In this document: positions 1 through 64,000 of the stretch, piece after piece | Layout of the letters: each line of letters begins with the position of its first letter | Numbering within the stretch: the stretch's first letter is position 1 | Assembly (NCBI GenBank): GCA_937864225.1 | Contig: CALMJK010000004.1 | Location: 11,700 to 75,699 of the forward strand | DNA from: an uncultured bacterium | GTDB lineage: Bacteria; Krumholzibacteriota; Krumholzibacteriia; LZORAL124-64-63 | DNA: 64,000 nt | Reading direction: 5' to 3' | Notes under the pieces: model-generated | Database searches by the model: none | The model's input: only the letters and a program-made list of their open reading frames with translations | Told to the model about the DNA's origin: nothing | Made by a program: the position numbers and the translations under genes

Positions 1-2
1 TG

Positions 3-494
3 CAAAAGGTGATGATCCTCTCGCCCGGCGACACGAACTTCCTGGAGGGGGAACAGGTGCCCAAGCAGGCGATCGAGGAGGCCAACGACGAGATTCGGGT
101 CCGCAACCACGACCTGGCCGAGAAGGGGGAGCCGCTCCTGGAGCCGGCGACGTTCGAGCCGCTGCTGCTGGGCATCACCAAGGCCAGCCTGACAACCGAC
201 AGCTTCATCAGCGCGGCGAGCTTCCAGGAGACCACGCGGGTCCTGACGGACGCGGCCACTCGCAGCAAACGCGACGAGCTGCGGAGCCTGAAGGAGAACG
301 TGATCATGGGGCATCTCATCTCCGCCGGCACGGGCATGGCCGAGTACAAGTCGTTGGCCGTGTCGGACCCCGAGGCGGAGGAGGGCCTGATCACGGACGC
401 CATCGCGGCCATGGAACTGGCTGCACAGCAACAAGTTGACACTGGGGGCGAGGACACGGAGCTGTCCGCCGCCGAGGATTTGGACCTTGGCTGA
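3..494 (+). CDS. rpoC: DNA-directed RNA polymerase subunit beta' (C-terminal fragment; 5' end outside window)
   Basis: Frame is open from window start; C-terminal beta' motifs (..[13 protein letters not shown]..) and position immediately upstream of rpsL. Confidence 0.85.
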
Positions 495-523
495 GGGCCG
501 CGGGCCCGGGCTCCTGACGCCGC

Positions 524-552
524 TTGACAAGCGGGTAGGCCGGAATTACGAT
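524..552 (+). promoter_or_regulatory. sigma70-like promoter candidate for str operon (TTGACA-N17-TACGAT)
   Basis: TTGACA at 524-529, 17-nt spacer, TACGAT at 547-552, ~100 nt upstream of rpsL start in rpoC-rpsL intergenic region. Confidence 0.35.
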
Positions 553-649
553 TAGCGGTCTGTTCGCCGGGCCCTGGAGAGGGGCGCGGGCGGGAGAATG
601 CGTTGAATCAGCAAGCCGACGGACAGCCGGCAAGGGGAGAAGAAGCGTT

Positions 650-1024
<375 letters not shown>

Positions 1025-1028
1025 GTCC

Positions 1029-1499
1029 ATGCCGAGGCGCAGGCAAGCAGTCAAGAGGCCGACGCCCCCGGATGCCCGCTACGGCGACGCGTCCGTGACG
1101 AAGTTCATCAACTACGTCATGACGCGGGGCAAGCGCGGCCTGGCCGAGAGCATGGTCTATCGTGCCTTTGACATCGTCAAGGACAAGACGGGCCAGGAAG
1201 GCGTCGAGATCTTCCGCGTGGCCCTGAACAACGTTAAACCCAGCCTCGAGGTGAAGTCGCGGCGCATCGGCGGTGCCACCTACCAGGTGCCCGTGGAAGT
1301 CCGTCAGGAACGGCGGACGATGCTGGCGATGCGCTGGCTCATCGGCTTCTCGCGCACGCGCGCGGAACGCTCCTTCTCCGAGCGGCTGGCTGCCGAGCTG
1401 ATGCTGGCGAGCAAGAACGAAGGACCGTCTATCAAGAAGCGCGAGGACACCCACAAGATGGCGGAAGCGAACAAGGCGTTCGCCCACTGCCGGTGGTAA
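1029..1499 (+). CDS. rpsG: 30S ribosomal protein S7
   Basis: 156 aa, classic S7 N-terminus MPRRR...KFINYVM. Confidence 0.96.
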
Positions 1500-1676
1500 T
1501 GGTCCCTCTCGTTTTCGCCGGCGCCCGGTCGCAGTGAAGGCACCTACAACGCCATAGCCGATTCCGCCGCAACAGGATGTCGGTGGCCGGCACAGGAGAC
1601 GGGCAGACCCCCGAGGGGCGCGGCCCGCGTAGAAATTTTGCGGCACGGGCCGCAGGCCCTGGGCGGAGCCAGTGAA

Positions 1677-3758
<2,082 letters not shown>

Positions 3759-3795
3759 GCGCTCCCCACGAATCGCAGGAGGAGGTCGACCGCCG

Positions 3796-4989
3796 ATGGC
3801 GCGCGAGAAGTTTCAGAGGACGAAGGAACATGTGAACGTCGGGACGATCGGTCACGTGGACCACGGGAAGACGACGCTGACGGCGGCCATCACGAAGGTG
3901 CTGGCGACGAAGGGGCTGGCGAGTTTCGTCCCGTTCGACCAGATCGACAAGGCACCCGAGGAGCGGGAGCGAGGGATCACGATCGCGACGGCGCACGTGG
4001 AGTACCAGAGCGAGACTCGTCACTACGCGCACGTGGACTGTCCTGGCCACGCGGACTACGTGAAGAACATGATCACGGGCGCGGCTCAGATGGACGGGGC
4101 GGTGCTGGTGGTGTCGGCTCCGGACGGACCGATGCCCCAGACGCGAGAGCACATCTTGTTGGCGCGTCAGGTGGGAGTCCCGTACATCATCGTGTTCATG
4201 AACAAGGTGGACATGGTGGACGATCCGGAGCTTTTGGAACTGGTGGAGCTGGAAGTCCGGGAGCTGCTGACGAAGTACGAGTTTCCTGGGGATGAGACGC
4301 CGATCATCAAGGGTTCGGCGTTGAAGGCGTTGGAGAGCGGGGATCCGAACTCACCGGACACGCAGTGTGTGTTCGAGCTGCTCAAGGCGCTGGACGAGTA
4401 CATTCCGGTGCCGGAGCGGGCGTTGGACAAGCCGTTTTTGATGCCCGTGGAGGACGTGTTTTCGATCTCTGGCCGCGGGACGGTGGGCACGGGCCGCATC
4501 GAGCGCGGGATCGTCAAGACGGGCGAAGCGGTGGAGATCGTGGGGATCCGGGACCTCCAGAAGACGGTGGTGACCGGGGTGGAGATGTTCCGGAAGATCC
4601 TGGACGAGGGACGCGCGGGCGACAACGTGGGGCTGTTGCTGCGTGGGATGAAGAAGGAAGACATCGAGCGTGGGATGGTGATCTGCAAGCCTGGGTCGGT
4701 GACGCCGCACACGAAGTTCGAGGCGGAAGTGTACGTGCTGACGAAGGAGGAGGGCGGGCGTCACACGCCGTTCTTCACGGGCTATCGTCCGCAGTTCTAC
4801 TTCCGGACGACGGACGTGACGGGGACGGCGGATCTTCCCGAGGGCGTGGAGATGGTAATGCCGGGTGACAACATCAAGATGGTGGTGACGTTGATCACGC
4901 CGATCGCGATGGAAGAGAAGCTGCGGTTCGCGATCCGGGAGGGCGGCCGGACGGTCGGTTCGGGCGTCGTCGCCAAGATCATCGCGTAG
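3796..4989 (+). CDS. tuf: elongation factor Tu
   Basis: ATG at residue 36 of ORF 3691, AGGAGG SD; [27 protein letters not shown], 397 aa. Confidence 0.97.
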
Positions 4990-4992
4990 CAG

Positions 4993-5014
4993 CGCCGCCC
5001 GGACGAGGGCGGCG
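4993..5014 (+). terminator. GC-rich hairpin after tuf (possible str-operon terminator / S10 leader structure)
   Basis: cgccgccc-ggacga-gggcggcg stem-loop directly after tuf stop, followed by palindromic cgccggcg copies; no U-tract. Confidence 0.25.
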
Positions 5015-5083
5015 GCGAAAGGTGAGCAGGCGCCGGCGTTCGCCGGCGAAGCTGGAGTAGCCATCGCAAAGCAAGGAGAAGAC

Positions 5084-5392
<309 letters not shown>

Positions 5393-5429
5393 CGGCCGCG
5401 AGCCGACCCGCGGGACAAGGGAGCGATAG

Positions 5430-6050
5430 ATGAAGGGACTGATCGGCAAGAAAATCGGCATGACCCGCCAGTGGGACGACAGCGGACGGTCCGTGCCGGT
5501 CACTGTGATCGAGGCAGGCCCCTGCGTCGTGACGCAGGTCAAGACGACCGCCAGCGACGGCTACGACGCCGTGCAGTTGGGCTTCGGCAAGGCCAAGCCG
5601 AAGAACACGCCGCTGCCGGTGCAGGGCCACTGCCGCAAGGCGGGCGTCGACGCGCTGCGCGTGCTGACGGAGTTCCCGACCGAGGGCGTGTCCGGGCTCA
5701 AGCTGGGCGACCGCGTCGACGTGTCCTGCCTGCAGGGCGTGGAGATGGTTGACGTGACCGGCACCACCAAGGGACGCGGCTTCGCCGGCACGATTAAGCG
5801 TTGGAATTTCCACCGGGGGCCCGCGGGCCACGGCAGCAAGAACATCCGCGAGCCTGGCTCCATCGGCATGCACACGAAGCCGGGCCGCACGGTCAAGGGC
5901 AAGAAGCTGCCGGGACACTACGGCGCGAAGCGCGAAACGAAGAAGAACCTGACCGTCGTCAGGATCGATGCGGAGCGCAATCTGCTGCTGGTCAAGGGCA
6001 GCGTCCCGGGCAGCAAGAACGGCATCGTTTTCATCCGGCCGAGCCGCTGA
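5430..6050 (+). CDS. rplC: 50S ribosomal protein L3
   Basis: [15 protein letters not shown]..., 206 aa. Confidence 0.96.
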
Positions 6051-6094
6051 GGCGGCCGCGCGGCCCGCGGGCCGCTGACCGACAGGGGAGACCG

Positions 6095-6730
6095 ATGGCA
6101 ACGGCGAACCTCTACAGCAGGACGGGCGAGGCGAAGGGCACCGTGAACCTGCCCGACGCTCTCTTCGCGCAGCCGGTGCACCGGCAGGCGCTCTGGGAGT
6201 CGGTGAAGTGCTACCGCGCCAACCAGCGCCAGGGCACGCACGACACCAAGACGCGCAGCGAGGTGGCCTACTCCGGCGCCAAGCTTTACCGGCAGAAGGG
6301 CACGGGCCGCGCGCGCGCCGGCGATGCCAAGTCTCCGACGCGCGTGGGCGGCGGCACCATCTTCGGACCTCACCCGCGCGACTACGCGACGCGGCTGCCC
6401 AAGAAGGTCAAGCGGCTGGCGCTGACGTCGGCCCTCAGCGACCGCGCTTTCTCCGAGCGGGTCTTCGTGGTCGAGGACTTCTCTCTCGAACAGCCGAAGA
6501 CTTCCGATCTGGCGAAGCTGCTCGCGCTGATGCCGCTGCAGGGCGCGCGGACGCTGTTCGTGCTGCCCCGCGAGCGCGAGGCGGATGTCCTCTGGAAGTC
6601 GCTGCGCAACATCCAGGGTGTCACGGTGCTGCGGCATAACGAGCTGAACCCGTACGAGATCCTCCGGGCGGACAACCTGGTTTTCACCCAAGCGGCTCTC
6701 GGCGGCGCCGAGGAGGTGTTCGGGTCGTGA
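6095..6730 (+). CDS. rplD: 50S ribosomal protein L4
   Basis: ATG at residue 99 of ORF 5801 (upstream part is R-rich artifact); 211 aa L4; stop overlaps rplW GTG (GTGA). Confidence 0.93.
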
Positions 6731-7017
6731 AAGACCTTAGCCAAATCATCCAGCGGCCGCTGGTGACCGAGCGCGGGGCCGACTTGCGGGAGAAGCACAA
6801 CCAGTACTTCTTCGCCGTCGCGCCAGACGCCAACAAGCACGAGATCAAGCAGGCCGTCGAGCATTTCTTCGGCGTGAAGGTCGTCGACGTGCGCACGCAG
6901 ATCCGCGCGGGCAAGAAGAAGCGCCTGGGACGCTTCGTCGGCTACCGCCCCGACTGGAAAAAGGCCATCGTCACACTGGCGGCCGAAGACACCATCGAGC
7001 TCTTCGACGTCGGTTGA
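6727..7017 (+). CDS. rplW: 50S ribosomal protein L23
   Basis: 96 aa, GTG start overlapping rplD stop. Confidence 0.94.
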
Positions 7018-7076
7018 TCAGGGACTGCCGGGGCCGTTAGCGCGGCCGCGCGGCGCCCAAGGAGAGTTGGACAGAG

Positions 7077-7904
7077 ATGGGGATCAAGAAGCTCAAGCCC
7101 GTCACCCCGAGCCAGCGCTTCCGCACGGTGAGCGACTTCAGCGAGCTCACCGCGAGCGCGCCCGAGAAGTCGCTGAGCGAGGGACTGCGCAAGACAGGCG
7201 GACGCAACAACCGCGGCCGCGTCACGGCGTTCCAGCGCGGCGGCGGACACAAGCGACGCTACCGGGTGATCGACTTCAAGCGCGACAAGCACGGAGTGCC
7301 GGCCCGCGTTGAAAGCATCGAGTACGACCCCAACCGCAGCGGACGCATCGCCCTGCTGATCTACGCGGACGGCGAGAAGCGGTACATCATCTGGCCCAAC
7401 GGCCTGAAGGTCGGGGACAGCGTCGTCGCGGGCGAGGACGCCGCCTTCAATGTCGGCAACGCGCTGCCGCTGGGGCAGATCCCGCTGGGCACGATGGTCC
7501 ACAACGTGGAGTTGCAACTCGGCAGGGGCGGGCAGATGGCCCGCAGCGCCGGCTCCTACGCCCAGGTCATGGCCAAGGAAGGGGAGTACGTCACGCTGCG
7601 CCTGCCCAGCGGCGAGGTGCGCAGGGTGCATCGCCGCTGCTACGGCACCATCGGCGAGGTCGGCAACGCCGAGCACGAGAACGTTGTCATCGGCAAGGCT
7701 GGCAAATCGCGCTGGTTGGGCTGGCGGCCGCACGTGCGCGGCGTGGCAATGAACCCCTTCGACCATCCGCACGGCGGCGGCGAGGGACGCACGTCGGGCG
7801 GCCGGCATCCCACGACGCCGTGGGGCAAACCGACCAAGGGATACAAGACTCGCAAGCGCAAGCCGTCCGACGCCTTCATCGTGCGGCGGCGCAACGCCAA
7901 GTAG
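7077..7904 (+). CDS. rplB: 50S ribosomal protein L2
   Basis: 275 aa, [15 protein letters not shown]... Confidence 0.97.
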
Positions 7905-7955
7905 CGTCACGGGCCCGCGCGGCGCGCGGGTCGGACGGGAGAGGATGCAGTCGGC

Positions 7956-8228
7956 ATGACGCGTTCCATCAAGAAGGGCCCCTTCGTCAACGAGCCTCTG
8001 CTGCACAAGGTGGAGGAACTCAACGCCAAGGGCGAGAAGCGGGTCGTCAAGACCTGGGCGCGCAGGGGCACGATCGTTCCGGAGTACATCGGGCACACGC
8101 TTGCCGTGCACAACGGCAAACAGTTCATCCCGGTCTACGTCCAGGAAAACATGGTCGGTCACAAGCTCGGAGAATTCGCGCCCACGCGGACCTTCCGCGG
8201 GCACACGGGCAAGGACAAGAAGAAGTAA
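7956..8228 (+). CDS. rpsS: 30S ribosomal protein S19
   Basis: 90 aa, [11 protein letters not shown]... Confidence 0.97.
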
Positions 8229-8250
8229 GAGCCGGCGGAGGTTGGGAGCG

Positions 8251-8592
8251 ATGGAGTCCCGAGCAGTTGCGCGCTACGTTCGCATCTCGCCGCGCAAGGC
8301 GCGGCTGGTGGCGGATCTAGTGCGCGGCAAGAGCGTGGAGCAGGCCCTGGGCATCCTGGCGCTGACGCCGAAGAAGGCGTCGCCGGTGCTCCGGAAGGCC
8401 ATCCTGTCCGCGGCGGCCAATCTCAAGCCCGAGGAGGGCGTCAAGCACGACCACGCCCACCTCTTGGTCAAGGACGTTCGCGTGGATTCGGGGCCGATGC
8501 AGAAGCGGATCCGCCCGCGCGCCCAGGGGCGCGCCTACCGGATCCTGAAGCGGACAAGCCACATCAAGGTCACGGTGGCTTTCGTCGCCTAG
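8251..8592 (+). CDS. rplV: 50S ribosomal protein L22
   Basis: ATG at residue 51 of ORF 8101; [20 protein letters not shown]... Confidence 0.94.
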
Positions 8593-8674
8593 AAGATGCA
8601 TGGCCGGCGGGCCCGCGCCGTCGGCGACACCCGGCGCCTGCAGGGGCCCGGGCCCGAGAGGGAAAGGAAAGCAA

Positions 8675-9349
8675 ATGGGTCAGAAGACGCATCCGGTGGG
8701 TTTCCGGTTGGGAATCGTCCGGGACTGGAACTCGACCTGGTTCGCCGGGAAGGGTTACTCCGACTGGCTCAACGAGGACCTGCTGCTGCGCCGCTACATT
8801 CTCAAGCGCCTCGACGGCGCCGGTGTCGCCTGGATCAAGATCCGGCGCTATCGCGAGAAGGTGACGATCGTGGTCGGCACCAGCCGCCCCGGGGTCGTCA
8901 TCGGGCGCAAGGGCCAGAAAGCGGACCAGTTGAAGGCCGAGCTGCAGAAGATGATCAGCAAAGATGTCAAGCTGGACATCGAGGAGATCAAGAAGCCGGA
9001 ACTGTCGGCCCCGCTGGTGGCCGAGCACGTCGCGGCGCAGCTCACCGGAAGGGTTTCGTTCCGTCGCGCGATGAAGAAGTCCATCGCGACGGCCATGCGC
9101 ATGGGCGCGCGGGGCATCAAGGTCCGCTGCGCGGGCCGTCTCGGGGGAGCCGAGATGGCGCGCGTGGAGAACTACAAGGACGGCAGCGTCCCGCTGCACA
9201 CGTTGCGCGCCGACATCGACTACGGCACGGCCACGGCTCTCACGACCTACGGGACGATCGGCGTGAAGGTCTGGATCTGCAAGGGCGAGGTGTTCCCGGC
9301 GGATTTCAGGAACCAACTGCGGAACACCATGCACGAGGATCGGGGCTGA
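8675..9349 (+). CDS. rpsC: 30S ribosomal protein S3
   Basis: ATG at residue 26 of ORF 8600; [14 protein letters not shown]..., 224 aa. Confidence 0.95.
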
Positions 9350-9420
9350 TCCCCCCCGGAACGGGGCCCTGACGGCGAGGCGGCCGGACGGTCGCCGACC
9401 CGGCGGAAGGACGACGAACC

Positions 9421-9834
9421 ATGTTGATGCCGAAGAGGACGAAGTTCCGGAAGATGATGAAGGGCAACCGCAACGGTTTCGCGTGGCGGGGGTCGAACGT
9501 GTCGTTCGGGGATTTCGGCCTGCAGGCGCTCGAGCCGGCCTGGCTCAAGGCGCGGCAGATCGAGGCGGCCCGTATCGCGATCACGCGGCGCATGAGGCGC
9601 GTCGGCAAGGTCTGGATCCGCGTGTTCCCGGACAAGCCGATCACGCTCAAGCCGGCCGAAACGCGCATGGGCAAGGGCAAGGGCAACCCCGAATACTGGG
9701 TCGCGGTCGTCAAGCCGGGCCGCATCATCTTCGAGATCAACGGTGTAACGGCCGATGTCGCGAAGACGGCCCTCAACCTGGGCGCCTCGAAGTTGCCGTT
9801 CAAGACGCGCATCGTCGCTCGGGAGGGTGAGTGA
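9421..9834 (+). CDS. rplP: 50S ribosomal protein L16
   Basis: 137 aa, [11 protein letters not shown]... Confidence 0.96.
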
Positions 9835-9835
9835 G

Positions 9836-10036
9836 ATGGCGAAGAAGGCCCACGATCTGCGCGAGATGACCGTGGCCGAACTGGAGGGCCTGGTCCGCGA
9901 GCGGTCCGAGGACTTGCTCAATGCTCGCATGAAGCTGCGCATGCGCCAGTTGGACAATCCGCTCTCGGTGCGCAACCTGCGCCGAGAGCTCGCGGTGATC
10001 AAGACCGTGATCGCGGAGAAGCGGGCCGCCGGTTGA
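9836..10036 (+). CDS. rpmC: 50S ribosomal protein L29
   Basis: ATG at residue 28 of ORF 9755; 66 aa [18 protein letters not shown]... Confidence 0.92.
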
Positions 10037-10092
10037 GCGCGGCCCGGCCAGCCGCTCCGGGGCGAAGGGCCGCCGGAGCAGGGAGAGCCGAC

Positions 10093-10362
10093 ATGGAAGA
10101 AAACAGTCAGGGCCGGAACCTCAGGATGGTGCGCATCGGGCGCGTCGTGTCCAGCGACATGGACAAGACGATCGTGGTGCGCGTCGACCGCCGCATCCAA
10201 CACCCGCTCTACAAGCGGATCGTCAGCCGCTCCTCCAAGCTCTACGCCCACGACGAGGCGAACGAGTGCAAGGTCGGCGACGTGGTCAAGGTCATGTCCA
10301 CGCGGCCGCTCTCGAAGACTAAGCGCTGGCGGGTCGCCGAGATCATTGAGCGGGCCAAGTAG
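10093..10362 (+). CDS. rpsQ: 30S ribosomal protein S17
   Basis: ATG at residue 21 of ORF 10033; 89 aa. Confidence 0.93.
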
Positions 10363-10383
10363 GCGGCCCGGAGGTCAAACGTC

Positions 10384-10752
10384 ATGATTCAGGAATACAC
10401 GATGCTCACAATCGCCGACAACTCGGGCGCGAAAACCGCCCGCTGCATCCGCGTTCTGGGCGGATCCGGCCGGCGTTACGCCCACGTCGGCGACGTCATC
10501 GTCGTGACCATCAAGTCGGTGATTCCCAACAGCAACTACAAGAAGGGGCAGGTGGCCAAGGCGGTGGTGGTCCGCACCAAGAAGGAGATCGGACGCAAGG
10601 ACGGCTCCTACATCCGCTTCGGAGAGAACGCCGCGGTCATCATCAACGATGATCGGGAGCCGGTCGGCACCCGCATCTTCGGCCCGGTGGCGCGAGAGCT
10701 GCGCGATCAGCGATTCATGAAGATCGTGTCGCTGGCGCCGGAGGTCCTCTGA
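10384..10752 (+). CDS. rplN: 50S ribosomal protein L14
   Basis: 122 aa MIQEYTML... Confidence 0.97.
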
Positions 10753-11063
10753 TGCACATTCGGAAGAACGACAAGGTCCGGATCCTTTCCGGCAACGACA
10801 AGGGCAAGACGGGCCAGGTGTTGAAGGTCTTCCCGGACAAGGGAAAGGTCATCGTCGCCAAGGTGAACCTGATCAAGCGCCACACGCGACGCAGCCAGAA
10901 TCTGCCGCAGGGCGGCATCATCGAGAAGGAAGGCCCCATCAACGTCTCCAACGTGATGCTGATCTGTCCGAAGTGCGGCGAAGCCGCCCGAACGGGACAC
11001 TCCGCGCTTGCCGACGGTTCCCGGGCGCGGTTGTGCCGCAGCTGCGGCGAGATGGTGGACTAG
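10752..11063 (+). CDS. rplX: 50S ribosomal protein L24, with C-terminal CxxC...CxxC zinc-ribbon-like tail
   Basis: KOW motif ([10 protein letters not shown]) plus C-terminal CPKCGE...CRSCGE; start overlaps rplN stop (TGATG). Confidence 0.93.
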
Positions 11064-11088
11064 GCGAGGCAGGGGAGAGAAGCGAGCC

Positions 11089-11679
11089 ATGGCGAAGAAA
11101 AAGGACAAGGCAGTGCCCGAGCAGCCGGCCGGTCCCCGGCCCAAGCCGCGCCTGCGCGTGCACTACGAGGAAGCCATCGTGCCGGCCCTGAGGGAGAAAT
11201 TCGGGTACGACAACCCGATGCGGATCCCGCGGCCGACCAAGGTCGTGCTCAACATGGGCATGGGTCGCGCGACGCAAAACCCCAAGCTCCTGGAGGGCGC
11301 CTTGGCGGATCTGGCGACGATCACCGGGCAGAAGCCCGTGAAGACGCTCGCCAAGAAGTCCATCTCGAACTTCAAGATCCGCCAGGGGATGGCGATCGGC
11401 GCGCGCGTGACGCTGCGCGGGGAGCGCATGTGGGAATTCCTGGACCGGTTCATCAACCTGGCCCTGCCGCGGCTGCGCGATTTCAGGGGAGTGCCGGCGA
11501 AATTCAGCGGCTCCGGCGACTACACGTTGGGGCTGAAGGACCAGATGGTGTTCCCGGAGATCGACTACGACAAGGTCGATGCACCGCGCGGCATGAACCT
11601 GACAATCGTGACGACGGCCCGCAATGACGAAGAGAGCCGGGAACTGCTCAAGCTCATGGGAATGCCGTTCCGGCGCTAG
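11089..11679 (+). CDS. rplE: 50S ribosomal protein L5 (N-terminal Lys/Pro-rich extension)
   Basis: ATG at residue 28 of ORF 11008; 196 aa. Confidence 0.93.
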
Positions 11680-11693
11680 GAGGAGGACGAGAC

Positions 11694-11879
11694 TTGGCCA
11701 AGAAATCCCTCATCGCCAAGGCCAACCGGACGCCGAAGTTCAAGGTCAGGCGCTACAACCGTTGCCGCCGCTGCGGACGGCCTCGCGCCTATCTCAGGCG
11801 TTTCGGAATCTGTAGGATCTGCTTCCGGGAGTTGGCGCTGCGAGGCGACCTCCCGGGCGTGGTCAAGGCGAGCTGGTAA
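11694..11879 (+). CDS. rpsZ: 30S ribosomal protein S14 type Z (zinc-binding C+ form)
   Basis: 61 aa, CRRCGR...CRIC. Confidence 0.95.
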
Positions 11880-11902
11880 AGCGCAGCGAGGAGCTGATTG
11901 GC

Positions 11903-12310
11903 ATGAGCATGACCGATCCCATCGCGGACATGTTGACGCGCATCCGCAACGCCACGCGCGCCGGGCACCGCAAGGTGGACATCCCGGCCTCGAACCCGAA
12001 GCGCGCCGTCGCCCGCGTGCTCAAGGAGCAGGGGTACATCGCGGACGTCCAGGACGTGCCGCACGAAGCGCAGGGCTTGCTGCGCCTGACGCTCAAGTAC
12101 TACGAGCGGGACGGCAAGCGGACCGGCGTCATCGAGGGGATCCGCCGGGTCAGCACGCCCGGACGCCGGGTGTACGCCGACAAGGACAACATCCCGAAGG
12201 TTTGCGGAGGATACGGCATCTCGATCCTCTCGACGAATCGGGGCATCCTGACCGGCCACCAGTGCCGCGAGAGCGGCATCGGCGGCGAGGTGCTCTGCGA
12301 GGTCTGGTAA
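11903..12310 (+). CDS. rpsH: 30S ribosomal protein S8
   Basis: 135 aa MSMTDPIADMLTRIRNA... Confidence 0.96.
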   Translation: MSMTDPIADMLTRIRNATRAGHRKVDIPASNPKRAVARVLKEQGYIADVQDVPHEAQGLLRLTLKYYERDGKRTGVIEGIRRVSTPGRRVYADKDNIPKVCGGYGISILSTNRGILTGHQCRESGIGGEVLCEVW

Positions 12311-12341
12311 CAGGACAGCGCGGGCTACGGAGGAGCGGACC

Positions 12342-12881
12342 ATGTCGCGCATTGGCAGAAAGCCGATTCCCATCCCGGCGGGGGTGACCGTCGAGATCGA
12401 GGGCCAGACCTCGATCGTGAAGGGCCCCAAGGGCGAGTTGCGTCAGCACGTGCCGGCCGGTCTCGAATACGAGTTGACCGAAGGGCAGCTATGCATCCGC
12501 CGGCCGGACGACAGCAAGCCGATGAAGGCTCGGCACGGTCTGGTGCGCGCGTTGATCGCGAACCAGATCAAGGGCGTCACGGAAGGCTTCACGCGGGTTC
12601 TCGACATCATCGGCGTTGGTTACCGCGCCCAGGTGAAGGGGAACGAACTCGATCTGCAGTTGCAGTTCAGCCATCCGGTGACCTATCCGATTCCGGCCGG
12701 CGTCACGATCGTCTGTCCGGAGCCGACCCGCATCCTGGTGTCGGGAGCCGACAAGCAGCAGGTGGGACAGGTCGCGGCGGAGATCCGCGGCTTCCGTCCG
12801 CCCGAGCCCTACAAGGGCAAGGGCATCAAGTACGCGGACGAGATCATCATCCGGAAGGCCGGCAAGACCGCCGGCAAGTGA
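12342..12881 (+). CDS. rplF: 50S ribosomal protein L6
   Basis: 179 aa MSRIGRKPIPIP... Confidence 0.96.
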   Translation: MSRIGRKPIPIPAGVTVEIEGQTSIVKGPKGELRQHVPAGLEYELTEGQLCIRRPDDSKPMKARHGLVRALIANQIKGVTEGFTRVLDIIGVGYRAQVKGNELDLQLQFSHPVTYPIPAGVTIVCPEPTRILVSGADKQQVGQVAAEIRGFRPPEPYKGKGIKYADEIIIRKAGKTAGK

Positions 12882-12907
12882 CCTGACCGGGTCCGGAGGG
12901 CGAGGTC

Positions 12908-13285
12908 ATGATTACGACCAGCAAGCAGAGGAGAGAAGGGCGCCTGCGCCGCAAGGCGCGGGTGCGCCGCAAGGTGAACGGCACCCTGGAGCGCCCCCGG
13001 CTCTCGGTCTTCCGCAGCCACCGCGCGATCTACGCGCAGGTTGTCGACGACACGAAGGGCGCCACGTTGTTGGCCGCCAACAGTTTGAAGCTGGGCGGCG
13101 AAGATCCGGTGCCGGAGGGGCTGGCGGGCAAGTGCGCGGTCGCTTACCGCGTCGGCCGCCTGTTGGCCGTCCAGGCCCGGGAGAAGGGCATCGAGCGCCT
13201 CGTCTTCGATCGGGGCGGCTACCTCTACCACGGGCGCGTCGCCGCGCTGGCCCGAGGGGTCAGGGACGGCGGAATCCAGTTCTAG
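12908..13285 (+). CDS. rplR: 50S ribosomal protein L18
   Basis: 125 aa. Confidence 0.95.
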   Translation: MITTSKQRREGRLRRKARVRRKVNGTLERPRLSVFRSHRAIYAQVVDDTKGATLLAANSLKLGGEDPVPEGLAGKCAVAYRVGRLLAVQAREKGIERLVFDRGGYLYHGRVAALARGVRDGGIQF

Positions 13286-13317
13286 GCCTCTGAAGGCGAG
13301 ACGGGAGCGAGGTTCCG

Positions 13318-13959
13318 ATGGCTGAGATGACGAGACCCCCTCGCGGGGGCCGTGGGAGCACCAGCGGGCCGGCGAACCGGAACCGCAGGGGACCGGGCAT
13401 GGGCGGACCGCGTCGCGACGAGCGGCCCACCACGGCGACGCGCGAAGACCAGATGGATCTGCAGGAGAACGTGATCCACATCAACCGCGTGGCCAAGGTC
13501 GTCAAGGGCGGACGCAGGTTCAGCTTCAACGCGATCGTGACCGTCGGCGACGGCAAGGGTCGCGTGGGCGTCGCCCTGGGCAAGGCCAACGAAATCGCGG
13601 ACGCCATCCGCAAGGCCTCGGAGGCGGCGCGCGCGAGCCAGATCACGGTGCCGATACGCGACAACACGATCCCGTATGCCGTCATCGGACGCTTCGGGGC
13701 CAGCCGCGTCATGCTCAAGCCGGCCACGGCCGGCACCGGCGTCATCGCGGCGGGGGGTGTGCGCGCGATCCTGGAGTCGGTCGGGATCCGCAACATCCTG
13801 ACGAAGCAGTTCGGGTCGAGGAACCCGCACAACGTGGTCAAGGCCACGTTGGACGGATTGCGACAGCTGCGCTCCCCCGAGGAGATCGCCGCCAAGCGCG
13901 GGCTCACGGTGCGCGAGGTGTACGGTCTGCCGCCGAAGGAGGCTCCGGCCCATGAGTAG
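13318..13959 (+). CDS. rpsE: 30S ribosomal protein S5 (Arg/Gly-rich N-terminal extension)
   Basis: 213 aa; conserved core [17 protein letters not shown]... Confidence 0.94.
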
Positions 13960-14140
13960 CGGCAAGCTCAAGATCACCCAGGTGCGCAGTTTGGTGGGGC
14001 GGCCGCAGAAGCACCGCCGCGTCGTCTGGGCCCTGGGTCTGCGCCGCAACCAGACGTCCGTCGTCCACGACGACACGCCGTCCATTCGCGGCATGGTCCA
14101 GAAGGTCTGCCACCTCGTGACGGTCGAAGAGGTGAAGTGA
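13952..14140 (+). CDS. rpmD: 50S ribosomal protein L30
   Basis: 62 aa, overlaps rpsE end by 8 nt. Confidence 0.92.
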
Positions 14141-14589
14141 GCATGATCAAGCTGAACGATCTGCGCGTCCCCCGCGGCGCCAACCGCAAGACCAAGCGCG
14201 TGGGGCGCGGTCCGGGCTCTGGCCATGGCAAGACCTCGACGCGGGGGCACAAGGGTCAGAAGGCGCGCTCCGGGCCTGGCATCAGCCCGTGGTTCGAGGG
14301 CGGCCAGATGCCCTTGCAGCGCCGGGTACCGAAGCGAGGGTTCACCAACATCTTCCGCAAGGAATACCAGGTGGTGAACCTCGAGGACCTCGACGGCTTC
14401 GCCGAGGGCAGCACGGTCGACGCGCAGGCCCTGGCCGCGGCTGGCTTGATAAAACACGTCGCCGGGCCGATCAAGCTGCTCGCGCGCGGCAGCGTGGCGA
14501 AAGCGCTGCAGATCCGGGTGAGCAAGGCGAGCAAGGCCGCGACGGAGGCTGTCACTGCCGCCGGCGGTTCGGTGGTCTGCGAGGAGTAG
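14137..14589 (+). CDS. rplO: 50S ribosomal protein L15
   Basis: 150 aa; GTGA/ATGA-type overlap with rpmD. Confidence 0.95.
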   Translation: MSMIKLNDLRVPRGANRKTKRVGRGPGSGHGKTSTRGHKGQKARSGPGISPWFEGGQMPLQRRVPKRGFTNIFRKEYQVVNLEDLDGFAEGSTVDAQALAAAGLIKHVAGPIKLLARGSVAKALQIRVSKASKAATEAVTAAGGSVVCEE

Positions 14590-14633
14590 GGGCGCTCGCG
14601 CGCCGAGGCTCCAAACCGTAAGGGAATGCGGTC

Positions 14634-15935
<1,302 letters not shown>

Positions 15936-15941
15936 CGAGCG

Positions 15942-16589
15942 ATGAACGTGATCCTCATGGGTCCGCCCGGTAGCGGCAAGGGAACACAGGCGGCGGTTCT
16001 GGCCTGGTTCCAGGACCTGAGACACGTCTCGACCGGAGACATGTTGCGGGCGGCGGTCGCGAGCGGTTCCGCGCTTGGCAAGCGGGTCGAGGGGATCATG
16101 GCGGCCGGGGAATTGGTGCCCGACGACGTGATGATGGAGATCGTGAAGGAGCGCCTGGAGGAGCTGGGCGAGGGGTGGGTCCTGGACGGTTTCCCCCGGA
16201 CCGCCGAGCAGGTCGCTGGGTTGGTGGAATTGCTGGACGGTTTGGGGCAGGAAGTCGGACTCGTCGTTGATCTGCAGGTCCCGGACGAGGAAATCGTCCG
16301 TCGACTGGCCGGGCGAGTGACGTGTGGCGACTGCGGGCACACCACGTCCCGGGATGCTCTCGACCCCGACGGCGGGTGCCCGGATTGCGGCGGTCGGACC
16401 CTCCACGTGAGGGTCGATGATGCCGAGGAGACGGTGCGCAGACGGCTGGACGTGTACCGCGCGACAACCGGCCCGGTCGCGGAGGCTCTTGGGCGGCGGT
16501 ACCCGCTGCGGCGGGTGGAAGGCGTCGGCGCGCCCGACGCGGTCGCGCAGAGGATAGCGAGTGCCCTGGAAGCAGCGGATCAGGCTTAA
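15942..16589 (+). CDS. adk: adenylate kinase (Zn-lid form)
   Basis: GPPGSGKGTQ P-loop; CGDCGH...CPDCGG lid. Confidence 0.95.
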   Translation: MNVILMGPPGSGKGTQAAVLAWFQDLRHVSTGDMLRAAVASGSALGKRVEGIMAAGELVPDDVMMEIVKERLEELGEGWVLDGFPRTAEQVAGLVELLDGLGQEVGLVVDLQVPDEEIVRRLAGRVTCGDCGHTTSRDALDPDGGCPDCGGRTLHVRVDDAEETVRRRLDVYRATTGPVAEALGRRYPLRRVEGVGAPDAVAQRIASALEAADQA

Positions 16590-17325
16590 GTCGGCCGCCG
16601 AGCTGGACAAGATGGCGGCCAGCGGTCGCGCCCTGGCGGAGGTTTTTCGGGCCGTTCCGGCCCTGGTCCGAGCCGGCGCGACGACGCGCGACCTGGACGC
16701 GGCAATCGAACGGATGATAAGGGATGCCGGCTGCATGCCCTCTTTCAAGGGGTACAACGGTTTTCCGGCAGCCAGCTGCATCTCGATCAACGAGGAAGTC
16801 GTGCACGGGATACCGTCCGACCGGCAATTGTGTGATGGCGATATCGTCGGCGTGGACGTGGGTCTGATCAAGGATGGCTACCACTCCGACTCGGCGGAAA
16901 CCTTCCCGGTGGGGGAGATCGACGAAGAGGCCGAGCGGTTGCTGCAGGTGACGCGGGAGTGTCTCGAGCGAGCGATCGCCCAGGTCAGGTCGGGCAACCG
17001 CATTTCGGACATAGGCGTGGCGGTCGAGACGCACGCCCGGGCGCAGGGGTTCTCGGTCGTCGAGACGCTGGTGGGTCATGGAATCGGCCGCGAAATGCAC
17101 GAGGACCCGCAGGTGCCGAACTATCGGAGCTATTCGACGCCCGATCCCGTGATGGAGCCCGGCCTGGTCATCGCGATCGAGCCGATGATCAACGCCGGCG
17201 TCAAGCGGGTGGTGACCGCCGAAGACCAGTGGACGGTGCGGACCGCGGACGGCCGCCTGTCGGCGCACTTCGAGCACACGGTGGCGGTGACCGCCGACGG
17301 CCCTTGGGTGTTGACCCGGCGCTGA
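16561..17325 (+). CDS. map: type I methionine aminopeptidase
   Basis: 254 aa; metal ligands D/D/H/E/E context; start uncertain (overlaps adk by 29 nt). Confidence 0.9.
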   Translation: MPWKQRIRLKSAAELDKMAASGRALAEVFRAVPALVRAGATTRDLDAAIERMIRDAGCMPSFKGYNGFPAASCISINEEVVHGIPSDRQLCDGDIVGVDVGLIKDGYHSDSAETFPVGEIDEEAERLLQVTRECLERAIAQVRSGNRISDIGVAVETHARAQGFSVVETLVGHGIGREMHEDPQVPNYRSYSTPDPVMEPGLVIAIEPMINAGVKRVVTAEDQWTVRTADGRLSAHFEHTVAVTADGPWVLTRR

Positions 17326-17357
17326 CCCGCGAGATCGCGGCAGGAGGATGACCGAAC

Positions 17358-17579
17358 ATGGCCAAGGAAGAGGGCATCAGCGTAGAGGGCACGGTCGTCG
17401 AGGCGCTGCCCAATGCCATGTTCCGGGTGGAGCTTGATAACAACAAGCACGTCGTGCTGGCCCACGTGTCGGGGAAGATGCGCATGCACTTCATTCGCAT
17501 CTTGCCGGGGGACAAAGTGACCGTGGAACTCTCGCCCTACGACCTGACGAGGGGCCGCATCACGTATCGCTACAAGTAG
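17358..17579 (+). CDS. infA: translation initiation factor IF-1
   Basis: 73 aa S1-like, [26 protein letters not shown]... Confidence 0.96.
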
Positions 17580-17609
17580 ACGCGCCGCCGGCGGGGCAAA
17601 GGAGCAGTC

Positions 17610-17723
17610 ATGAAGGTTCGCGCATCGGTCCGCAAGATATGCCCGAAATGCAAGGTCATCCGGCGCAAGGGCGTCGTGCGGGTCATTTGCATCAACCGGC
17701 GTCACAACCAGCGCCAGGGCTGA
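17610..17723 (+). CDS. rpmJ: 50S ribosomal protein L36 (zinc C+ form); not in supplied ORF track (<60 aa)
   Basis: Manual translation [37 protein letters not shown]; GGAG SD upstream; canonical infA-rpmJ-rpsM position. Confidence 0.93.
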
Positions 17724-17787
17724 TGTTTCCGACGTCCGCCGCGCCCAGGGGGCGCGCGGGGCGTGAGTGGGAGCGAAAGGAGCCGAA

Positions 17788-18156
17788 GTGGCCAGAATCG
17801 CGGGTGTCGATATTCCCAATGAGAAGCGGGTCGCGACGTCCCTGACGTACATCTTCGGGATCGGGGCGCATCGGGCGATGCAGATCTGCCAAAAAGCGGG
17901 AATCAATCCCGAGACCAAGACGCGGGACCTGACGGAAGAGGAATCCCGCAAGATCATCGGGATCATTGACAAGGAACACCAGGTCGAGGGCACGCTGCGC
18001 ACCGAGACGGCGATGAACGTGCAGCGGCTGATGGACATCGGTTGCTATCGCGGCCTGCGCCATCGCCGCAAACTGCCGTGCCACGGCCAGAACACCAAGA
18101 ACAATGCCCGCACCCGCAAGGGTCCGCGGATCCGCCCGGGCAGCAAGAAGAAGTAG
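17788..18156 (+). CDS. rpsM: 30S ribosomal protein S13
   Basis: GTG at residue 8 of ORF 17767 with AAAGGAG SD; (M)[14 protein letters not shown]... Confidence 0.94.
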
Positions 18157-18173
18157 GCGCAGGAGGTTCTCCA

Positions 18174-18575
18174 GTGGCAGCTCCCAAGGACAAGAAGGCC
18201 AAGGGGCGCAAAACGCGTAAGAAGCTGGACGCCGTGGGTGTCGCCCACGTGAAGTCCAGTTTCAACAACACGCTCATCTCGATCAGCGACATGAGCGGAA
18301 ACATTATCACTTGGTCCTCGGGCGGACACCAGGGACGCTTCAAGGGCAGCCGGAAATCGACGGCGTTCGCCGCGCAGCTGGCCGCCAAGTTCTGCGCCCA
18401 GGAAGTCTTGAACCAGGGCATGAAGAGGGTCGAGGTCTGGGTGAAGGGGCCCGGTTCGGGCCGCGAGGCCGCCATACGCAGCCTCAAGGCCGAAGGGCTC
18501 GAGATCAGCCGCGTCAAGGACGTGACGGCCGTGCCGCACAACGGCTGCCGCCCGAAGAAGCGCCGCCGGCTCTAG
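18174..18575 (+). CDS. rpsK: 30S ribosomal protein S11
   Basis: GTG at residue 45 of ORF 18042, AGGAGG SD; 133 aa. Confidence 0.93.
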
Positions 18576-18644
18576 GGAACCGGTCGGCTGCAACTGTGCG
18601 CCGCGGCTCGCAGGGGCCGGCGCGTTCCAGGAGGTTTTCAGCGA

Positions 18645-19277
18645 ATGGCCAGGTACACAGAGGCCAAGTGCAAGCTCTGCCGTCGCGAGGGGATGAAGCT
18701 CTACCTCAAGGGCGAGCGCTGCCACACGGATCGGTGCGCCGTGGAGCGCAGGCCGTACGGGCCCGGCCTGCACGGCCGGCGCCGTGGGCGTAAACCCTCG
18801 GACTACAAGCTTCAGCTCAGGGAGAAGCAGAAGGTCCGTTCGATTTACGGCATCCTGGAACGGCAGTTCCGCAACTACTTCGCGGAGGCGGAGCGACGCA
18901 CAGGAGTCACGGGAGCGAATCTGTTCACGCTGCTCGAGAAGCGGCTGGACAGCGTCGTGTACCGCATGGGTTTCGCGCCCTCTCGCGCCGCGGCGCGACA
19001 GCTCGTCCGGCACAAGCACGTGCTCGTGAACGGGGACGTGACCGACATCCCCAGCTTCGAGGTGCGCGTCGGCAACATGATTGCGATTCGCGAGAAGAGT
19101 CGCAACATCCCGATGGTCGTGGCGGCGCTCAAGGACTGCGCCAAGCGGGAGCGCCTGCCCTTCGTCGAGGTCGACGACCGCAAGATGGAAGGTCGGCTGG
19201 TGCAAGAGCCCCAGATGGGCGATCTGCCGATTCCCATCCAGGAAAACCTGATCGTCGAGCTTTACTCGAAGGTCTGA
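18645..19277 (+). CDS. rpsD: 30S ribosomal protein S4 (N-terminal zinc finger)
   Basis: 210 aa, CKLCRREG...CHTDRC. Confidence 0.96.
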   Translation: MARYTEAKCKLCRREGMKLYLKGERCHTDRCAVERRPYGPGLHGRRRGRKPSDYKLQLREKQKVRSIYGILERQFRNYFAEAERRTGVTGANLFTLLEKRLDSVVYRMGFAPSRAAARQLVRHKHVLVNGDVTDIPSFEVRVGNMIAIREKSRNIPMVVAALKDCAKRERLPFVEVDDRKMEGRLVQEPQMGDLPIPIQENLIVELYSKV

Positions 19278-19314
19278 GTCGGCGGCGCCGAGCCGGGAAG
19301 GGGATGCCGGGACT

Positions 19315-20313
19315 ATGAAGTGGGTCAACATGATGATGCCCGAGGGCATCAAGACGAACCGCGAGGCTCAGACTGGCGCGTTCGCGGAGATCACCATCGC
19401 GCCGCTCGAGCGGGGCTTCGGCCATACGCTGGGCAGCTCCCTGCGCAGGGCGCTGCTCTCCTCGATCCACGGGCACGCCGTGACGGCCGTGCAGATCGAA
19501 GGGGTCAAACACGAACTGAGCACGCTGCCGAACGTTCTCGAGGACGTCACGGACATCGTGCTCAATTGCAAGCAGATCGTCTTCGCCCTGGCCGACGTGC
19601 CGTCGGGCTGGGCCGTTCTGGAGGCCTCGGCGCCGGGCCGCGTCACGGCCGGCATGCTCAAGGGACACCCGGAGCTCAAGGTCTGCAATCCGGGTCACTT
19701 GATCTGCACGATCACCGAGCCCGGTCCCTTCCGCATGAAGCTTTACGTGGACACCGGCCGCGGCTACGTCGAACGGGAGTCGCACCAGATCCCCGACGAG
19801 ACGATCGGGGTCATCCGTCTCGACGCCAACTTCTCGCCGATCCGCAAGGTGAGCTATCGCGTGGAGGACACGCGCGTGGGCCAGCGCACCGACTACGACA
19901 AGCTGGTGCTCGGCATCACGACGGACGGCAGCGTCCGGCCGGAGGACGCGGTCGGTTTCGCCGCCAAGATCATGAAGGACCATTTCCAGCTGTTCATCAA
20001 CTTCGACGAAGCGCCGATCGACGCCCTCGAGACGGTGGTCGACGAGGACGTGCAGCGGCAGGTCGATCTGCTGACGAGGAGCGTGGAGGAGCTGGAGCTG
20101 TCGGTGCGCTCGGCCAACTGCTTGAAGGCCGGCAAGATTCACACGTTGTTCGATCTCGTGACCAAGAGCGAGCAGGAAATGCTCAAGTTCCGGAATTTCG
20201 GCCGCAAGAGCCTCAACGAGATCCAGGAGATCCTCGAGGGGATGGAACTGGGCTTCGGCATGGCCTTCCCACCCGAAGTGATGGAGAAGGTCGCGGCCAG
20301 GATGGGAAGCTGA
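19315..20313 (+). CDS. rpoA: DNA-directed RNA polymerase subunit alpha
   Basis: 332 aa, NTD + CTD (RSANCLKAG). Confidence 0.96.
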   Translation: MKWVNMMMPEGIKTNREAQTGAFAEITIAPLERGFGHTLGSSLRRALLSSIHGHAVTAVQIEGVKHELSTLPNVLEDVTDIVLNCKQIVFALADVPSGWAVLEASAPGRVTAGMLKGHPELKVCNPGHLICTITEPGPFRMKLYVDTGRGYVERESHQIPDETIGVIRLDANFSPIRKVSYRVEDTRVGQRTDYDKLVLGITTDGSVRPEDAVGFAAKIMKDHFQLFINFDEAPIDALETVVDEDVQRQVDLLTRSVEELELSVRSANCLKAGKIHTLFDLVTKSEQEMLKFRNFGRKSLNEIQEILEGMELGFGMAFPPEVMEKVAARMGS

Positions 20314-20380
20314 ACCGGCGGCCGAGCCGCCCCAGCCCGGCGCCGACGGGTCGGACCCGCCGACGCGGAGGATCGCAGTC

Positions 20381-20908
20381 ATGCGCCACAAGGTCAGCGG
20401 ACGCAAATTCAACCGCACCGCGGCTCACCGCGGCATGATGTTCCGGAATCTCGTGACCGAGCTGTTCCGGCACGAGCGGATCCAGACGACCACGCCGAAG
20501 GCCAAGGAGGCGCGGTCGCTGGCCGAACGCCTGATCACCTACGCCAAGGCGGGTGACCTCAATTCGCGCCGGCTTGCGGCCCGCAAGCTGACCGATCCCG
20601 AGGTGCTCCAGAAGCTGTTCGGCGAGATCGGCCCGCGCTACGTCGGCCGTCCGGGCGGCTACACCCGCATCCTTAAGCTCGACGGCGTGCGCAAGGGCGA
20701 CGCCGCCGATATGGCGATTCTCGAACTGGTCGACAGCAAGGCCAAGCCCAAGGTGCGCGACACGGCGGAGCGCAAGCAGCGCCGCCGCGAGCTCAAGGCG
20801 GAGGAGCGTCGCGAGGCGTTGGCCGCGGCCGACCAGGCCAAGGCCGAAGAGCGGGAGCGGAAGGAGTCCTCCAAGCAGGACTCCGATGCTGACGACGAAA
20901 AGAAATAG
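20381..20908 (+). CDS. rplQ: 50S ribosomal protein L17 (charged C-terminal extension)
   Basis: 175 aa MRHKVSGRKFNRT... Confidence 0.95.
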   Translation: MRHKVSGRKFNRTAAHRGMMFRNLVTELFRHERIQTTTPKAKEARSLAERLITYAKAGDLNSRRLAARKLTDPEVLQKLFGEIGPRYVGRPGGYTRILKLDGVRKGDAADMAILELVDSKAKPKVRDTAERKQRRRELKAEERREALAAADQAKAEERERKESSKQDSDADDEKK

Positions 20909-20936
20909 CCCCGCCGGCAGGCGGGCGCGACACCCC

Positions 20937-20967
20937 GGGTCCCCGGTCAGAGCGCCGGGGACCCTTT
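20937..20967 (+). terminator. intrinsic terminator of ribosomal superoperon
   Basis: Perfect 10-bp stem GGGTCCCCGG/CCGGGGACCC with 8-nt loop followed by TTTGTCTG; preceded by a second small hairpin 20910-20925. Confidence 0.6.
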
Positions 20968-21098
20968 GTCTGCCCGGCCGCGCGCGGACGCGCCGCGATG
21001 GTGAGTTCCGGGGTTGAATGAGCACGTCCCGTCCTCTAAGTTTCTGGCGTTCGCGCCTGGGTGGGCCGTCCGAGTCCCATTTGGCTAAAGGAACGCAC

Positions 21099-22106
21099 AT
21101 GTCTTCTCGCACGTTGCTAACCGCAGGCATCACCGGCGTCGGCATGGATTTCCCGGAGCGCCGCCTGACCAACGCCGATCTCGAGAAAATGGTCGAGACG
21201 GATGACGACTGGATTCTCGAGCGCACCGGGATTCGGGAGCGGCGGCTCGTGGAGCCGGGCGTGCCGGCCTCGCACCACGGGGCGGCGGCGGCGCGCAAGG
21301 CCATGGCGCACGCGCAGGTGCAACCGGCCGACGTCGATCTGATCGTCGTGCCGACCGTGACGCCGGACATGATGTTCCCGGCGACCGCCTGCGTTATCCA
21401 GGACCTCCTCGGCTGCAAGCGCGCCTGGGGCTTCGACGTCAGCGCGGCCTGCAGCGGTTTCATCTTCGCGCTGCAGGCCGCGCGCGCCCAGGTGGAGACC
21501 GGCGCCTGCCGGTGCGCCCTCGTCATCGGCACCGAAGTGATGTCGTCGATCATCGATTACACGGATCGCAATGTCTGTGTGCTGTTCGGCGACGGCGCGG
21601 GAGCCGTGGTCGTGCAGCCCGTTTCGGCGGACCGGGGCGGAATCGTGGACTACCGGGGGTATGTGGATGGCGCGGGAGGCCGTTTCCTCAACATGCTCGC
21701 CGGCGGCAGTCTGCACCCCGCCTCGCACGAAACGGTGGACAAGAAGATGCACTATGTTCACCAGGAAGGGCGCGAGGTCTTCAAATTCGCCGTCAAGGGC
21801 ATGGCCGCGATCACGACGGAGGTGCTGGAGCGCAACGGGCTGGGCGCCGGCGATGTCTCGCTTTTCGTCCCACACCAGGCCAACATCCGCATCATCGAGT
21901 CGGTGCGTGAGCGGCTCGGCCTGCGCCCGGATCAAGTGGCAGTGACCATCGATCGCTTCGGCAACACGACGTCGGCGAGCATTCCCTCCGCGCTGCGCGT
22001 GGCTTTGGACGAAGGGCGGCTGAAACGAGGCGACGCCGTCGTTCTCTGCAGCTTCGGAGCCGGGTTCACATGGGGCGCAACGCTCTTGCGCTGGACCACG
22101 GACTAG
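21099..22106 (+). CDS. fabH: 3-oxoacyl-ACP synthase III
   Basis: ATG at residue 28 of ORF 21018 with AAAGGA SD; active-site Cys context (DVSAACSGF), HQAN and NTSAAS motifs, 335 aa. Confidence 0.92.
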   Translation: MSSRTLLTAGITGVGMDFPERRLTNADLEKMVETDDDWILERTGIRERRLVEPGVPASHHGAAAARKAMAHAQVQPADVDLIVVPTVTPDMMFPATACVIQDLLGCKRAWGFDVSAACSGFIFALQAARAQVETGACRCALVIGTEVMSSIIDYTDRNVCVLFGDGAGAVVVQPVSADRGGIVDYRGYVDGAGGRFLNMLAGGSLHPASHETVDKKMHYVHQEGREVFKFAVKGMAAITTEVLERNGLGAGDVSLFVPHQANIRIIESVRERLGLRPDQVAVTIDRFGNTTSASIPSALRVALDEGRLKRGDAVVLCSFGAGFTWGATLLRWTTD

Positions 22107-22126
22107 CCCGGGGCCGAGGGGGGGGC

Positions 22127-23098
22127 ATGATCTCGGTTTCCGCTCTGAGTCGGCGCTTCGGCGATCTCACCGCCTTGCAGAACGTGTCGTTCAGCGTCGC
22201 AGCCGGCGAGATCGTGGGCTTCCTGGGGCCCAACGGCGCGGGCAAAACCACCGGTATGCGCATTCTGACGTGCACGTTGCCCCCCTCGGAAGGGTGCGCC
22301 GCGGTCGCCGGCCACGACGTCGTGGCGGAGCCGATGGCGGTGCGGCGACGCGTCGGGTTCATGCCCGAAAACGTGCCTCTCTACCCCGATTGCACGGTCG
22401 AAGAGCACTTGCGCCTGGTCGCGCGCCTCAAGGACGTTTCGGCGCGCTCCCTGACCGGCCAGCTGCAATCCGCTCTCTCACGCGCCGGACTGGCGGACGT
22501 GCGCCGGCGTCTGGTCGGCCATCTCTCGAAGGGCTATCGTCAGCGCGTGGGCCTGGCCCAGGCGCTGATCGGGGACCCGCCCGTCCTCATTCTTGACGAG
22601 CCCTCCGTGGGGCTCGACCCGCAGCAGATCGTCGAGATCCGCGAGTTGATCCGCTCCTTCGCCGGGGAGAAGACCGTGCTGTTGAGCAGCCACATCCTCA
22701 ACGAAGTGAGCCTGATCTGCGGTCGCGTGCTGATCCTGGATCGAGGCCGTCTCGTGGGCGAGGCGGATCCCCGCCGCTTGCAAGGCGCCCGCGAGGGGCG
22801 CACCCTGGTCACGCTCGCCTGGGACGGACCGAGGGCGCCGGTCCACGAGGCAATCGGCCGCGTGCCCGGCGTCGCGGAGGTCGCGACGACCCCGGACGGG
22901 GCCGAGGTCGCGTTGTCCGCAGATCCGTCCACCGTTCGCCCGGCGCTGGCCGCGGCGGTGATCGCCGCCGGAGGGCGCTTGCAGCGCCTCGAAGACCAGG
23001 CGGCCACGCTCGAGGACCTGTTCTTGAGATTGACCGGCGGGGCGGTCGCGCGCGCCCCGGCGCCGGCTGACGTCGGGGAGAGAGGCAAGACGTCGTGA
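22127..23098 (+). CDS. ABC transporter ATP-binding protein (GldA/CcmA-like)
   Basis: Walker A GPNGAGKTT, signature LSKGYRQR, Walker B LILDEP. Confidence 0.9.
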   Translation: MISVSALSRRFGDLTALQNVSFSVAAGEIVGFLGPNGAGKTTGMRILTCTLPPSEGCAAVAGHDVVAEPMAVRRRVGFMPENVPLYPDCTVEEHLRLVARLKDVSARSLTGQLQSALSRAGLADVRRRLVGHLSKGYRQRVGLAQALIGDPPVLILDEPSVGLDPQQIVEIRELIRSFAGEKTVLLSSHILNEVSLICGRVLILDRGRLVGEADPRRLQGAREGRTLVTLAWDGPRAPVHEAIGRVPGVAEVATTPDGAEVALSADPSTVRPALAAAVIAAGGRLQRLEDQAATLEDLFLRLTGGAVARAPAPADVGERGKTS

Positions 23099-25344
23099 GG
23101 CGACTGTGCGCCATCGTCGGGCGCGAATGGAGCGCGTTCTTTCGGGGGGCCGCGGCCCCGGTGGTCGCGACCGGTTTTCTGCTGCTGAGCGGCCTCTTCT
23201 TCACATTTCTGGCCTACGGCTACAGCCAACTCTCGCTCGAGGCGCAGAAATCCGGACACCTGCAGGAAGCGGCTTTGAACCTGGCCGACAGCCTGTGGCA
23301 GCCGCTGGCGATGAACTGCGCGGGCATTCTGTTGCTGTTGCTCCCCGCGGTGACAATGCGGCTGCTGGCGGAGGAATACCGGTCCGGGCGGTACGACCTG
23401 ATCATGACCTGGCCGGTGCCGGAGTGGATGTGGGTCGCGGGCAAATTTCTCTTCGCCTTCACCGTCGGCGCGGCTTTTTTGGCCGCGGCCGGCGGCTTCC
23501 TGATCGCGGGCCTGATCTGGCTGGGAACGCCGGAGGCCGGGCCGCTGCTGGCCGCCTTGCTCGGTTTGCTGCTGGTCGCGGCCCTGATCGCCGCCTGGGG
23601 CGTGTTTTTCTCCACGCTGTTCGAGCATCAGATCGTGGCCTACATCCTGACCTTCGCCTTTCTTCTCCTCTTGTACGTGGCGGGCGGTTTGGAGCCGCAC
23701 GTGCCCGCGCCGCTGGGACGCATGCTGGTCGACCTGTCGCTGATCGAACACTTCCGCCGCTTCGCGCGGGGTCTCGTCGACAGCCGCGACGTCCTGTACT
23801 TCCTCGGCTGGATCGCGCTGGGTTTGGCCGCCGCCACGGCCTCCCTCAGCGGGCGCCGCTTGGCCGGTGCGCGGCGCGCGGGGCGCTGGGCGCCGGTCGC
23901 CGCGCTGGCGGCGCTGCTGGTCGTGGCGTCGCCCTTGGTCGCGCGTTTCCCGCTGACGGGAGACTGGACGCGCAACAGCCGCTACAGCCTTTCGCCGCAG
24001 ACGGCGGCGGTGCTGCGCGATCTGGCCGTGGACGTCAAGGCGACCGCGTTCTACCAACGGCTGGATCCGCGCCGCGGGGACATCACGAACCTGCTCGCCG
24101 CCTTCGCGGACCGCAGTCCGAGATTCCGTTGGGACATGGTCGATCCCGATCGCGAACTCGGACGGTTGCAGGCGTTCGGCGTCACGACCACCCGCACCGT
24201 CGTCGTGGAGGCGGAGGGTCGCCGGCGGAACCTGCCCGATCCGGACGAAGGCACGCTCATCAACACCGTGCACCGGCTCGTCACCGCCACACGCCCGGTC
24301 GTCTATTACATCGTGGGGCACGGTGAGCACCGGCTCGACAGCGAGGAGAGGGCCGGTTACAGCGCCCTCGCGGCCCTGCTGCAGGGGCAGGGCTATGAGG
24401 TGCGGACGCTGTTGCTGGTCGATGAGGCGCTCGTGCCGAGCGACGCGGACCTGGTGGTACTGTCGGCGCCCAAGACCGACCTGGCGCCCGTCGAGACGGC
24501 GGCGCTGGGACGCTATGTGCGCGACGGGGGCTCGGTGCTCGTGCTCGCGGATCCTGGCACGCCGCGGTCCGTCGCGACGTGGCTGGCCGAGTACAACGTC
24601 GGCCTGGGCGGCGACTACCTGGTCACCGCAGGCGGCGCGGGCGCTTCGCTCGGCTTCGATCCGCGCGTGGCGATCGTGGACGAGGGATACGACGGGGAGC
24701 ACCCGGCCACGCGGTCGATGCCCGGCCTGGCCACGTTCTTTCCCTTCGCCCAGTCCCTTGGCTTGTTGCGCGACCCGCCGCCGGGTTTCGACGCTCGCTT
24801 CATCCTGCGCACGGGGCCGCGCAGCTGGGCCGACCGCGACTCGACCACGATCGCCGCCGGCCGACCGCGCTACACCGAGGGCGTGGATCGCCCCGGCCCG
24901 CTGCCGCTGGGCGTCGCCATCGACATCGACCGGGCCCGATTCTTCGGCGTCGAGGGCATTTCCGCCGCACCCCTCGCGCCGACCGGCGAGCCGACCAAGA
25001 ATCCGTTCCGACGTCAACTCGAATGGCAACCGCCACCGCAGACGGCACCGTCCTCCGTGTTCGCCGCCAAGCCGCTGGCCAGGCTGGTCGTCATCGGCGA
25101 TTCCGACTTCGCCGCCAACGCGAATCTCGACCTCTACGGCAACCGGGACCTCGTCCTGGGCACGATCGCCTGGCTGGCGCGAGAGGCGGTCTTGGTGCAG
25201 CTGCGTCCGCGCGGGCGGATCGACCAGCCGCGGGTGCTCTCGCCGACCGAACGGGACCTGTTGGGCTGGTCCTGCATCTTGGGTTGGCCACTGCTGGTCG
25301 GCGGGACCTGCGCGGTCGTGGTCGCGCGTCGCCGTCGTGCCTAA
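23095..25344 (+). CDS. fused ABC-2 permease (GldF-like) / GldG-like auxiliary domain protein
   Basis: N-terminal 6-TM ABC-2 permease with E..SGRYDLIMTWPV motif; ~450-aa GldG-like periplasmic domain; C-terminal TM anchor; start overlaps ATPase stop. Confidence 0.8.
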   Translation: MRRLCAIVGREWSAFFRGAAAPVVATGFLLLSGLFFTFLAYGYSQLSLEAQKSGHLQEAALNLADSLWQPLAMNCAGILLLLLPAVTMRLLAEEYRSGRYDLIMTWPVPEWMWVAGKFLFAFTVGAAFLAAAGGFLIAGLIWLGTPEAGPLLAALLGLLLVAALIAAWGVFFSTLFEHQIVAYILTFAFLLLLYVAGGLEPHVPAPLGRMLVDLSLIEHFRRFARGLVDSRDVLYFLGWIALGLAAATASLSGRRLAGARRAGRWAPVAALAALLVVASPLVARFPLTGDWTRNSRYSLSPQTAAVLRDLAVDVKATAFYQRLDPRRGDITNLLAAFADRSPRFRWDMVDPDRELGRLQAFGVTTTRTVVVEAEGRRRNLPDPDEGTLINTVHRLVTATRPVVYYIVGHGEHRLDSEERAGYSALAALLQGQGYEVRTLLLVDEALVPSDADLVVLSAPKTDLAPVETAALGRYVRDGGSVLVLADPGTPRSVATWLAEYNVGLGGDYLVTAGGAGASLGFDPRVAIVDEGYDGEHPATRSMPGLATFFPFAQSLGLLRDPPPGFDARFILRTGPRSWADRDSTTIAAGRPRYTEGVDRPGPLPLGVAIDIDRARFFGVEGISAAPLAPTGEPTKNPFRRQLEWQPPPQTAPSSVFAAKPLARLVVIGDSDFAANANLDLYGNRDLVLGTIAWLAREAVLVQLRPRGRIDQPRVLSPTERDLLGWSCILGWPLLVGGTCAVVVARRRRA

Positions 25345-25352
25345 GGAGGATC

Positions 25353-26864
25353 GTGGAACGCCGCGATCCGATCCTTCCCCGGGGCCTATGGCCGCTGCTC
25401 GTGTTGCTGGCGGCGGCGGCTATCTGGGCCGCGCTGGCCGGTCGCGATGAGCGGCGCTCGCGCGTCGGTCAGGCCGGCGCCGGCACGACGCTGATCGGTA
25501 TGACGCGGGACCGCGTCGATCTCCTGGCGGTCGATCTCGCGGATCGATCGCTCGAGTTGCGCCGCGGCCCCGACGGGTGGGCGTTCACCGGCGGCTTCGC
25601 CGATCGCATCGACGCCAACCGGGCGACCGATCTCGTACGGGAGCTGTGCGAGGCCCCCGCCGTGCCCCTGCTGCCGGGCGGCGGCGAATTCGACACCGTC
25701 GGCCTGGGTCTGTCGGGACACGAGTCCGTGCGGGCGATTCTCGGGGATCAGACGGGCCGGCGCGTCGAGTTGGTCGTCGGCCTGCGCAATCCGGTGCACG
25801 ACCTCTGCTACGCCCGCGTGGCAGGCCGCGAGGGCGCATGGGGCGTGGCGCCGCGCCTGCGGGTCCTGCTTCTCTCTCTGCCCAACGCGGTGCGCCTGCA
25901 GCGCCTGTGGCCGCTCTTCGACGTGGCGGGCGCGGACAGCGTCGCGCGCCATCTTGCGGGTGCGCCGCTGCCCGACCTGTTCGCGCGCGACGCCCGCGGC
26001 GCCTGGTGGGTGCGCGCGCCCGCGGCCGGCGTCGCCGGCGAAGGCGAGGGGTTCGCTGCATATGCCCGCATCTACGGCGATCGGGTCGAGCGCCGGGACG
26101 GTCACGTGTGGTGGCGCGCGCGCGATCGCGCGGTGCGCGAGTGGATTTTTCAGCTCGACGACGCGGTGCTGAGCGCGTTTGGCCTGCGCGACGCGCCGAT
26201 CGAGACGTTGCGCGCCCTTGGTCTCCGCCCGCCCCGCGCGTCGGTGCACGTCGCGCTGCGAAATGGCGACGAGATCGGCGCCGACTTCGGCGCCCCGGTC
26301 AGTCCAGGGCAAGTCGCTTGTTTGCGCGATGGTCGCCCCCACGTGTTGCATGCGCCGCAGGGCGTGAGCCAGCTGGCGCAACGGCCGTTGGCGACTTTTC
26401 TGAACGTGGACGTCCTCGCGTCGGGCGTCCAGGAAGCCGACTCGCTCTGCGTGGAGCGTCCGGCTGGCGACACGCTGCTGGCCAGGCGGCAGGGGCGCGC
26501 GTGGTCGGTTGACGGGCGATCGGAGGCGGTGGCCAGGCCGACGCCGGGCGAGCTGGCGCGGGATCTCGTGCTCAGCCTGGAGAGATTGGAGATCGTCGCT
26601 CCCCTGCCGCCCACGTTGAGCCAGGAGGAAGCCTTGCGGCCGCCCTTCGGCTACGTCGTGACGGTCTGGGGCGCGGGTCGTCCGCCTGCTGGAGAAATGG
26701 CGCAGTTCGGCCTGCCGGCGACGAACGGCGGCAGGGGCGAGGCGGACTCGTCAGCGGCGGTGGCTTGGTTCCCGGCTGACGGCAAGCGGCTGCTGATCGA
26801 CCGCCAGTTCCTCGTGAGCCTGCGCAATCTGTGCCTGTCGATCGCCGGCGACGGCAGCCCCTAG
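25353..26864 (+). CDS. DUF4340-like protein (partner of GldG-type ABC systems), N-terminal membrane anchor
   Basis: GTG start with AAGGAGGA SD right after GldFG stop (ORF track frame extends upstream as overlap artifact); hydrophobic N-terminus. Confidence 0.6.
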   Translation: MERRDPILPRGLWPLLVLLAAAAIWAALAGRDERRSRVGQAGAGTTLIGMTRDRVDLLAVDLADRSLELRRGPDGWAFTGGFADRIDANRATDLVRELCEAPAVPLLPGGGEFDTVGLGLSGHESVRAILGDQTGRRVELVVGLRNPVHDLCYARVAGREGAWGVAPRLRVLLLSLPNAVRLQRLWPLFDVAGADSVARHLAGAPLPDLFARDARGAWWVRAPAAGVAGEGEGFAAYARIYGDRVERRDGHVWWRARDRAVREWIFQLDDAVLSAFGLRDAPIETLRALGLRPPRASVHVALRNGDEIGADFGAPVSPGQVACLRDGRPHVLHAPQGVSQLAQRPLATFLNVDVLASGVQEADSLCVERPAGDTLLARRQGRAWSVDGRSEAVARPTPGELARDLVLSLERLEIVAPLPPTLSQEEALRPPFGYVVTVWGAGRPPAGEMAQFGLPATNGGRGEADSSAAVAWFPADGKRLLIDRQFLVSLRNLCLSIAGDGSP

Positions 26865-26869
26865 CCCGC

Positions 26870-28279
26870 TCAGCCGCCGGACCGCCATGACGTCGTGGCG
26901 GAGGGGGATGGCGGGAAGGCTCCGGATGCCCCGTGGTCGACCAACACCGTGGCGCCCGCCGGTTGGGCCCACCAGGGCGGGAAAAGCAGCGTCACGCTTT
27001 CGCAGCGCGCGCCGGCGTCGGCCACGGCCAGATTGTCGAGCGCCTGGCCATAGAGGGCGACGCTGGCCAGGAAGGGCTCCCGCTGCGCCGCCGCAATCGG
27101 CGGCGCGGTTTCCACGCGCAGCCGGCGCGGATCGATCCATTGTCCGTTCTGCTTGACGCGATAGTCGAGATGCGGCCCCGTTGCCCACCCGGACGCGCCG
27201 ACGTAGCCCAGCACCTGACCCTGTCTCACCCGGGCGCCGGCGCGGATTCCGCTGCCGAAGCGGGAAAGATGGAGATAGCTCGTTTCGAGCCCCTTGTAGT
27301 CGTGCCGGATCTTGACGTAGCGGCCGGCTCCCGTCTGCACGCTCGCCTCGACGATGGTGCCCGCGGCGGCGGCATGCACGGGCGTGCCCAGCGGGGCGGC
27401 ATAATCGATGCCGTAGTGCGGCATCCGCTTCTTGTGGATCGGGTGCAGTCGGCTGAGCGAGAAGTGGCTGCTGATGCGCGAGTACTCGACCGGCGTGCGC
27501 AGCATCGCGCGCAGCAGACTGGCGCCGTCGGGTGCGAACCAGCCGGGGTCGCCGGGTTTCGTCTCGAAACGGAACGCGCGGTGAGCCTTGTCTCGCGTCA
27601 CCAGCTCGAGCGCGTGGATCGCGCCGACGCGCACAAAACGACCCTCGCGCAGGACTTCCTCGTACAAAATGCGGAACGTGTCGCCGCGGCGCAGGTCGCG
27701 GCTGAAGTCGATATTCCAACCCAGCACGTCGTCCATTTTCACGGCCAGGATCAACGGCGCGGCGGCCTGCTGCAGGCTCTCGTAAAGCGACGCGTTGATC
27801 GTGCCGCTCACGCCGACCAGGCGTCGCTCGATCGGATGGCTCTTTTCCTCGACCGTGAACCCGGAGCCGTTCCAGACGAACGACAAATAGGATTCCTCGT
27901 CCAGGTCGAAGCTGATGCCGCGCAAGGAGCCGTCGGGGCCCTGCGTCACGCGAAAGATCTCTCCGCGGCGCACGCGGCTGAGATTGCGGTAGGGGCGGCA
28001 TGTCTCGACCAGCGCGCGGAATTGATCGTGGGGCACGCCCAACCGGCGCATGGCGTCGTGGAAGGTTTCGTTGCGGTCGATCGCGACGGCCAGCTCTACG
28101 CCCGCGCCGACCAGATCGGCCGCGCGGGCGGCGACTGGTCTGAGCGCCGCTTCGCCGAGGCTGTCCAAGTGGGCGAGCAGGTCCAGACTCGCCCCGGCCA
28201 CGGCCAAAGGCCGGTCACTGGGCGGTCGGGGCGCGACCACGCCGTACACGACCGCGGCCAGGGCGGCGGCGGCCAGCAA
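26870..28279 (-). CDS. M23-family metallopeptidase (Csd3/OapA-like) with N-terminal membrane anchor
   Basis: HxxxD and HLH motifs (HYGIDYAAPLGTPV, GPHLDY), 469 aa, TTG start. Confidence 0.85.
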   Translation of the reverse strand: MLAAAALAAVVYGVVAPRPPSDRPLAVAGASLDLLAHLDSLGEAALRPVAARAADLVGAGVELAVAIDRNETFHDAMRRLGVPHDQFRALVETCRPYRNLSRVRRGEIFRVTQGPDGSLRGISFDLDEESYLSFVWNGSGFTVEEKSHPIERRLVGVSGTINASLYESLQQAAAPLILAVKMDDVLGWNIDFSRDLRRGDTFRILYEEVLREGRFVRVGAIHALELVTRDKAHRAFRFETKPGDPGWFAPDGASLLRAMLRTPVEYSRISSHFSLSRLHPIHKKRMPHYGIDYAAPLGTPVHAAAAGTIVEASVQTGAGRYVKIRHDYKGLETSYLHLSRFGSGIRAGARVRQGQVLGYVGASGWATGPHLDYRVKQNGQWIDPRRLRVETAPPIAAAQREPFLASVALYGQALDNLAVADAGARCESVTLLFPPWWAQPAGATVLVDHGASGAFPPSPSATTSWRSGG

Positions 28280-28460
28280 GCCAGGAATGGATTGCGAAAT
28301 GCGACGGAACAGGACTTAGCCTCCTCGCTTCGGCGGATTTGGCATAAAATGGTCCATAAGCGCTCCGCCGGGCAAGACTTTTGTCAGATCTGCTTCATAC
28401 GGCACGAATTTGGCAAGAGTTCCCGGCCGGAATTGATTTCTCCGGCGGAGGTTGTCGCCC

Positions 28461-30485
28461 ATGAAAAGCCATTTTCTCTTTTGCATCGTGGCGCTGCTGG
28501 CCGCGGCGGCCTCGCCGCTGTCGGCGGGTGTGCTCCAGGGGGAGTCGTCGCAGCCCACGGGTCGTTTCGGCAGCGCGGTGAGCGAGCTTGAGGACCTTGA
28601 CGGCGACGGTTTCTGGGAAATCCTGGTCGGGGCGCCCGAACACGACGCCACCGGGACCAACGACGGCAAGGTGTATCTGTGGCTGGGCGGTCCGACCATG
28701 GCGGCGTCGGCCTGGCACACCTTCCCTGGCGACAACAACGAGCAGTTCGGCTTCGCGGTCGCGCGGGTGGGCGACGTGAATGGCGACGGGCAGCCCGACT
28801 TCGCAGTCGGCGCTCCGCGCTACAGCCTCACCGGCGCCGACCGGGGCCGCGTCTATGTCTTCTTCGGTTCCGCTGATCCGCCGACTTCCTGGGAACCCGC
28901 GGCCGTGCTCGAGTGTCCGAGCGCGACGAGCGGCCCGCAGTTCGGCTTCGCGGTCGCCGCGGCCGGCGATTTCAACGGCGACGGAATCGACGACCTGATC
29001 GTCGGGGCGCCTTTCGACGATACGATCGCCCTCGACGCCGGTTCCTCGTGGATCTTCTATGGCGACTCGTCCGTCGCGCAGCTCCAGACGCCCGATCTGC
29101 AGTTGTCGGGAGCCTTGGCGTACGACCATTTCGGCTGGTCGGTGAGCGACGTTCCTGACTTTTTCAACGATGGGAACGCCGCGGTCGTCGTGGGGGCGCC
29201 GGCCAACGGCGGCGTGAGCACGGACGCCGGTCTGGCGTACGTTTTCCGCGGCACCTCGTCGCCCTCGCCGGGACCCGACGCGGTCGCCGACGTCGTGCTC
29301 CAGAGCGCGGCGGCAGGCGCGGCCGACAACTGGTTCGGGTATTGCGCACGCGGCCTCGGCGATTGGGATGGCGATGGCGATGGCGATATCGCCGTCGGCA
29401 TTCCACAGGACGATGTGAACGGACTGCATGCAGGGCGCGTCGAGGTCTTTTTCGGGGGCACGACGCCGGACGGCGTCGCCGACCGCTACGCGGGCGGCGC
29501 CGACGGTGGCGATCTCTTCGGCTGGTCAATCGCCGACGCGGGCGACGCCACGGGCGATGCCCGCGCGGACGTGCTGATCGGGGCCCCGGGCGTGGCCGTC
29601 GAGGGAACCGGGGCGGGTCGGGCTTACTTGTTCGCCGGGGGATCGAGCGACGCGAACACTCCCGACGCGCTGGACCGGACGTTCTTGCCCGGCGGCACGG
29701 AGGTCGGCACCGCGGCCGGAGACGCTTACGGCGTTTGTGTCTCAGCAGCCGGCCTGCTCGACGCCGATGCCCTGGTCGACCTGGCGGTGGGCGCTCCCAC
29801 GGGCAACGTGGCCACCGGCGCGGTGTCGGGCTACGTGAGGCTCCACGGGAGCGCGGGTGAGATCGTGCCGGCTCTCTTGCAGTCCTGGGAGGCTTTCTGG
29901 ACCCGAGATGGCGCGGTCAGGCTGGTCTTCGCCCTGGCTGAGCCGCAGGCTGGCTTTGCCTGGCTCGCGCTCTGGCGCGAGACGCTCTCCGCCGACGGCG
30001 AAACGATGGATCGCAGCCTGTCGTGCGAGGGCGCGCCGGGCGCGGGGACTCTGCCGTTGGCCACGGTGGGGACCGCCTGGACGCTCACCGACCACCCCGC
30101 CCTGCTGCCGGCTGGCGCCTCGCTGGCTTATGCCCTGGTGCTGACCAGCCAGGAAGGCAAAACAGTCGAGTTGGCGGGCCTCGCTGGCCCGCGGTCCCTG
30201 GAGCCGGTGGCGATCGAATTGTTGCCTCCATCTCCAAATCCTTTTAATCCAATAACTTCCATCGTTTTTCGAGCCGCGGCGGGGGAGCATGTGGCCTGCC
30301 GCGTGTATGATCTGCGGGGGCGCCGCGTCGCGACGCTGCAGGAGGGCGTGGGAACCGGTCTGTGGCAGCGCGTGGTATGGGACGGGCACGATGCCCGCGG
30401 CCGGACCCTGCCGGCGGGGGCCTACGCCATCCGGGCCGAATCTCAGGGGCGGGTAGCCGGAGCGATCGTGATGCTGGCCAAGTAA
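28461..30485 (+). CDS. secreted FG-GAP (integrin-alpha-like beta-propeller) repeat protein with C-terminal T9SS/FlgD-Ig-like sorting domain
   Basis: Signal peptide, 6-7 FG-GAP repeats (FGxAVAxxGDxNGDGxxDxxVGAP), C-terminal NPFNP...YDLRGRRVATL...WDGHD...G.Y domain; ATG 28461 preferred over TTG 28452 (GGAGG SD). Confidence 0.85.
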   Translation: MKSHFLFCIVALLAAAASPLSAGVLQGESSQPTGRFGSAVSELEDLDGDGFWEILVGAPEHDATGTNDGKVYLWLGGPTMAASAWHTFPGDNNEQFGFAVARVGDVNGDGQPDFAVGAPRYSLTGADRGRVYVFFGSADPPTSWEPAAVLECPSATSGPQFGFAVAAAGDFNGDGIDDLIVGAPFDDTIALDAGSSWIFYGDSSVAQLQTPDLQLSGALAYDHFGWSVSDVPDFFNDGNAAVVVGAPANGGVSTDAGLAYVFRGTSSPSPGPDAVADVVLQSAAAGAADNWFGYCARGLGDWDGDGDGDIAVGIPQDDVNGLHAGRVEVFFGGTTPDGVADRYAGGADGGDLFGWSIADAGDATGDARADVLIGAPGVAVEGTGAGRAYLFAGGSSDANTPDALDRTFLPGGTEVGTAAGDAYGVCVSAAGLLDADALVDLAVGAPTGNVATGAVSGYVRLHGSAGEIVPALLQSWEAFWTRDGAVRLVFALAEPQAGFAWLALWRETLSADGETMDRSLSCEGAPGAGTLPLATVGTAWTLTDHPALLPAGASLAYALVLTSQEGKTVELAGLAGPRSLEPVAIELLPPSPNPFNPITSIVFRAAAGEHVACRVYDLRGRRVATLQEGVGTGLWQRVVWDGHDARGRTLPAGAYAIRAESQGRVAGAIVMLAK

Positions 30486-30509
30486 TTGCCTCTACGAACG
30501 CTTGATTCC

Positions 30510-30548
30510 GGGGACCACCCTTTCGCTTCCAGGGGTGGTCCCCTTTTT
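30510..30548 (+). terminator. rho-independent terminator
   Basis: 11-bp stem GGGGACCACCC/GGGTGGTCCCC, 12-nt loop, then TTTTT. Confidence 0.8.
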
Positions 30549-30556
30549 GCACCGCC

Positions 30557-32248
30557 GTGCACCGGTTCCATCCGCCGGCGCCGGAGGGCATGGTTTTGCA
30601 CGGCGATCGGCGCGCGTCCGCGCTTCCTGCAAGGGGCGGCATTTTGAAGGGCCGGGACGACACGGAAAGCGGGATCGTTCTGATCGACCCAGCGGCGGCC
30701 ACTCCCGCGCCGGGCTCGGAAGCTGCGGGCTCGCCGCCCGCAGATCTCAAGATCTTCGTCACGGTGTTCTGCGCTCTTCTGCAGCAGGCCGTTAAGGTCG
30801 GCTGGATAGCGCGCGAGACGGTGGAAGGGACGCGCGCCGTGGCGCGGCTCGCGGCCGACTTGCACCGGCGAGCGGGCGGCTTCTCGCTGGCGGTGGGCAA
30901 GGATCACTTCCGGCATTGCGAATCGGGCGCTCGCCTGGCGGCCAGCGGGCGGGCCCTGCTGCAGCTGCTGCGCCTGTTTCACCGTCGCGGGCTGAGCGAA
31001 GTGCGCTTCGCGGCCAGTGTCACGCCGCTGGGGATCAAGAACCTGGCCCGGGCCCTGATCGAGCCGGACTGCGACCTCGCCGCGGTGCTGCCGCGAGACT
31101 GCGGGATCGAGACCTTCTCATCGCGCGGGGACGCTCCCACCGTCGTCATCCTGCACCAAGACGGCACGGAGGAGCCGGCCGACGCGCTGCGCGTGCCATT
31201 GGTTGTGCGAGATCGCGTCACGGATCCGCTGGCGCGCTTCAACGTCCCCGTGCCGCCGTCCAAAGCGCGCGCGGGGCTCGGGGCGGCCCCGGAGGTCGCG
31301 GTGAGTTGGTCGCCGCTGCCGCGCGCGCCGGCTCTCGAGTGCAAGGTCCAGCAGGTCTGCAAGGAGAACGACATCATCCGCGAGGCGGTCGCGCGCATGG
31401 CGAACGGCGGCGAACACCCGCTTCGTCCCGCCATCCTGACCGTCATCGATGCCATGGAGCAGCACGAACACTTGCTTCTCATGCTCGCCTCGCTGCGGCA
31501 GCACGATCTGTACACGTTCAACCACAGCTGCAACGTGGCGCTTCTGGCCACGACGATTGCCCGCTACCTGGGCGTGGCGGGCGTGGACCTGCAGCAGTTC
31601 GCCGCCGCGGCGCTGCTGCACGACATCGGAAAGCTCTACACGCCGTTGGCGGTCTTGAACAAATCGGGCAAATTCACGCCCGACGAGTGGAAGACGATGC
31701 GACGTCACCCCGTCGAGGGCATGGAGATCCTGATCGGCGCGGGTTTCGAGAACGAATACAGCGAACATGTGACGCTGATGCATCATGTTTCATTCGACGG
31801 CAGCGGGTATCCCACGCTGCCCAGCGCGGCCGCGGACCTCCACTCTCAAATCGTGCAGGTCGCGGACATATACGACGCCTTCACGACGATCCGGCCGTAC
31901 CGCCAGCAGGCGCGCCCGCGCGAGGTGCTGCAAGTGATGCAGGAAGAGGCGGGCAAGCAGTTCAATCCGGCCGTCGTGCAGGCCGTGGTCAGGCTCATGG
32001 GGGAGACCCCGATCGGCGCGGTGGTCAAGCTCGACAACGGGCAACTCGGCCTGGTCGCGGACATGGGTTCGACGCTCGACAACCGCCCCCTGGTGCGCCT
32101 GATCCAGGACGAGTTCGGCAACCGCCCGCAGACGCCGACCCTGCTCGACCTGTCGGCGCGTCGGCCCAAGACCGGCGAGTACGCCATCGACATCGTGGAG
32201 CTCGTGGATCCGGTCATCCGCAACATTCCGATCGGTCGCTACATCTGA
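30557..32248 (+). CDS. HD-GYP domain c-di-GMP phosphodiesterase with ~300-aa uncharacterised N-terminal domain
   Basis: HD motif (LLHDIGK) and HHVSFDGSGYP HD-GYP signature in C-terminal half. Confidence 0.85.
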   Translation: MHRFHPPAPEGMVLHGDRRASALPARGGILKGRDDTESGIVLIDPAAATPAPGSEAAGSPPADLKIFVTVFCALLQQAVKVGWIARETVEGTRAVARLAADLHRRAGGFSLAVGKDHFRHCESGARLAASGRALLQLLRLFHRRGLSEVRFAASVTPLGIKNLARALIEPDCDLAAVLPRDCGIETFSSRGDAPTVVILHQDGTEEPADALRVPLVVRDRVTDPLARFNVPVPPSKARAGLGAAPEVAVSWSPLPRAPALECKVQQVCKENDIIREAVARMANGGEHPLRPAILTVIDAMEQHEHLLLMLASLRQHDLYTFNHSCNVALLATTIARYLGVAGVDLQQFAAAALLHDIGKLYTPLAVLNKSGKFTPDEWKTMRRHPVEGMEILIGAGFENEYSEHVTLMHHVSFDGSGYPTLPSAAADLHSQIVQVADIYDAFTTIRPYRQQARPREVLQVMQEEAGKQFNPAVVQAVVRLMGETPIGAVVKLDNGQLGLVADMGSTLDNRPLVRLIQDEFGNRPQTPTLLDLSARRPKTGEYAIDIVELVDPVIRNIPIGRYI

Positions 32249-32301
32249 AAGCCCGCTCCGCCAGGTTGTGCTAAGCTCGGCCTCGCGGGAGGCAGGACCG
32301 C

Positions 32302-33303
32302 TTGGACGTGATTCCCCAGTTCGAGTTGCACACCCACGTGGAAGGCGCGCTCACGCCGGCCCGTCTGGAGGCGCTGAGCGGGAGGCACGGCCGAACCGTC
32401 GAGCTGGGCGCGCGCCAGCTGCGCGCCGACCGGCTGTTCGATTTCACGGATTTCCACGGATTTCTGCGCTGCTATCGCGACGCGACCGCCTTCCTGAGCA
32501 CCCCGCTGGACTACGCGGACGTCGCCCACGATCTCGTGGCGATGCTCGTCGCCGACGGCGTCGTTCACTGCGAGGCGTCCGTATCCTACGGCGTTCTGCT
32601 GTGGCGCGGAATCAACCCGGAGCCGATCCAGGCGGCGTTGTGGGAGGTGGCGCAAGAGGCGCGGGAGCGGCACGATATGACCCTGCGGTTCATCCCCGAC
32701 GCGGTCCGGCAGTTCGGCGTTGAGCCGGCGCGCCGGGTGCTCGAAGCGGCGCTGCGCGCCGGCTGGCAGCGCGGCGTGGTGGGCTTCGGCATCGGCGGCG
32801 ACGAAATGTCGCGGCCGGCCGCCGAGTTCGCGCGGGTGTGCGAGGAGGCGCGCGAGGCCGGTCTGGGCGTGACGATCCACGCCGGCGAAGTGGGGGGCGC
32901 CGAGCAGGTGAGGGACGCGGTGTCATCGTGCGGCGCGACGCGGATCGGACACGGCATCGGGGCAGTGCTCGGACCGGTCGGCCCCGACGGCGCGCGGGTG
33001 GAACCGGCACCGGCAGAGGTCGAGGCGACCCTCGCCCTGCTGCGATCCAGGCGCGTGTTCATCGAGCTGTGCCCCGGCGCCAATCGTCGTCTGAACCTCG
33101 TCCCCGCCGGTCGCACCTGGCCCTGGGGCCGCTTCCTGGAGGCAGGCGTGCCGTGCGCCCTCAACACCGACGACCGCGGTTTCTTCGGACTGGACCTCAG
33201 GGGAGAGTACGCGCGCGCCGCAGCGGAAGGCGGTTTCAGCCCTCAGACCGCCCAGCAGTGTCGGGAGGCGGCCAGGCGGGCGGCGTTCGCGGCGCCCCTG
33301 TGA
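32302..33303 (+). CDS. adenosine/adenine deaminase family metallohydrolase
   Basis: ELHTHVEG (HxH), TIHAGE, NTDD motifs. Confidence 0.8.
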   Translation: MDVIPQFELHTHVEGALTPARLEALSGRHGRTVELGARQLRADRLFDFTDFHGFLRCYRDATAFLSTPLDYADVAHDLVAMLVADGVVHCEASVSYGVLLWRGINPEPIQAALWEVAQEARERHDMTLRFIPDAVRQFGVEPARRVLEAALRAGWQRGVVGFGIGGDEMSRPAAEFARVCEEAREAGLGVTIHAGEVGGAEQVRDAVSSCGATRIGHGIGAVLGPVGPDGARVEPAPAEVEATLALLRSRRVFIELCPGANRRLNLVPAGRTWPWGRFLEAGVPCALNTDDRGFFGLDLRGEYARAAAEGGFSPQTAQQCREAARRAAFAAPL

Positions 33304-33313
33304 AGCAGGAGAA

Positions 33314-35011
33314 TCAGCCCGCGCCCAACTCCCTCAGCCGTTGGACCTCCGGCGCGATCTGTTCGTCCTCGATGCGCGGAAAGAGGATTTCGGCCTTCCC
33401 CACCGGGCGGCCCGCCGGCAAGGGGCGCTTGCCCTCGACGCAGCCGCCGCGGAACAGATCGCTCTCCATGCCGAGCCAGGCCCACACTTTCGCAGCGGCG
33501 AACGGCGTGACCGGCGCAAGCATCAGGGTGAGCAGCCGCACGATCTGGAAGGCGACGCCCAGACTCTGGGCGCAGCGGACGGGGTCGTCCTTGCGGGTGC
33601 GGAACGGCGCGGACTCGTCGAAGTAGCGGTTTCCCGCCTTGCCGGCCTGGAACATGGCCTCGACCGCGTCCTTGAAGTCGAACGTCTGCACGCACTCCGT
33701 GAAGCGGTCCAGGCACGCGGCCACCTCGCCGATCGCGGCGCGATCGACCTGGGTCATCGCCGACTCGGACCATGACGGGACCCGCCCGTCGAAGTATTTG
33801 TGGGCGAAGGCGAAGACGCGGTTGATCAGGTTGCCGAAGTTGTTCCCCAGCTCGTTGTTGTTGCGCGCCTGGAACCCCTCCCACGAAAAATCGGTGTCGC
33901 GTGCCTCGGGCAGATTGCGCGCCAGGGCGTAGCGCAGCGCATCGGCGGGGAACTTCGCCAGGTAGTCGGGGAGCCAGACGGCGTAGCCGCGGCTCGTCGA
34001 CAGCTTGTTCCCCTCGAGGTTGAGGAACTCGTTGGCCGGCACATTTTCGGGCAGCACGTACGGCTCGCTGTGCGCCATCAGCATGGCGGGGAACATGATG
34101 GCGTGGAAGACGATGTTGTCTTTGCCGATGAAGTGGATCAGGCGCGTGTCGGCGCCCTGCCACCAGGTCCGCCAGGCCTCCGGCGCGCCTTGCTCCGCCG
34201 CCCACTCGCGGGTCGCGGAGATGTAGCCAATGGGCGCGTCGAACCAGACGTAGAGCACCTTCCCGTCGTGGTCCGGCAGCGGGACAGGCACGCCCCACGG
34301 TAAGTCGCGCGTGACGGCCCGGTCGTCGAGTCCCTGCTCGAACCAGCCGCGGCAATAGTTCAGGACGTTCTCCTTCCAGTGCGTCTTGCCGGCCAGCCAG
34401 GCCTGCAGGCGCGGTTGCCAGTCGCCAAGCGGCAGGAACCAGTGCCGCGTGGCGCGGGTCTCGGGCGAGTGTCCGCAGGTCGCGCAGCGCGGCTCGACGA
34501 GCTCGACTTGGTTGAGCGCCGTACCGCACTTTTCGCACTGGTCGCCGCGGGCTCCCGGCTTGCCGCAGCGCGGACACGTTCCCTCGACGTACCGGTCGGC
34601 GAGGAAGCGCGCGCAGGTCGCGCAGAAGAATTGGTCCGTGGTTTTTTGCTTCAGCAGACCGCGGCCATGGAGGTCGAGGAAGAAGGCACGGCTCGTTTCG
34701 GCGTGAATCGGCCGGCTCGTCTGCGAAAAATTGTCGAAGGCGATGCCCAGCGCGACGAACGAGCCACGGATCGACGCGTGGTTGCGATCCACGAACTCCT
34801 TGTACGGCACGCCGAGCGCCTCGGCGGTCTTGGTGATGGGCACGCCGTACTCGTCGGTGCCGCAGATGAACAAGACGTCGCGCCCGAGCAACCGCAGCGT
34901 GCGAACGTAGATGTCGGCTGGCAGGTAGGCACCGGCAAGATGGCCGAGGTGCAGGTCGCCGTTGGCGTACGGCAGCGCGGCGGTGACGAGCGTGCGCGGC
35001 GGTCTGGTCAA
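33314..35011 (-). CDS. metG: methionine--tRNA ligase
   Basis: HLGH and KLSTS-like motifs, Zn knuckle CPRC...CEKC, 565 aa. Confidence 0.94.
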   Translation of the reverse strand: MTRPPRTLVTAALPYANGDLHLGHLAGAYLPADIYVRTLRLLGRDVLFICGTDEYGVPITKTAEALGVPYKEFVDRNHASIRGSFVALGIAFDNFSQTSRPIHAETSRAFFLDLHGRGLLKQKTTDQFFCATCARFLADRYVEGTCPRCGKPGARGDQCEKCGTALNQVELVEPRCATCGHSPETRATRHWFLPLGDWQPRLQAWLAGKTHWKENVLNYCRGWFEQGLDDRAVTRDLPWGVPVPLPDHDGKVLYVWFDAPIGYISATREWAAEQGAPEAWRTWWQGADTRLIHFIGKDNIVFHAIMFPAMLMAHSEPYVLPENVPANEFLNLEGNKLSTSRGYAVWLPDYLAKFPADALRYALARNLPEARDTDFSWEGFQARNNNELGNNFGNLINRVFAFAHKYFDGRVPSWSESAMTQVDRAAIGEVAACLDRFTECVQTFDFKDAVEAMFQAGKAGNRYFDESAPFRTRKDDPVRCAQSLGVAFQIVRLLTLMLAPVTPFAAAKVWAWLGMESDLFRGGCVEGKRPLPAGRPVGKAEILFPRIEDEQIAPEVQRLRELGAG

Positions 35012-35065
35012 GAGGGCCTCCCGGCCGGGGGGAAAGCGCCCGGGCGGGCGCGACGGTGGCCCAAA

Positions 35066-36562
35066 CTAAAACATCGCGGCCGGGCAGGGCAAGGGCTCGA
35101 TGCCGTAGACGTGGCGGTCGAGCCAGGCGTGGGCATCCGCGCCCTGCGCCCTGCGCAGGGCCCGCTCGAGCCGCTCGCGCGTGAGCGGCCCCTCGCCGCG
35201 GCGGGCGAAGAGGTCGCGCAGCACGGCGTCGAGAGGGTGCGTGCGGCCGGATCGCTCCGCCAGCCAGGCGTCCAGCCGCTCGGCCGCCAGGGTGCCGCCG
35301 GCATAGGCGAAACGGGTCGTCTCGCCGTCGCGCAGCATCCCGCGCGCCGCCTCGGCTATGCTCACACGCCCCCGCAGGGGACTATGCGCATAGTGCTGAG
35401 CGATGCGGCCCATGACGACTTCCTCGGCGCGGCGCGCCGTCCACACGCCGCTGTCCACGAGCAGGCGGGCGGTGTACCAGGATGTCGCGCCTTCGATGAA
35501 CCAGTTCAGGTCGCTGCTTTGCGGGCAGATCTCCTCGCCCAGCCAGCCGTGGAACATCTCGTGCGCCGCGACGCTGGCGACCTTGTCGGCGAGATCGTTC
35601 CAGCCCAGGGCGGGATCCAGCAGCAGCAGGACGGAGTGCCCGACGTGCAGGCCGTAGTACTCGAATCCAGTGCCGCCGCGCAAGGGGTTGCTGTCCACGA
35701 GAATCAGCATCGACCGGTGGGGTGGCGAGCCGAAGAAGGCGATCTCGGCCTCGCCCAGGCGCAGCAGCAGACGCGCCAGTTCCCGGTCGGCGAATGCCCA
35801 GGTGCCGCGCACGCCCAGGCGCACGGTGCACCCGCCGATGTCCTGTTCATGCAAGCGCAGGTCGTCCCAGGCCACGAGCGCGTCGGTCAAGTCGCGGACG
35901 TCTCGCGGCGCGTAGACGATGCCGTCGGGCGAGCCGGCTCCGGGCCACGGCACTGCCAGGCGCGCGGCGCCGCCGCCCGGCGCGCCGACAAAGCGGACCG
36001 AGATCGCGCCGACTGGCAGCGCCTCCGGCAGCAGGAACACATGAAAGCCCGCCACGCGCGCGCCGGTGCCGGAGCAGCGCGACAGGTGCGCGCGGATGTC
36101 AGCGTCCGCGGCGCCGCCGTGCGGCAGGGTGAGCCGATACTGCACGACGGCGCCGTGCGGTCCGGCGTCGATCAGCGTCCAGGCGCGGCCTTCGGGCCGC
36201 AGAACCAGCGGGGCGCCGCGGCGTCCGTCCCCGGAAAGGTTCCAGGCGGCCAGCGGCGTGACCGTCGCGCCCCCGCGCGGATCGTGGAACAGCCCGCCCG
36301 GTTGCTCGAGCCGCAGCCGGCGCGGAAGCGGTCCGCGAGCCTGCAGCGTGACGTCGACCTGCCCCCGGGCCGCCCCCTCCAGTTCCACTGCGTAGGCCAG
36401 TTCCGTAGGGGCGCGTACCCGCTGCCGGCCCCAGACCGCGGCCAGGGCGATCAAGCCGAGTGCGACAAGCGCCATGGCAAGGCGCGGCCGCACGCCGCCT
36501 TTCGGGCGGTGGCGGACGGTGGAGTCGCGTTTCCCCGCGTGGTGCATCGTGCCCAGTCGCAT
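35066..36562 (-). CDS. gluzincin zinc metallopeptidase (M1/M61-like), secreted/membrane-anchored
   Basis: HEMFH(x18)E zinc motif; N-terminal hydrophobic anchor (alternative ATG start at 36475). Confidence 0.7.
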   Translation of the reverse strand: MRLGTMHHAGKRDSTVRHRPKGGVRPRLAMALVALGLIALAAVWGRQRVRAPTELAYAVELEGAARGQVDVTLQARGPLPRRLRLEQPGGLFHDPRGGATVTPLAAWNLSGDGRRGAPLVLRPEGRAWTLIDAGPHGAVVQYRLTLPHGGAADADIRAHLSRCSGTGARVAGFHVFLLPEALPVGAISVRFVGAPGGGAARLAVPWPGAGSPDGIVYAPRDVRDLTDALVAWDDLRLHEQDIGGCTVRLGVRGTWAFADRELARLLLRLGEAEIAFFGSPPHRSMLILVDSNPLRGGTGFEYYGLHVGHSVLLLLDPALGWNDLADKVASVAAHEMFHGWLGEEICPQSSDLNWFIEGATSWYTARLLVDSGVWTARRAEEVVMGRIAQHYAHSPLRGRVSIAEAARGMLRDGETTRFAYAGGTLAAERLDAWLAERSGRTHPLDAVLRDLFARRGEGPLTRERLERALRRAQGADAHAWLDRHVYGIEPLPCPAAMF

Positions 36563-36679
36563 CCATTCGTTCCTCGCCCCGGCGCCCGCTGCCCCGGGAC
36601 TGCGGGTTGGACTGCAACCGTCGTGCCGCGCTAGACTGGCGCTGGAACGCGGGCCTGGCGCTCGGGGAAGGACGGCGAA

Positions 36680-37504
36680 GTGGATCTAGGCCTGGCAGGC
36701 AGGACGGCCCTCATCACGGGAGCCTCGCGCGGCTTTGGGCGGGCGACCGCCTTGGCGCTGATTGCCGAGGGGGTCCATGTGGCGCTCGGGGCGCGCGGCG
36801 TGGATGGGCTCGCGCTCGTCCAGGCGGAGGCGATCGAGGCGGCCCGCGCCCGCGCCAAGCGCCTGGGAAGCCAGCCGACGCGGGTGTGGACGCAGCCGGT
36901 GGACGTGAGCGACGCATCGGCCGTAGCGAGTTTCGTGGCCGGCGCGCGCGACGCGCTCGGCCCGCTCGATTGCTGCCTCGTGAACGGCGGGGGACCGCCG
37001 GCGCTCGATTTCATGGCCGCGTCCGACGACGCCTGGGCGGACGCGACGCGGCTGCTGTTGGCCAGCAGCGTGCGCCTGTGCCGCCTCGTGCTGCCCGAAA
37101 TGATGGAGCGGGGATGGGGCAGGATCGTGCAAGTGACGTCGGTCGCCGTGCGGCAGCCGGTGCCGGACCTGGTCCTCTCGAACGTGGTACGCCCCGCGGT
37201 GCACGCGTTGACACGTAATCTCGCGGTCATGGCGGCCCGGCGCGGCGTGACGGTCAACACCGTGGCGCCGGGCTTTCATCTCACCAGCGCGGTCGAGCGC
37301 CTGATCCGGCGCAAGCTCGAACTCGGCGAGGCCGGGTCGCGCGAGGAGGCGCTGGCCCAGTGGGAGCGCGACATTCCGGCGGGGCGGTTGGGCCGGCCCG
37401 AGGAGCTGGCCGCGCTGATCGCTTTCCTCATGTCCGAGCCGGCGGGCTACCTGACCGGACAGCTGATCGTCTCGGACGGCGGGTGGGTAAGGGCTCAATT
37501 CTGA
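36680..37504 (+). CDS. SDR family oxidoreductase
   Basis: TGASRGFG Rossmann motif, 274 aa, GTG start. Confidence 0.85.
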   Translation: MDLGLAGRTALITGASRGFGRATALALIAEGVHVALGARGVDGLALVQAEAIEAARARAKRLGSQPTRVWTQPVDVSDASAVASFVAGARDALGPLDCCLVNGGGPPALDFMAASDDAWADATRLLLASSVRLCRLVLPEMMERGWGRIVQVTSVAVRQPVPDLVLSNVVRPAVHALTRNLAVMAARRGVTVNTVAPGFHLTSAVERLIRRKLELGEAGSREEALAQWERDIPAGRLGRPEELAALIAFLMSEPAGYLTGQLIVSDGGWVRAQF

Positions 37505-37571
37505 GCGATGCCGAGGGCATCGCGCCAAGCCGGAGGTCGCGCGATAGCCAATTGGCAAATGAATTCATAAT

Positions 37572-37587
37572 TGGCAGGTATTTTGCA
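37572..37587 (+). promoter_or_regulatory. sigma54-type (-24/-12) promoter candidate TGGCAG-N5-TTGCA
   Basis: GG and GC elements 12 nt apart in an unusually AT-rich island (37540-37690) that also carries AATTGGCA direct repeats and a TGGCA-N6-TGCCA palindrome at 37609-37624. Confidence 0.35.
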
Positions 37588-37701
37588 CCAATATACGATT
37601 GTTGGGGTTGGCAGATGTTTGCCACCGCTTGCGCGCTCCAGCATTTCTGTTTATCTTAGCTGTCTCATAGTCGCGAAGATGTTCTGCTGACAGGTGGGGC
37701 C

Positions 37702-37791
37702 GTGAAAGAGATCTTGGAGATCGTTGCCGTCGTGGCGGCGTGGTACGCCCTCATGCGCTGGCTGTTGCCGCGCCTGGGCGTGCCGACCTGA
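37702..37791 (+). CDS. small hydrophobic peptide (29 aa), hypothetical
   Basis: GTG start 4 nt after AGGTGG SD; VKEILEIVAVVAAWYALMRWLLPRLGVPT; downstream of sigma54-like promoter. Confidence 0.25.
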   Translation: MKEILEIVAVVAAWYALMRWLLPRLGVPT

Positions 37792-37890
37792 ATGTCCGCC
37801 TCGTGCTCGGTCGGAGACCGGGCAGAGCAAGGCAGAAAAGCCAAAGCGGATGGCGCGGCGGACACGTCGCCGGACCAGAGGTGACCGACC

Positions 37891-38085
37891 ATGCCGTTGT
37901 TCGAATTCCACTGCCGCGCGTGCGGCAGCGTCTTCGAGGAGATCCTGACCCTGGCCGAGTTGGATTCGGCCCGGCTGGCTTGCCCGCGCTGCGGCTCGAA
38001 GGCGACCGAGCGCGGACTGTCGACCTTCGCCACCGGCGGCGGCGGCGACGGAGGCTGTGGCGGGGGATCGAGCGGTTTCTCGTGA
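37891..38085 (+). CDS. FmdB family zinc-ribbon regulatory protein
   Basis: MPLFEFHCRACG...CPRCGS motif, Gly-rich tail. Confidence 0.8.
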   Translation: MPLFEFHCRACGSVFEEILTLAELDSARLACPRCGSKATERGLSTFATGGGGDGGCGGGSSGFS

Positions 38086-38161
38086 GGTTGAGCGCAGCGC
38101 GACCGGGGGTCGCGCGGCGCCTTCGCCCGCTTCGGCAGCGCGCACGGGCGGATCTCGGCCC

Positions 38162-39124
38162 TCAGATGGCGGCGGGGCCCGGCCCGGACCGCAGGGAGCC
38201 CTGCCTTTTTTCCCGCTCCCCGTACTTCTCGCCCAGCACCAGGATGATCCCTCCCAGCAGCAGTCCCCCGAGCACGTCCACGACGTAGTGGTAGCGGCAG
38301 TAGACCGTGGCCATCGCCACGAGCACGAGCTGGAGCGTCGCCCAGGCGCGCAGGCACGGGACGTTTTTCCAGGCGTGCCACCACGGCACGAGGGTGGCGG
38401 CGACGTGGCTCGAGGGGAACGCCGCGCCGAGGATCGCGCCGTGCTCGTGGATCTGTCTCATGAGGCGGGTGAAGATCCAGCCCTCGACCTCGACCGGGCC
38501 GGCGCGGAAGTACTTCGGCCCCCAAACCGGGAAGAACGTGTAGAGCGTGTAGCACACGAGCATCGTCGCGCTCAGGTCGCGCACGAAGGCCAGCATCGCG
38601 GGCCAGCGCCGCGGCGCCGGGACGGCGGGCGACGCGAGCAGCAGTGCCAGCACCACGAATCCCCAGACGTAGTAGGAAAAGTAGGCCAGCTGCAGCAGCT
38701 CGTGCAGCCACGGCCAGGGCCAGGTCGTCGACCAGCCCAGGCTGGGCTGGCCGCCGAGCAGGCTCTCCTCGAGCCGGATGAACGCCGGGTCCAGCGGCTG
38801 GTGGTAGAACACGAGCCCGAGATGGGCCATTTCCGAGTAGAAGAGCGGGAAGATGAACGGCAGGTAGGTCTCGCCCAGCAGGCGCAAGGCCGCGAAGGGG
38901 CTGCGCCGGGCGAGCGGGGGGAGGAACCAGATGGCCAACGCGAGGCCCGAATGCAGCAAGAAGCCGGGCCAGGGACCGGAGGGAGGACTGGCGCCCAGGA
39001 ACGGATACAGGCCGCTGGCCAGCAGGTAAACGACGGCCCAGCGGTCGATGTCGCGGCGCGACAAGGCCAGCCGGGAGAGCCTGCGCCGGATCAGATCCAG
39101 CCCGCGTCGAGGTAAAATGCCCAC
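38162..39124 (-). CDS. PAP2-superfamily membrane protein (candidate sphingolipid head-group transferase, Aur1/IPC-synthase-like)
   Basis: Multi-TM; PSSH and RYHYVVDV PAP2 motifs; GTG start at 39124 chosen just downstream of epimerase gene (ORF track frame continues upstream as artifact). Confidence 0.65.
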   Translation of the reverse strand: MGILPRRGLDLIRRRLSRLALSRRDIDRWAVVYLLASGLYPFLGASPPSGPWPGFLLHSGLALAIWFLPPLARRSPFAALRLLGETYLPFIFPLFYSEMAHLGLVFYHQPLDPAFIRLEESLLGGQPSLGWSTTWPWPWLHELLQLAYFSYYVWGFVVLALLLASPAVPAPRRWPAMLAFVRDLSATMLVCYTLYTFFPVWGPKYFRAGPVEVEGWIFTRLMRQIHEHGAILGAAFPSSHVAATLVPWWHAWKNVPCLRAWATLQLVLVAMATVYCRYHYVVDVLGGLLLGGIILVLGEKYGEREKRQGSLRSGPGPAAI

Positions 39125-40083
39125 GTTTCGCGAAACCCCCGGGCCAGGTCGCGCTGCGGGCGCCAGGCCGTGTCCTGGCGCAAGCGCGCGCCGTCGCACG
39201 TCCAGGCGGCCGGCGCCAACCGCGCCACGACTTCGGGGTCGAGCAGACTCCAGCGCGCCGCCGCACGTCGGCCCGACTCGCCGCGTCCGGCCAGCAGCCG
39301 CAGCACGCCCACCGGCGCCACGAGCGCGCGCACGGGCCGCTGCGTCGCTTGGCGCAGGGCCTCCGCCAGGTCGTGCCAGTTCAGGCGGCGCTCGTCCGCG
39401 GCGAAATAGACGCCGTGCGCCGTCGGCGTCTTCACCAGCGCGACGGCCGCCGCGGCGCAATCCCGTCCGTCGAGCAGGGACATCTCGCGCAAGCCCCCGA
39501 CCGCCCGCACGGTCCAGCCGCGCCGTGCCCAGGCGAAGAGCCGCACGAAAGCCCGATCGCGCGGGCCGTACAAGGCTGGTGGTCGCAGGATCGCCCAGCG
39601 GAACGGCAATTGCGTGCCGAACAGGGTCTCGGCCTCCAGCTTGGATCGTCCGTAGGCGCTGATGGGCGCCGGCGGATCCGTCTCCGCGCGCGGCCGGCCC
39701 GGAACGGCCGGGCCGGCCGCGGCCAGGCTCGAGACGTAGACGAAGGCGCGCAATTCGGACGCCCGGCAGGCCGCCGCGATCAGCCGGCGCGTGGGCTCCA
39801 CGTTGCCGGCGCGATAACCCGCGGCGTCCGGCGCGTTGATCGCCCCCGCGCAGTGCACGACCGCCGCGGCCTCGGCGAGCAAGCGGTCCAGACCGTCGTC
39901 GGTCTCGCCCGGCACGACCGTGCGGACCGGCTTGCCCTGCAGCCAGCGCAGGTCGCTGGTCGGCCGCACGGCGGCCCGCACGCGCCAACCGCCCTCCAAC
40001 AGCGCGTCCACGACATGGCTGCCAAGGAAGCCCGTCGCCCCGGTGACCACGGCCAAAGGCGCGTTGGCGGCGGGAGACGTCAT
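39091..40083 (-). CDS. cerR: NAD-dependent epimerase/dehydratase family protein (bacterial ceramide reductase CerR-like)
   Basis: ATG at residue 318 of ORF 41034; VVTGATGFLGSHVV Rossmann; YxxxK (YGRSK); ATGA overlap with upstream GNAT gene stop. Confidence 0.6.
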   Translation of the reverse strand: MTSPAANAPLAVVTGATGFLGSHVVDALLEGGWRVRAAVRPTSDLRWLQGKPVRTVVPGETDDGLDRLLAEAAAVVHCAGAINAPDAAGYRAGNVEPTRRLIAAACRASELRAFVYVSSLAAAGPAVPGRPRAETDPPAPISAYGRSKLEAETLFGTQLPFRWAILRPPALYGPRDRAFVRLFAWARRGWTVRAVGGLREMSLLDGRDCAAAAVALVKTPTAHGVYFAADERRLNWHDLAEALRQATQRPVRALVAPVGVLRLLAGRGESGRRAAARWSLLDPEVVARLAPAAWTCDGARLRQDTAWRPQRDLARGFRETWAFYLDAGWI

Positions 40084-41207
40084 GTCAAAGGCTTGTCGAA
40101 GATGCGATATCTTCGGTACATCTGCGCGCCAATGCCCTCGAGGATCCGGTTCATCGGCGCATTGTCCTCGAGCACCCAGGAGCACTCGCCGCCCGTGAAG
40201 CCCAACCGGAACCCGGCCTCGAAGGTGCGCATGATCATGACGGCGTCGACGCCGCGTCCGCGATATTCGGGCAGGACCCCGAGCAACAGGCAGCGCCCGT
40301 AGTCTATCCGGCGCTTGCGCAGGATGAACGTGAGCCATCCCAGCGGCAGCAGGCGTCCGCGCAACGGCTGGAGCGCCTGATTGAAATCGGGCACCGTGAG
40401 ACAGAACCCGATGGCCTCCCCTTTCGCCTCCGCGACCAGCAGCAGATCGGGCGAGACCATCTTGCGCATGTCCTTGGCCGCGTAAGCGAACTCTTCGTCG
40501 TCCATCGGGATGAAGCCCCAATTCCGCGACCAGGCGGCATTGTAGATGCCGCGGCACAGTGCAGCCTCCTTGGCGAAGCGGCGCATATTCATGGGGCGCA
40601 CCGTGAAGGTGGCGGAGGCCAGCAGGGGTTCCATGGCCAGCCGCACGCGTTCGGGGATCCTGCGGTCGGGCGCGCTGATCCGCCAGGCGAAGAGATCGCG
40701 CGATTTGACGAGCCCGGCCGTCGCGAACTGGGCCGCGTACCAGGCCGGATTGTGGGGCATGCCGACCACCGGTCGGCCGGCCTCTCCCTCGACGAACAGG
40801 CCCAGGTAGTCGTGGTTGGTGGTGAAGTTGCAAGGGCCTCGCATCGTGCGTATGCCCCGCTCGCGCAGCCAGCCGGCGGCGGCGGCGAGCAGGTCGGCGG
40901 CGAGGTCCGGCTGATCGGGGCACTCGTAGAAGCCGAAGAAGCCGGTAGATTCGCCGGCATGGCGCAGATGGTAGCTGTCGACGCAGGCCCCCACGCGCGC
41001 GATGGGGCGGCCGGCGCCGTCGCGCGCGACCCACAATTCGGTCTCGGCGTGCTTGTGGAAGGGATTGTGCTCTCGGTCGAAGAACTTGCGCTGTTCGGTC
41101 AGGAGCGGGAAGACGACGCGCGGGTCATCGGCGTAGACATGGTAAGGAACCCTGAGAAACGCCTCGAGGTCGCGCTTCCCCTTCACGAGCCTGATCTCGA
41201 ACTTCAT
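40080..41207 (-). CDS. bcerS: GNAT-fold acyltransferase (bacterial ceramide synthase bCerS-like)
   Basis: 375 aa, GNAT-like core; located between SPT and CerR-like genes, as in characterised bacterial ceramide loci. Confidence 0.5.
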   Translation of the reverse strand: MKFEIRLVKGKRDLEAFLRVPYHVYADDPRVVFPLLTEQRKFFDREHNPFHKHAETELWVARDGAGRPIARVGACVDSYHLRHAGESTGFFGFYECPDQPDLAADLLAAAAGWLRERGIRTMRGPCNFTTNHDYLGLFVEGEAGRPVVGMPHNPAWYAAQFATAGLVKSRDLFAWRISAPDRRIPERVRLAMEPLLASATFTVRPMNMRRFAKEAALCRGIYNAAWSRNWGFIPMDDEEFAYAAKDMRKMVSPDLLLVAEAKGEAIGFCLTVPDFNQALQPLRGRLLPLGWLTFILRKRRIDYGRCLLLGVLPEYRGRGVDAVMIMRTFEAGFRLGFTGGECSWVLEDNAPMNRILEGIGAQMYRRYRIFDKPLT

Positions 41208-41285
41208 GGGCCAACTCCTCGACGGTCGTCGACCCCGGGACCGGGTGCCGTCGGGGACGCGATCCGGGACGGCGCTGCGATCGGG

Positions 41286-42500
41286 TCAGGGGACGACGCC
41301 CAATTCGCGCCCCACCTCGACCATCTTGTCCATCGCCAGGTGGACCTGGTCCTCCGTGTGCGTGGCCATCAGGCTGAGGCGGATGAGCGCGTTTCCCTTC
41401 TCCACGGCGGGAGAGATGATGGGGTTGACGAAGACCCCCTCCTCGAACAGCCGCCGACACATGACGAAGGCCACCTCGTCCGCGCCCACGACCGCGGGGA
41501 TGATCGGCGTCTGGGAGGGGCCGGTGTCGAAACCGGCGTTCTGCAGCCGTTCCATCATGATGCGGGTGTTGCGCCAGAGAGCCTCGCGGCGCCAATCCTC
41601 CTCGAGCATCACGTCGACGGCCGCGGAGACCGAAGCGACGGATCCGGGCGGCATGCTGGCGGAGAAGATCAGAGACCGGGCGATGTGGCGGATGTAGTGG
41701 ATCGTGTCGGCGTCGGAGGCGATGAAGCCTCCCACCGAGGCGAGCGACTTGCTGAAGGTGCCCATGATCAGGTGCACCCGGTCGGCGATGCCGAAGTGAT
41801 CGCAGGTGCCGCGGCCCTGCTTGCCCAGCACGCCGATGCCGTGAGCGTCGTCGCACATGACCATCGCGCCGTGCCTCGCGGCCACTTCGCAGATCTCGGG
41901 CAGCCGCGCGATGTCGCCGTGCATGGAGAAAATGCCGTCCACGACGATCAGCTTGCCGTTGTCCTCGCACGCGGCCAGGGTTTTGTCGAGCGCGACCATG
42001 TCGTTGTGCAGGTACTTGCGCGTGGTGCCGAAGCTGAGCCGGCAACCGTCGAGAATGGAGGCGTGGTCGACGCGGTCGATGATGACGCTGTCGTTGCGGC
42101 CCACGAGGGCGAAGATCACGCCCAGGTTCACCATCATGCCGGTCGAGAAGACGAGGGCGTCTTCCTTGCCGACCAGATCGGCCAGCTTGCGTTCCAACTC
42201 GACGTGGATGTCGAGCGTGCCATTCAGGAAGCGGGAACCGGCGCAGCCGGAGCCGTACTTGTCGATGGCCAGCTTGGCGGCTTCCTTGACCTTGGGGTGG
42301 TTGGTCAGGCCGAGGTAGTTGTTGCTGCCGAGCATGATGACGTCGCGGCCGTCGATGCGGACGAGGTTGGTCTGGGCCGATTCGATCACGCGGAAATAGG
42401 AGTACAACCCCGCTTTTTGCAATTCCTTGGCGGTATTGAAATTACGAACCTTTTCGAGGAGGGCCATCATGCACCGCGCCTGTTGAGGTTGGACGGCCAA
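41286..42500 (-). CDS. spt: serine palmitoyltransferase (alpha-oxoamine synthase family, PLP-dependent)
   Basis: GTFSKS PLP-lysine motif, AOS fold, N-terminal ...LLEKVRNF...GLYSYFR resembling bacterial SPT rather than BioF/Kbl. Confidence 0.7.
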   Translation of the reverse strand: MAVQPQQARCMMALLEKVRNFNTAKELQKAGLYSYFRVIESAQTNLVRIDGRDVIMLGSNNYLGLTNHPKVKEAAKLAIDKYGSGCAGSRFLNGTLDIHVELERKLADLVGKEDALVFSTGMMVNLGVIFALVGRNDSVIIDRVDHASILDGCRLSFGTTRKYLHNDMVALDKTLAACEDNGKLIVVDGIFSMHGDIARLPEICEVAARHGAMVMCDDAHGIGVLGKQGRGTCDHFGIADRVHLIMGTFSKSLASVGGFIASDADTIHYIRHIARSLIFSASMPPGSVASVSAAVDVMLEEDWRREALWRNTRIMMERLQNAGFDTGPSQTPIIPAVVGADEVAFVMCRRLFEEGVFVNPIISPAVEKGNALIRLSLMATHTEDQVHLAMDKMVEVGRELGVVP

Positions 42501-42563
42501 CGCGCGGGAGCCGTTTCCCGGCCCGGGCGAGGCGGCCTCCGAACATAGACTCCGGGCGCGACC

Positions 42564-44254
<1,691 letters not shown>

Positions 44255-44258
<4 letters not shown>

Positions 44259-45694
44259 TCGCCAAACACCTCTGCCTCGAACACCTCGAACCGCGCGCCC
44301 GCTCGCCAGGCTTCGGGTTCGAGGCCGGCCTTGAGACTCAAGTGGTGCAGGGTGGTCGGCAGGTCCCATCCCTGCTCGGGGGCGACCTGGGGCAGGAAAA
44401 CTGCGCGCGCCCTCCCCCGCGCGAGCACGATGCCGTGCCGGCCGATTTCAATCTCCTCCGGCCCGGACACGGGTCGCAGGGGGGACAGTACCGAGATCTC
44501 CACGCGCAAGGCGGCCGTCTCCTCGGCAGAGACCGGACGGAAGCGGGGATCGCGGCTGGCGGCTGCGACGGCGTTCTCGACGACCGAGTCGGCCAGCGGC
44601 GCGACCGGTTCGATGTGCCCGATGCAGCCGCGCAGCATGCCGTTGACGGTCAGCGTCACGAAGGCCCCGCGCGGCTCGCGCAGAGACGGCCCTGGCTCCA
44701 GCCCGCGCGAGGCCGCGAAGTCCGCCGCGCGCGGCGCGCGGCGGCCCGTCGCGGTCGCCTCGACCGTCGCCCGGGCGAGCGCGAGCAGGAACGATCGCTG
44801 CGCGTCGTTCAGTTGGTCCGAGGCCTCGTCCCTCCTGGCGTGCAGGAGGATGCCCGCGTAGCTGACCGACAGCGAGAAGTCGCCGCTGCGCTCGGCGCTG
44901 CGCTCGTAGGCCACCAGTTCGCCTTCGCCCGCCGGCAGGGGCGTGCTGAGCGCCAGGGCCGCGGCGTGGATGCCGCACATCGTGATGCCGGTTTGCTGGC
45001 CATACTCGATCAGCCCGTCGGCGTCGCGCGCCAGGATGAGGTCGATCGCGCCCCGATCCAGGTCCCTCAAGCGCTCGGGCACGCGGTCGCGAAACGGCAC
45101 GTAGCCGTAATCCACCCCGTAGTGCGTGAAATCCGAGGAGACGAGGAACAGGCTGCGCCCGTCGCACCAAGGCGCGAGCGCCGCGGCGGCGCGCCGTCTT
45201 TGCGGGGGGGAGAGGGGCGGCACGAGCAGCGTCACGATCCGCAACCGGTCCCCGAAAATGGTCTGCAGGAACGGCAGCTGGATCTCTTCAGCGTGCTCCG
45301 CCGCGTGGGCGGCCTCCGCGCTGGTGAAGCCGGGCTCGCCGGCCAGGCGGTCGGCGACCTGCCGATCGACCGCGGCCTCGCCCAGGGGTGTGGCCCAGGC
45401 GTCCCAGCGCGACACCGAGACCTCCCGCAGGTTCGCGCGGTGGCTGGGGGCGAGGATGAAGACCCGGTCGTAGGCGTGCTCCTGGAGCCGGCGATAGACT
45501 CTTCCCGCCGCCGGGCCGCTGTGGGCGTAGCCGGCGTGCGGCGCGACGGCCAACAGAGGCCGTCCCGCCGGCGCGGGGGCGGAGGCGGCGCCGGGGAGCG
45601 GGCCGGCGAGGAATCCGGCGACCGTCGCGGCCAGTTCGTCCGGGCGACCCGGATACCAGGTCCCGCTCAGGATAGGGGGGCGGACCCGCGCCAA
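44255..45694 (-). CDS. fused Memo-like (AmmeMemoRadiSam system protein B) / AMMECR1 (protein A) protein
   Basis: N-terminal Memo motifs (GTWYPG, LAVAPHAGYAHSGP, ILAPSH); C-terminal AMMECR1 motifs (GAFVTLTVNGMLRGCIGHIEP, RDPRF, AVFLPQVAPEQGWD). TTG start at 45694 with GGAGG SD gives a canonical Memo N-terminus; the ORF track start 45982 would overlap the divergent STAS gene. Confidence 0.75.
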
Positions 45695-45920
45695 GGCGGC
45701 ACCTCCGGAGAGACGGGGGAGATCGGCCCGAGACCGCTGGGAATCTAGCAGGTCGCTTACGGTCCGGTCCAGATCGGGGCCGGCGCGTCGCGCGGCCCAC
45801 GCGGCAGACCGACGCGGCAGACCGGCGCTTGCCTCGGCGCCGTTTTCCGTGCATCCTGAGGGTCCCTGGGCGCCCGGGCGCGCCCCACCCGCGGCCGGGG
45901 CCGCGACGAGGAGGACCGCG

Positions 45921-46274
45921 TTGAACATCAAGCAGAAACCGAGCGGCGACATCATGGTGTTGCATCTGTCCGGCAAGATCATGGGCGGCGAGGATCACGA
46001 TCGTTTCACCACGGAGATCAAGTCGCTGATCAACCAGGGTTATGTGGACATCCTGCTCAACATGTCCAAGGTGAGCTGGATCAACTCGACCGGCCTGGGC
46101 GTGTTGGTGTCCGGCTTCCACACGCTGAGAAAGAACGGCGGCACGATGAAAATCGCCGAGGTGAGCGACCGCATCGACAACATCCTGAACGTCACCCAAC
46201 TCAAGCTGGTCTTCGAGACGTATGACAACGAAAGCAAGGCGCTGGCCTCGTACCAGCAGCAGCCGCCGAAGTAG
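45921..46274 (+). CDS. STAS-domain anti-sigma factor antagonist (paralog 1)
   Basis: TTG start with GAGGAGGA SD; conserved phospho-Ser context NSTGLG. Confidence 0.8.
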   Translation: MNIKQKPSGDIMVLHLSGKIMGGEDHDRFTTEIKSLINQGYVDILLNMSKVSWINSTGLGVLVSGFHTLRKNGGTMKIAEVSDRIDNILNVTQLKLVFETYDNESKALASYQQQPPK

Positions 46275-46313
46275 GGTGAGCGCGGCCGCGGGGGAGCGGC
46301 GGAGGGAGAAAAC

Positions 46314-46670
46314 GTGAAGATCAAGGACAAGACCCTGGGCGGCGTCACGCTGCTCGACCTGTCGGGCAAGATCATGGGCGGCGAAGACTACGACGTGTTC
46401 CAGGGCAAGGTGAAGTCGCTGGTTGCCGAGGGAAAGATCGACCTGCTGCTCGACATGGGGGGTGTCGACTGGGTCAACTCGACGGGGTTGGGCATTCTGG
46501 TCGCGGGCTACACGACCCTGCGCAAGAACAACGGCCGCATGAAGATCTGCTGCGTCAGCCGCCGGGTGGACGACATCCTGATCGTCTCGGGGCTGAAGAG
46601 AGTGTTCGAGGTCTTCGACTCGCGGGAAGAGGCGATCGCGTCGTTCGGTCCGACGGCCTCGACGGGGTGA
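46314..46670 (+). CDS. STAS-domain anti-sigma factor antagonist (paralog 2)
   Basis: GTG start; VNSTGLG motif. Confidence 0.8.
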   Translation: MKIKDKTLGGVTLLDLSGKIMGGEDYDVFQGKVKSLVAEGKIDLLLDMGGVDWVNSTGLGILVAGYTTLRKNNGRMKICCVSRRVDDILIVSGLKRVFEVFDSREEAIASFGPTASTG

Positions 46671-47017
46671 GGATCCGCCGTCGCGACGCCGGCAAGGTCG
46701 CGGTGCTTGAGGCCGCCGGCCAACTGGCCGGCGCCGCCGACCAACGGCAGTTTCACGACACGATCCGCGGCTTGGTGGCTGAGGGGCGGCTCGAGGTCCT
46801 GATCGACCTTTCCCGCCTCACCCGGCTCAACTCCACCGGCTTGGGGGCGCTCGTGGCGGGCTACCACACCGTCGCGCGCGCGGGGGGCAGGCTCAAGCTC
46901 TGCGCTGTCAACGACCGCATCGACAGCATCCTGGCCGGCAGCGGGCTTTACAGCGTCTTTGAGGTGTTCCGGACCGAAGAAGAGGCGCTCGTCGCGTTCG
47001 CCCGGCCGCGGGTCTGA
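46667..47017 (+). CDS. STAS-domain anti-sigma factor antagonist (paralog 3)
   Basis: GTG start overlapping previous stop (GTGA); LNSTGLG motif. Confidence 0.75.
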   Translation: MRIRRRDAGKVAVLEAAGQLAGAADQRQFHDTIRGLVAEGRLEVLIDLSRLTRLNSTGLGALVAGYHTVARAGGRLKLCAVNDRIDSILAGSGLYSVFEVFRTEEEALVAFARPRV

Positions 47018-47125
47018 CCGCCGCCGCCAGGGTCCGCGCGAACGGCGCGACGCGCCCTCAAGCTCCCCGGTCGGCGAGCCGATCTTCCTGACGCAGGCCC
47101 CGCCGCGTCACAAAGGAGGCCCGTC

Positions 47126-47596
47126 GTGAGGAGCCAGGCCATGACCGTCACCCGCTCGCCCGCCCTGACCGTCGATGGGGTCGTGCTGCGTTTCCACTGC
47201 CCGCAGCCCGGGCGCGCCTGCTGCGACGTGCTGCTCGTCCAGCGCGCCCGCGAGCCTTTCGCGGGAAGCTGGGCCTTCCCCGGGGGCTTCGTGGAGTACG
47301 GGGAGGACCCCGGCGCGGCCGCGCGCCGCGAAATCGAGGAGGAGACCGGCCTGCACGGCCTTCCCCTGCGCCAGTTCCAGGTGTACGGCGATCCCAAGCG
47401 CGACCCGCGCGGCCACACGGTGACCGTGGTCTATGTCGCCGAGTTGGACGCCGGGGACCGCGGCGGCGACGCCGCGCCCCGCGCCGGCGACGACGCGGCC
47501 GACGCCGCCTGGTTTCCGGTCGATGCCTTGCCCGAGCTTGCGTTCGACCACCGGGAAATCCTCGACGACGTGCTCGACATGCGGGGCGAGCGCTAG
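47126..47596 (+). CDS. NUDIX hydrolase
   Basis: Nudix box GGFVEYGEDPGAAARREIEEETGL. Confidence 0.85.
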   Translation: MRSQAMTVTRSPALTVDGVVLRFHCPQPGRACCDVLLVQRAREPFAGSWAFPGGFVEYGEDPGAAARREIEEETGLHGLPLRQFQVYGDPKRDPRGHTVTVVYVAELDAGDRGGDAAPRAGDDAADAAWFPVDALPELAFDHREILDDVLDMRGER

Positions 47597-47609
47597 GCGC
47601 GCAGGCGGC

Positions 47610-47834
47610 TCAGAACAGGCTTCGCAGCATGAGCGCGCCGCCGAAGAGCGCCAGAGGGATGCCGACCGGCAGGCCCACGATCGTGAAGCAGAGCCCGATG
47701 CCGGCGATCATGAGCACCAGCCCCACGATGGAGCCCACCAGGCGACCCGTGAACTTCAGGACGAAGGCCATCAGGTTCCAGAGCGCCACCAAGGGCCAGA
47801 AAATCCAGGGATAGCCACGCTTCGTATCCGTCAT
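47610..47834 (-). CDS. YccF-like inner membrane protein (DUF307)
   Basis: 74 aa, two hydrophobic helices, YccF-type sequence. Confidence 0.6.
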   Translation of the reverse strand: MTDTKRGYPWIFWPLVALWNLMAFVLKFTGRLVGSIVGLVLMIAGIGLCFTIVGLPVGIPLALFGGALMLRSLF

Positions 47835-48004
47835 CAGGGCGCTCCTTCGTCGGCGCGCGATCCGCGTGTTGCGCGCCTGCGGGAAAGCCGCTAGCTTCCC
47901 CCTGCGTGGCGCGGGCTCGCCGCTCGCGCCATCACTCTAACACTTCGGCGCGACGCGCGTCACCCCTCTCGGCGGGCCCGCGCGACGGGCCCGGGGAGCG
48001 GCTT

Positions 48005-49132
48005 GTGACGGCTCCGAACTCGCCAACGCCAGCGGCCGTGGAAGCCGCCCTGCGCGACGTGCCCTGCCCGGGCATCCGCAAAGACATCGTGACGATCGGG
48101 CTGATTGGGCGCATTGCGGTCGAAGAAGGGCGGGTCAGGGTCGAGATCCTGCACACGAGCGAAAAGCCGGCGCTGATCACCCAGGTCAAGGCCCTGGTGG
48201 AGCAGAAGGTGGAGTCTTTGCCGGGCGTGCGGTCCGTCGATGCCGCCGTCACTCGCCCGCGCGAGATCGAGGCCGCCCCGCGCCGGGCCCACGGTCCTGG
48301 ACACGCGCACGCCGACGCCGGCGCGGGAGCCACAGCGCCGGCCGCTGCCGATCCCTGGGCCGACCGTGCGGCGCTGCCCGGCGTCAAGCACATCGTCATG
48401 GTCGCCAGCGCCAAGGGGGGCGTCGGCAAGTCGTCGGTCGCGGTGAATCTCGCCCTCGCCTTGCGTGACCGGCAAAGGAAGGTCGGCCTGCTCGACGCCG
48501 ACGTGTACGGGCCCTCGATCCCCGCGATGCTCGGCACGAATCAGGCTCCGCGCGTGTCGAGCGAGCACGAGATCGAACCGATCCAGACGCGCGGCCTGCA
48601 GGTGATGTCGATCGGGCTGTTGGTGCCCCCCGAGCAGGCGATGGTCTGGCGCGGACCCATGGTCTTCGCGGCCGTGAAGCAGTTCCTGAAGGACGTGCGC
48701 TGGCACGACCGCGATTACCTGATCGTGGACATGCCGCCCGGCACCGGCGACGCGCAATTGACCATGGTGCAGCAGGTGCCCGTCGATGGCGTTGTGATCG
48801 TGACGACCCCGCAGGAGATCGCTCTGGCTGACGTGAGGCGCGGCATCCAGATGTTCGGCAAGGTGGCGGTGCCGGTCCTGGGCGTGGTCGAGAACATGAG
48901 CGCGTTCATTTGCCCGCACTGCGGCGAGCGGACGGACATTTTCGGCGCGGGCGGCGGCCGCGCGGTCGCACAGGCGTTCGGGGTGCCTTTCCTGGGCGAA
49001 ATCCCGCTCGACCCGGCCCTGCGCGCGGGCGGCGACGCGGGCTGTCCCGCGATGGACGACCCGCACAGCCCTTCTCGCGCCGCCTTCCTGGCCCTGGCCG
49101 ATCGGGTCGTGGAATTTGTCGAGCGAGCCTGA
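48005..49132 (+). CDS. apbC: Mrp/NBP35 (ApbC) Fe-S cluster carrier ATPase with N-terminal DUF59/MIP18 domain
   Basis: GTG at residue 34 of ORF 47906 preferred (GGGGAG SD); deviant Walker A KGGVGKSS; CPHCG cluster-binding motif. Confidence 0.85.
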   Translation: MTAPNSPTPAAVEAALRDVPCPGIRKDIVTIGLIGRIAVEEGRVRVEILHTSEKPALITQVKALVEQKVESLPGVRSVDAAVTRPREIEAAPRRAHGPGHAHADAGAGATAPAAADPWADRAALPGVKHIVMVASAKGGVGKSSVAVNLALALRDRQRKVGLLDADVYGPSIPAMLGTNQAPRVSSEHEIEPIQTRGLQVMSIGLLVPPEQAMVWRGPMVFAAVKQFLKDVRWHDRDYLIVDMPPGTGDAQLTMVQQVPVDGVVIVTTPQEIALADVRRGIQMFGKVAVPVLGVVENMSAFICPHCGERTDIFGAGGGRAVAQAFGVPFLGEIPLDPALRAGGDAGCPAMDDPHSPSRAAFLALADRVVEFVERA

Positions 49133-50309
49133 GTTCTCCGGGCGCGGCGAGCGCCTGCTCTTCGCGGCCCTGCTGGCGTGCGCCGCCGCGGCGAGCGTGT
49201 CGGTGGCCGTCTCGCAGGCGGCGCTCGGGCTCGCCCTGCTGCTGGCGCTCGTCCGCTGGGCGCGACGGCGCGAGCGGCCCGCGCGCACGGGACTCGAACT
49301 GCCCGCGTCCCTGCTGGCCGGCTGGGCCCTGGCCACCATCCCCTTTTCCGGCGAGCCGCAGCAGAGTCTGGTTTTCGCGAGGCGTTTCTTCCTCTTGGCG
49401 CCGCTTTGGCTCTTCGCGACGTACGCGGCGACGGAACGCCGCCGCCGCTGGGTCCTGGGGGCGCTGCTGGCCGGGGCGACGGCGGTGGCGCTGCGAGGCG
49501 TGGCGGACGTCATCCGGCACGGCGCCGTGGACCTGGCGCATCGGGCGACCCTGACCCAGGGCTACATGACCGGTGGCGGCCTGATGATGCTGGCCGCGCT
49601 CGTCGCGCTCGCGCACCTGGCGGCGGCGCGTGGCGCGCGCGCCCGCGCGGTACTGGGCGTCGCGCTGGGGACGGTGCTCGCCGCGCTCGTGCTCACCTTC
49701 ACGCGCAGTTCCTGGCTCGGTTTCCTCGCCGGCGCCTGCGCGGTGCTCGGACTGCTGCGGGCGCGGCTATTGATCCCGCTCGCGGCCGCGGCGGCCCTCG
49801 GCCTGGCCGTGGCGCCGGCGTCCGTCCGCGAGCGCTTCGCCTCCTCGTTCGACCCCGGCCACGAGAACAACGTGCAGCGCGTGATCATGTGGCAGACCGG
49901 CCTGCACATGCTGCGCGACCACCCGGTCACCGGCGTGGGCGACCGTGACCTGAAGCGGCTCTACCGTGACTACCACGCCGGCGACGACGGCGTGGAGATC
50001 CAGGGTCACCTGCACAACAACCTCGTGCAGTTCGGCGCGATCTGGGGGGCGCCGGGCCTGGCGTTCGGGGCCTGGTTCCTGGTTGCGGTCGCCGTGCGTC
50101 TCTTCCGCGCGCGCCGCGCGCAACTCGCCGGCGCGGAGCGCGCTCCGCCGCTCGCCCTCGGTTGGACGCTCGCCGCCCTCGGCTGCTGGGTCGCCTTCAA
50201 CGTGGCCGGACTGTTCGAGTGGAACTTCGGCGACGCCGAAGTGCTGCTGCTGACGATGCTGACGGCGGGGTTGGGTTTGGGCGGCGGCGAACAGCGCCCG
50301 GATGCCTAG
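49116..50309 (+). CDS. O-antigen ligase (Wzy_C/WaaL) family membrane protein
   Basis: ~10 TM; LTFTRSSWLG..., periplasmic loop with HLHNNLVQ; TTG start uncertain (GTG 49199 alternative). Confidence 0.65.
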   Translation: MSSEPEFSGRGERLLFAALLACAAAASVSVAVSQAALGLALLLALVRWARRRERPARTGLELPASLLAGWALATIPFSGEPQQSLVFARRFFLLAPLWLFATYAATERRRRWVLGALLAGATAVALRGVADVIRHGAVDLAHRATLTQGYMTGGGLMMLAALVALAHLAAARGARARAVLGVALGTVLAALVLTFTRSSWLGFLAGACAVLGLLRARLLIPLAAAAALGLAVAPASVRERFASSFDPGHENNVQRVIMWQTGLHMLRDHPVTGVGDRDLKRLYRDYHAGDDGVEIQGHLHNNLVQFGAIWGAPGLAFGAWFLVAVAVRLFRARRAQLAGAERAPPLALGWTLAALGCWVAFNVAGLFEWNFGDAEVLLLTMLTAGLGLGGGEQRPDA

Positions 50310-51868
50310 TCCGAATAGCCCAGTTGCTTCAATTGCCGTCTGACCCGGTCCTCGACGCTCTCCCAGCCTTCCCCGGCCTGCGCCGCGGGCCGGGCGGCGC
50401 GCAAGGGCGCGGCCGCCTCGAGCAGTTCGGCCGTGATCTCGGGGCGTGTCACGCGCAGATCCTCCTGCTCGGCGGAGTCGGCGGCGAGGTCGAAAAGCGC
50501 CAAGGGCGCGCCTTCACGGGAGGCGATCAGCTTCCAGGCTCCGCGCCGGACCGCGATCAGGTCCGGACCGTAGGCGATGTCCTCGATCAAGAGCGTGCGC
50601 TCGCTGCCTTCCCCTTCATCCAGCATCTGAGCCACCGCACGGGGCGCGCCGCCCGCGTTGGCGCGCACGGCTGACTTCGCGGCCGCGACCTGGCTGCGGC
50701 CTGCCAAGCCCGGCCTCACGGCGGACAACGGCGGCGGCTCGGCGCCCACCCATTCGCACAGCGTGGGAGCGACGTCGCACAACGACACCGGACCGGCCAC
50801 GCGCGAGCCGGCGGGCACGCCGGGCCCGGCCGCGACCCAGGGGACGCGCACGACCTCCTGGAACAGCGCGTGACCATGGCCGATCCCGTGCAGGCCGCGC
50901 GGGTCGTGGCCCCAGGCGCGCGAGGCGGCGAGGTGGTCGTGGAACTCCTCGCCGTGGTCCGAGAACACGGTCACGACGGTGTTGCGATCGAGGCTCCAGG
51001 CGCGCAGCTGCGCGACGGCCTCGGCGACGGCCGCGTCGGCCGCCTGCACGCTGGCGTCGTAGAGGGCGAGCTTGATCGCCAAGGCGGCGCGCGTGGCGTC
51101 ATCGGCGGGCCAGGGCGAGCGCCCCAGGTGCGGCGTGCCGTGGTCCGGGTCGCCCCAGCGGGCCAGGGCGCGCAGCGCCGCGCGCCGCGGACGGGTGGGG
51201 AGGGCCGCGAGGCGGGGAGCGAGCAGGCGGCGTGGCGGCAGCGTCGGCTCGTGGGGATCGTTCATGAGCACGAAGCAGAAGAAAGGGGTCTGTGCGTGGC
51301 GTCGGATCCAGTCGAGGGCGAGGTACACGACCTCGCGCGCCGGCAGATTCGCATATCGCCGCGTCTGGAACGTCTCGGCCAGGCCGAAGCCGACGAACGG
51401 GTTGGCGTAGAAGGCGGCGGTGCGCCAGCCCAGTCGACTCAGGTGGGAGGCCAATGTGGAAGGAGCGCCCCCGTAGCTTTGGGGGGGCTGGCGGTCGAGG
51501 TCGCGCACCACGCCCGCCAGACCCGCGCCGTGCACGGAGGGCATGACTCCGGTCAGGGCGCTGGAGAACGAGGGGAGGGTCCAGGGGGCGGCGGCCGTGA
51601 CGTCGGCGAAGACCGCTCCTGCGGCGCCGAGGGCGTCCAGCGCGGGAGTCAGGCTACGGCGGGCGCCGCCCGCGGCCGTGCGATCGGCGCGCAAGGTGTC
51701 GATCGCCAGCACGAGCAGGTTCGGCGGGCCGGAACGGTCGGATCGGATCCGCGCGGGCGACCACAGGCGGCGACCGTGCAGCGCCCAGCGTCGCGCCGCC
51801 GCCGCGAGTTTGCAGGCGGCGCCGATGTCGGCGAACGGGTCGTCGAGCATGCCGCCTCCGCCGCCCAT
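50306..51868 (-). CDS. sulfatase-fold (alkaline phosphatase superfamily) enzyme lacking canonical C/S-x-P-x-R fGly motif
   Basis: Sulfatase-family N-domain (LLVLAIDTLRAD...), motif position reads TLPSFSSALTG; C-terminal ...QLGYSD; alternative start 51850; upstream part of ORF 53101 is wrong-frame artifact. Confidence 0.7.
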   Translation of the reverse strand: MGGGGGMLDDPFADIGAACKLAAAARRWALHGRRLWSPARIRSDRSGPPNLLVLAIDTLRADRTAAGGARRSLTPALDALGAAGAVFADVTAAAPWTLPSFSSALTGVMPSVHGAGLAGVVRDLDRQPPQSYGGAPSTLASHLSRLGWRTAAFYANPFVGFGLAETFQTRRYANLPAREVVYLALDWIRRHAQTPFFCFVLMNDPHEPTLPPRRLLAPRLAALPTRPRRAALRALARWGDPDHGTPHLGRSPWPADDATRAALAIKLALYDASVQAADAAVAEAVAQLRAWSLDRNTVVTVFSDHGEEFHDHLAASRAWGHDPRGLHGIGHGHALFQEVVRVPWVAAGPGVPAGSRVAGPVSLCDVAPTLCEWVGAEPPPLSAVRPGLAGRSQVAAAKSAVRANAGGAPRAVAQMLDEGEGSERTLLIEDIAYGPDLIAVRRGAWKLIASREGAPLALFDLAADSAEQEDLRVTRPEITAELLEAAAPLRAARPAAQAGEGWESVEDRVRRQLKQLGYSD

Positions 51869-51879
51869 GCCCCCGGTCG

Positions 51880-52965
51880 TCAGGCTGGAATCCGCAGCTC
51901 GGCTTCGATGCGCCTGGCGATCGACCGGATTTCGGACTCCGTGAGCGCGCCCTTCTTCTTGGTGTCTTCGAATTTCTCCAGCAGCGTCCGCGCGTCCTCG
52001 CGCACCGCCCGCACGAGCGGACGGAATTCCTTCCACGCCCGGTCCTGCGCCGCGCCCAGCACGGTGTCCACGTCGCGCAACGATGCCACCGCCAAGGCGC
52101 TGAGCCCCTGCTGGAGCGCGAGATCCGTCTTGCTCAAGTACCAATTGGCCTCGGCCAGGAACGAGCCGACGTTCATGTGCGAAATGTAGCTGGCGGAGTC
52201 CCGCAGCAGGCTGCGCGCCTCGCTGCGGTTGTTGCGGTCGAGCGCGTCCATCGCGCTCTGGAAAATCGCCAAGGACCGCTGCACGGGCCCGTCGAGGTTC
52301 GGTTGCGCCGTCGCCGCCACCAGAACGTCGAGCGCCTCCTCGCACGGCTGCGTCTTGCCGTCGCGGTAGAGGGTCATGACCATCGCGGCCATGGGGTCCA
52401 GGTCCTGCAGCGGATAGAGCTGTCGATATTTTTCGATCGCCAACTGCAGGCGCAGGAAGGCAGCCGTCGGGTCGCCCCGCTCGCCCAGGTCCATCTCCTG
52501 GCGGAGCGAGCCGATGCAGGCGTGCAATGTCCTGCTCGGAGAGCTTTGCTGCACGACTTCGAACAGCAGTTGGCAGTTTTCGCGGTCGTAGGCGATGTCG
52601 GACAGGCTGTGCTCTGCAATCGAGATGCGCAGATGGTGCAGCCAGTCGTACAACGTGTTGCTGCCGCGACGCAACAGCCGCACGGACCCCAAGCCGGTCT
52701 GGCGAGCCGTGTCGGTGACCTCCAGGATCTCGCCGATGTCGCGCGGCATGCCGGCCGGCCGAGCTCGCCTCGAGGCGTCGATCTCTCCGCGCTGCGTGGC
52801 CTCCGGTATGCCCTTCTTGACGGGCTTGTCCTGGGCGCGAGGGGCAGGCGCGGCGGGCCACAGCAGCCCGACGGCCAGCGTGACGAAAGCGGCGGCGGCA
52901 AGCAAGGCGGGGCGGCGCGCGGCGCGGCGCCTGCGCCAGCAACGAGCGCCAGCGGCGGTCTCCAT
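51880..52965 (-). CDS. hypothetical secreted/membrane-anchored protein (no recognisable domain)
   Basis: 361 aa, N-terminal hydrophobic anchor, ordinary composition; 11-nt gap to sulfatase-fold gene on same strand. Confidence 0.55.
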   Translation of the reverse strand: METAAGARCWRRRRAARRPALLAAAAFVTLAVGLLWPAAPAPRAQDKPVKKGIPEATQRGEIDASRRARPAGMPRDIGEILEVTDTARQTGLGSVRLLRRGSNTLYDWLHHLRISIAEHSLSDIAYDRENCQLLFEVVQQSSPSRTLHACIGSLRQEMDLGERGDPTAAFLRLQLAIEKYRQLYPLQDLDPMAAMVMTLYRDGKTQPCEEALDVLVAATAQPNLDGPVQRSLAIFQSAMDALDRNNRSEARSLLRDSASYISHMNVGSFLAEANWYLSKTDLALQQGLSALAVASLRDVDTVLGAAQDRAWKEFRPLVRAVREDARTLLEKFEDTKKKGALTESEIRSIARRIEAELRIPA

Positions 52966-53244
52966 CGAACACCTCCCGGCTCGGCTCCGGCCCGGCCGGC
53001 CGCGGCGAGGGAACCCCCTTCTCGCGCGCGAGCCCGGCTCGGCCGAAAACCGTGGCCCAACGGGGCCAGCCTATTGTACGCCCGGCGGGGAACGCCCACA
53101 ACCTCGTTGCGGCGGCCTGCCCAGGGCAACGGGGGAATCCTGATCTTGATTAGGGGCGGTCGCTGTCCTAGTGTTGGCAGACTCACCCTTTCGCGGCCCC
53201 GCCGTCCTTCGCCGGCCCATTTGTTTTGAAGGGAGCGTCGCTCG

Positions 53245-55611
53245 ATGCCAAGTCCGATCCGGAGCCGCCAGGCTTCCCTCCGGCGCGCCGCGCCGGCCGC
53301 CGTCTGCGCTGCCCTCTGCTGCGGCGTCCTGGCGCCGGCCGCGGCCGGCGCCGCCTTGGCTGACCATCCCGTGCTGTCGGAAGTGGTCGTGCAAGTGCGC
53401 ACGACGCCGCTGACGGGCAGCAAGTATGTCGAGCTGGTCAACCCCACGGCGGTCGATCTCGACCTGTCCGACGTGCACCTCACCGACGCCACCTTCAACT
53501 CGCCGCCGACCTACTACTACGACATCGTCAAGCTCGGCGGCGCCGGCGGCGGCGGCAGCAGCGGCGATTTCCACGCCCGCTTCCCCGCTGGCGCGACGCT
53601 AGCGGCGGGCGACACGATCGCCGTCGCGATCACCGGGAGCGCGGAATACCAGGCCGCTTACGGGCGGCTGCCGGACTACGAACTGTACGAGGACGGCATT
53701 GCGCCCGATGCCGTGCCGGAGCTGGCGGCGGTGTTTCCGGGCAGCATCGGGCGCGGGCTCGGCACGGCGAACACGAACACGCCCGATCTCACCTCCGGAG
53801 GAGAGACGGTCGTGCTCTACCGCTGGGACGGCCAGAGCGACCTCGTCCAGGACCTCGATTATGTGATCTGGGGCACCGTCGTCTCGGTGCGGGTGGACAA
53901 GACCCTCGTGAGCGTGGACGGGCCGGATCCCGACACGACGCCGAGCGATTATCTGCCCGACACCTCAGTCGCGATACAGCAGGTGGTCGCGAGCGCGGCG
54001 CACAACTACGGCAATTCATTCCAGCGCCGCTCGCTCGACGAGGGGACGGAGACCGCCGCCGGCGGCAACGGCCTGACCGGCCACGACGAGACGAGCGAAC
54101 CGTTGGGCGCGACGTGGCGGATCGATCTGCCCAACAGCCCGCCGCTGGCGCCGATCGCGTTCACTCCCCCAGCGCCGATCGTCACGCGCGCCGAGGTGGA
54201 TCCCGCCCAGCCTTGGGCGGCGCAACCGATCGCCGTCGTCGCCACGGTGCTGGCCTTCGACACGGTGGAGGAGGTTTCCCTGTACTGGAGCGCGGACGGC
54301 GGCGCCTTCACGGAGGTCGCCTGCGCGCCAGGAGAAGGCAACGATTGGACGGGCCAGATCCCGGCCCAGGAGGTGGGCGTCGACGTGCGCTGGTACCTGC
54401 GCGCGACGGGCAGCGGCGGCGGCGTGGGCGTGCTGCCCGCGGCGGCGCCGCTCTACTTCAACACCTTCACGGTCCAGGATGCGCCAAATTGGCCGCCGCT
54501 GCTGCTGATCAGCGAAGTCTGCGTGCTGGGCTCGTCGAACGAGTTCGTGGAGATCGTCAACCCCGGAACGGCGGCCGTCGATCTGGGCAACTACTACCTG
54601 ACCGACGCGATCTACGCGCCTCAGTACTACTGGCGGATCGTGTTGCCCAACCCGACGCAGGCCACGGTGGGAGGCGGCGACTACACCGATTTCCACGCTC
54701 GCTTCCCGGACGGCGCGACCGTCGCGGCGGGGGACACCATCACGGTCGCCGTCGCCGGCAGCGCGGCCTTCGAGGGAGTCTACGGCTACCTTCCCGACTA
54801 CGAGTTGTTCGAGGATGGGGGCGAACCCGACGAGATCCCCGACATGCGCGAGGTGTTCCCGGGCAGCATCGTCGGCAGCACGAGCCCGTCGCTCTCCAAC
54901 GCCGGCGAGATCGTCGTGCTCTACCACTGGGACGGGGCGAGCGACCTGGTCACCGACATCGACGTGTTCCTGTGGGGCACCGCCACGAGCTACCGCTTCG
55001 ACAAGACCGGCGTGAGCATCGACGGCCCCGACGCCGACACGACGCCGAGCGCCTACCTGCCCGACACCGCGGTCGGCGCCCAGCAGCCGTTCACGACCGA
55101 GCACGCCTTCGGCGACTCCTACACGCGTGTCGACGGTGACGAGGGCGCCGAGGTCGGCAGCGGCGGCAACGGCACCTTCGGCCACAACGAGACGAGCGAG
55201 GATCTGCCGAACACGTTCGCCATACAGGCGGCATCGCCGGCCTATCCAGGCACGGGCGGTCTCGAGGGGGGAGGCGGGGTGACGCTCGTCGTCCCAGCGC
55301 GCACCTTCCTGCCGCGTTTCGGCGAGGTGTTCCCGGTGAAATTCCGCTCGCTGCTCGGTTGCCAGACCGAGGTGCGCATCTACGACCTGACGGGCCGCCA
55401 CGTCGTCACGCTGTTCGACAGCCGCTTCGACGGGATCGCGGCCACGGCGCCGGACCGTTTCACGGAGCGCCGCTGGGACGGCCGCGACGACGAGTTCGAA
55501 TTCGTGCCGGCGGGCGTCTACGTGGTGCACCTGGCCGTGACCAACGCGCGCTCCGGTGACCGGGAAACGAAGACCGCGCCCGTGGTCGTGGCCACGCGGC
55601 TGAGCGACTGA
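53245..55611 (+). CDS. secreted protein with two lamin-tail-domain (LTD)-like repeats and C-terminal T9SS/FlgD-Ig-like domain
   Basis: Signal peptide; two ~390-aa internal repeats each starting with an LTD-like motif (SEV...EFVEIVNP...VDL..YYLTD); C-terminal ...IYDLTGRHVVTL...WDGRDD...AGVYVVHL domain. Confidence 0.75.
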   Translation: MPSPIRSRQASLRRAAPAAVCAALCCGVLAPAAAGAALADHPVLSEVVVQVRTTPLTGSKYVELVNPTAVDLDLSDVHLTDATFNSPPTYYYDIVKLGGAGGGGSSGDFHARFPAGATLAAGDTIAVAITGSAEYQAAYGRLPDYELYEDGIAPDAVPELAAVFPGSIGRGLGTANTNTPDLTSGGETVVLYRWDGQSDLVQDLDYVIWGTVVSVRVDKTLVSVDGPDPDTTPSDYLPDTSVAIQQVVASAAHNYGNSFQRRSLDEGTETAAGGNGLTGHDETSEPLGATWRIDLPNSPPLAPIAFTPPAPIVTRAEVDPAQPWAAQPIAVVATVLAFDTVEEVSLYWSADGGAFTEVACAPGEGNDWTGQIPAQEVGVDVRWYLRATGSGGGVGVLPAAAPLYFNTFTVQDAPNWPPLLLISEVCVLGSSNEFVEIVNPGTAAVDLGNYYLTDAIYAPQYYWRIVLPNPTQATVGGGDYTDFHARFPDGATVAAGDTITVAVAGSAAFEGVYGYLPDYELFEDGGEPDEIPDMREVFPGSIVGSTSPSLSNAGEIVVLYHWDGASDLVTDIDVFLWGTATSYRFDKTGVSIDGPDADTTPSAYLPDTAVGAQQPFTTEHAFGDSYTRVDGDEGAEVGSGGNGTFGHNETSEDLPNTFAIQAASPAYPGTGGLEGGGGVTLVVPARTFLPRFGEVFPVKFRSLLGCQTEVRIYDLTGRHVVTLFDSRFDGIAATAPDRFTERRWDGRDDEFEFVPAGVYVVHLAVTNARSGDRETKTAPVVVATRLSD

Positions 55612-55625
55612 GAGGGGGAGCGACA

Positions 55626-56534
55626 ATGCGGAAATTCACGACTCTCCTGCTCGTCTTGGCGCTCGGTCTGATGGCCCTGCCGGCCGCCGCGAGCTTCGAC
55701 AACGTGACGGTCAGCCCGCGCGCCCGCGCCATGGGAGAGGCGGGCGTGGCGGTGGCCGACGACGCCTACGCCGCTTATTTCAATCCGGCCGGCCTGGCCG
55801 CAATGGCCGACCCGCTGGTCGCCGGCAGCTACGTGCGGCCGTTCGGCATGTCGTTCACCGACTTTGCCTATCTCGGCGGTGTCCTGCCCACCGGCGGCCG
55901 CGCCGGCGTCTTCGGCCTCGGCCTGCGCCGCTTCGCCGTGGAGTACGGGGGCGTGGACCTGTCGCGCGAGACGACCTTGACGCTGGCGCACGGGCGCACG
56001 CTCTACGAGGACATGCACACGAGCATGCGCCTGGGTCTGGCCGCGAACCTCTACAACCTGAAGTATGGGCCCACGGTCGGCTCGGACGGCGCCGGCACCG
56101 ACGGCATCGACCCGGGCAGCGACACCGTGCTGGGCCTGGACGCGGGGCTGCTCGTGACGGTGCGCGAGCGCACGCGGCTGGGCGTCGCGATCAAGAACCT
56201 CAACAACCCGCAGATCGGCCTCGACCAGGAGGAAATCGGACAACGCGTGCACGGCGGTCTGGCTTACGCGCCGTACGAGGGCGTCTGGACGACGCTCGAG
56301 TTCGAGAACAGGCTGGGCCAGGACGTCGTGTACCACGGCGGCATGGAGGTCGTCATGGAGCGCGGGCTGGCGCTGCGCCTGGGCGTCGCCACGAATCCCG
56401 ACAAGCTCACCGCCGGCTTCGGCTATCGCTGGCGCGGCATGCAGATCGACTACGGTTTCTCCGGCGGCGGCGGCACCCTCGACGGCAGCCACCAGTTCGG
56501 CGTCGGCTGGGCTTGGGGTGGTGAGGCGAGGTGA
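55626..56534 (+). CDS. outer-membrane beta-barrel protein (FadL/TraF/PorV-like N-terminal motif)
   Basis: Signal peptide, ARAMGEAGVAVADDAYAAYFNPAGLA motif, alternating amphipathic strands. Confidence 0.55.
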   Translation: MRKFTTLLLVLALGLMALPAAASFDNVTVSPRARAMGEAGVAVADDAYAAYFNPAGLAAMADPLVAGSYVRPFGMSFTDFAYLGGVLPTGGRAGVFGLGLRRFAVEYGGVDLSRETTLTLAHGRTLYEDMHTSMRLGLAANLYNLKYGPTVGSDGAGTDGIDPGSDTVLGLDAGLLVTVRERTRLGVAIKNLNNPQIGLDQEEIGQRVHGGLAYAPYEGVWTTLEFENRLGQDVVYHGGMEVVMERGLALRLGVATNPDKLTAGFGYRWRGMQIDYGFSGGGGTLDGSHQFGVGWAWGGEAR

Positions 56535-59056
56535 CCGCTCCCGGCGCATCCGCGCTCCCGCGGACCCGCGCGGCGCTGACCGCGGCGGCGTTGGCCGCGC
56601 TGTTGCTGGCGTCGGCGGTCCCGCCGCCGGCAGGAGGGCAGACGGCGGCCGAAAAGCTGGATCTCAACAGCGCGACGCTGGCAGAAATCGAGGCGCTGCC
56701 CGTCGCGTCGGATCTGGCGCGCCGCATCGTCGAACATCGCACCTACGTGCGCTTCTTCGACGACATTTTCGATCTCATGGAGGTCGATGGCTTCACCGCC
56801 GCCGATCTCGAGCGGTTGAAGCCGTTGGTCGCGACGCTGCCACCGGCCGAGACCGACGCCGACATGATGCGTCTGGAGGCCAGCTACCGCCAGGTGCGCG
56901 AGTTTCTGGGCCAGGAGGGCGCCAACGAGGGGCTGGTGGACGAGTACCTCGACCAGTTGCGCGATCCGGTGAACGTGAACCGGCTCGACCTGTTCGACTT
57001 GATGTCGTACCAGAACGTCTCGCCCGTCGACGCGACGAACATCATCAAGGCGCGCCGGCGCCTCGGCGCCTTCGCGGACGCGCGGCAATTGAGACAGAGC
57101 GAGGGACTGCGCTACTACGCCTACCGCAACCTGCGCGACTTCGTCACCTACGCCGAGGAGACCCAGGACAGGTCGGGACCGGAGCGCGTGCGCGGCAACT
57201 ATCAGCTACGCTATTACGACACGCCGTACATGGCGTCCGACGAGGAGTTCTCGGGCGGCCAGATCCTGACCGAAGCCGGCGATCCCTTCATGACCCACAA
57301 GTTGCGTTTCGACCTCAGCCACGGTTTCAAGGCCGGTCTGCTCACGCACCGCAACATGCAGGAGGCGAGCTGGCACGAGACGCTGAAGGGCTACTACGGG
57401 CTCAACGACAAGCAGTTCGGCTCGTTCCACCTGAAGCGGCTCTACTTCGGCAATTACCGGATCGCCTTCGGGCAGGGCCTGATCATGGACAACACGGACT
57501 TCATGCTCTACCGCAAGACGGGCTACGGCTGGAACGTGCGCCCCATCGGCGTCCGCGGCGACCTGAGCCGCACGCGCGAGTTCGCCCTGACCGGCGCGGC
57601 CATGGAGGGGAGCGTCGGGCGCGTGCACGGCACCTTCTTCGCCTCCACCGGGCGCAAGGACGGCATCCTCAATTCCGACGACAGCGTGGCCGACGGCGTC
57701 GACGACCGCACCGTCAACCAGTACATCTTGATGTACCCGCGCCTTTCGGAGGATTTCCTGGACGACTACATCGCTGCCACGGGCACGGGCTTGCGCCGCG
57801 AGGCCTTCCAGGAGGACATCCTGGGCGGCAACGTGAAGGTCCTGCTCGGCGACGGGACCTACCTCGGCGTGACCGGCTACGAGGCGCGGTACGACCGGGC
57901 CTTCCGGGCCGACGCGGCCGCCCTGGTCACCGAGACCGAGCGCCTGGAGGCGCGGGACAGCGAAATCTGGCAGGGCTACACCAGCGTCGTCGACAATCCT
58001 GACGGGTCGACCACGCGGCACAAGTTCCGCCGCGTCTACGGAGCTGAGTTCCAGACCGTCGTGGACAACGTGGCGCTGCAAGGGGAGTACGGCGTGCTGC
58101 AGGACCCCGGCGCGGACCTCTTCCACGGCAAGAGCCCCGACGCGTACGTGGTCAACGCCTACGCCCAGTGGGATGACCTGCATCTGCTCGGCATCTGGCG
58201 CGACTACGACGTCGGCTTCGACAACCCGTACAACCGGGCCTTCTGCAACGACACGCGCTACGAGCAGACGCTGCTCGATTCCGACTATCGTCTCGAGGAC
58301 CCGTATTATTACTGGCTTTCCGCCAACACCGCCCAACCCAAGCCGGAGCGGGGTCTTTTCCTGCAGTCCCGTTACCGCATCAGCCGCGCGCTGACCATCA
58401 CCGGCCTGGAGTACGACCAGTGGGAGCGTAAGTCCGACGGCATGGACATGCGCCGCTACACGCTGCGCGCCGAGTACCAGCCGATCTTCAACCTCCGCTT
58501 TCGCGTGCGGCACCGCTACAGCAGCCGCGGCGAACAGATCCCGAGCGATGTCCGCGAGTACCGGAACTGGGAGACCCGCTGGGAGCTGCTGGCGCTGCTT
58601 TCCAACTACAATTCGCTGCGCTTCATGTACATGACCAGCAACGTCATGTTCCCGCCGCGACCCCGCCTCAGCTACCCTCCCGACGCGGGCACGGGCGACA
58701 GCGCCGTGGGTACGGCGGCGATCCCGGCGCACGCCTTCCAGGCGCTCTACGAGCACAACCTGACCTCCGGCATCCGGCTGCGCATGAGCACGCAGATCTA
58801 CGACGGCTTCCTCTGGAACTTCGAGGGGGACGAGTTCGTCACGCTCGACGGGCGAGGTTTCCGCAACTGGTTCCAGGTGGAGAGCCGGGTGTCCGAACAG
58901 CTGCTGTGGCACCTGAAAGTCACGCGCGACCACAACCTGCCCCGCACGTACGTGGACGTCCGCTACTTCGGCGACCCGTCCGGCAGCGACCCGGACGCAA
59001 CGTACGTGCCGCGGGACCAGTTGTCGTTCCGCTGGCAGCTCGACTACACCTTCTAG
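56531..59056 (+). CDS. large outer-membrane protein: two ComEA-like helix-hairpin-helix motifs fused to a predicted beta-barrel
   Basis: Signal peptide; LDLNSATLAEIEALPVASDLARRIVEHR and VNVNRLDLFDLMSYQNVSPVDATNIIKARR HhH motifs; ~650-aa Tyr/Asp/Arg-rich barrel-like region ending ...RWQLDYTF; GTGA overlap with upstream OMP gene. Confidence 0.65.
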   Translation: MTAPGASALPRTRAALTAAALAALLLASAVPPPAGGQTAAEKLDLNSATLAEIEALPVASDLARRIVEHRTYVRFFDDIFDLMEVDGFTAADLERLKPLVATLPPAETDADMMRLEASYRQVREFLGQEGANEGLVDEYLDQLRDPVNVNRLDLFDLMSYQNVSPVDATNIIKARRRLGAFADARQLRQSEGLRYYAYRNLRDFVTYAEETQDRSGPERVRGNYQLRYYDTPYMASDEEFSGGQILTEAGDPFMTHKLRFDLSHGFKAGLLTHRNMQEASWHETLKGYYGLNDKQFGSFHLKRLYFGNYRIAFGQGLIMDNTDFMLYRKTGYGWNVRPIGVRGDLSRTREFALTGAAMEGSVGRVHGTFFASTGRKDGILNSDDSVADGVDDRTVNQYILMYPRLSEDFLDDYIAATGTGLRREAFQEDILGGNVKVLLGDGTYLGVTGYEARYDRAFRADAAALVTETERLEARDSEIWQGYTSVVDNPDGSTTRHKFRRVYGAEFQTVVDNVALQGEYGVLQDPGADLFHGKSPDAYVVNAYAQWDDLHLLGIWRDYDVGFDNPYNRAFCNDTRYEQTLLDSDYRLEDPYYYWLSANTAQPKPERGLFLQSRYRISRALTITGLEYDQWERKSDGMDMRRYTLRAEYQPIFNLRFRVRHRYSSRGEQIPSDVREYRNWETRWELLALLSNYNSLRFMYMTSNVMFPPRPRLSYPPDAGTGDSAVGTAAIPAHAFQALYEHNLTSGIRLRMSTQIYDGFLWNFEGDEFVTLDGRGFRNWFQVESRVSEQLLWHLKVTRDHNLPRTYVDVRYFGDPSGSDPDATYVPRDQLSFRWQLDYTF

Positions 59057-59073
59057 ACGAGGAGCCCTAAGCG

Positions 59074-60375
59074 ATGACCTGCAAAGCGATGTTGGCGACG
59101 GCCCGCGCGGCGGCTCTGGGAAGCGTGTTTCTGCTCGCGGGCGGCGGCGCCGCCTCGGAGGACCCGGCGCTGCACGTCCGCTACGGCGACCCGGCCGTTT
59201 CCCTCTCGGCCGAAATCGACGCCATGGCCGGCACGGGCGCGGCGCTCTACCGCGGCGGTTTCTCGAACGTGCTCAACCCCGCCTGCCTGGCCCTCGGCGA
59301 AGACTGGCGCGCCGACGCGGCCCTCGCCCTCGTGCAGGTTCACGAGGACCGGTTCGTGCCGCTGTTCGACACCTTCGGCAGCTACGTGACCGACACGGCG
59401 ATCGCGAGCAACCGGCATCACCATTTCGGGGCCGGCTTCGCGCTCGCCAAGCGCCTGCCCGTGGCCTGGCGCCCCGTGACGGTCGCGCTCTCGCTGACCG
59501 ACCGTTACAGCTTCGTGTACGATTTCAGCGAGACGGTTCGCGACCCCGATTCCTTCGCGACCTATCGCGACGCGGTCCTGCAGGACCGCGCCGTGGAAAT
59601 CGACGGGGCCCTGCGCGCCCTCTCCGGCGGCGCCGGCATCCAGCTGTCCGATCGTCTGGCGCTGGGACTGGCCGCGCACTATGCGTTCGGCACGCGCGCC
59701 CAGGTGACCCGCGTGCGCGACTACGACGTGCCGGCCAACAGCATCTTCGAAGACGCTTCGTTCGAAATGGGTGGACTCAACTTCACCCTCGGCGCCCACG
59801 TGCGGGCGAGCGAGCGGCTGGAATTGGGTCTGACCTACGAGACGCCCCTGGCCGCCACCGGCGACACGCGCGTCGAGACCGTGTACGGCGCCTACCCGGA
59901 CTCCGTGCGCGTCGTCGACGGCACGGCCGGCGTCGACTACCCGCGCGCCTGGCGCGCCGGACTGGTCTACCGCCCCCGGGCCACACCCCGCACGGTGTTC
60001 GCCGTGGATGCGGCTTTCACCGAGTGGAGCGATCTTGAGGACAGCCGGTTGTCGGGCGACAACCCGCTGGGTCTGGACGAGGCCTGGGACGTGCGGGCGG
60101 GGCTGGAGCACCGCTTCTACAACGACACGACGGCCCGATTCGGCTTTCGGCGTTTAGACAGCTACGACGACCGCGAGACCGGCGCGTCCTTCTTCACCGC
60201 CGGCGTGGGCTTCCCCGCCGCCGGCGGAAGCGTGGACGTTTCGGCCACGCTGAGCAAGATCACCAGCGTGCGCGACCACTGGTTCACGTATCCCGTGGAC
60301 TTCGTGGTCGATTCGCAGGCGCGGGTGGAGGACACGCGGTTCGGGCTCGGCGTCGGCTACTCGCGGGTGTTCTGA
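59074..60375 (+). CDS. outer-membrane beta-barrel protein (OMPP1/FadL-like), hypothetical
   Basis: Signal peptide, C-terminal ...GVGYSRVF aromatic terminus. Confidence 0.5.
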   Translation: MTCKAMLATARAAALGSVFLLAGGGAASEDPALHVRYGDPAVSLSAEIDAMAGTGAALYRGGFSNVLNPACLALGEDWRADAALALVQVHEDRFVPLFDTFGSYVTDTAIASNRHHHFGAGFALAKRLPVAWRPVTVALSLTDRYSFVYDFSETVRDPDSFATYRDAVLQDRAVEIDGALRALSGGAGIQLSDRLALGLAAHYAFGTRAQVTRVRDYDVPANSIFEDASFEMGGLNFTLGAHVRASERLELGLTYETPLAATGDTRVETVYGAYPDSVRVVDGTAGVDYPRAWRAGLVYRPRATPRTVFAVDAAFTEWSDLEDSRLSGDNPLGLDEAWDVRAGLEHRFYNDTTARFGFRRLDSYDDRETGASFFTAGVGFPAAGGSVDVSATLSKITSVRDHWFTYPVDFVVDSQARVEDTRFGLGVGYSRVF

Positions 60376-60410
60376 GGCGGTTCTCTCCCGTCGTCAGGAA
60401 CGGAACGGAC

Positions 60411-61745
60411 GTGACCAACATCCTGTCTCTTCTGCGCCCCGCGCGGCCCGCCGCCGCTTTGGCCGCGGCGGTCCTGTCGGCGCTGCTGGCCGGGGGTTGC
60501 GGCGAGTCCACGACCACGCCGCCGCCGCCGCCCTTGACATCCGAGCTGATGGGCGTCAGCGGGCGCGCCGTGACCTGGACCACGAACCTGCCCACCCGCG
60601 GCGCGGTGCGCTACGGCTTCGTCGCGGGGCGGCAGGACCATCTGGCCTATCCCGCCGTGGCCGGCGGCGGCGACAAGAGCTACGGCACGACGCACGTCGT
60701 GCCGCTGCTGGGCGTCCCGCCGCAGGGCGCGACCGTCTACGTCCGGCGCGCCGACCGCGCGCAGGACGGCCGCTTCTTCGTCGCGGACGAGGAGACCCTG
60801 GTCCTCGACCCGTTTCCGGCGACGGGGCCGCTGCTGACCTTCACGACGCTCGACGTGCAGTTCGGCGACGCCCACGTGCTGCGACTGCCCACGGAGGGAC
60901 GCGTCGTGGTCATCGATGCCGGCAGTCCCTACGAGTCGTTGAACGAGGAGACCGCTCCCCGGCATGTCATGCGCTGGCTCGACGACCGCGCCATCGATCG
61001 GCTCGACGTCGCGATCGGCACGCACGTGCACGCGGATCACATCGGCGGTTTCGTGGAAGCCGACGGCGACGGCGCCGCGGGCCTGTTCGACCGCTTCGTG
61101 ATCGGCGCCTATCTCGACGTGCCAGCCGTCACCGAGACCCGGACTCTCTATTCCCGGCTGCAGGTCATGCTCGCCGAGCGCGGGATCCCGCGCCTGGTGA
61201 TCGCGTCCGGCATGACGTCGGACAGCGACCCGGCCGAGCTCGCGTGGGACAATCTCGTCGACGTCGTCGTACTCAACGCCGGCGCGCAACCCGCCTGGGA
61301 CGGCGGCGACGAGAACAACGACTCCGTCGTGCTCAAGGTCAGCTACGGCGAGGTGGACCTGATCACGGGCGGCGACTGCCTGGTCGCCGGCGAGGAGAGG
61401 ATCCTGTCGCTGTACGGGGGCGAGTTGGCCGGCGTCGAGTACTTCAAGAGCAGCCATCACGGGCGCGACAACGCGAACTCGGCGCCCTACCTGCTGGCCA
61501 TCGCGCCGCGCGTCGCGGTCATCCCGGTGGCGTTCGCCGCGTATTACGAAGGCGCCGACCAGGGGGCGCAGGACACGGCGCAGACTCTCGAACGCCTCGG
61601 CGCGCTCGGCGCCGACGTGTTTCGGTTCGACGCCGCCGACCCCCTGGGCCATGTCCAGGACGACCGGACCTTCTGGCACACGAACTTCGTCACCGACGGC
61701 ATCAGCTACGAGATTCGGATCGAGCCGTCGATCTGGGGGATCTGA
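60411..61745 (+). CDS. lipoprotein with ComEC/Rec2-type metallo-beta-lactamase fold domain
   Basis: GTG start, signal + LLAGGC lipobox-like; MBL motifs VVVIDAG, GTHVHADHIGG, SSHHGRD. Confidence 0.7.
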   Translation: MTNILSLLRPARPAAALAAAVLSALLAGGCGESTTTPPPPPLTSELMGVSGRAVTWTTNLPTRGAVRYGFVAGRQDHLAYPAVAGGGDKSYGTTHVVPLLGVPPQGATVYVRRADRAQDGRFFVADEETLVLDPFPATGPLLTFTTLDVQFGDAHVLRLPTEGRVVVIDAGSPYESLNEETAPRHVMRWLDDRAIDRLDVAIGTHVHADHIGGFVEADGDGAAGLFDRFVIGAYLDVPAVTETRTLYSRLQVMLAERGIPRLVIASGMTSDSDPAELAWDNLVDVVVLNAGAQPAWDGGDENNDSVVLKVSYGEVDLITGGDCLVAGEERILSLYGGELAGVEYFKSSHHGRDNANSAPYLLAIAPRVAVIPVAFAAYYEGADQGAQDTAQTLERLGALGADVFRFDAADPLGHVQDDRTFWHTNFVTDGISYEIRIEPSIWGI

Positions 61746-61796
61746 CGCCCCGCCGCGGGGTCGTTCCCGCGGCCGCCGCCGCAAAGGAGCCGCGCG

Positions 61797-63488
61797 ATGC
61801 CCAAGCGCCCATCGTCGATCACGCTCGCCATCCTCTCGTTGGGTCTCCTGCTGGGGTCGGTCGCGGGCGCGCCCGGGCCTGCCGCGGCGGCCCATCCCGG
61901 CGGACAGGTCCTGCGCCTGCACCTGATCTGGACCAATGACCTGCACGGCCACATCGCCCCGGAGGGGGCGCGGTTCATGAACCCGAACTTTCCGCCGCCG
62001 CTGGGCGGGGCGGCCTCCGCCGCGGCCTACATCGGCCGCGTCCGCGAGCAGGCGGTTCGCGACGGCGAGCCGGTGCTGCTCGTGGACGTGGGGGACATGT
62101 TCCAGGGCACGCCGGTCGGGACGAAAACGCGGGGCGAGGCCGTGATCGATTATTTCAACCACGTGGGCTACGAACTGGCCGTGCCCGGCAACCACGACTT
62201 CGATCTGGGCCGCGAGAACACGGCGAGGCTGGCGCGCCAGTCGAAGTTTCCGTGGCTCTGCGCGAACATCGTGGAGGAAGCCACGGGCGAAGTCGTCGAT
62301 TGGTGCCGCCCGACCCTGCTGATCGACAAGGGAGGCGTGAAGATCGGCGCGATCGGCGTCATCACGCCCGGCACCGCCGCCATGTCGTTCCCCGCCAACA
62401 TCGCGGGGTTGAAGTTCCTGCCGCTGCCCGAGACCGTCGCCAAATACCGCGACGCGCTGCGCGCGCAGGGGGCGGACCTGATCGTCCTGGCCATTCACGA
62501 GGGCCTGCCGCGCGACGCCCGCGGGACGTGGCGCCGCCGGGCCGAGGAGGCCACGGAGGACGCCCTCCGGCAGCAGCAGTCTTACGGCCGCTACGGAGAC
62601 ATGGACCTCATGCAGCTCGTGGCGCAGGTGCCGGGGATCGACGTGGCCGTGGGCGGCCACACGCACCAGGGCTACGAGGAGCCGTGGATCGATCCGGTCA
62701 ACCACACGCTCTGCTTCGAGACCTACGGCAACGGCTCCAGCCTCGGGCACGCGATCCTCAAGATCGACCGGGCCGCGCGCGCGGTGGTGGGCTGGGCGGC
62801 GCCGCACGATCGGGGCGCGATCGTCACGCTGTTCGAGGACGAGATCTGGCCCGATCGGCAGACGAGCGAAGTCTTGCGACCCTGGCTGGAGCGGACCGAC
62901 GCCGAGATGGACCGCGTCGTCGGGCGCCTCGCCGTGAACCTCACTCGCGGCGGCGCGGGCACCAACCTCGTGGGCAATCTGGTCACGGACGCGATGCGCG
63001 AGCACATGGGGGCCGATTTCGCGCTGCAGAACCTGGGCGGCTTGCGCGCCGATCTGCGCGCCGGCGACGTCACGGCCAGGGATGTATTCAGCGTCATGCC
63101 GTTTGGCAACGAGCTGGTGATGGCCACGGTGCCCGGCGAGCTGCTGATCCGCGTCGTGGACCGCAAGGCGGCGGGCGGCAGCGGCGGCATCTGCATCTCG
63201 GGCGGAGCCGTCGTGGTCGATCCCGACGCGGGCGACGGCCGGCGGGTCTGCCGGTTCCTGATCGACGGTCAGCCGATCGAGCCCGCGCGGCGCTATCGGG
63301 TCGTGCTCACGAATTACCTCATGGAGGGCAACAGCGGCCTCAACATGCTGCTCGAGGTGCCGGAGTCGGATGTCGTGCCGCTGCGCATCACCGACGCCGA
63401 GGCGCTCGAGGCGTGGCTGCAGGCGCGAGGTTCCGCGCACCCGCGGCTGGATGACCGGTGGAGCGAGCAGCGGGGCTGCGCCCGGTAG
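61797..63488 (+). CDS. secreted bifunctional metallophosphatase/5'-nucleotidase (UshA-like)
   Basis: Signal peptide; calcineurin-like motifs DLHGH, GDMFQG, GNHDFD; 5'-nucleotidase C-terminal domain. Confidence 0.85.
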   Translation: MPKRPSSITLAILSLGLLLGSVAGAPGPAAAAHPGGQVLRLHLIWTNDLHGHIAPEGARFMNPNFPPPLGGAASAAAYIGRVREQAVRDGEPVLLVDVGDMFQGTPVGTKTRGEAVIDYFNHVGYELAVPGNHDFDLGRENTARLARQSKFPWLCANIVEEATGEVVDWCRPTLLIDKGGVKIGAIGVITPGTAAMSFPANIAGLKFLPLPETVAKYRDALRAQGADLIVLAIHEGLPRDARGTWRRRAEEATEDALRQQQSYGRYGDMDLMQLVAQVPGIDVAVGGHTHQGYEEPWIDPVNHTLCFETYGNGSSLGHAILKIDRAARAVVGWAAPHDRGAIVTLFEDEIWPDRQTSEVLRPWLERTDAEMDRVVGRLAVNLTRGGAGTNLVGNLVTDAMREHMGADFALQNLGGLRADLRAGDVTARDVFSVMPFGNELVMATVPGELLIRVVDRKAAGGSGGICISGGAVVVDPDAGDGRRVCRFLIDGQPIEPARRYRVVLTNYLMEGNSGLNMLLEVPESDVVPLRITDAEALEAWLQARGSAHPRLDDRWSEQRGCAR

Positions 63489-63691
63489 GCAGGCTCGCCG
63501 GCCCTCGCGAAGGCCCGCCGCGCACCCCGACCCGGCCGCAAGGCAGGCGCAACTCGTTATCCCGCATTATGCTCAAGCCGGCCTCCCGCCGGCCGATCAC
63601 ACCTCTGGCAGCGGTCGATCCCGGCGGGGGCGGCGGCAAATGCCGTCGCCCCGGCAGCCGGGTCCACCCCGGGCGCGGAGGTCGGTCGGCC

Positions 63692-64000
63692 TTGATCCAG
63701 CTCAGGTCCGAGAAAACCAACGAACAGCTCCAGCGCTTCATGGCCCGGATGAACAAGATGATCGTCGGGCAGCCCCGGGCCATCGAGCGAATAACAGATA
63801 GTTTCAGTCGTCTTATCGCCGGAGTGCAGGATCCCGAGCGCCCCCTGCTGACGATGCTCTTCCTGGGCCCGACGGGCGTGGGCAAGACCGAGACGGTGCG
63901 CTGCCTGGCCGAGGCCATCTTCGGCAATCGGCGCGCCTTCACGCGCATCAGCTGCCAGGAATATTCCGCGCACTACAACATCTCGAAACTGCTGGGCTCG
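63692..64000 (+). CDS. AAA+ ATPase with Clp/Hsp100 D2-type domain (3' end outside window)
   Basis: TTG start 9 nt after GGAGGT SD (alternative ATG 63569); VGQPRAIERI...DPERPLLTMLFLGPTGVGKTE...ISCQEYSAHYNISKLLGS matches ClpB/ClpC D2 sensor and Walker A region; no D1 domain upstream. Confidence 0.6.
   Translation, partial: MIQLRSEKTNEQLQRFMARMNKMIVGQPRAIERITDSFSRLIAGVQDPERPLLTMLFLGPTGVGKTETVRCLAEAIFGNRRAFTRISCQEYSAHYNISKLLGS

Follow-up and report, generated by a model that had tools for sequence, protein, structure and literature searches.

Four co-directional genes on the minus strand of the window, a 64,000-nucleotide stretch of DNA from an uncultured high-GC bacterium, probably form an operon for de novo phosphosphingolipid synthesis. 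The genes encode an alpha-oxoamine synthase (AOS), a GNAT-type acyltransferase, an extended short-chain dehydrogenase/reductase (SDR) and a PAP2 membrane protein, and the coupled set runs from 42470 to 38162 (Table 1). An earlier note on this DNA had described four tightly coupled genes of this kind, and all four features were found where it had placed them. The ATGA overlap that it read between the GNAT and epimerase genes is present at 40083-40080, and the 34-nt overlap into the PAP2 gene is likewise present, given a GTG start codon at 39124. At the SDR/PAP2 junction, related loci have overlaps of 4-10 nt. The PAP2 protein has conserved residues from position 16 on, and its start must therefore lie upstream of the SDR stop codon. 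The AOS reading frame reaches upstream to a TTG at 42500 (41286-42500); the ATG at 42470 is the likelier start, and the 394-aa product is an exact sequence match in a public protein collection. Moreover, independent gene calls on public contigs with identical genes give products of 375, 330 and 320 aa with identical overlaps.

Table 1. Features of the putative phosphosphingolipid operon (positions in the window).
Feature	Position	Strand	Details and basis
spt, serine palmitoyltransferase-like alpha-oxoamine synthase	41286..42470	-	394 aa; Pfam, NCBIfam and PDB matches
bCerS-like tandem-GNAT N-acyltransferase	40080..41207	-	375 aa; YghO homology, AF2 model, spt linkage
CerR-like NAD(P)-dependent extended SDR	39091..40083	-	330 aa; Pfam Epimerase, motifs, E. 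coli homology
PAP2_3 (Aur1/SMS-like) integral membrane protein, candidate ceramide phospho-head-group transferase	38162..39124	-	320 aa, GTG start
spt-GNAT spacer, 78 nt, with a GAGGAG Shine-Dalgarno-like site before the GNAT gene	41208..41285	-	Sequence
ATGA stop/start overlap of the GNAT and SDR genes	40080..40083	-	Read from the sequence
34-nt overlap, SDR 3′ end and PAP2 5′ end	39091..39124	-	Holds with the GTG start at 39124

We strongly infer from its sequence that gene 1 encodes a serine palmitoyltransferase (SPT) of the Bacteroidota/myxobacterial type. The Pfam model Aminotran_1_2 matches residues 53-391 (1.5e-60), and the top NCBIfam model, NF047600 ("serine palmitoyltransferase", CFB type; 584.6 bits), is 167 bits ahead of the second, a Kbl relative (417.8); the score falls below the NF047600 equivalog cutoff of 640, as is expected for a phylum outside the seed set of that model. 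Compared with proteins of the PDB, the enzyme is far closer to the solved SPT of Sphingobacterium multivorum (442.6 bits, 54% identity) than to Kbl, BioF, HemA or cysteate acyltransferase, with at most 302 bits for Kbl/BioF-Kbl, 212 for cysteate acyltransferase, 212 for ALAS and 126 for CqsA. Its identity to E. coli Spt is 38%. According to the earlier note, best hits to BioF or Kbl would have spoken against an SPT, and it is the SPT models and structures that score best. The PLP-lysine motif GTFSKS that it had pointed out is present at residue 237 and is identical in the S. multivorum enzyme. By homology, this PLP enzyme would very probably convert L-serine and a long-chain acyl thioester to 3-ketodihydrosphingosine. 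Two points make acyl-CoA the probable thioester: this Spt belongs to the Bacteroidota/myxobacterial type, and spt has no dedicated gene for an ACP or an acyl-ACP synthetase next to it.

The cluster could instead make a related, non-canonical amino lipid, such as a sulfonolipid of the capnine type, built from cysteate, or a lipid with 1-deoxy or glycine-derived bases. Few changes are needed to switch the amino-acid substrate of AOS enzymes, the NF047600 score is under its cutoff (584.6 vs 640), and, according to the supplement of PMC11334938, 1-deoxyceramides are a demonstrated product of this enzyme set when alanine takes the place of serine. However, the AOS scores 442.6 bits at 54% identity against an authentic SPT and 212 bits against cysteate-C-fatty acyltransferase, and a C1-hydroxyl-directed Aur1/SMS-like enzyme in the operon is sensible only if the base keeps the serine-derived C1-OH. 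We consider a non-canonical product quite improbable and continue with a serine-derived long-chain base.

That base would be N-acylated by the product of gene 2, presumably a bCerS homologue according to its homology to the YghO/CC_1154 family and its synteny. The GNAT protein aligns over its full length with E. coli YghO (34% identity, 380 aligned columns, E 4e-76), which bears out the bCerS-family similarity expected in the earlier note, and the gene for YghO is found within the spt-acpR-epi-aasR locus of E. coli. YghO and Caulobacter CC_1154 (bCerS) are listed as counterparts under the N-acyltransferase gene "aca" (PMC9386255), and in this study bCerS and CerR membership was judged via the E. 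coli counterparts as named in that one paper. The AF2 model of the protein (pLDDT 94.2) has a tandem-GNAT fold, which would be compatible with acyl-CoA-dependent N-acyl transfer. Furthermore, natural AOS-GNAT fusion proteins occur (P0128 and P0251), and a Roseomonas GNAT homologue sits in a sphingolipid-type neighbourhood with genes for a PLP-dependent aminotransferase-family protein, a diacylglycerol-kinase-family protein, a CDP-alcohol phosphatidyltransferase, LptF/G-family permeases and an NTP transferase.

Gene 3 presumably encodes a CerR homologue, an extended SDR that would reduce the 3-keto group with NAD(P)H. The Pfam model Epimerase matches it at 5.5e-25, the nucleotide-binding motif GxxGxxG appears as GATGFLG at residues 15-21, and the catalytic YxxxK pair appears as Y144-GRS-K148. 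In two whole E. coli chromosomes of the plasmid collection, the only match of the window SDR at E <= 1e-8 is the spt-cluster epimerase, the counterpart of CC_1164/CerR (28% identity, E 9e-32, 316 aligned columns), and the proposal in the earlier note that the epimerase-family protein is a CerR-like reductase holds on this comparison. The E. coli cluster epimerase also matches the cluster reductases of many fetched loci (57 hits, best E 1e-38). Caulobacter CerR is periplasmic (PMC11087976), whereas an N-terminal signal peptide on the window SDR is excluded because its Rossmann motif begins at residue 15 and leaves no room for one. The order of N-acylation and reduction is disputed even in Caulobacter.

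According to the earlier note, both the gene content and the gene order match the ceramide pathway of Caulobacter. The content does: the three enzyme families and the pathway logic are common to the window and to Spt, bCerS (CC_1154, CCNA_01212) and CerR (CC_1164, CCNA_01222) of Caulobacter crescentus. The order and the single operon do not, since Caulobacter has neither, whereas in many non-proteobacterial phyla spt, bCerS and cerR commonly stand together in this compact arrangement. The E. coli B counterpart (spt-acpR-epi-aasR plus yghO) similarly combines an SPT-clade AOS, a YghO-type tandem GNAT and an extended-SDR reductase. Unlike the Caulobacter and E. coli B pathways, the window has no dedicated ACP or acyl-ACP synthetase gene beside spt; it also differs from both in its one overlapping operon, its appended PAP2_3 gene and its Bacteroidota/myxobacterial-type Spt. 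Caulobacter builds ceramide phosphoglycerate with kinase and nucleotidyltransferase-type genes (PMC11324152).

The operon lies in a core chromosomal region, and the nearest named relatives of the source are Krumholzibacteriia MAGs. In Krumholzibacteriia-like relatives the entire neighbourhood is syntenic (Memo/AMMECR1, STAS, NUDIX, Mrp, MetRS and M1 peptidase), and conservation among these relatives alone is therefore weak evidence; taken by itself, such synteny would suit four genes that are adjacent through conserved lineage genome order, with no shared pathway. However, the module recurs across many phyla in unrelated neighbourhoods and with its internal order rearranged, the genes overlap translationally, and AOS-GNAT fusions are known. 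Adjacency through lineage genome order alone, which is contradicted by the cross-phylum synteny, strikes us as extremely improbable.

The adjacency is more than chance, as it recurs in dozens of loci of many phyla and AOS-GNAT fusions also occur. Our survey from the GNAT side covered 44 well-flanked loci from many phyla. The spt gene lies within 3 kb of the GNAT gene in 40 of these, a reductase homologue is near it in 34, and all four genes are together in 11; the labels Gemmatimonadota, Eisenbacteria, Acidobacteriota and Nitrospirota are among those of the loci. From the PAP2 side, 34 distant homologues (<45% identity) had enough upstream flank; within a range of 6 kb, 23 of them have at least one ceramide gene, and about one third do not adjoin ceramide genes. 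Moreover, Bacteroides finegoldii keeps the reductase and PAP2 genes as an overlapping two-gene unit (WP_022274854 / WP_237923849). The pair overlaps as it does in the window, with spt and bCerS located elsewhere in the Bacteroides genome. Among the fetched loci, the best matches of the B. finegoldii oxidoreductase are spt-cluster reductases (40% identity, E 4e-84). The B. finegoldii PAP2 protein aligns over its full length with the window PAP2 (25% identity, E 8e-16) and matches the PAP2 proteins of Gemmatimonadota clusters at E 1.6e-22; no assigned function for it was found in the literature searched. In at least six phyla the PAP2 subfamily occurs within spt-bCerS-cerR operons, and in Bacteroides its gene forms a pair with that of a CerR-like reductase.

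The least certain step is that of gene 4, a candidate phosphosphingolipid synthase or head-group transferase according to its fold, its motifs and its gene linkage. The protein matches PF14378 with 47.5 bits against a gathering score of 27, and most of its close homologues also carry PF14360 (SMS C-terminal domain). The PSSH and HYVVD motifs noticed earlier are present at residues 237 and 279, and H240, H279 and D283 are invariant in nine PAP2 sequences, which include those of five other phylum-labelled loci and of B. finegoldii. The protein had been likened to Aur1/IPC synthase and the sphingomyelin synthases, and Aur1 IPC synthase is indeed its nearest neighbour in both sequence profile and, among solved structures, fold, followed by SMSr. 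The top profile match, Aur1, aligns over PS(S/L)H...HY(V/F)VD with its own motifs PSLH...HHYFVD, and the top two Foldseek matches are IPC synthases, at weak E values of 0.03-0.05 and TM of about 0.46-0.51. A His-His-Asp triad in PSxH and HYxxD, together with the lack of the phosphatase C1 motif KX6RP, defines the SMS/Aur1 family.

Alternatively, genes 1-3 make ceramide and gene 4 encodes a lipid phosphate phosphatase. Its substrate might be ceramide-1-phosphate or the phosphate of a sphingoid base, or the enzyme might act in the remodelling of PGP, lipid A or undecaprenyl-PP. Faint LpxE, UppP or PgpB matches are seen for the PAP2 proteins of two clusters from other phyla. The phosphatase motifs KX6RP (C1) and SRX5HX3D (C3) are absent from all 35 close and all 9 cross-phylum PAP2 homologues. 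We regard a phosphatase as unlikely, at perhaps one chance in five, and prefer a head-group transferase. In the predicted topology of this eight-helix protein, the His-His-Asp site faces the periplasmic leaflet. The enzyme would take a phospho-alcohol head group from a glycerophospholipid (PE, PG or PI), attach it to (dihydro)ceramide at the C1 hydroxyl and release diacylglycerol, as Aur1 and the sphingomyelin synthases do.

A bacterial Aur1 homologue that acts on dihydroceramide has a precedent in BT_1522 of Bacteroides thetaiotaomicron, the phosphoinositol-dihydroceramide synthase (PMC9246714). BT_1522, the yeast Aur1 IPC synthase and animal SMS/SMSr share with the window PAP2 a PAP2_3-type fold and the His-His-Asp residues in PSxH and HYxxD, and their transfer of a phospho-head group from a glycerophospholipid to ceramide is the chemistry that, by analogy, may be expected of the window protein. 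However, the window PAP2 is not an orthologue of BT_1522, as it scores 21.5 bits against the NF052609 cutoff of 480, over the catalytic region only, and it represents a separate subfamily. It is possible, at slightly less than an even chance, that the non-inositol phosphosphingolipids of bacteria, for example phosphoethanolamine- or phosphoglycerol-dihydroceramide, are made by this subfamily. It would then be a bacterial counterpart of the sphingomyelin/CPE synthases, distinct from BT_1522, that works at the periplasmic leaflet directly after ceramide reduction.

In recent work, Spt-like genes, often beside bCerS and CerR, were reported in MAGs of 38 phyla, giving a total of 40 phyla with potential producers (Ding et al., ISME J 2024, PMC11334938). 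The window resembles the clusters of that study, in which uncultured lineages carry homologues of bCerS and CerR alongside an Spt-like gene, and it would pass the same criteria. Krumholzibacteriota is not named in its main text or in the supplements searched, and the terms "PAP2", "head group" and "phosphoethanolamine" are absent from its main text. The earlier note had placed the operon in a lineage outside the classic sphingolipid producers. This placement agrees with the Krumholzibacteriia relatives, but it is no longer surprising because Spt-like genes have been reported so widely.

Both the Spt/bCerS/CerR clusters (about 40 phyla) and the Aur1-like PI-dihydroceramide synthase of Bacteroides were known already; what is new here is a PAP2 subfamily, linked to ceramide genes, that is a candidate phosphosphingolipid synthase. 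In the literature searched, the step that adds a phospho-head group to bacterial ceramides is assigned only for the Bacteroides inositol lipid. The locus adds another uncultured lineage to the predicted bacterial sphingolipid producers. Its four genes are self-contained, fit into about 4.3 kb and require neither an ACP nor an acyl-ACP synthetase, and heterologous expression of such a compact cassette should pose little difficulty. Gene 4 offers the more useful lead: its conserved Aur1/SMS-like PAP2 subfamily, physically linked to ceramide genes across phyla and to the reductase in Bacteroides, supplies a concrete candidate for the enzyme from which bacterial ceramides receive their phospho-head groups.

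The four co-directional minus-strand genes described in the earlier note, with their ATGA junction and the 34-nt overlap between the SDR and PAP2 genes, are confirmed in coordinates and overlaps, and each of the motifs GTFSKS, PSSH and RYHYVVDV that it placed in the encoded proteins is found. The GNAT gene is preceded by a 78-nt spacer that contains a GAGGAG site, and in public contigs with identical genes, the gene calls of others agree on the three downstream products and on the overlaps. A scan of the operon strand for promoters and terminators returned no signal above chance.

Positions of the features discussed (in the window unless a locus is named; L-numbers are homologous loci fetched from public genomes and contigs)
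Feature	Position	Strand	Remark
Gene 1, AOS (spt)	41286-42470	-	ATG 42470 is the likelier start; ORF reaches upstream TTG 42500
Gene 2, GNAT protein	40080-41207	-	375 aa; ORF call
Gene 3, epimerase-family SDR	39091-40083	-	330 aa; ORF call
Gene 4, PAP2 membrane protein	38162-39124	-	320 aa; GTG start
ATGA	40083-40080	-	GNAT stop and SDR start combined
EF-G, ribosomal-protein operons, SecY, RpoA	first 21 kb		
FabH-like ketoacyl-ACP synthase III	21018-22106	+	Directly 3′ of ribosomal/RpoA operon; ABC transporter pair next
MetRS	33314-35011		ORF downstream of cluster; counterpart annotated in related loci
M1-type peptidase, SDR, Zn-ribbon gene			Also downstream of cluster
cstA (carbon starvation protein)	42564-44369	-	Upstream of cluster, between Memo-AMMECR1 gene and spt
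Memo-AMMECR1 fusion	44255-45982	-	Upstream of cluster; one 575-aa ORF
Three STAS-domain (anti-sigma-factor-antagonist-like) genes in series	45849-46274, 46314-46670, 46667-47017	+	Upstream of cluster
NUDIX, Mrp/NUBPL ATPase			Upstream of cluster
Protein with lamin-tail domains (LTD)	53245-55611	+	788 aa
Sizeable ORFs with coding-like GC3	25386-26381, 51880-52965	-	No Pfam match at thresholds applied
Sizeable ORFs with coding-like GC3	55626-56534, 59074-60375, 60411-61745	+	No Pfam match at thresholds applied
Cluster PAP2s with DCFPSGHT and RYHYT(I/V)DV	L052 8353-9288; L055 9100-9975; L051 8843-9985		
Further such PAP2	L080, tblastn match 12367-11807	-	ORF
Two bCerS-like paralogues either side of CerR-like gene	L025 10001-13366; L037 6373-9683; L083 10001-13320		Myxococcaceae, Archangiaceae, Myxococcales
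Oxidoreductase-PAP2 pair, Bacteroides finegoldii	L088 (NZ_OY725910.1) 4989-6952		10-nt overlap

The window is ordinary core chromosome with a GC content of 64-73%. The nearest named homologues of its GNAT and PAP2 proteins belong to Candidatus Krumholzibacteriia MAGs, which share with the window the four-gene cluster and a large part of the flanking gene order. In the related Krumholzibacteriia-like loci L003-L005, cstA, which in the window precedes spt by 93 nt and shares its strand, is missing at that position; L005 too encodes Memo and AMMECR1 as one fusion, and L003 and L004 have two separate genes for them. Because a single STAS gene is present there in the related loci, the three STAS genes look like a local tandem expansion. 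LTD proteins also occur at the edge of L004 and L005.

In all comparisons available, gene 1 is predicted to be a serine palmitoyltransferase. Its top NCBIfam model is NF047600, the CFB-type serine palmitoyltransferase, at 584.6 bits (the curated cutoff of 640 is not reached), which leads the runner-up model, a Kbl relative, by 167 bits. Compared with solved structures, the protein scores 442.6 bits (54% identity) against the Sphingobacterium multivorum SPT, about 300 bits against the best Kbl or BioF/Kbl chains and about 280 bits against the Sphingomonas SPT; identity to the B-type Spt of E. coli is 38%. The cysteate-C-fatty acyltransferase of sulfonolipid synthesis reaches 212 bits and CqsA 126. 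Given these SPT scores, a sulfonolipid or another lipid not derived from serine is an unlikely product. The same enzyme set is reported to accept alanine too, which leads to 1-deoxyceramides (supplement of PMC11334938). According to PMC9386255, bacterial SPTs form two groups: the Rhodobacteria type uses an ACP and an acyl-ACP synthetase of its own (AcpR and AasR), and the second takes in myxobacteria. Near the cluster there is no gene for an ACP or an acyl-ACP synthetase, which fits the second group, and acyl-CoA is therefore the likely co-substrate of the window Spt.

Gene 2 appears to belong to the bCerS family. Pfam recognizes a weak C-terminal GNAT domain and no more, and NCBIfam contains no bCerS or YghO model: the window protein and E. 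coli YghO are both without a match. A tblastn search with the GNAT protein against a plasmid collection, which includes mislabelled chromosomes, gave matches in E. coli (yghO), on several Roseomonas megaplasmids and at a Streptomyces locus with an adjoining AOS gene. The pairwise match to YghO is full-length (34% identity, E 4e-76), and membership in both the bCerS and CerR families is judged through those E. coli proteins that PMC9386255 gives as counterparts rather than through the Caulobacter sequences themselves. The E. coli locus, comprising spt, acpR, the epimerase gene, aasR and a divergent yghO, is the one described in that source, where yghO (ECD_02850) and Caulobacter CC_1154 appear together as aca, the gene for the N-acyltransferase, and ECD_02852 and CC_1164 as epi, the gene for the reductase; CC_1154 is CerS/bCerS and CC_1164 is CerR (PMC11324152, PMC10865984). 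The AlphaFold model of gene 2 is a confident one (pLDDT 94.2) with a tandem-GNAT fold, and the closest solved folds are other tandem GNATs, such as a clavulanate-pathway protein, MAB_4324, a glucosamine N-acetyltransferase and MshD. The family is large: at E <= 1e-3 it numbers 7431 representatives, and at E <= 1e-30 still 1209. Among these representatives, P0128 (780 aa) and P0251 are natural fusions of an AOS with a bCerS-like GNAT, which constitute a Rosetta-stone link of the first step with the second. Another representative, P0121 (784 aa), consists of two bCerS-like units in tandem. The Roseomonas homologue has a neighbourhood of sphingolipid type: around it are genes of the PLP-dependent aminotransferase, diacylglycerol kinase and sterol desaturase families, a CDP-alcohol phosphatidyltransferase, permeases of the LptF/G family and an NTP transferase. 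A plasmid of the skin commensal Roseomonas mucosa (L087, NZ_CP025062.1, 424 kb) carries that neighbourhood with the bCerS-like gene.

Gene 3, an extended SDR with GATGFLG and Y144xxxK148, is by homology a putative CerR-type reductase. It aligns with the E. coli spt-cluster epimerase over 316 columns (28% identity, E 9e-32), and in two complete E. coli chromosomes its sole match at E <= 1e-8 is that epimerase, about 2 kb from yghO. In the reverse comparison, the E. coli epimerase picks out the reductases that the clusters of the fetched loci encode (best E 1e-38). NCBIfam contains no CerR model, and the reductases match generic SDR models alone, with HpnA at the top for both the window and the E. 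coli enzymes.

The linkage of these genes extends across phyla. When each GTDB species, represented by one genome, was scanned with an alignment of 12 GNAT-family sequences, 80 loci came up, with the labels Zixibacteria, Gemmatimonadota, Eisenbacteria, Latescibacterota, Planctomycetota, Acidobacteriota, Ignavibacteria, Myxococcaceae, Bacteroidota (including the isolate Reichenbachiella faecimaris), Binatia, Verrucomicrobiia, Nitrospirota, Anaerolineae and others. In the set of 44 whose flanks reach at least 4 kb on each side of the GNAT gene, an SPT-like gene lies within 3 kb in 40, mostly immediately upstream, a reductase homologue within 4 kb in 34, and a PAP2 homologue within 4 kb in 11; all four genes are found at one locus in 11 of the 44. 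That the four genes are neighbours through mere conserved gene order is excluded by these cross-phylum data. The reductase gene is 3′ of the GNAT gene in some loci and divergent from spt in others, and in Acidobacteriota spt is downstream of the GNAT gene; such variable internal order argues for selection on linkage and against simple inheritance of the gene order. In the three myxobacterial loci with two bCerS-like paralogues, spt and the first GNAT gene are about 450 bp apart, a distance that could accommodate a small gene. The earlier note had read the cluster as a ceramide operon, taking the AOS for an SPT rather than a BioF or Kbl enzyme, the GNAT protein for a bCerS relative and the NAD epimerase-family protein for a CerR-like reductase, and the homology of genes 1-3 together with the cross-phylum synteny supports this interpretation.

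Gene 4 is predicted from sequence and model to be a PAP2 protein of the Aur1/SMS-like kind. It matches PF14378 (PAP2_3) at 47.5 bits, with weaker matches to PF01569 and to PF14360, the sphingomyelin-synthase C-terminal domain, and a faint match, in the catalytic region alone, to the Bacteroides phosphoinositol-dihydroceramide synthase model NF052609 (21.5 bits; cutoff 480). A single-sequence PDB search gave a marginal PgpB match and nothing else, and with a profile of 35 homologues, the best solved sequence is yeast Aur1 (E 5.5e-5), AFPSSH...YCRYHYVVDV of the window protein aligning with AFPSLH...YLTHHYFVDL. The AlphaFold model (pLDDT 81.6, pTM 0.81) retrieves IPC synthases at Foldseek ranks 1 and 2, with probability 1.0, weak E values (0.03-0.05) and TM scores of 0.44-0.51. 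Invariant among the cluster PAP2s of five other phylum-labelled loci and Bacteroides are H240, H279 and D283, as well as F236-P-S-S, V274-Y275, Y280 and G287. Loss of C1 with the His-His-Asp set kept is a mark of the SMS/IPC-synthase branch.

In the main rival explanation, the PAP2 protein would be a phosphatase with ceramide-1-phosphate, a sphingoid-base phosphate, PGP, lipid A or C55-PP as its substrate. Phosphatases trail Aur1 by only about 3 Z units, and two cluster PAP2 homologues have faint LpxE, UppP and PgpB matches; however, Aur1 and SMSr come first in three methods, the cluster is without an accompanying kinase gene, and the C1 and C3 phosphatase motifs are missing, the canonical KX6RP and SRX5HX3D being absent in 35 of 35 close and 9 of 9 cross-phylum sequences. 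We prefer a head-group transferase of the Aur1/SMS kind. Cluster PAP2s of Acidobacteriota, Bryobacteraceae, Verrucomicrobiia and Nitrospirota carry DCFPSGHT and RYHYT(I/V)DV, which we take to resemble closely motifs D3 and D4 of the sphingomyelin synthases of animals. These motifs are nearer to the animal enzyme than PSSH and HYVVD of the window protein, which suggests that the cluster PAP2s fall into at least two subtypes. A positive-inside count over the eight modelled helices, which is weak evidence, places both termini in the cytoplasm and H240, H279 and D283 on the outer side of the membrane, the same side as in Aur1 and SMS. An outer-side site would fit CerR of Caulobacter, which is reported to be periplasmic (PMC11087976).

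Viewed from the PAP2 side, the linkage is also evident. In a reverse scan of metagenome contigs with a cross-phylum PAP2 alignment, 34 distant homologues (<45% identity) have an upstream flank of 3.5 kb or more, and for 23 of them one or more ceramide genes lie within 6 kb (spt in 18, GNAT in 18, reductase in 20). Where both flanks reach 3.5 kb, the same holds for 15 of 23. The reductase search located a two-gene unit in Bacteroides finegoldii, away from spt and with rnr and dusB on either side, in which the gene of a CerR-like, NAD(P)-dependent oxidoreductase overlaps one annotated as "phosphatase PAP2 family protein". The oxidoreductase is closest to the spt-cluster reductases of Cyclobacteriaceae and Reichenbachiella (40% identity, E 4e-84, and 38%, E 2e-64), and the PAP2 protein is closest to Gemmatimonadota cluster PAP2s (E 1.6e-22) and matches the window PAP2 over its full length (25% identity, E 8e-16). 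The reductase-PAP2 pairing therefore persists even where the remaining pathway genes are dispersed. Identity of this reductase with BT_0972, the published 3-KDS reductase, was considered and dropped, BT_0972 being a Tsc10/FVT-1-like classical SDR; the B. fragilis CerR reference, BF9343_4240, is a different gene. Within the searchable literature, we found no function reported for the B. finegoldii PAP2 and no mention of BT_0971 or BT_0973 in this context.

In the proposed pathway, Spt would condense serine and acyl-CoA to 3-ketodihydrosphingosine, the bCerS homologue would N-acylate the long-chain base, and the CerR homologue would reduce the 3-keto group; the order of the last two steps is contested for Caulobacter, in which the Spt/bCerS/CerR pathway was defined (PMC11087976, PMC11324152, PMC9386255). 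On specific homology and synteny, we consider these three steps highly probable. The PAP2_3 enzyme would then move a phospho-alcohol from a glycerophospholipid to the C1-OH of ceramide and release diacylglycerol, a step towards which fold, motif and linkage incline us with some reserve. BT_1522, an Aur1 homologue that makes phosphoinositol-dihydroceramide, is genetically validated (PMC9246714), and the window PAP2 is not its orthologue. Because of this difference, and because no inositol-phosphate synthase was seen close to the cluster, we speculate that phosphoethanolamine or phosphoglycerol is at least as likely a head group as phosphoinositol.

According to Ding et al., Spt-like genes, often adjoining bCerS and CerR, occur in MAGs of 38 phyla, which brings the potential producer phyla to 40 (PMC11334938). 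The window lineage is unnamed in the accessible text of that study, of PMC9246714 and of the Caulobacter pathway papers. Our literature search, of limited scope, found no description of the PAP2_3 subfamily as a recurrent fourth cluster gene or as a Bacteroides reductase partner, and no bacterial PE- or PG-dihydroceramide synthase, which is not proof of absence. The novelty of the main claim is modest, and the cluster offers a testable lead on the head-group step of bacterial phosphosphingolipid synthesis.
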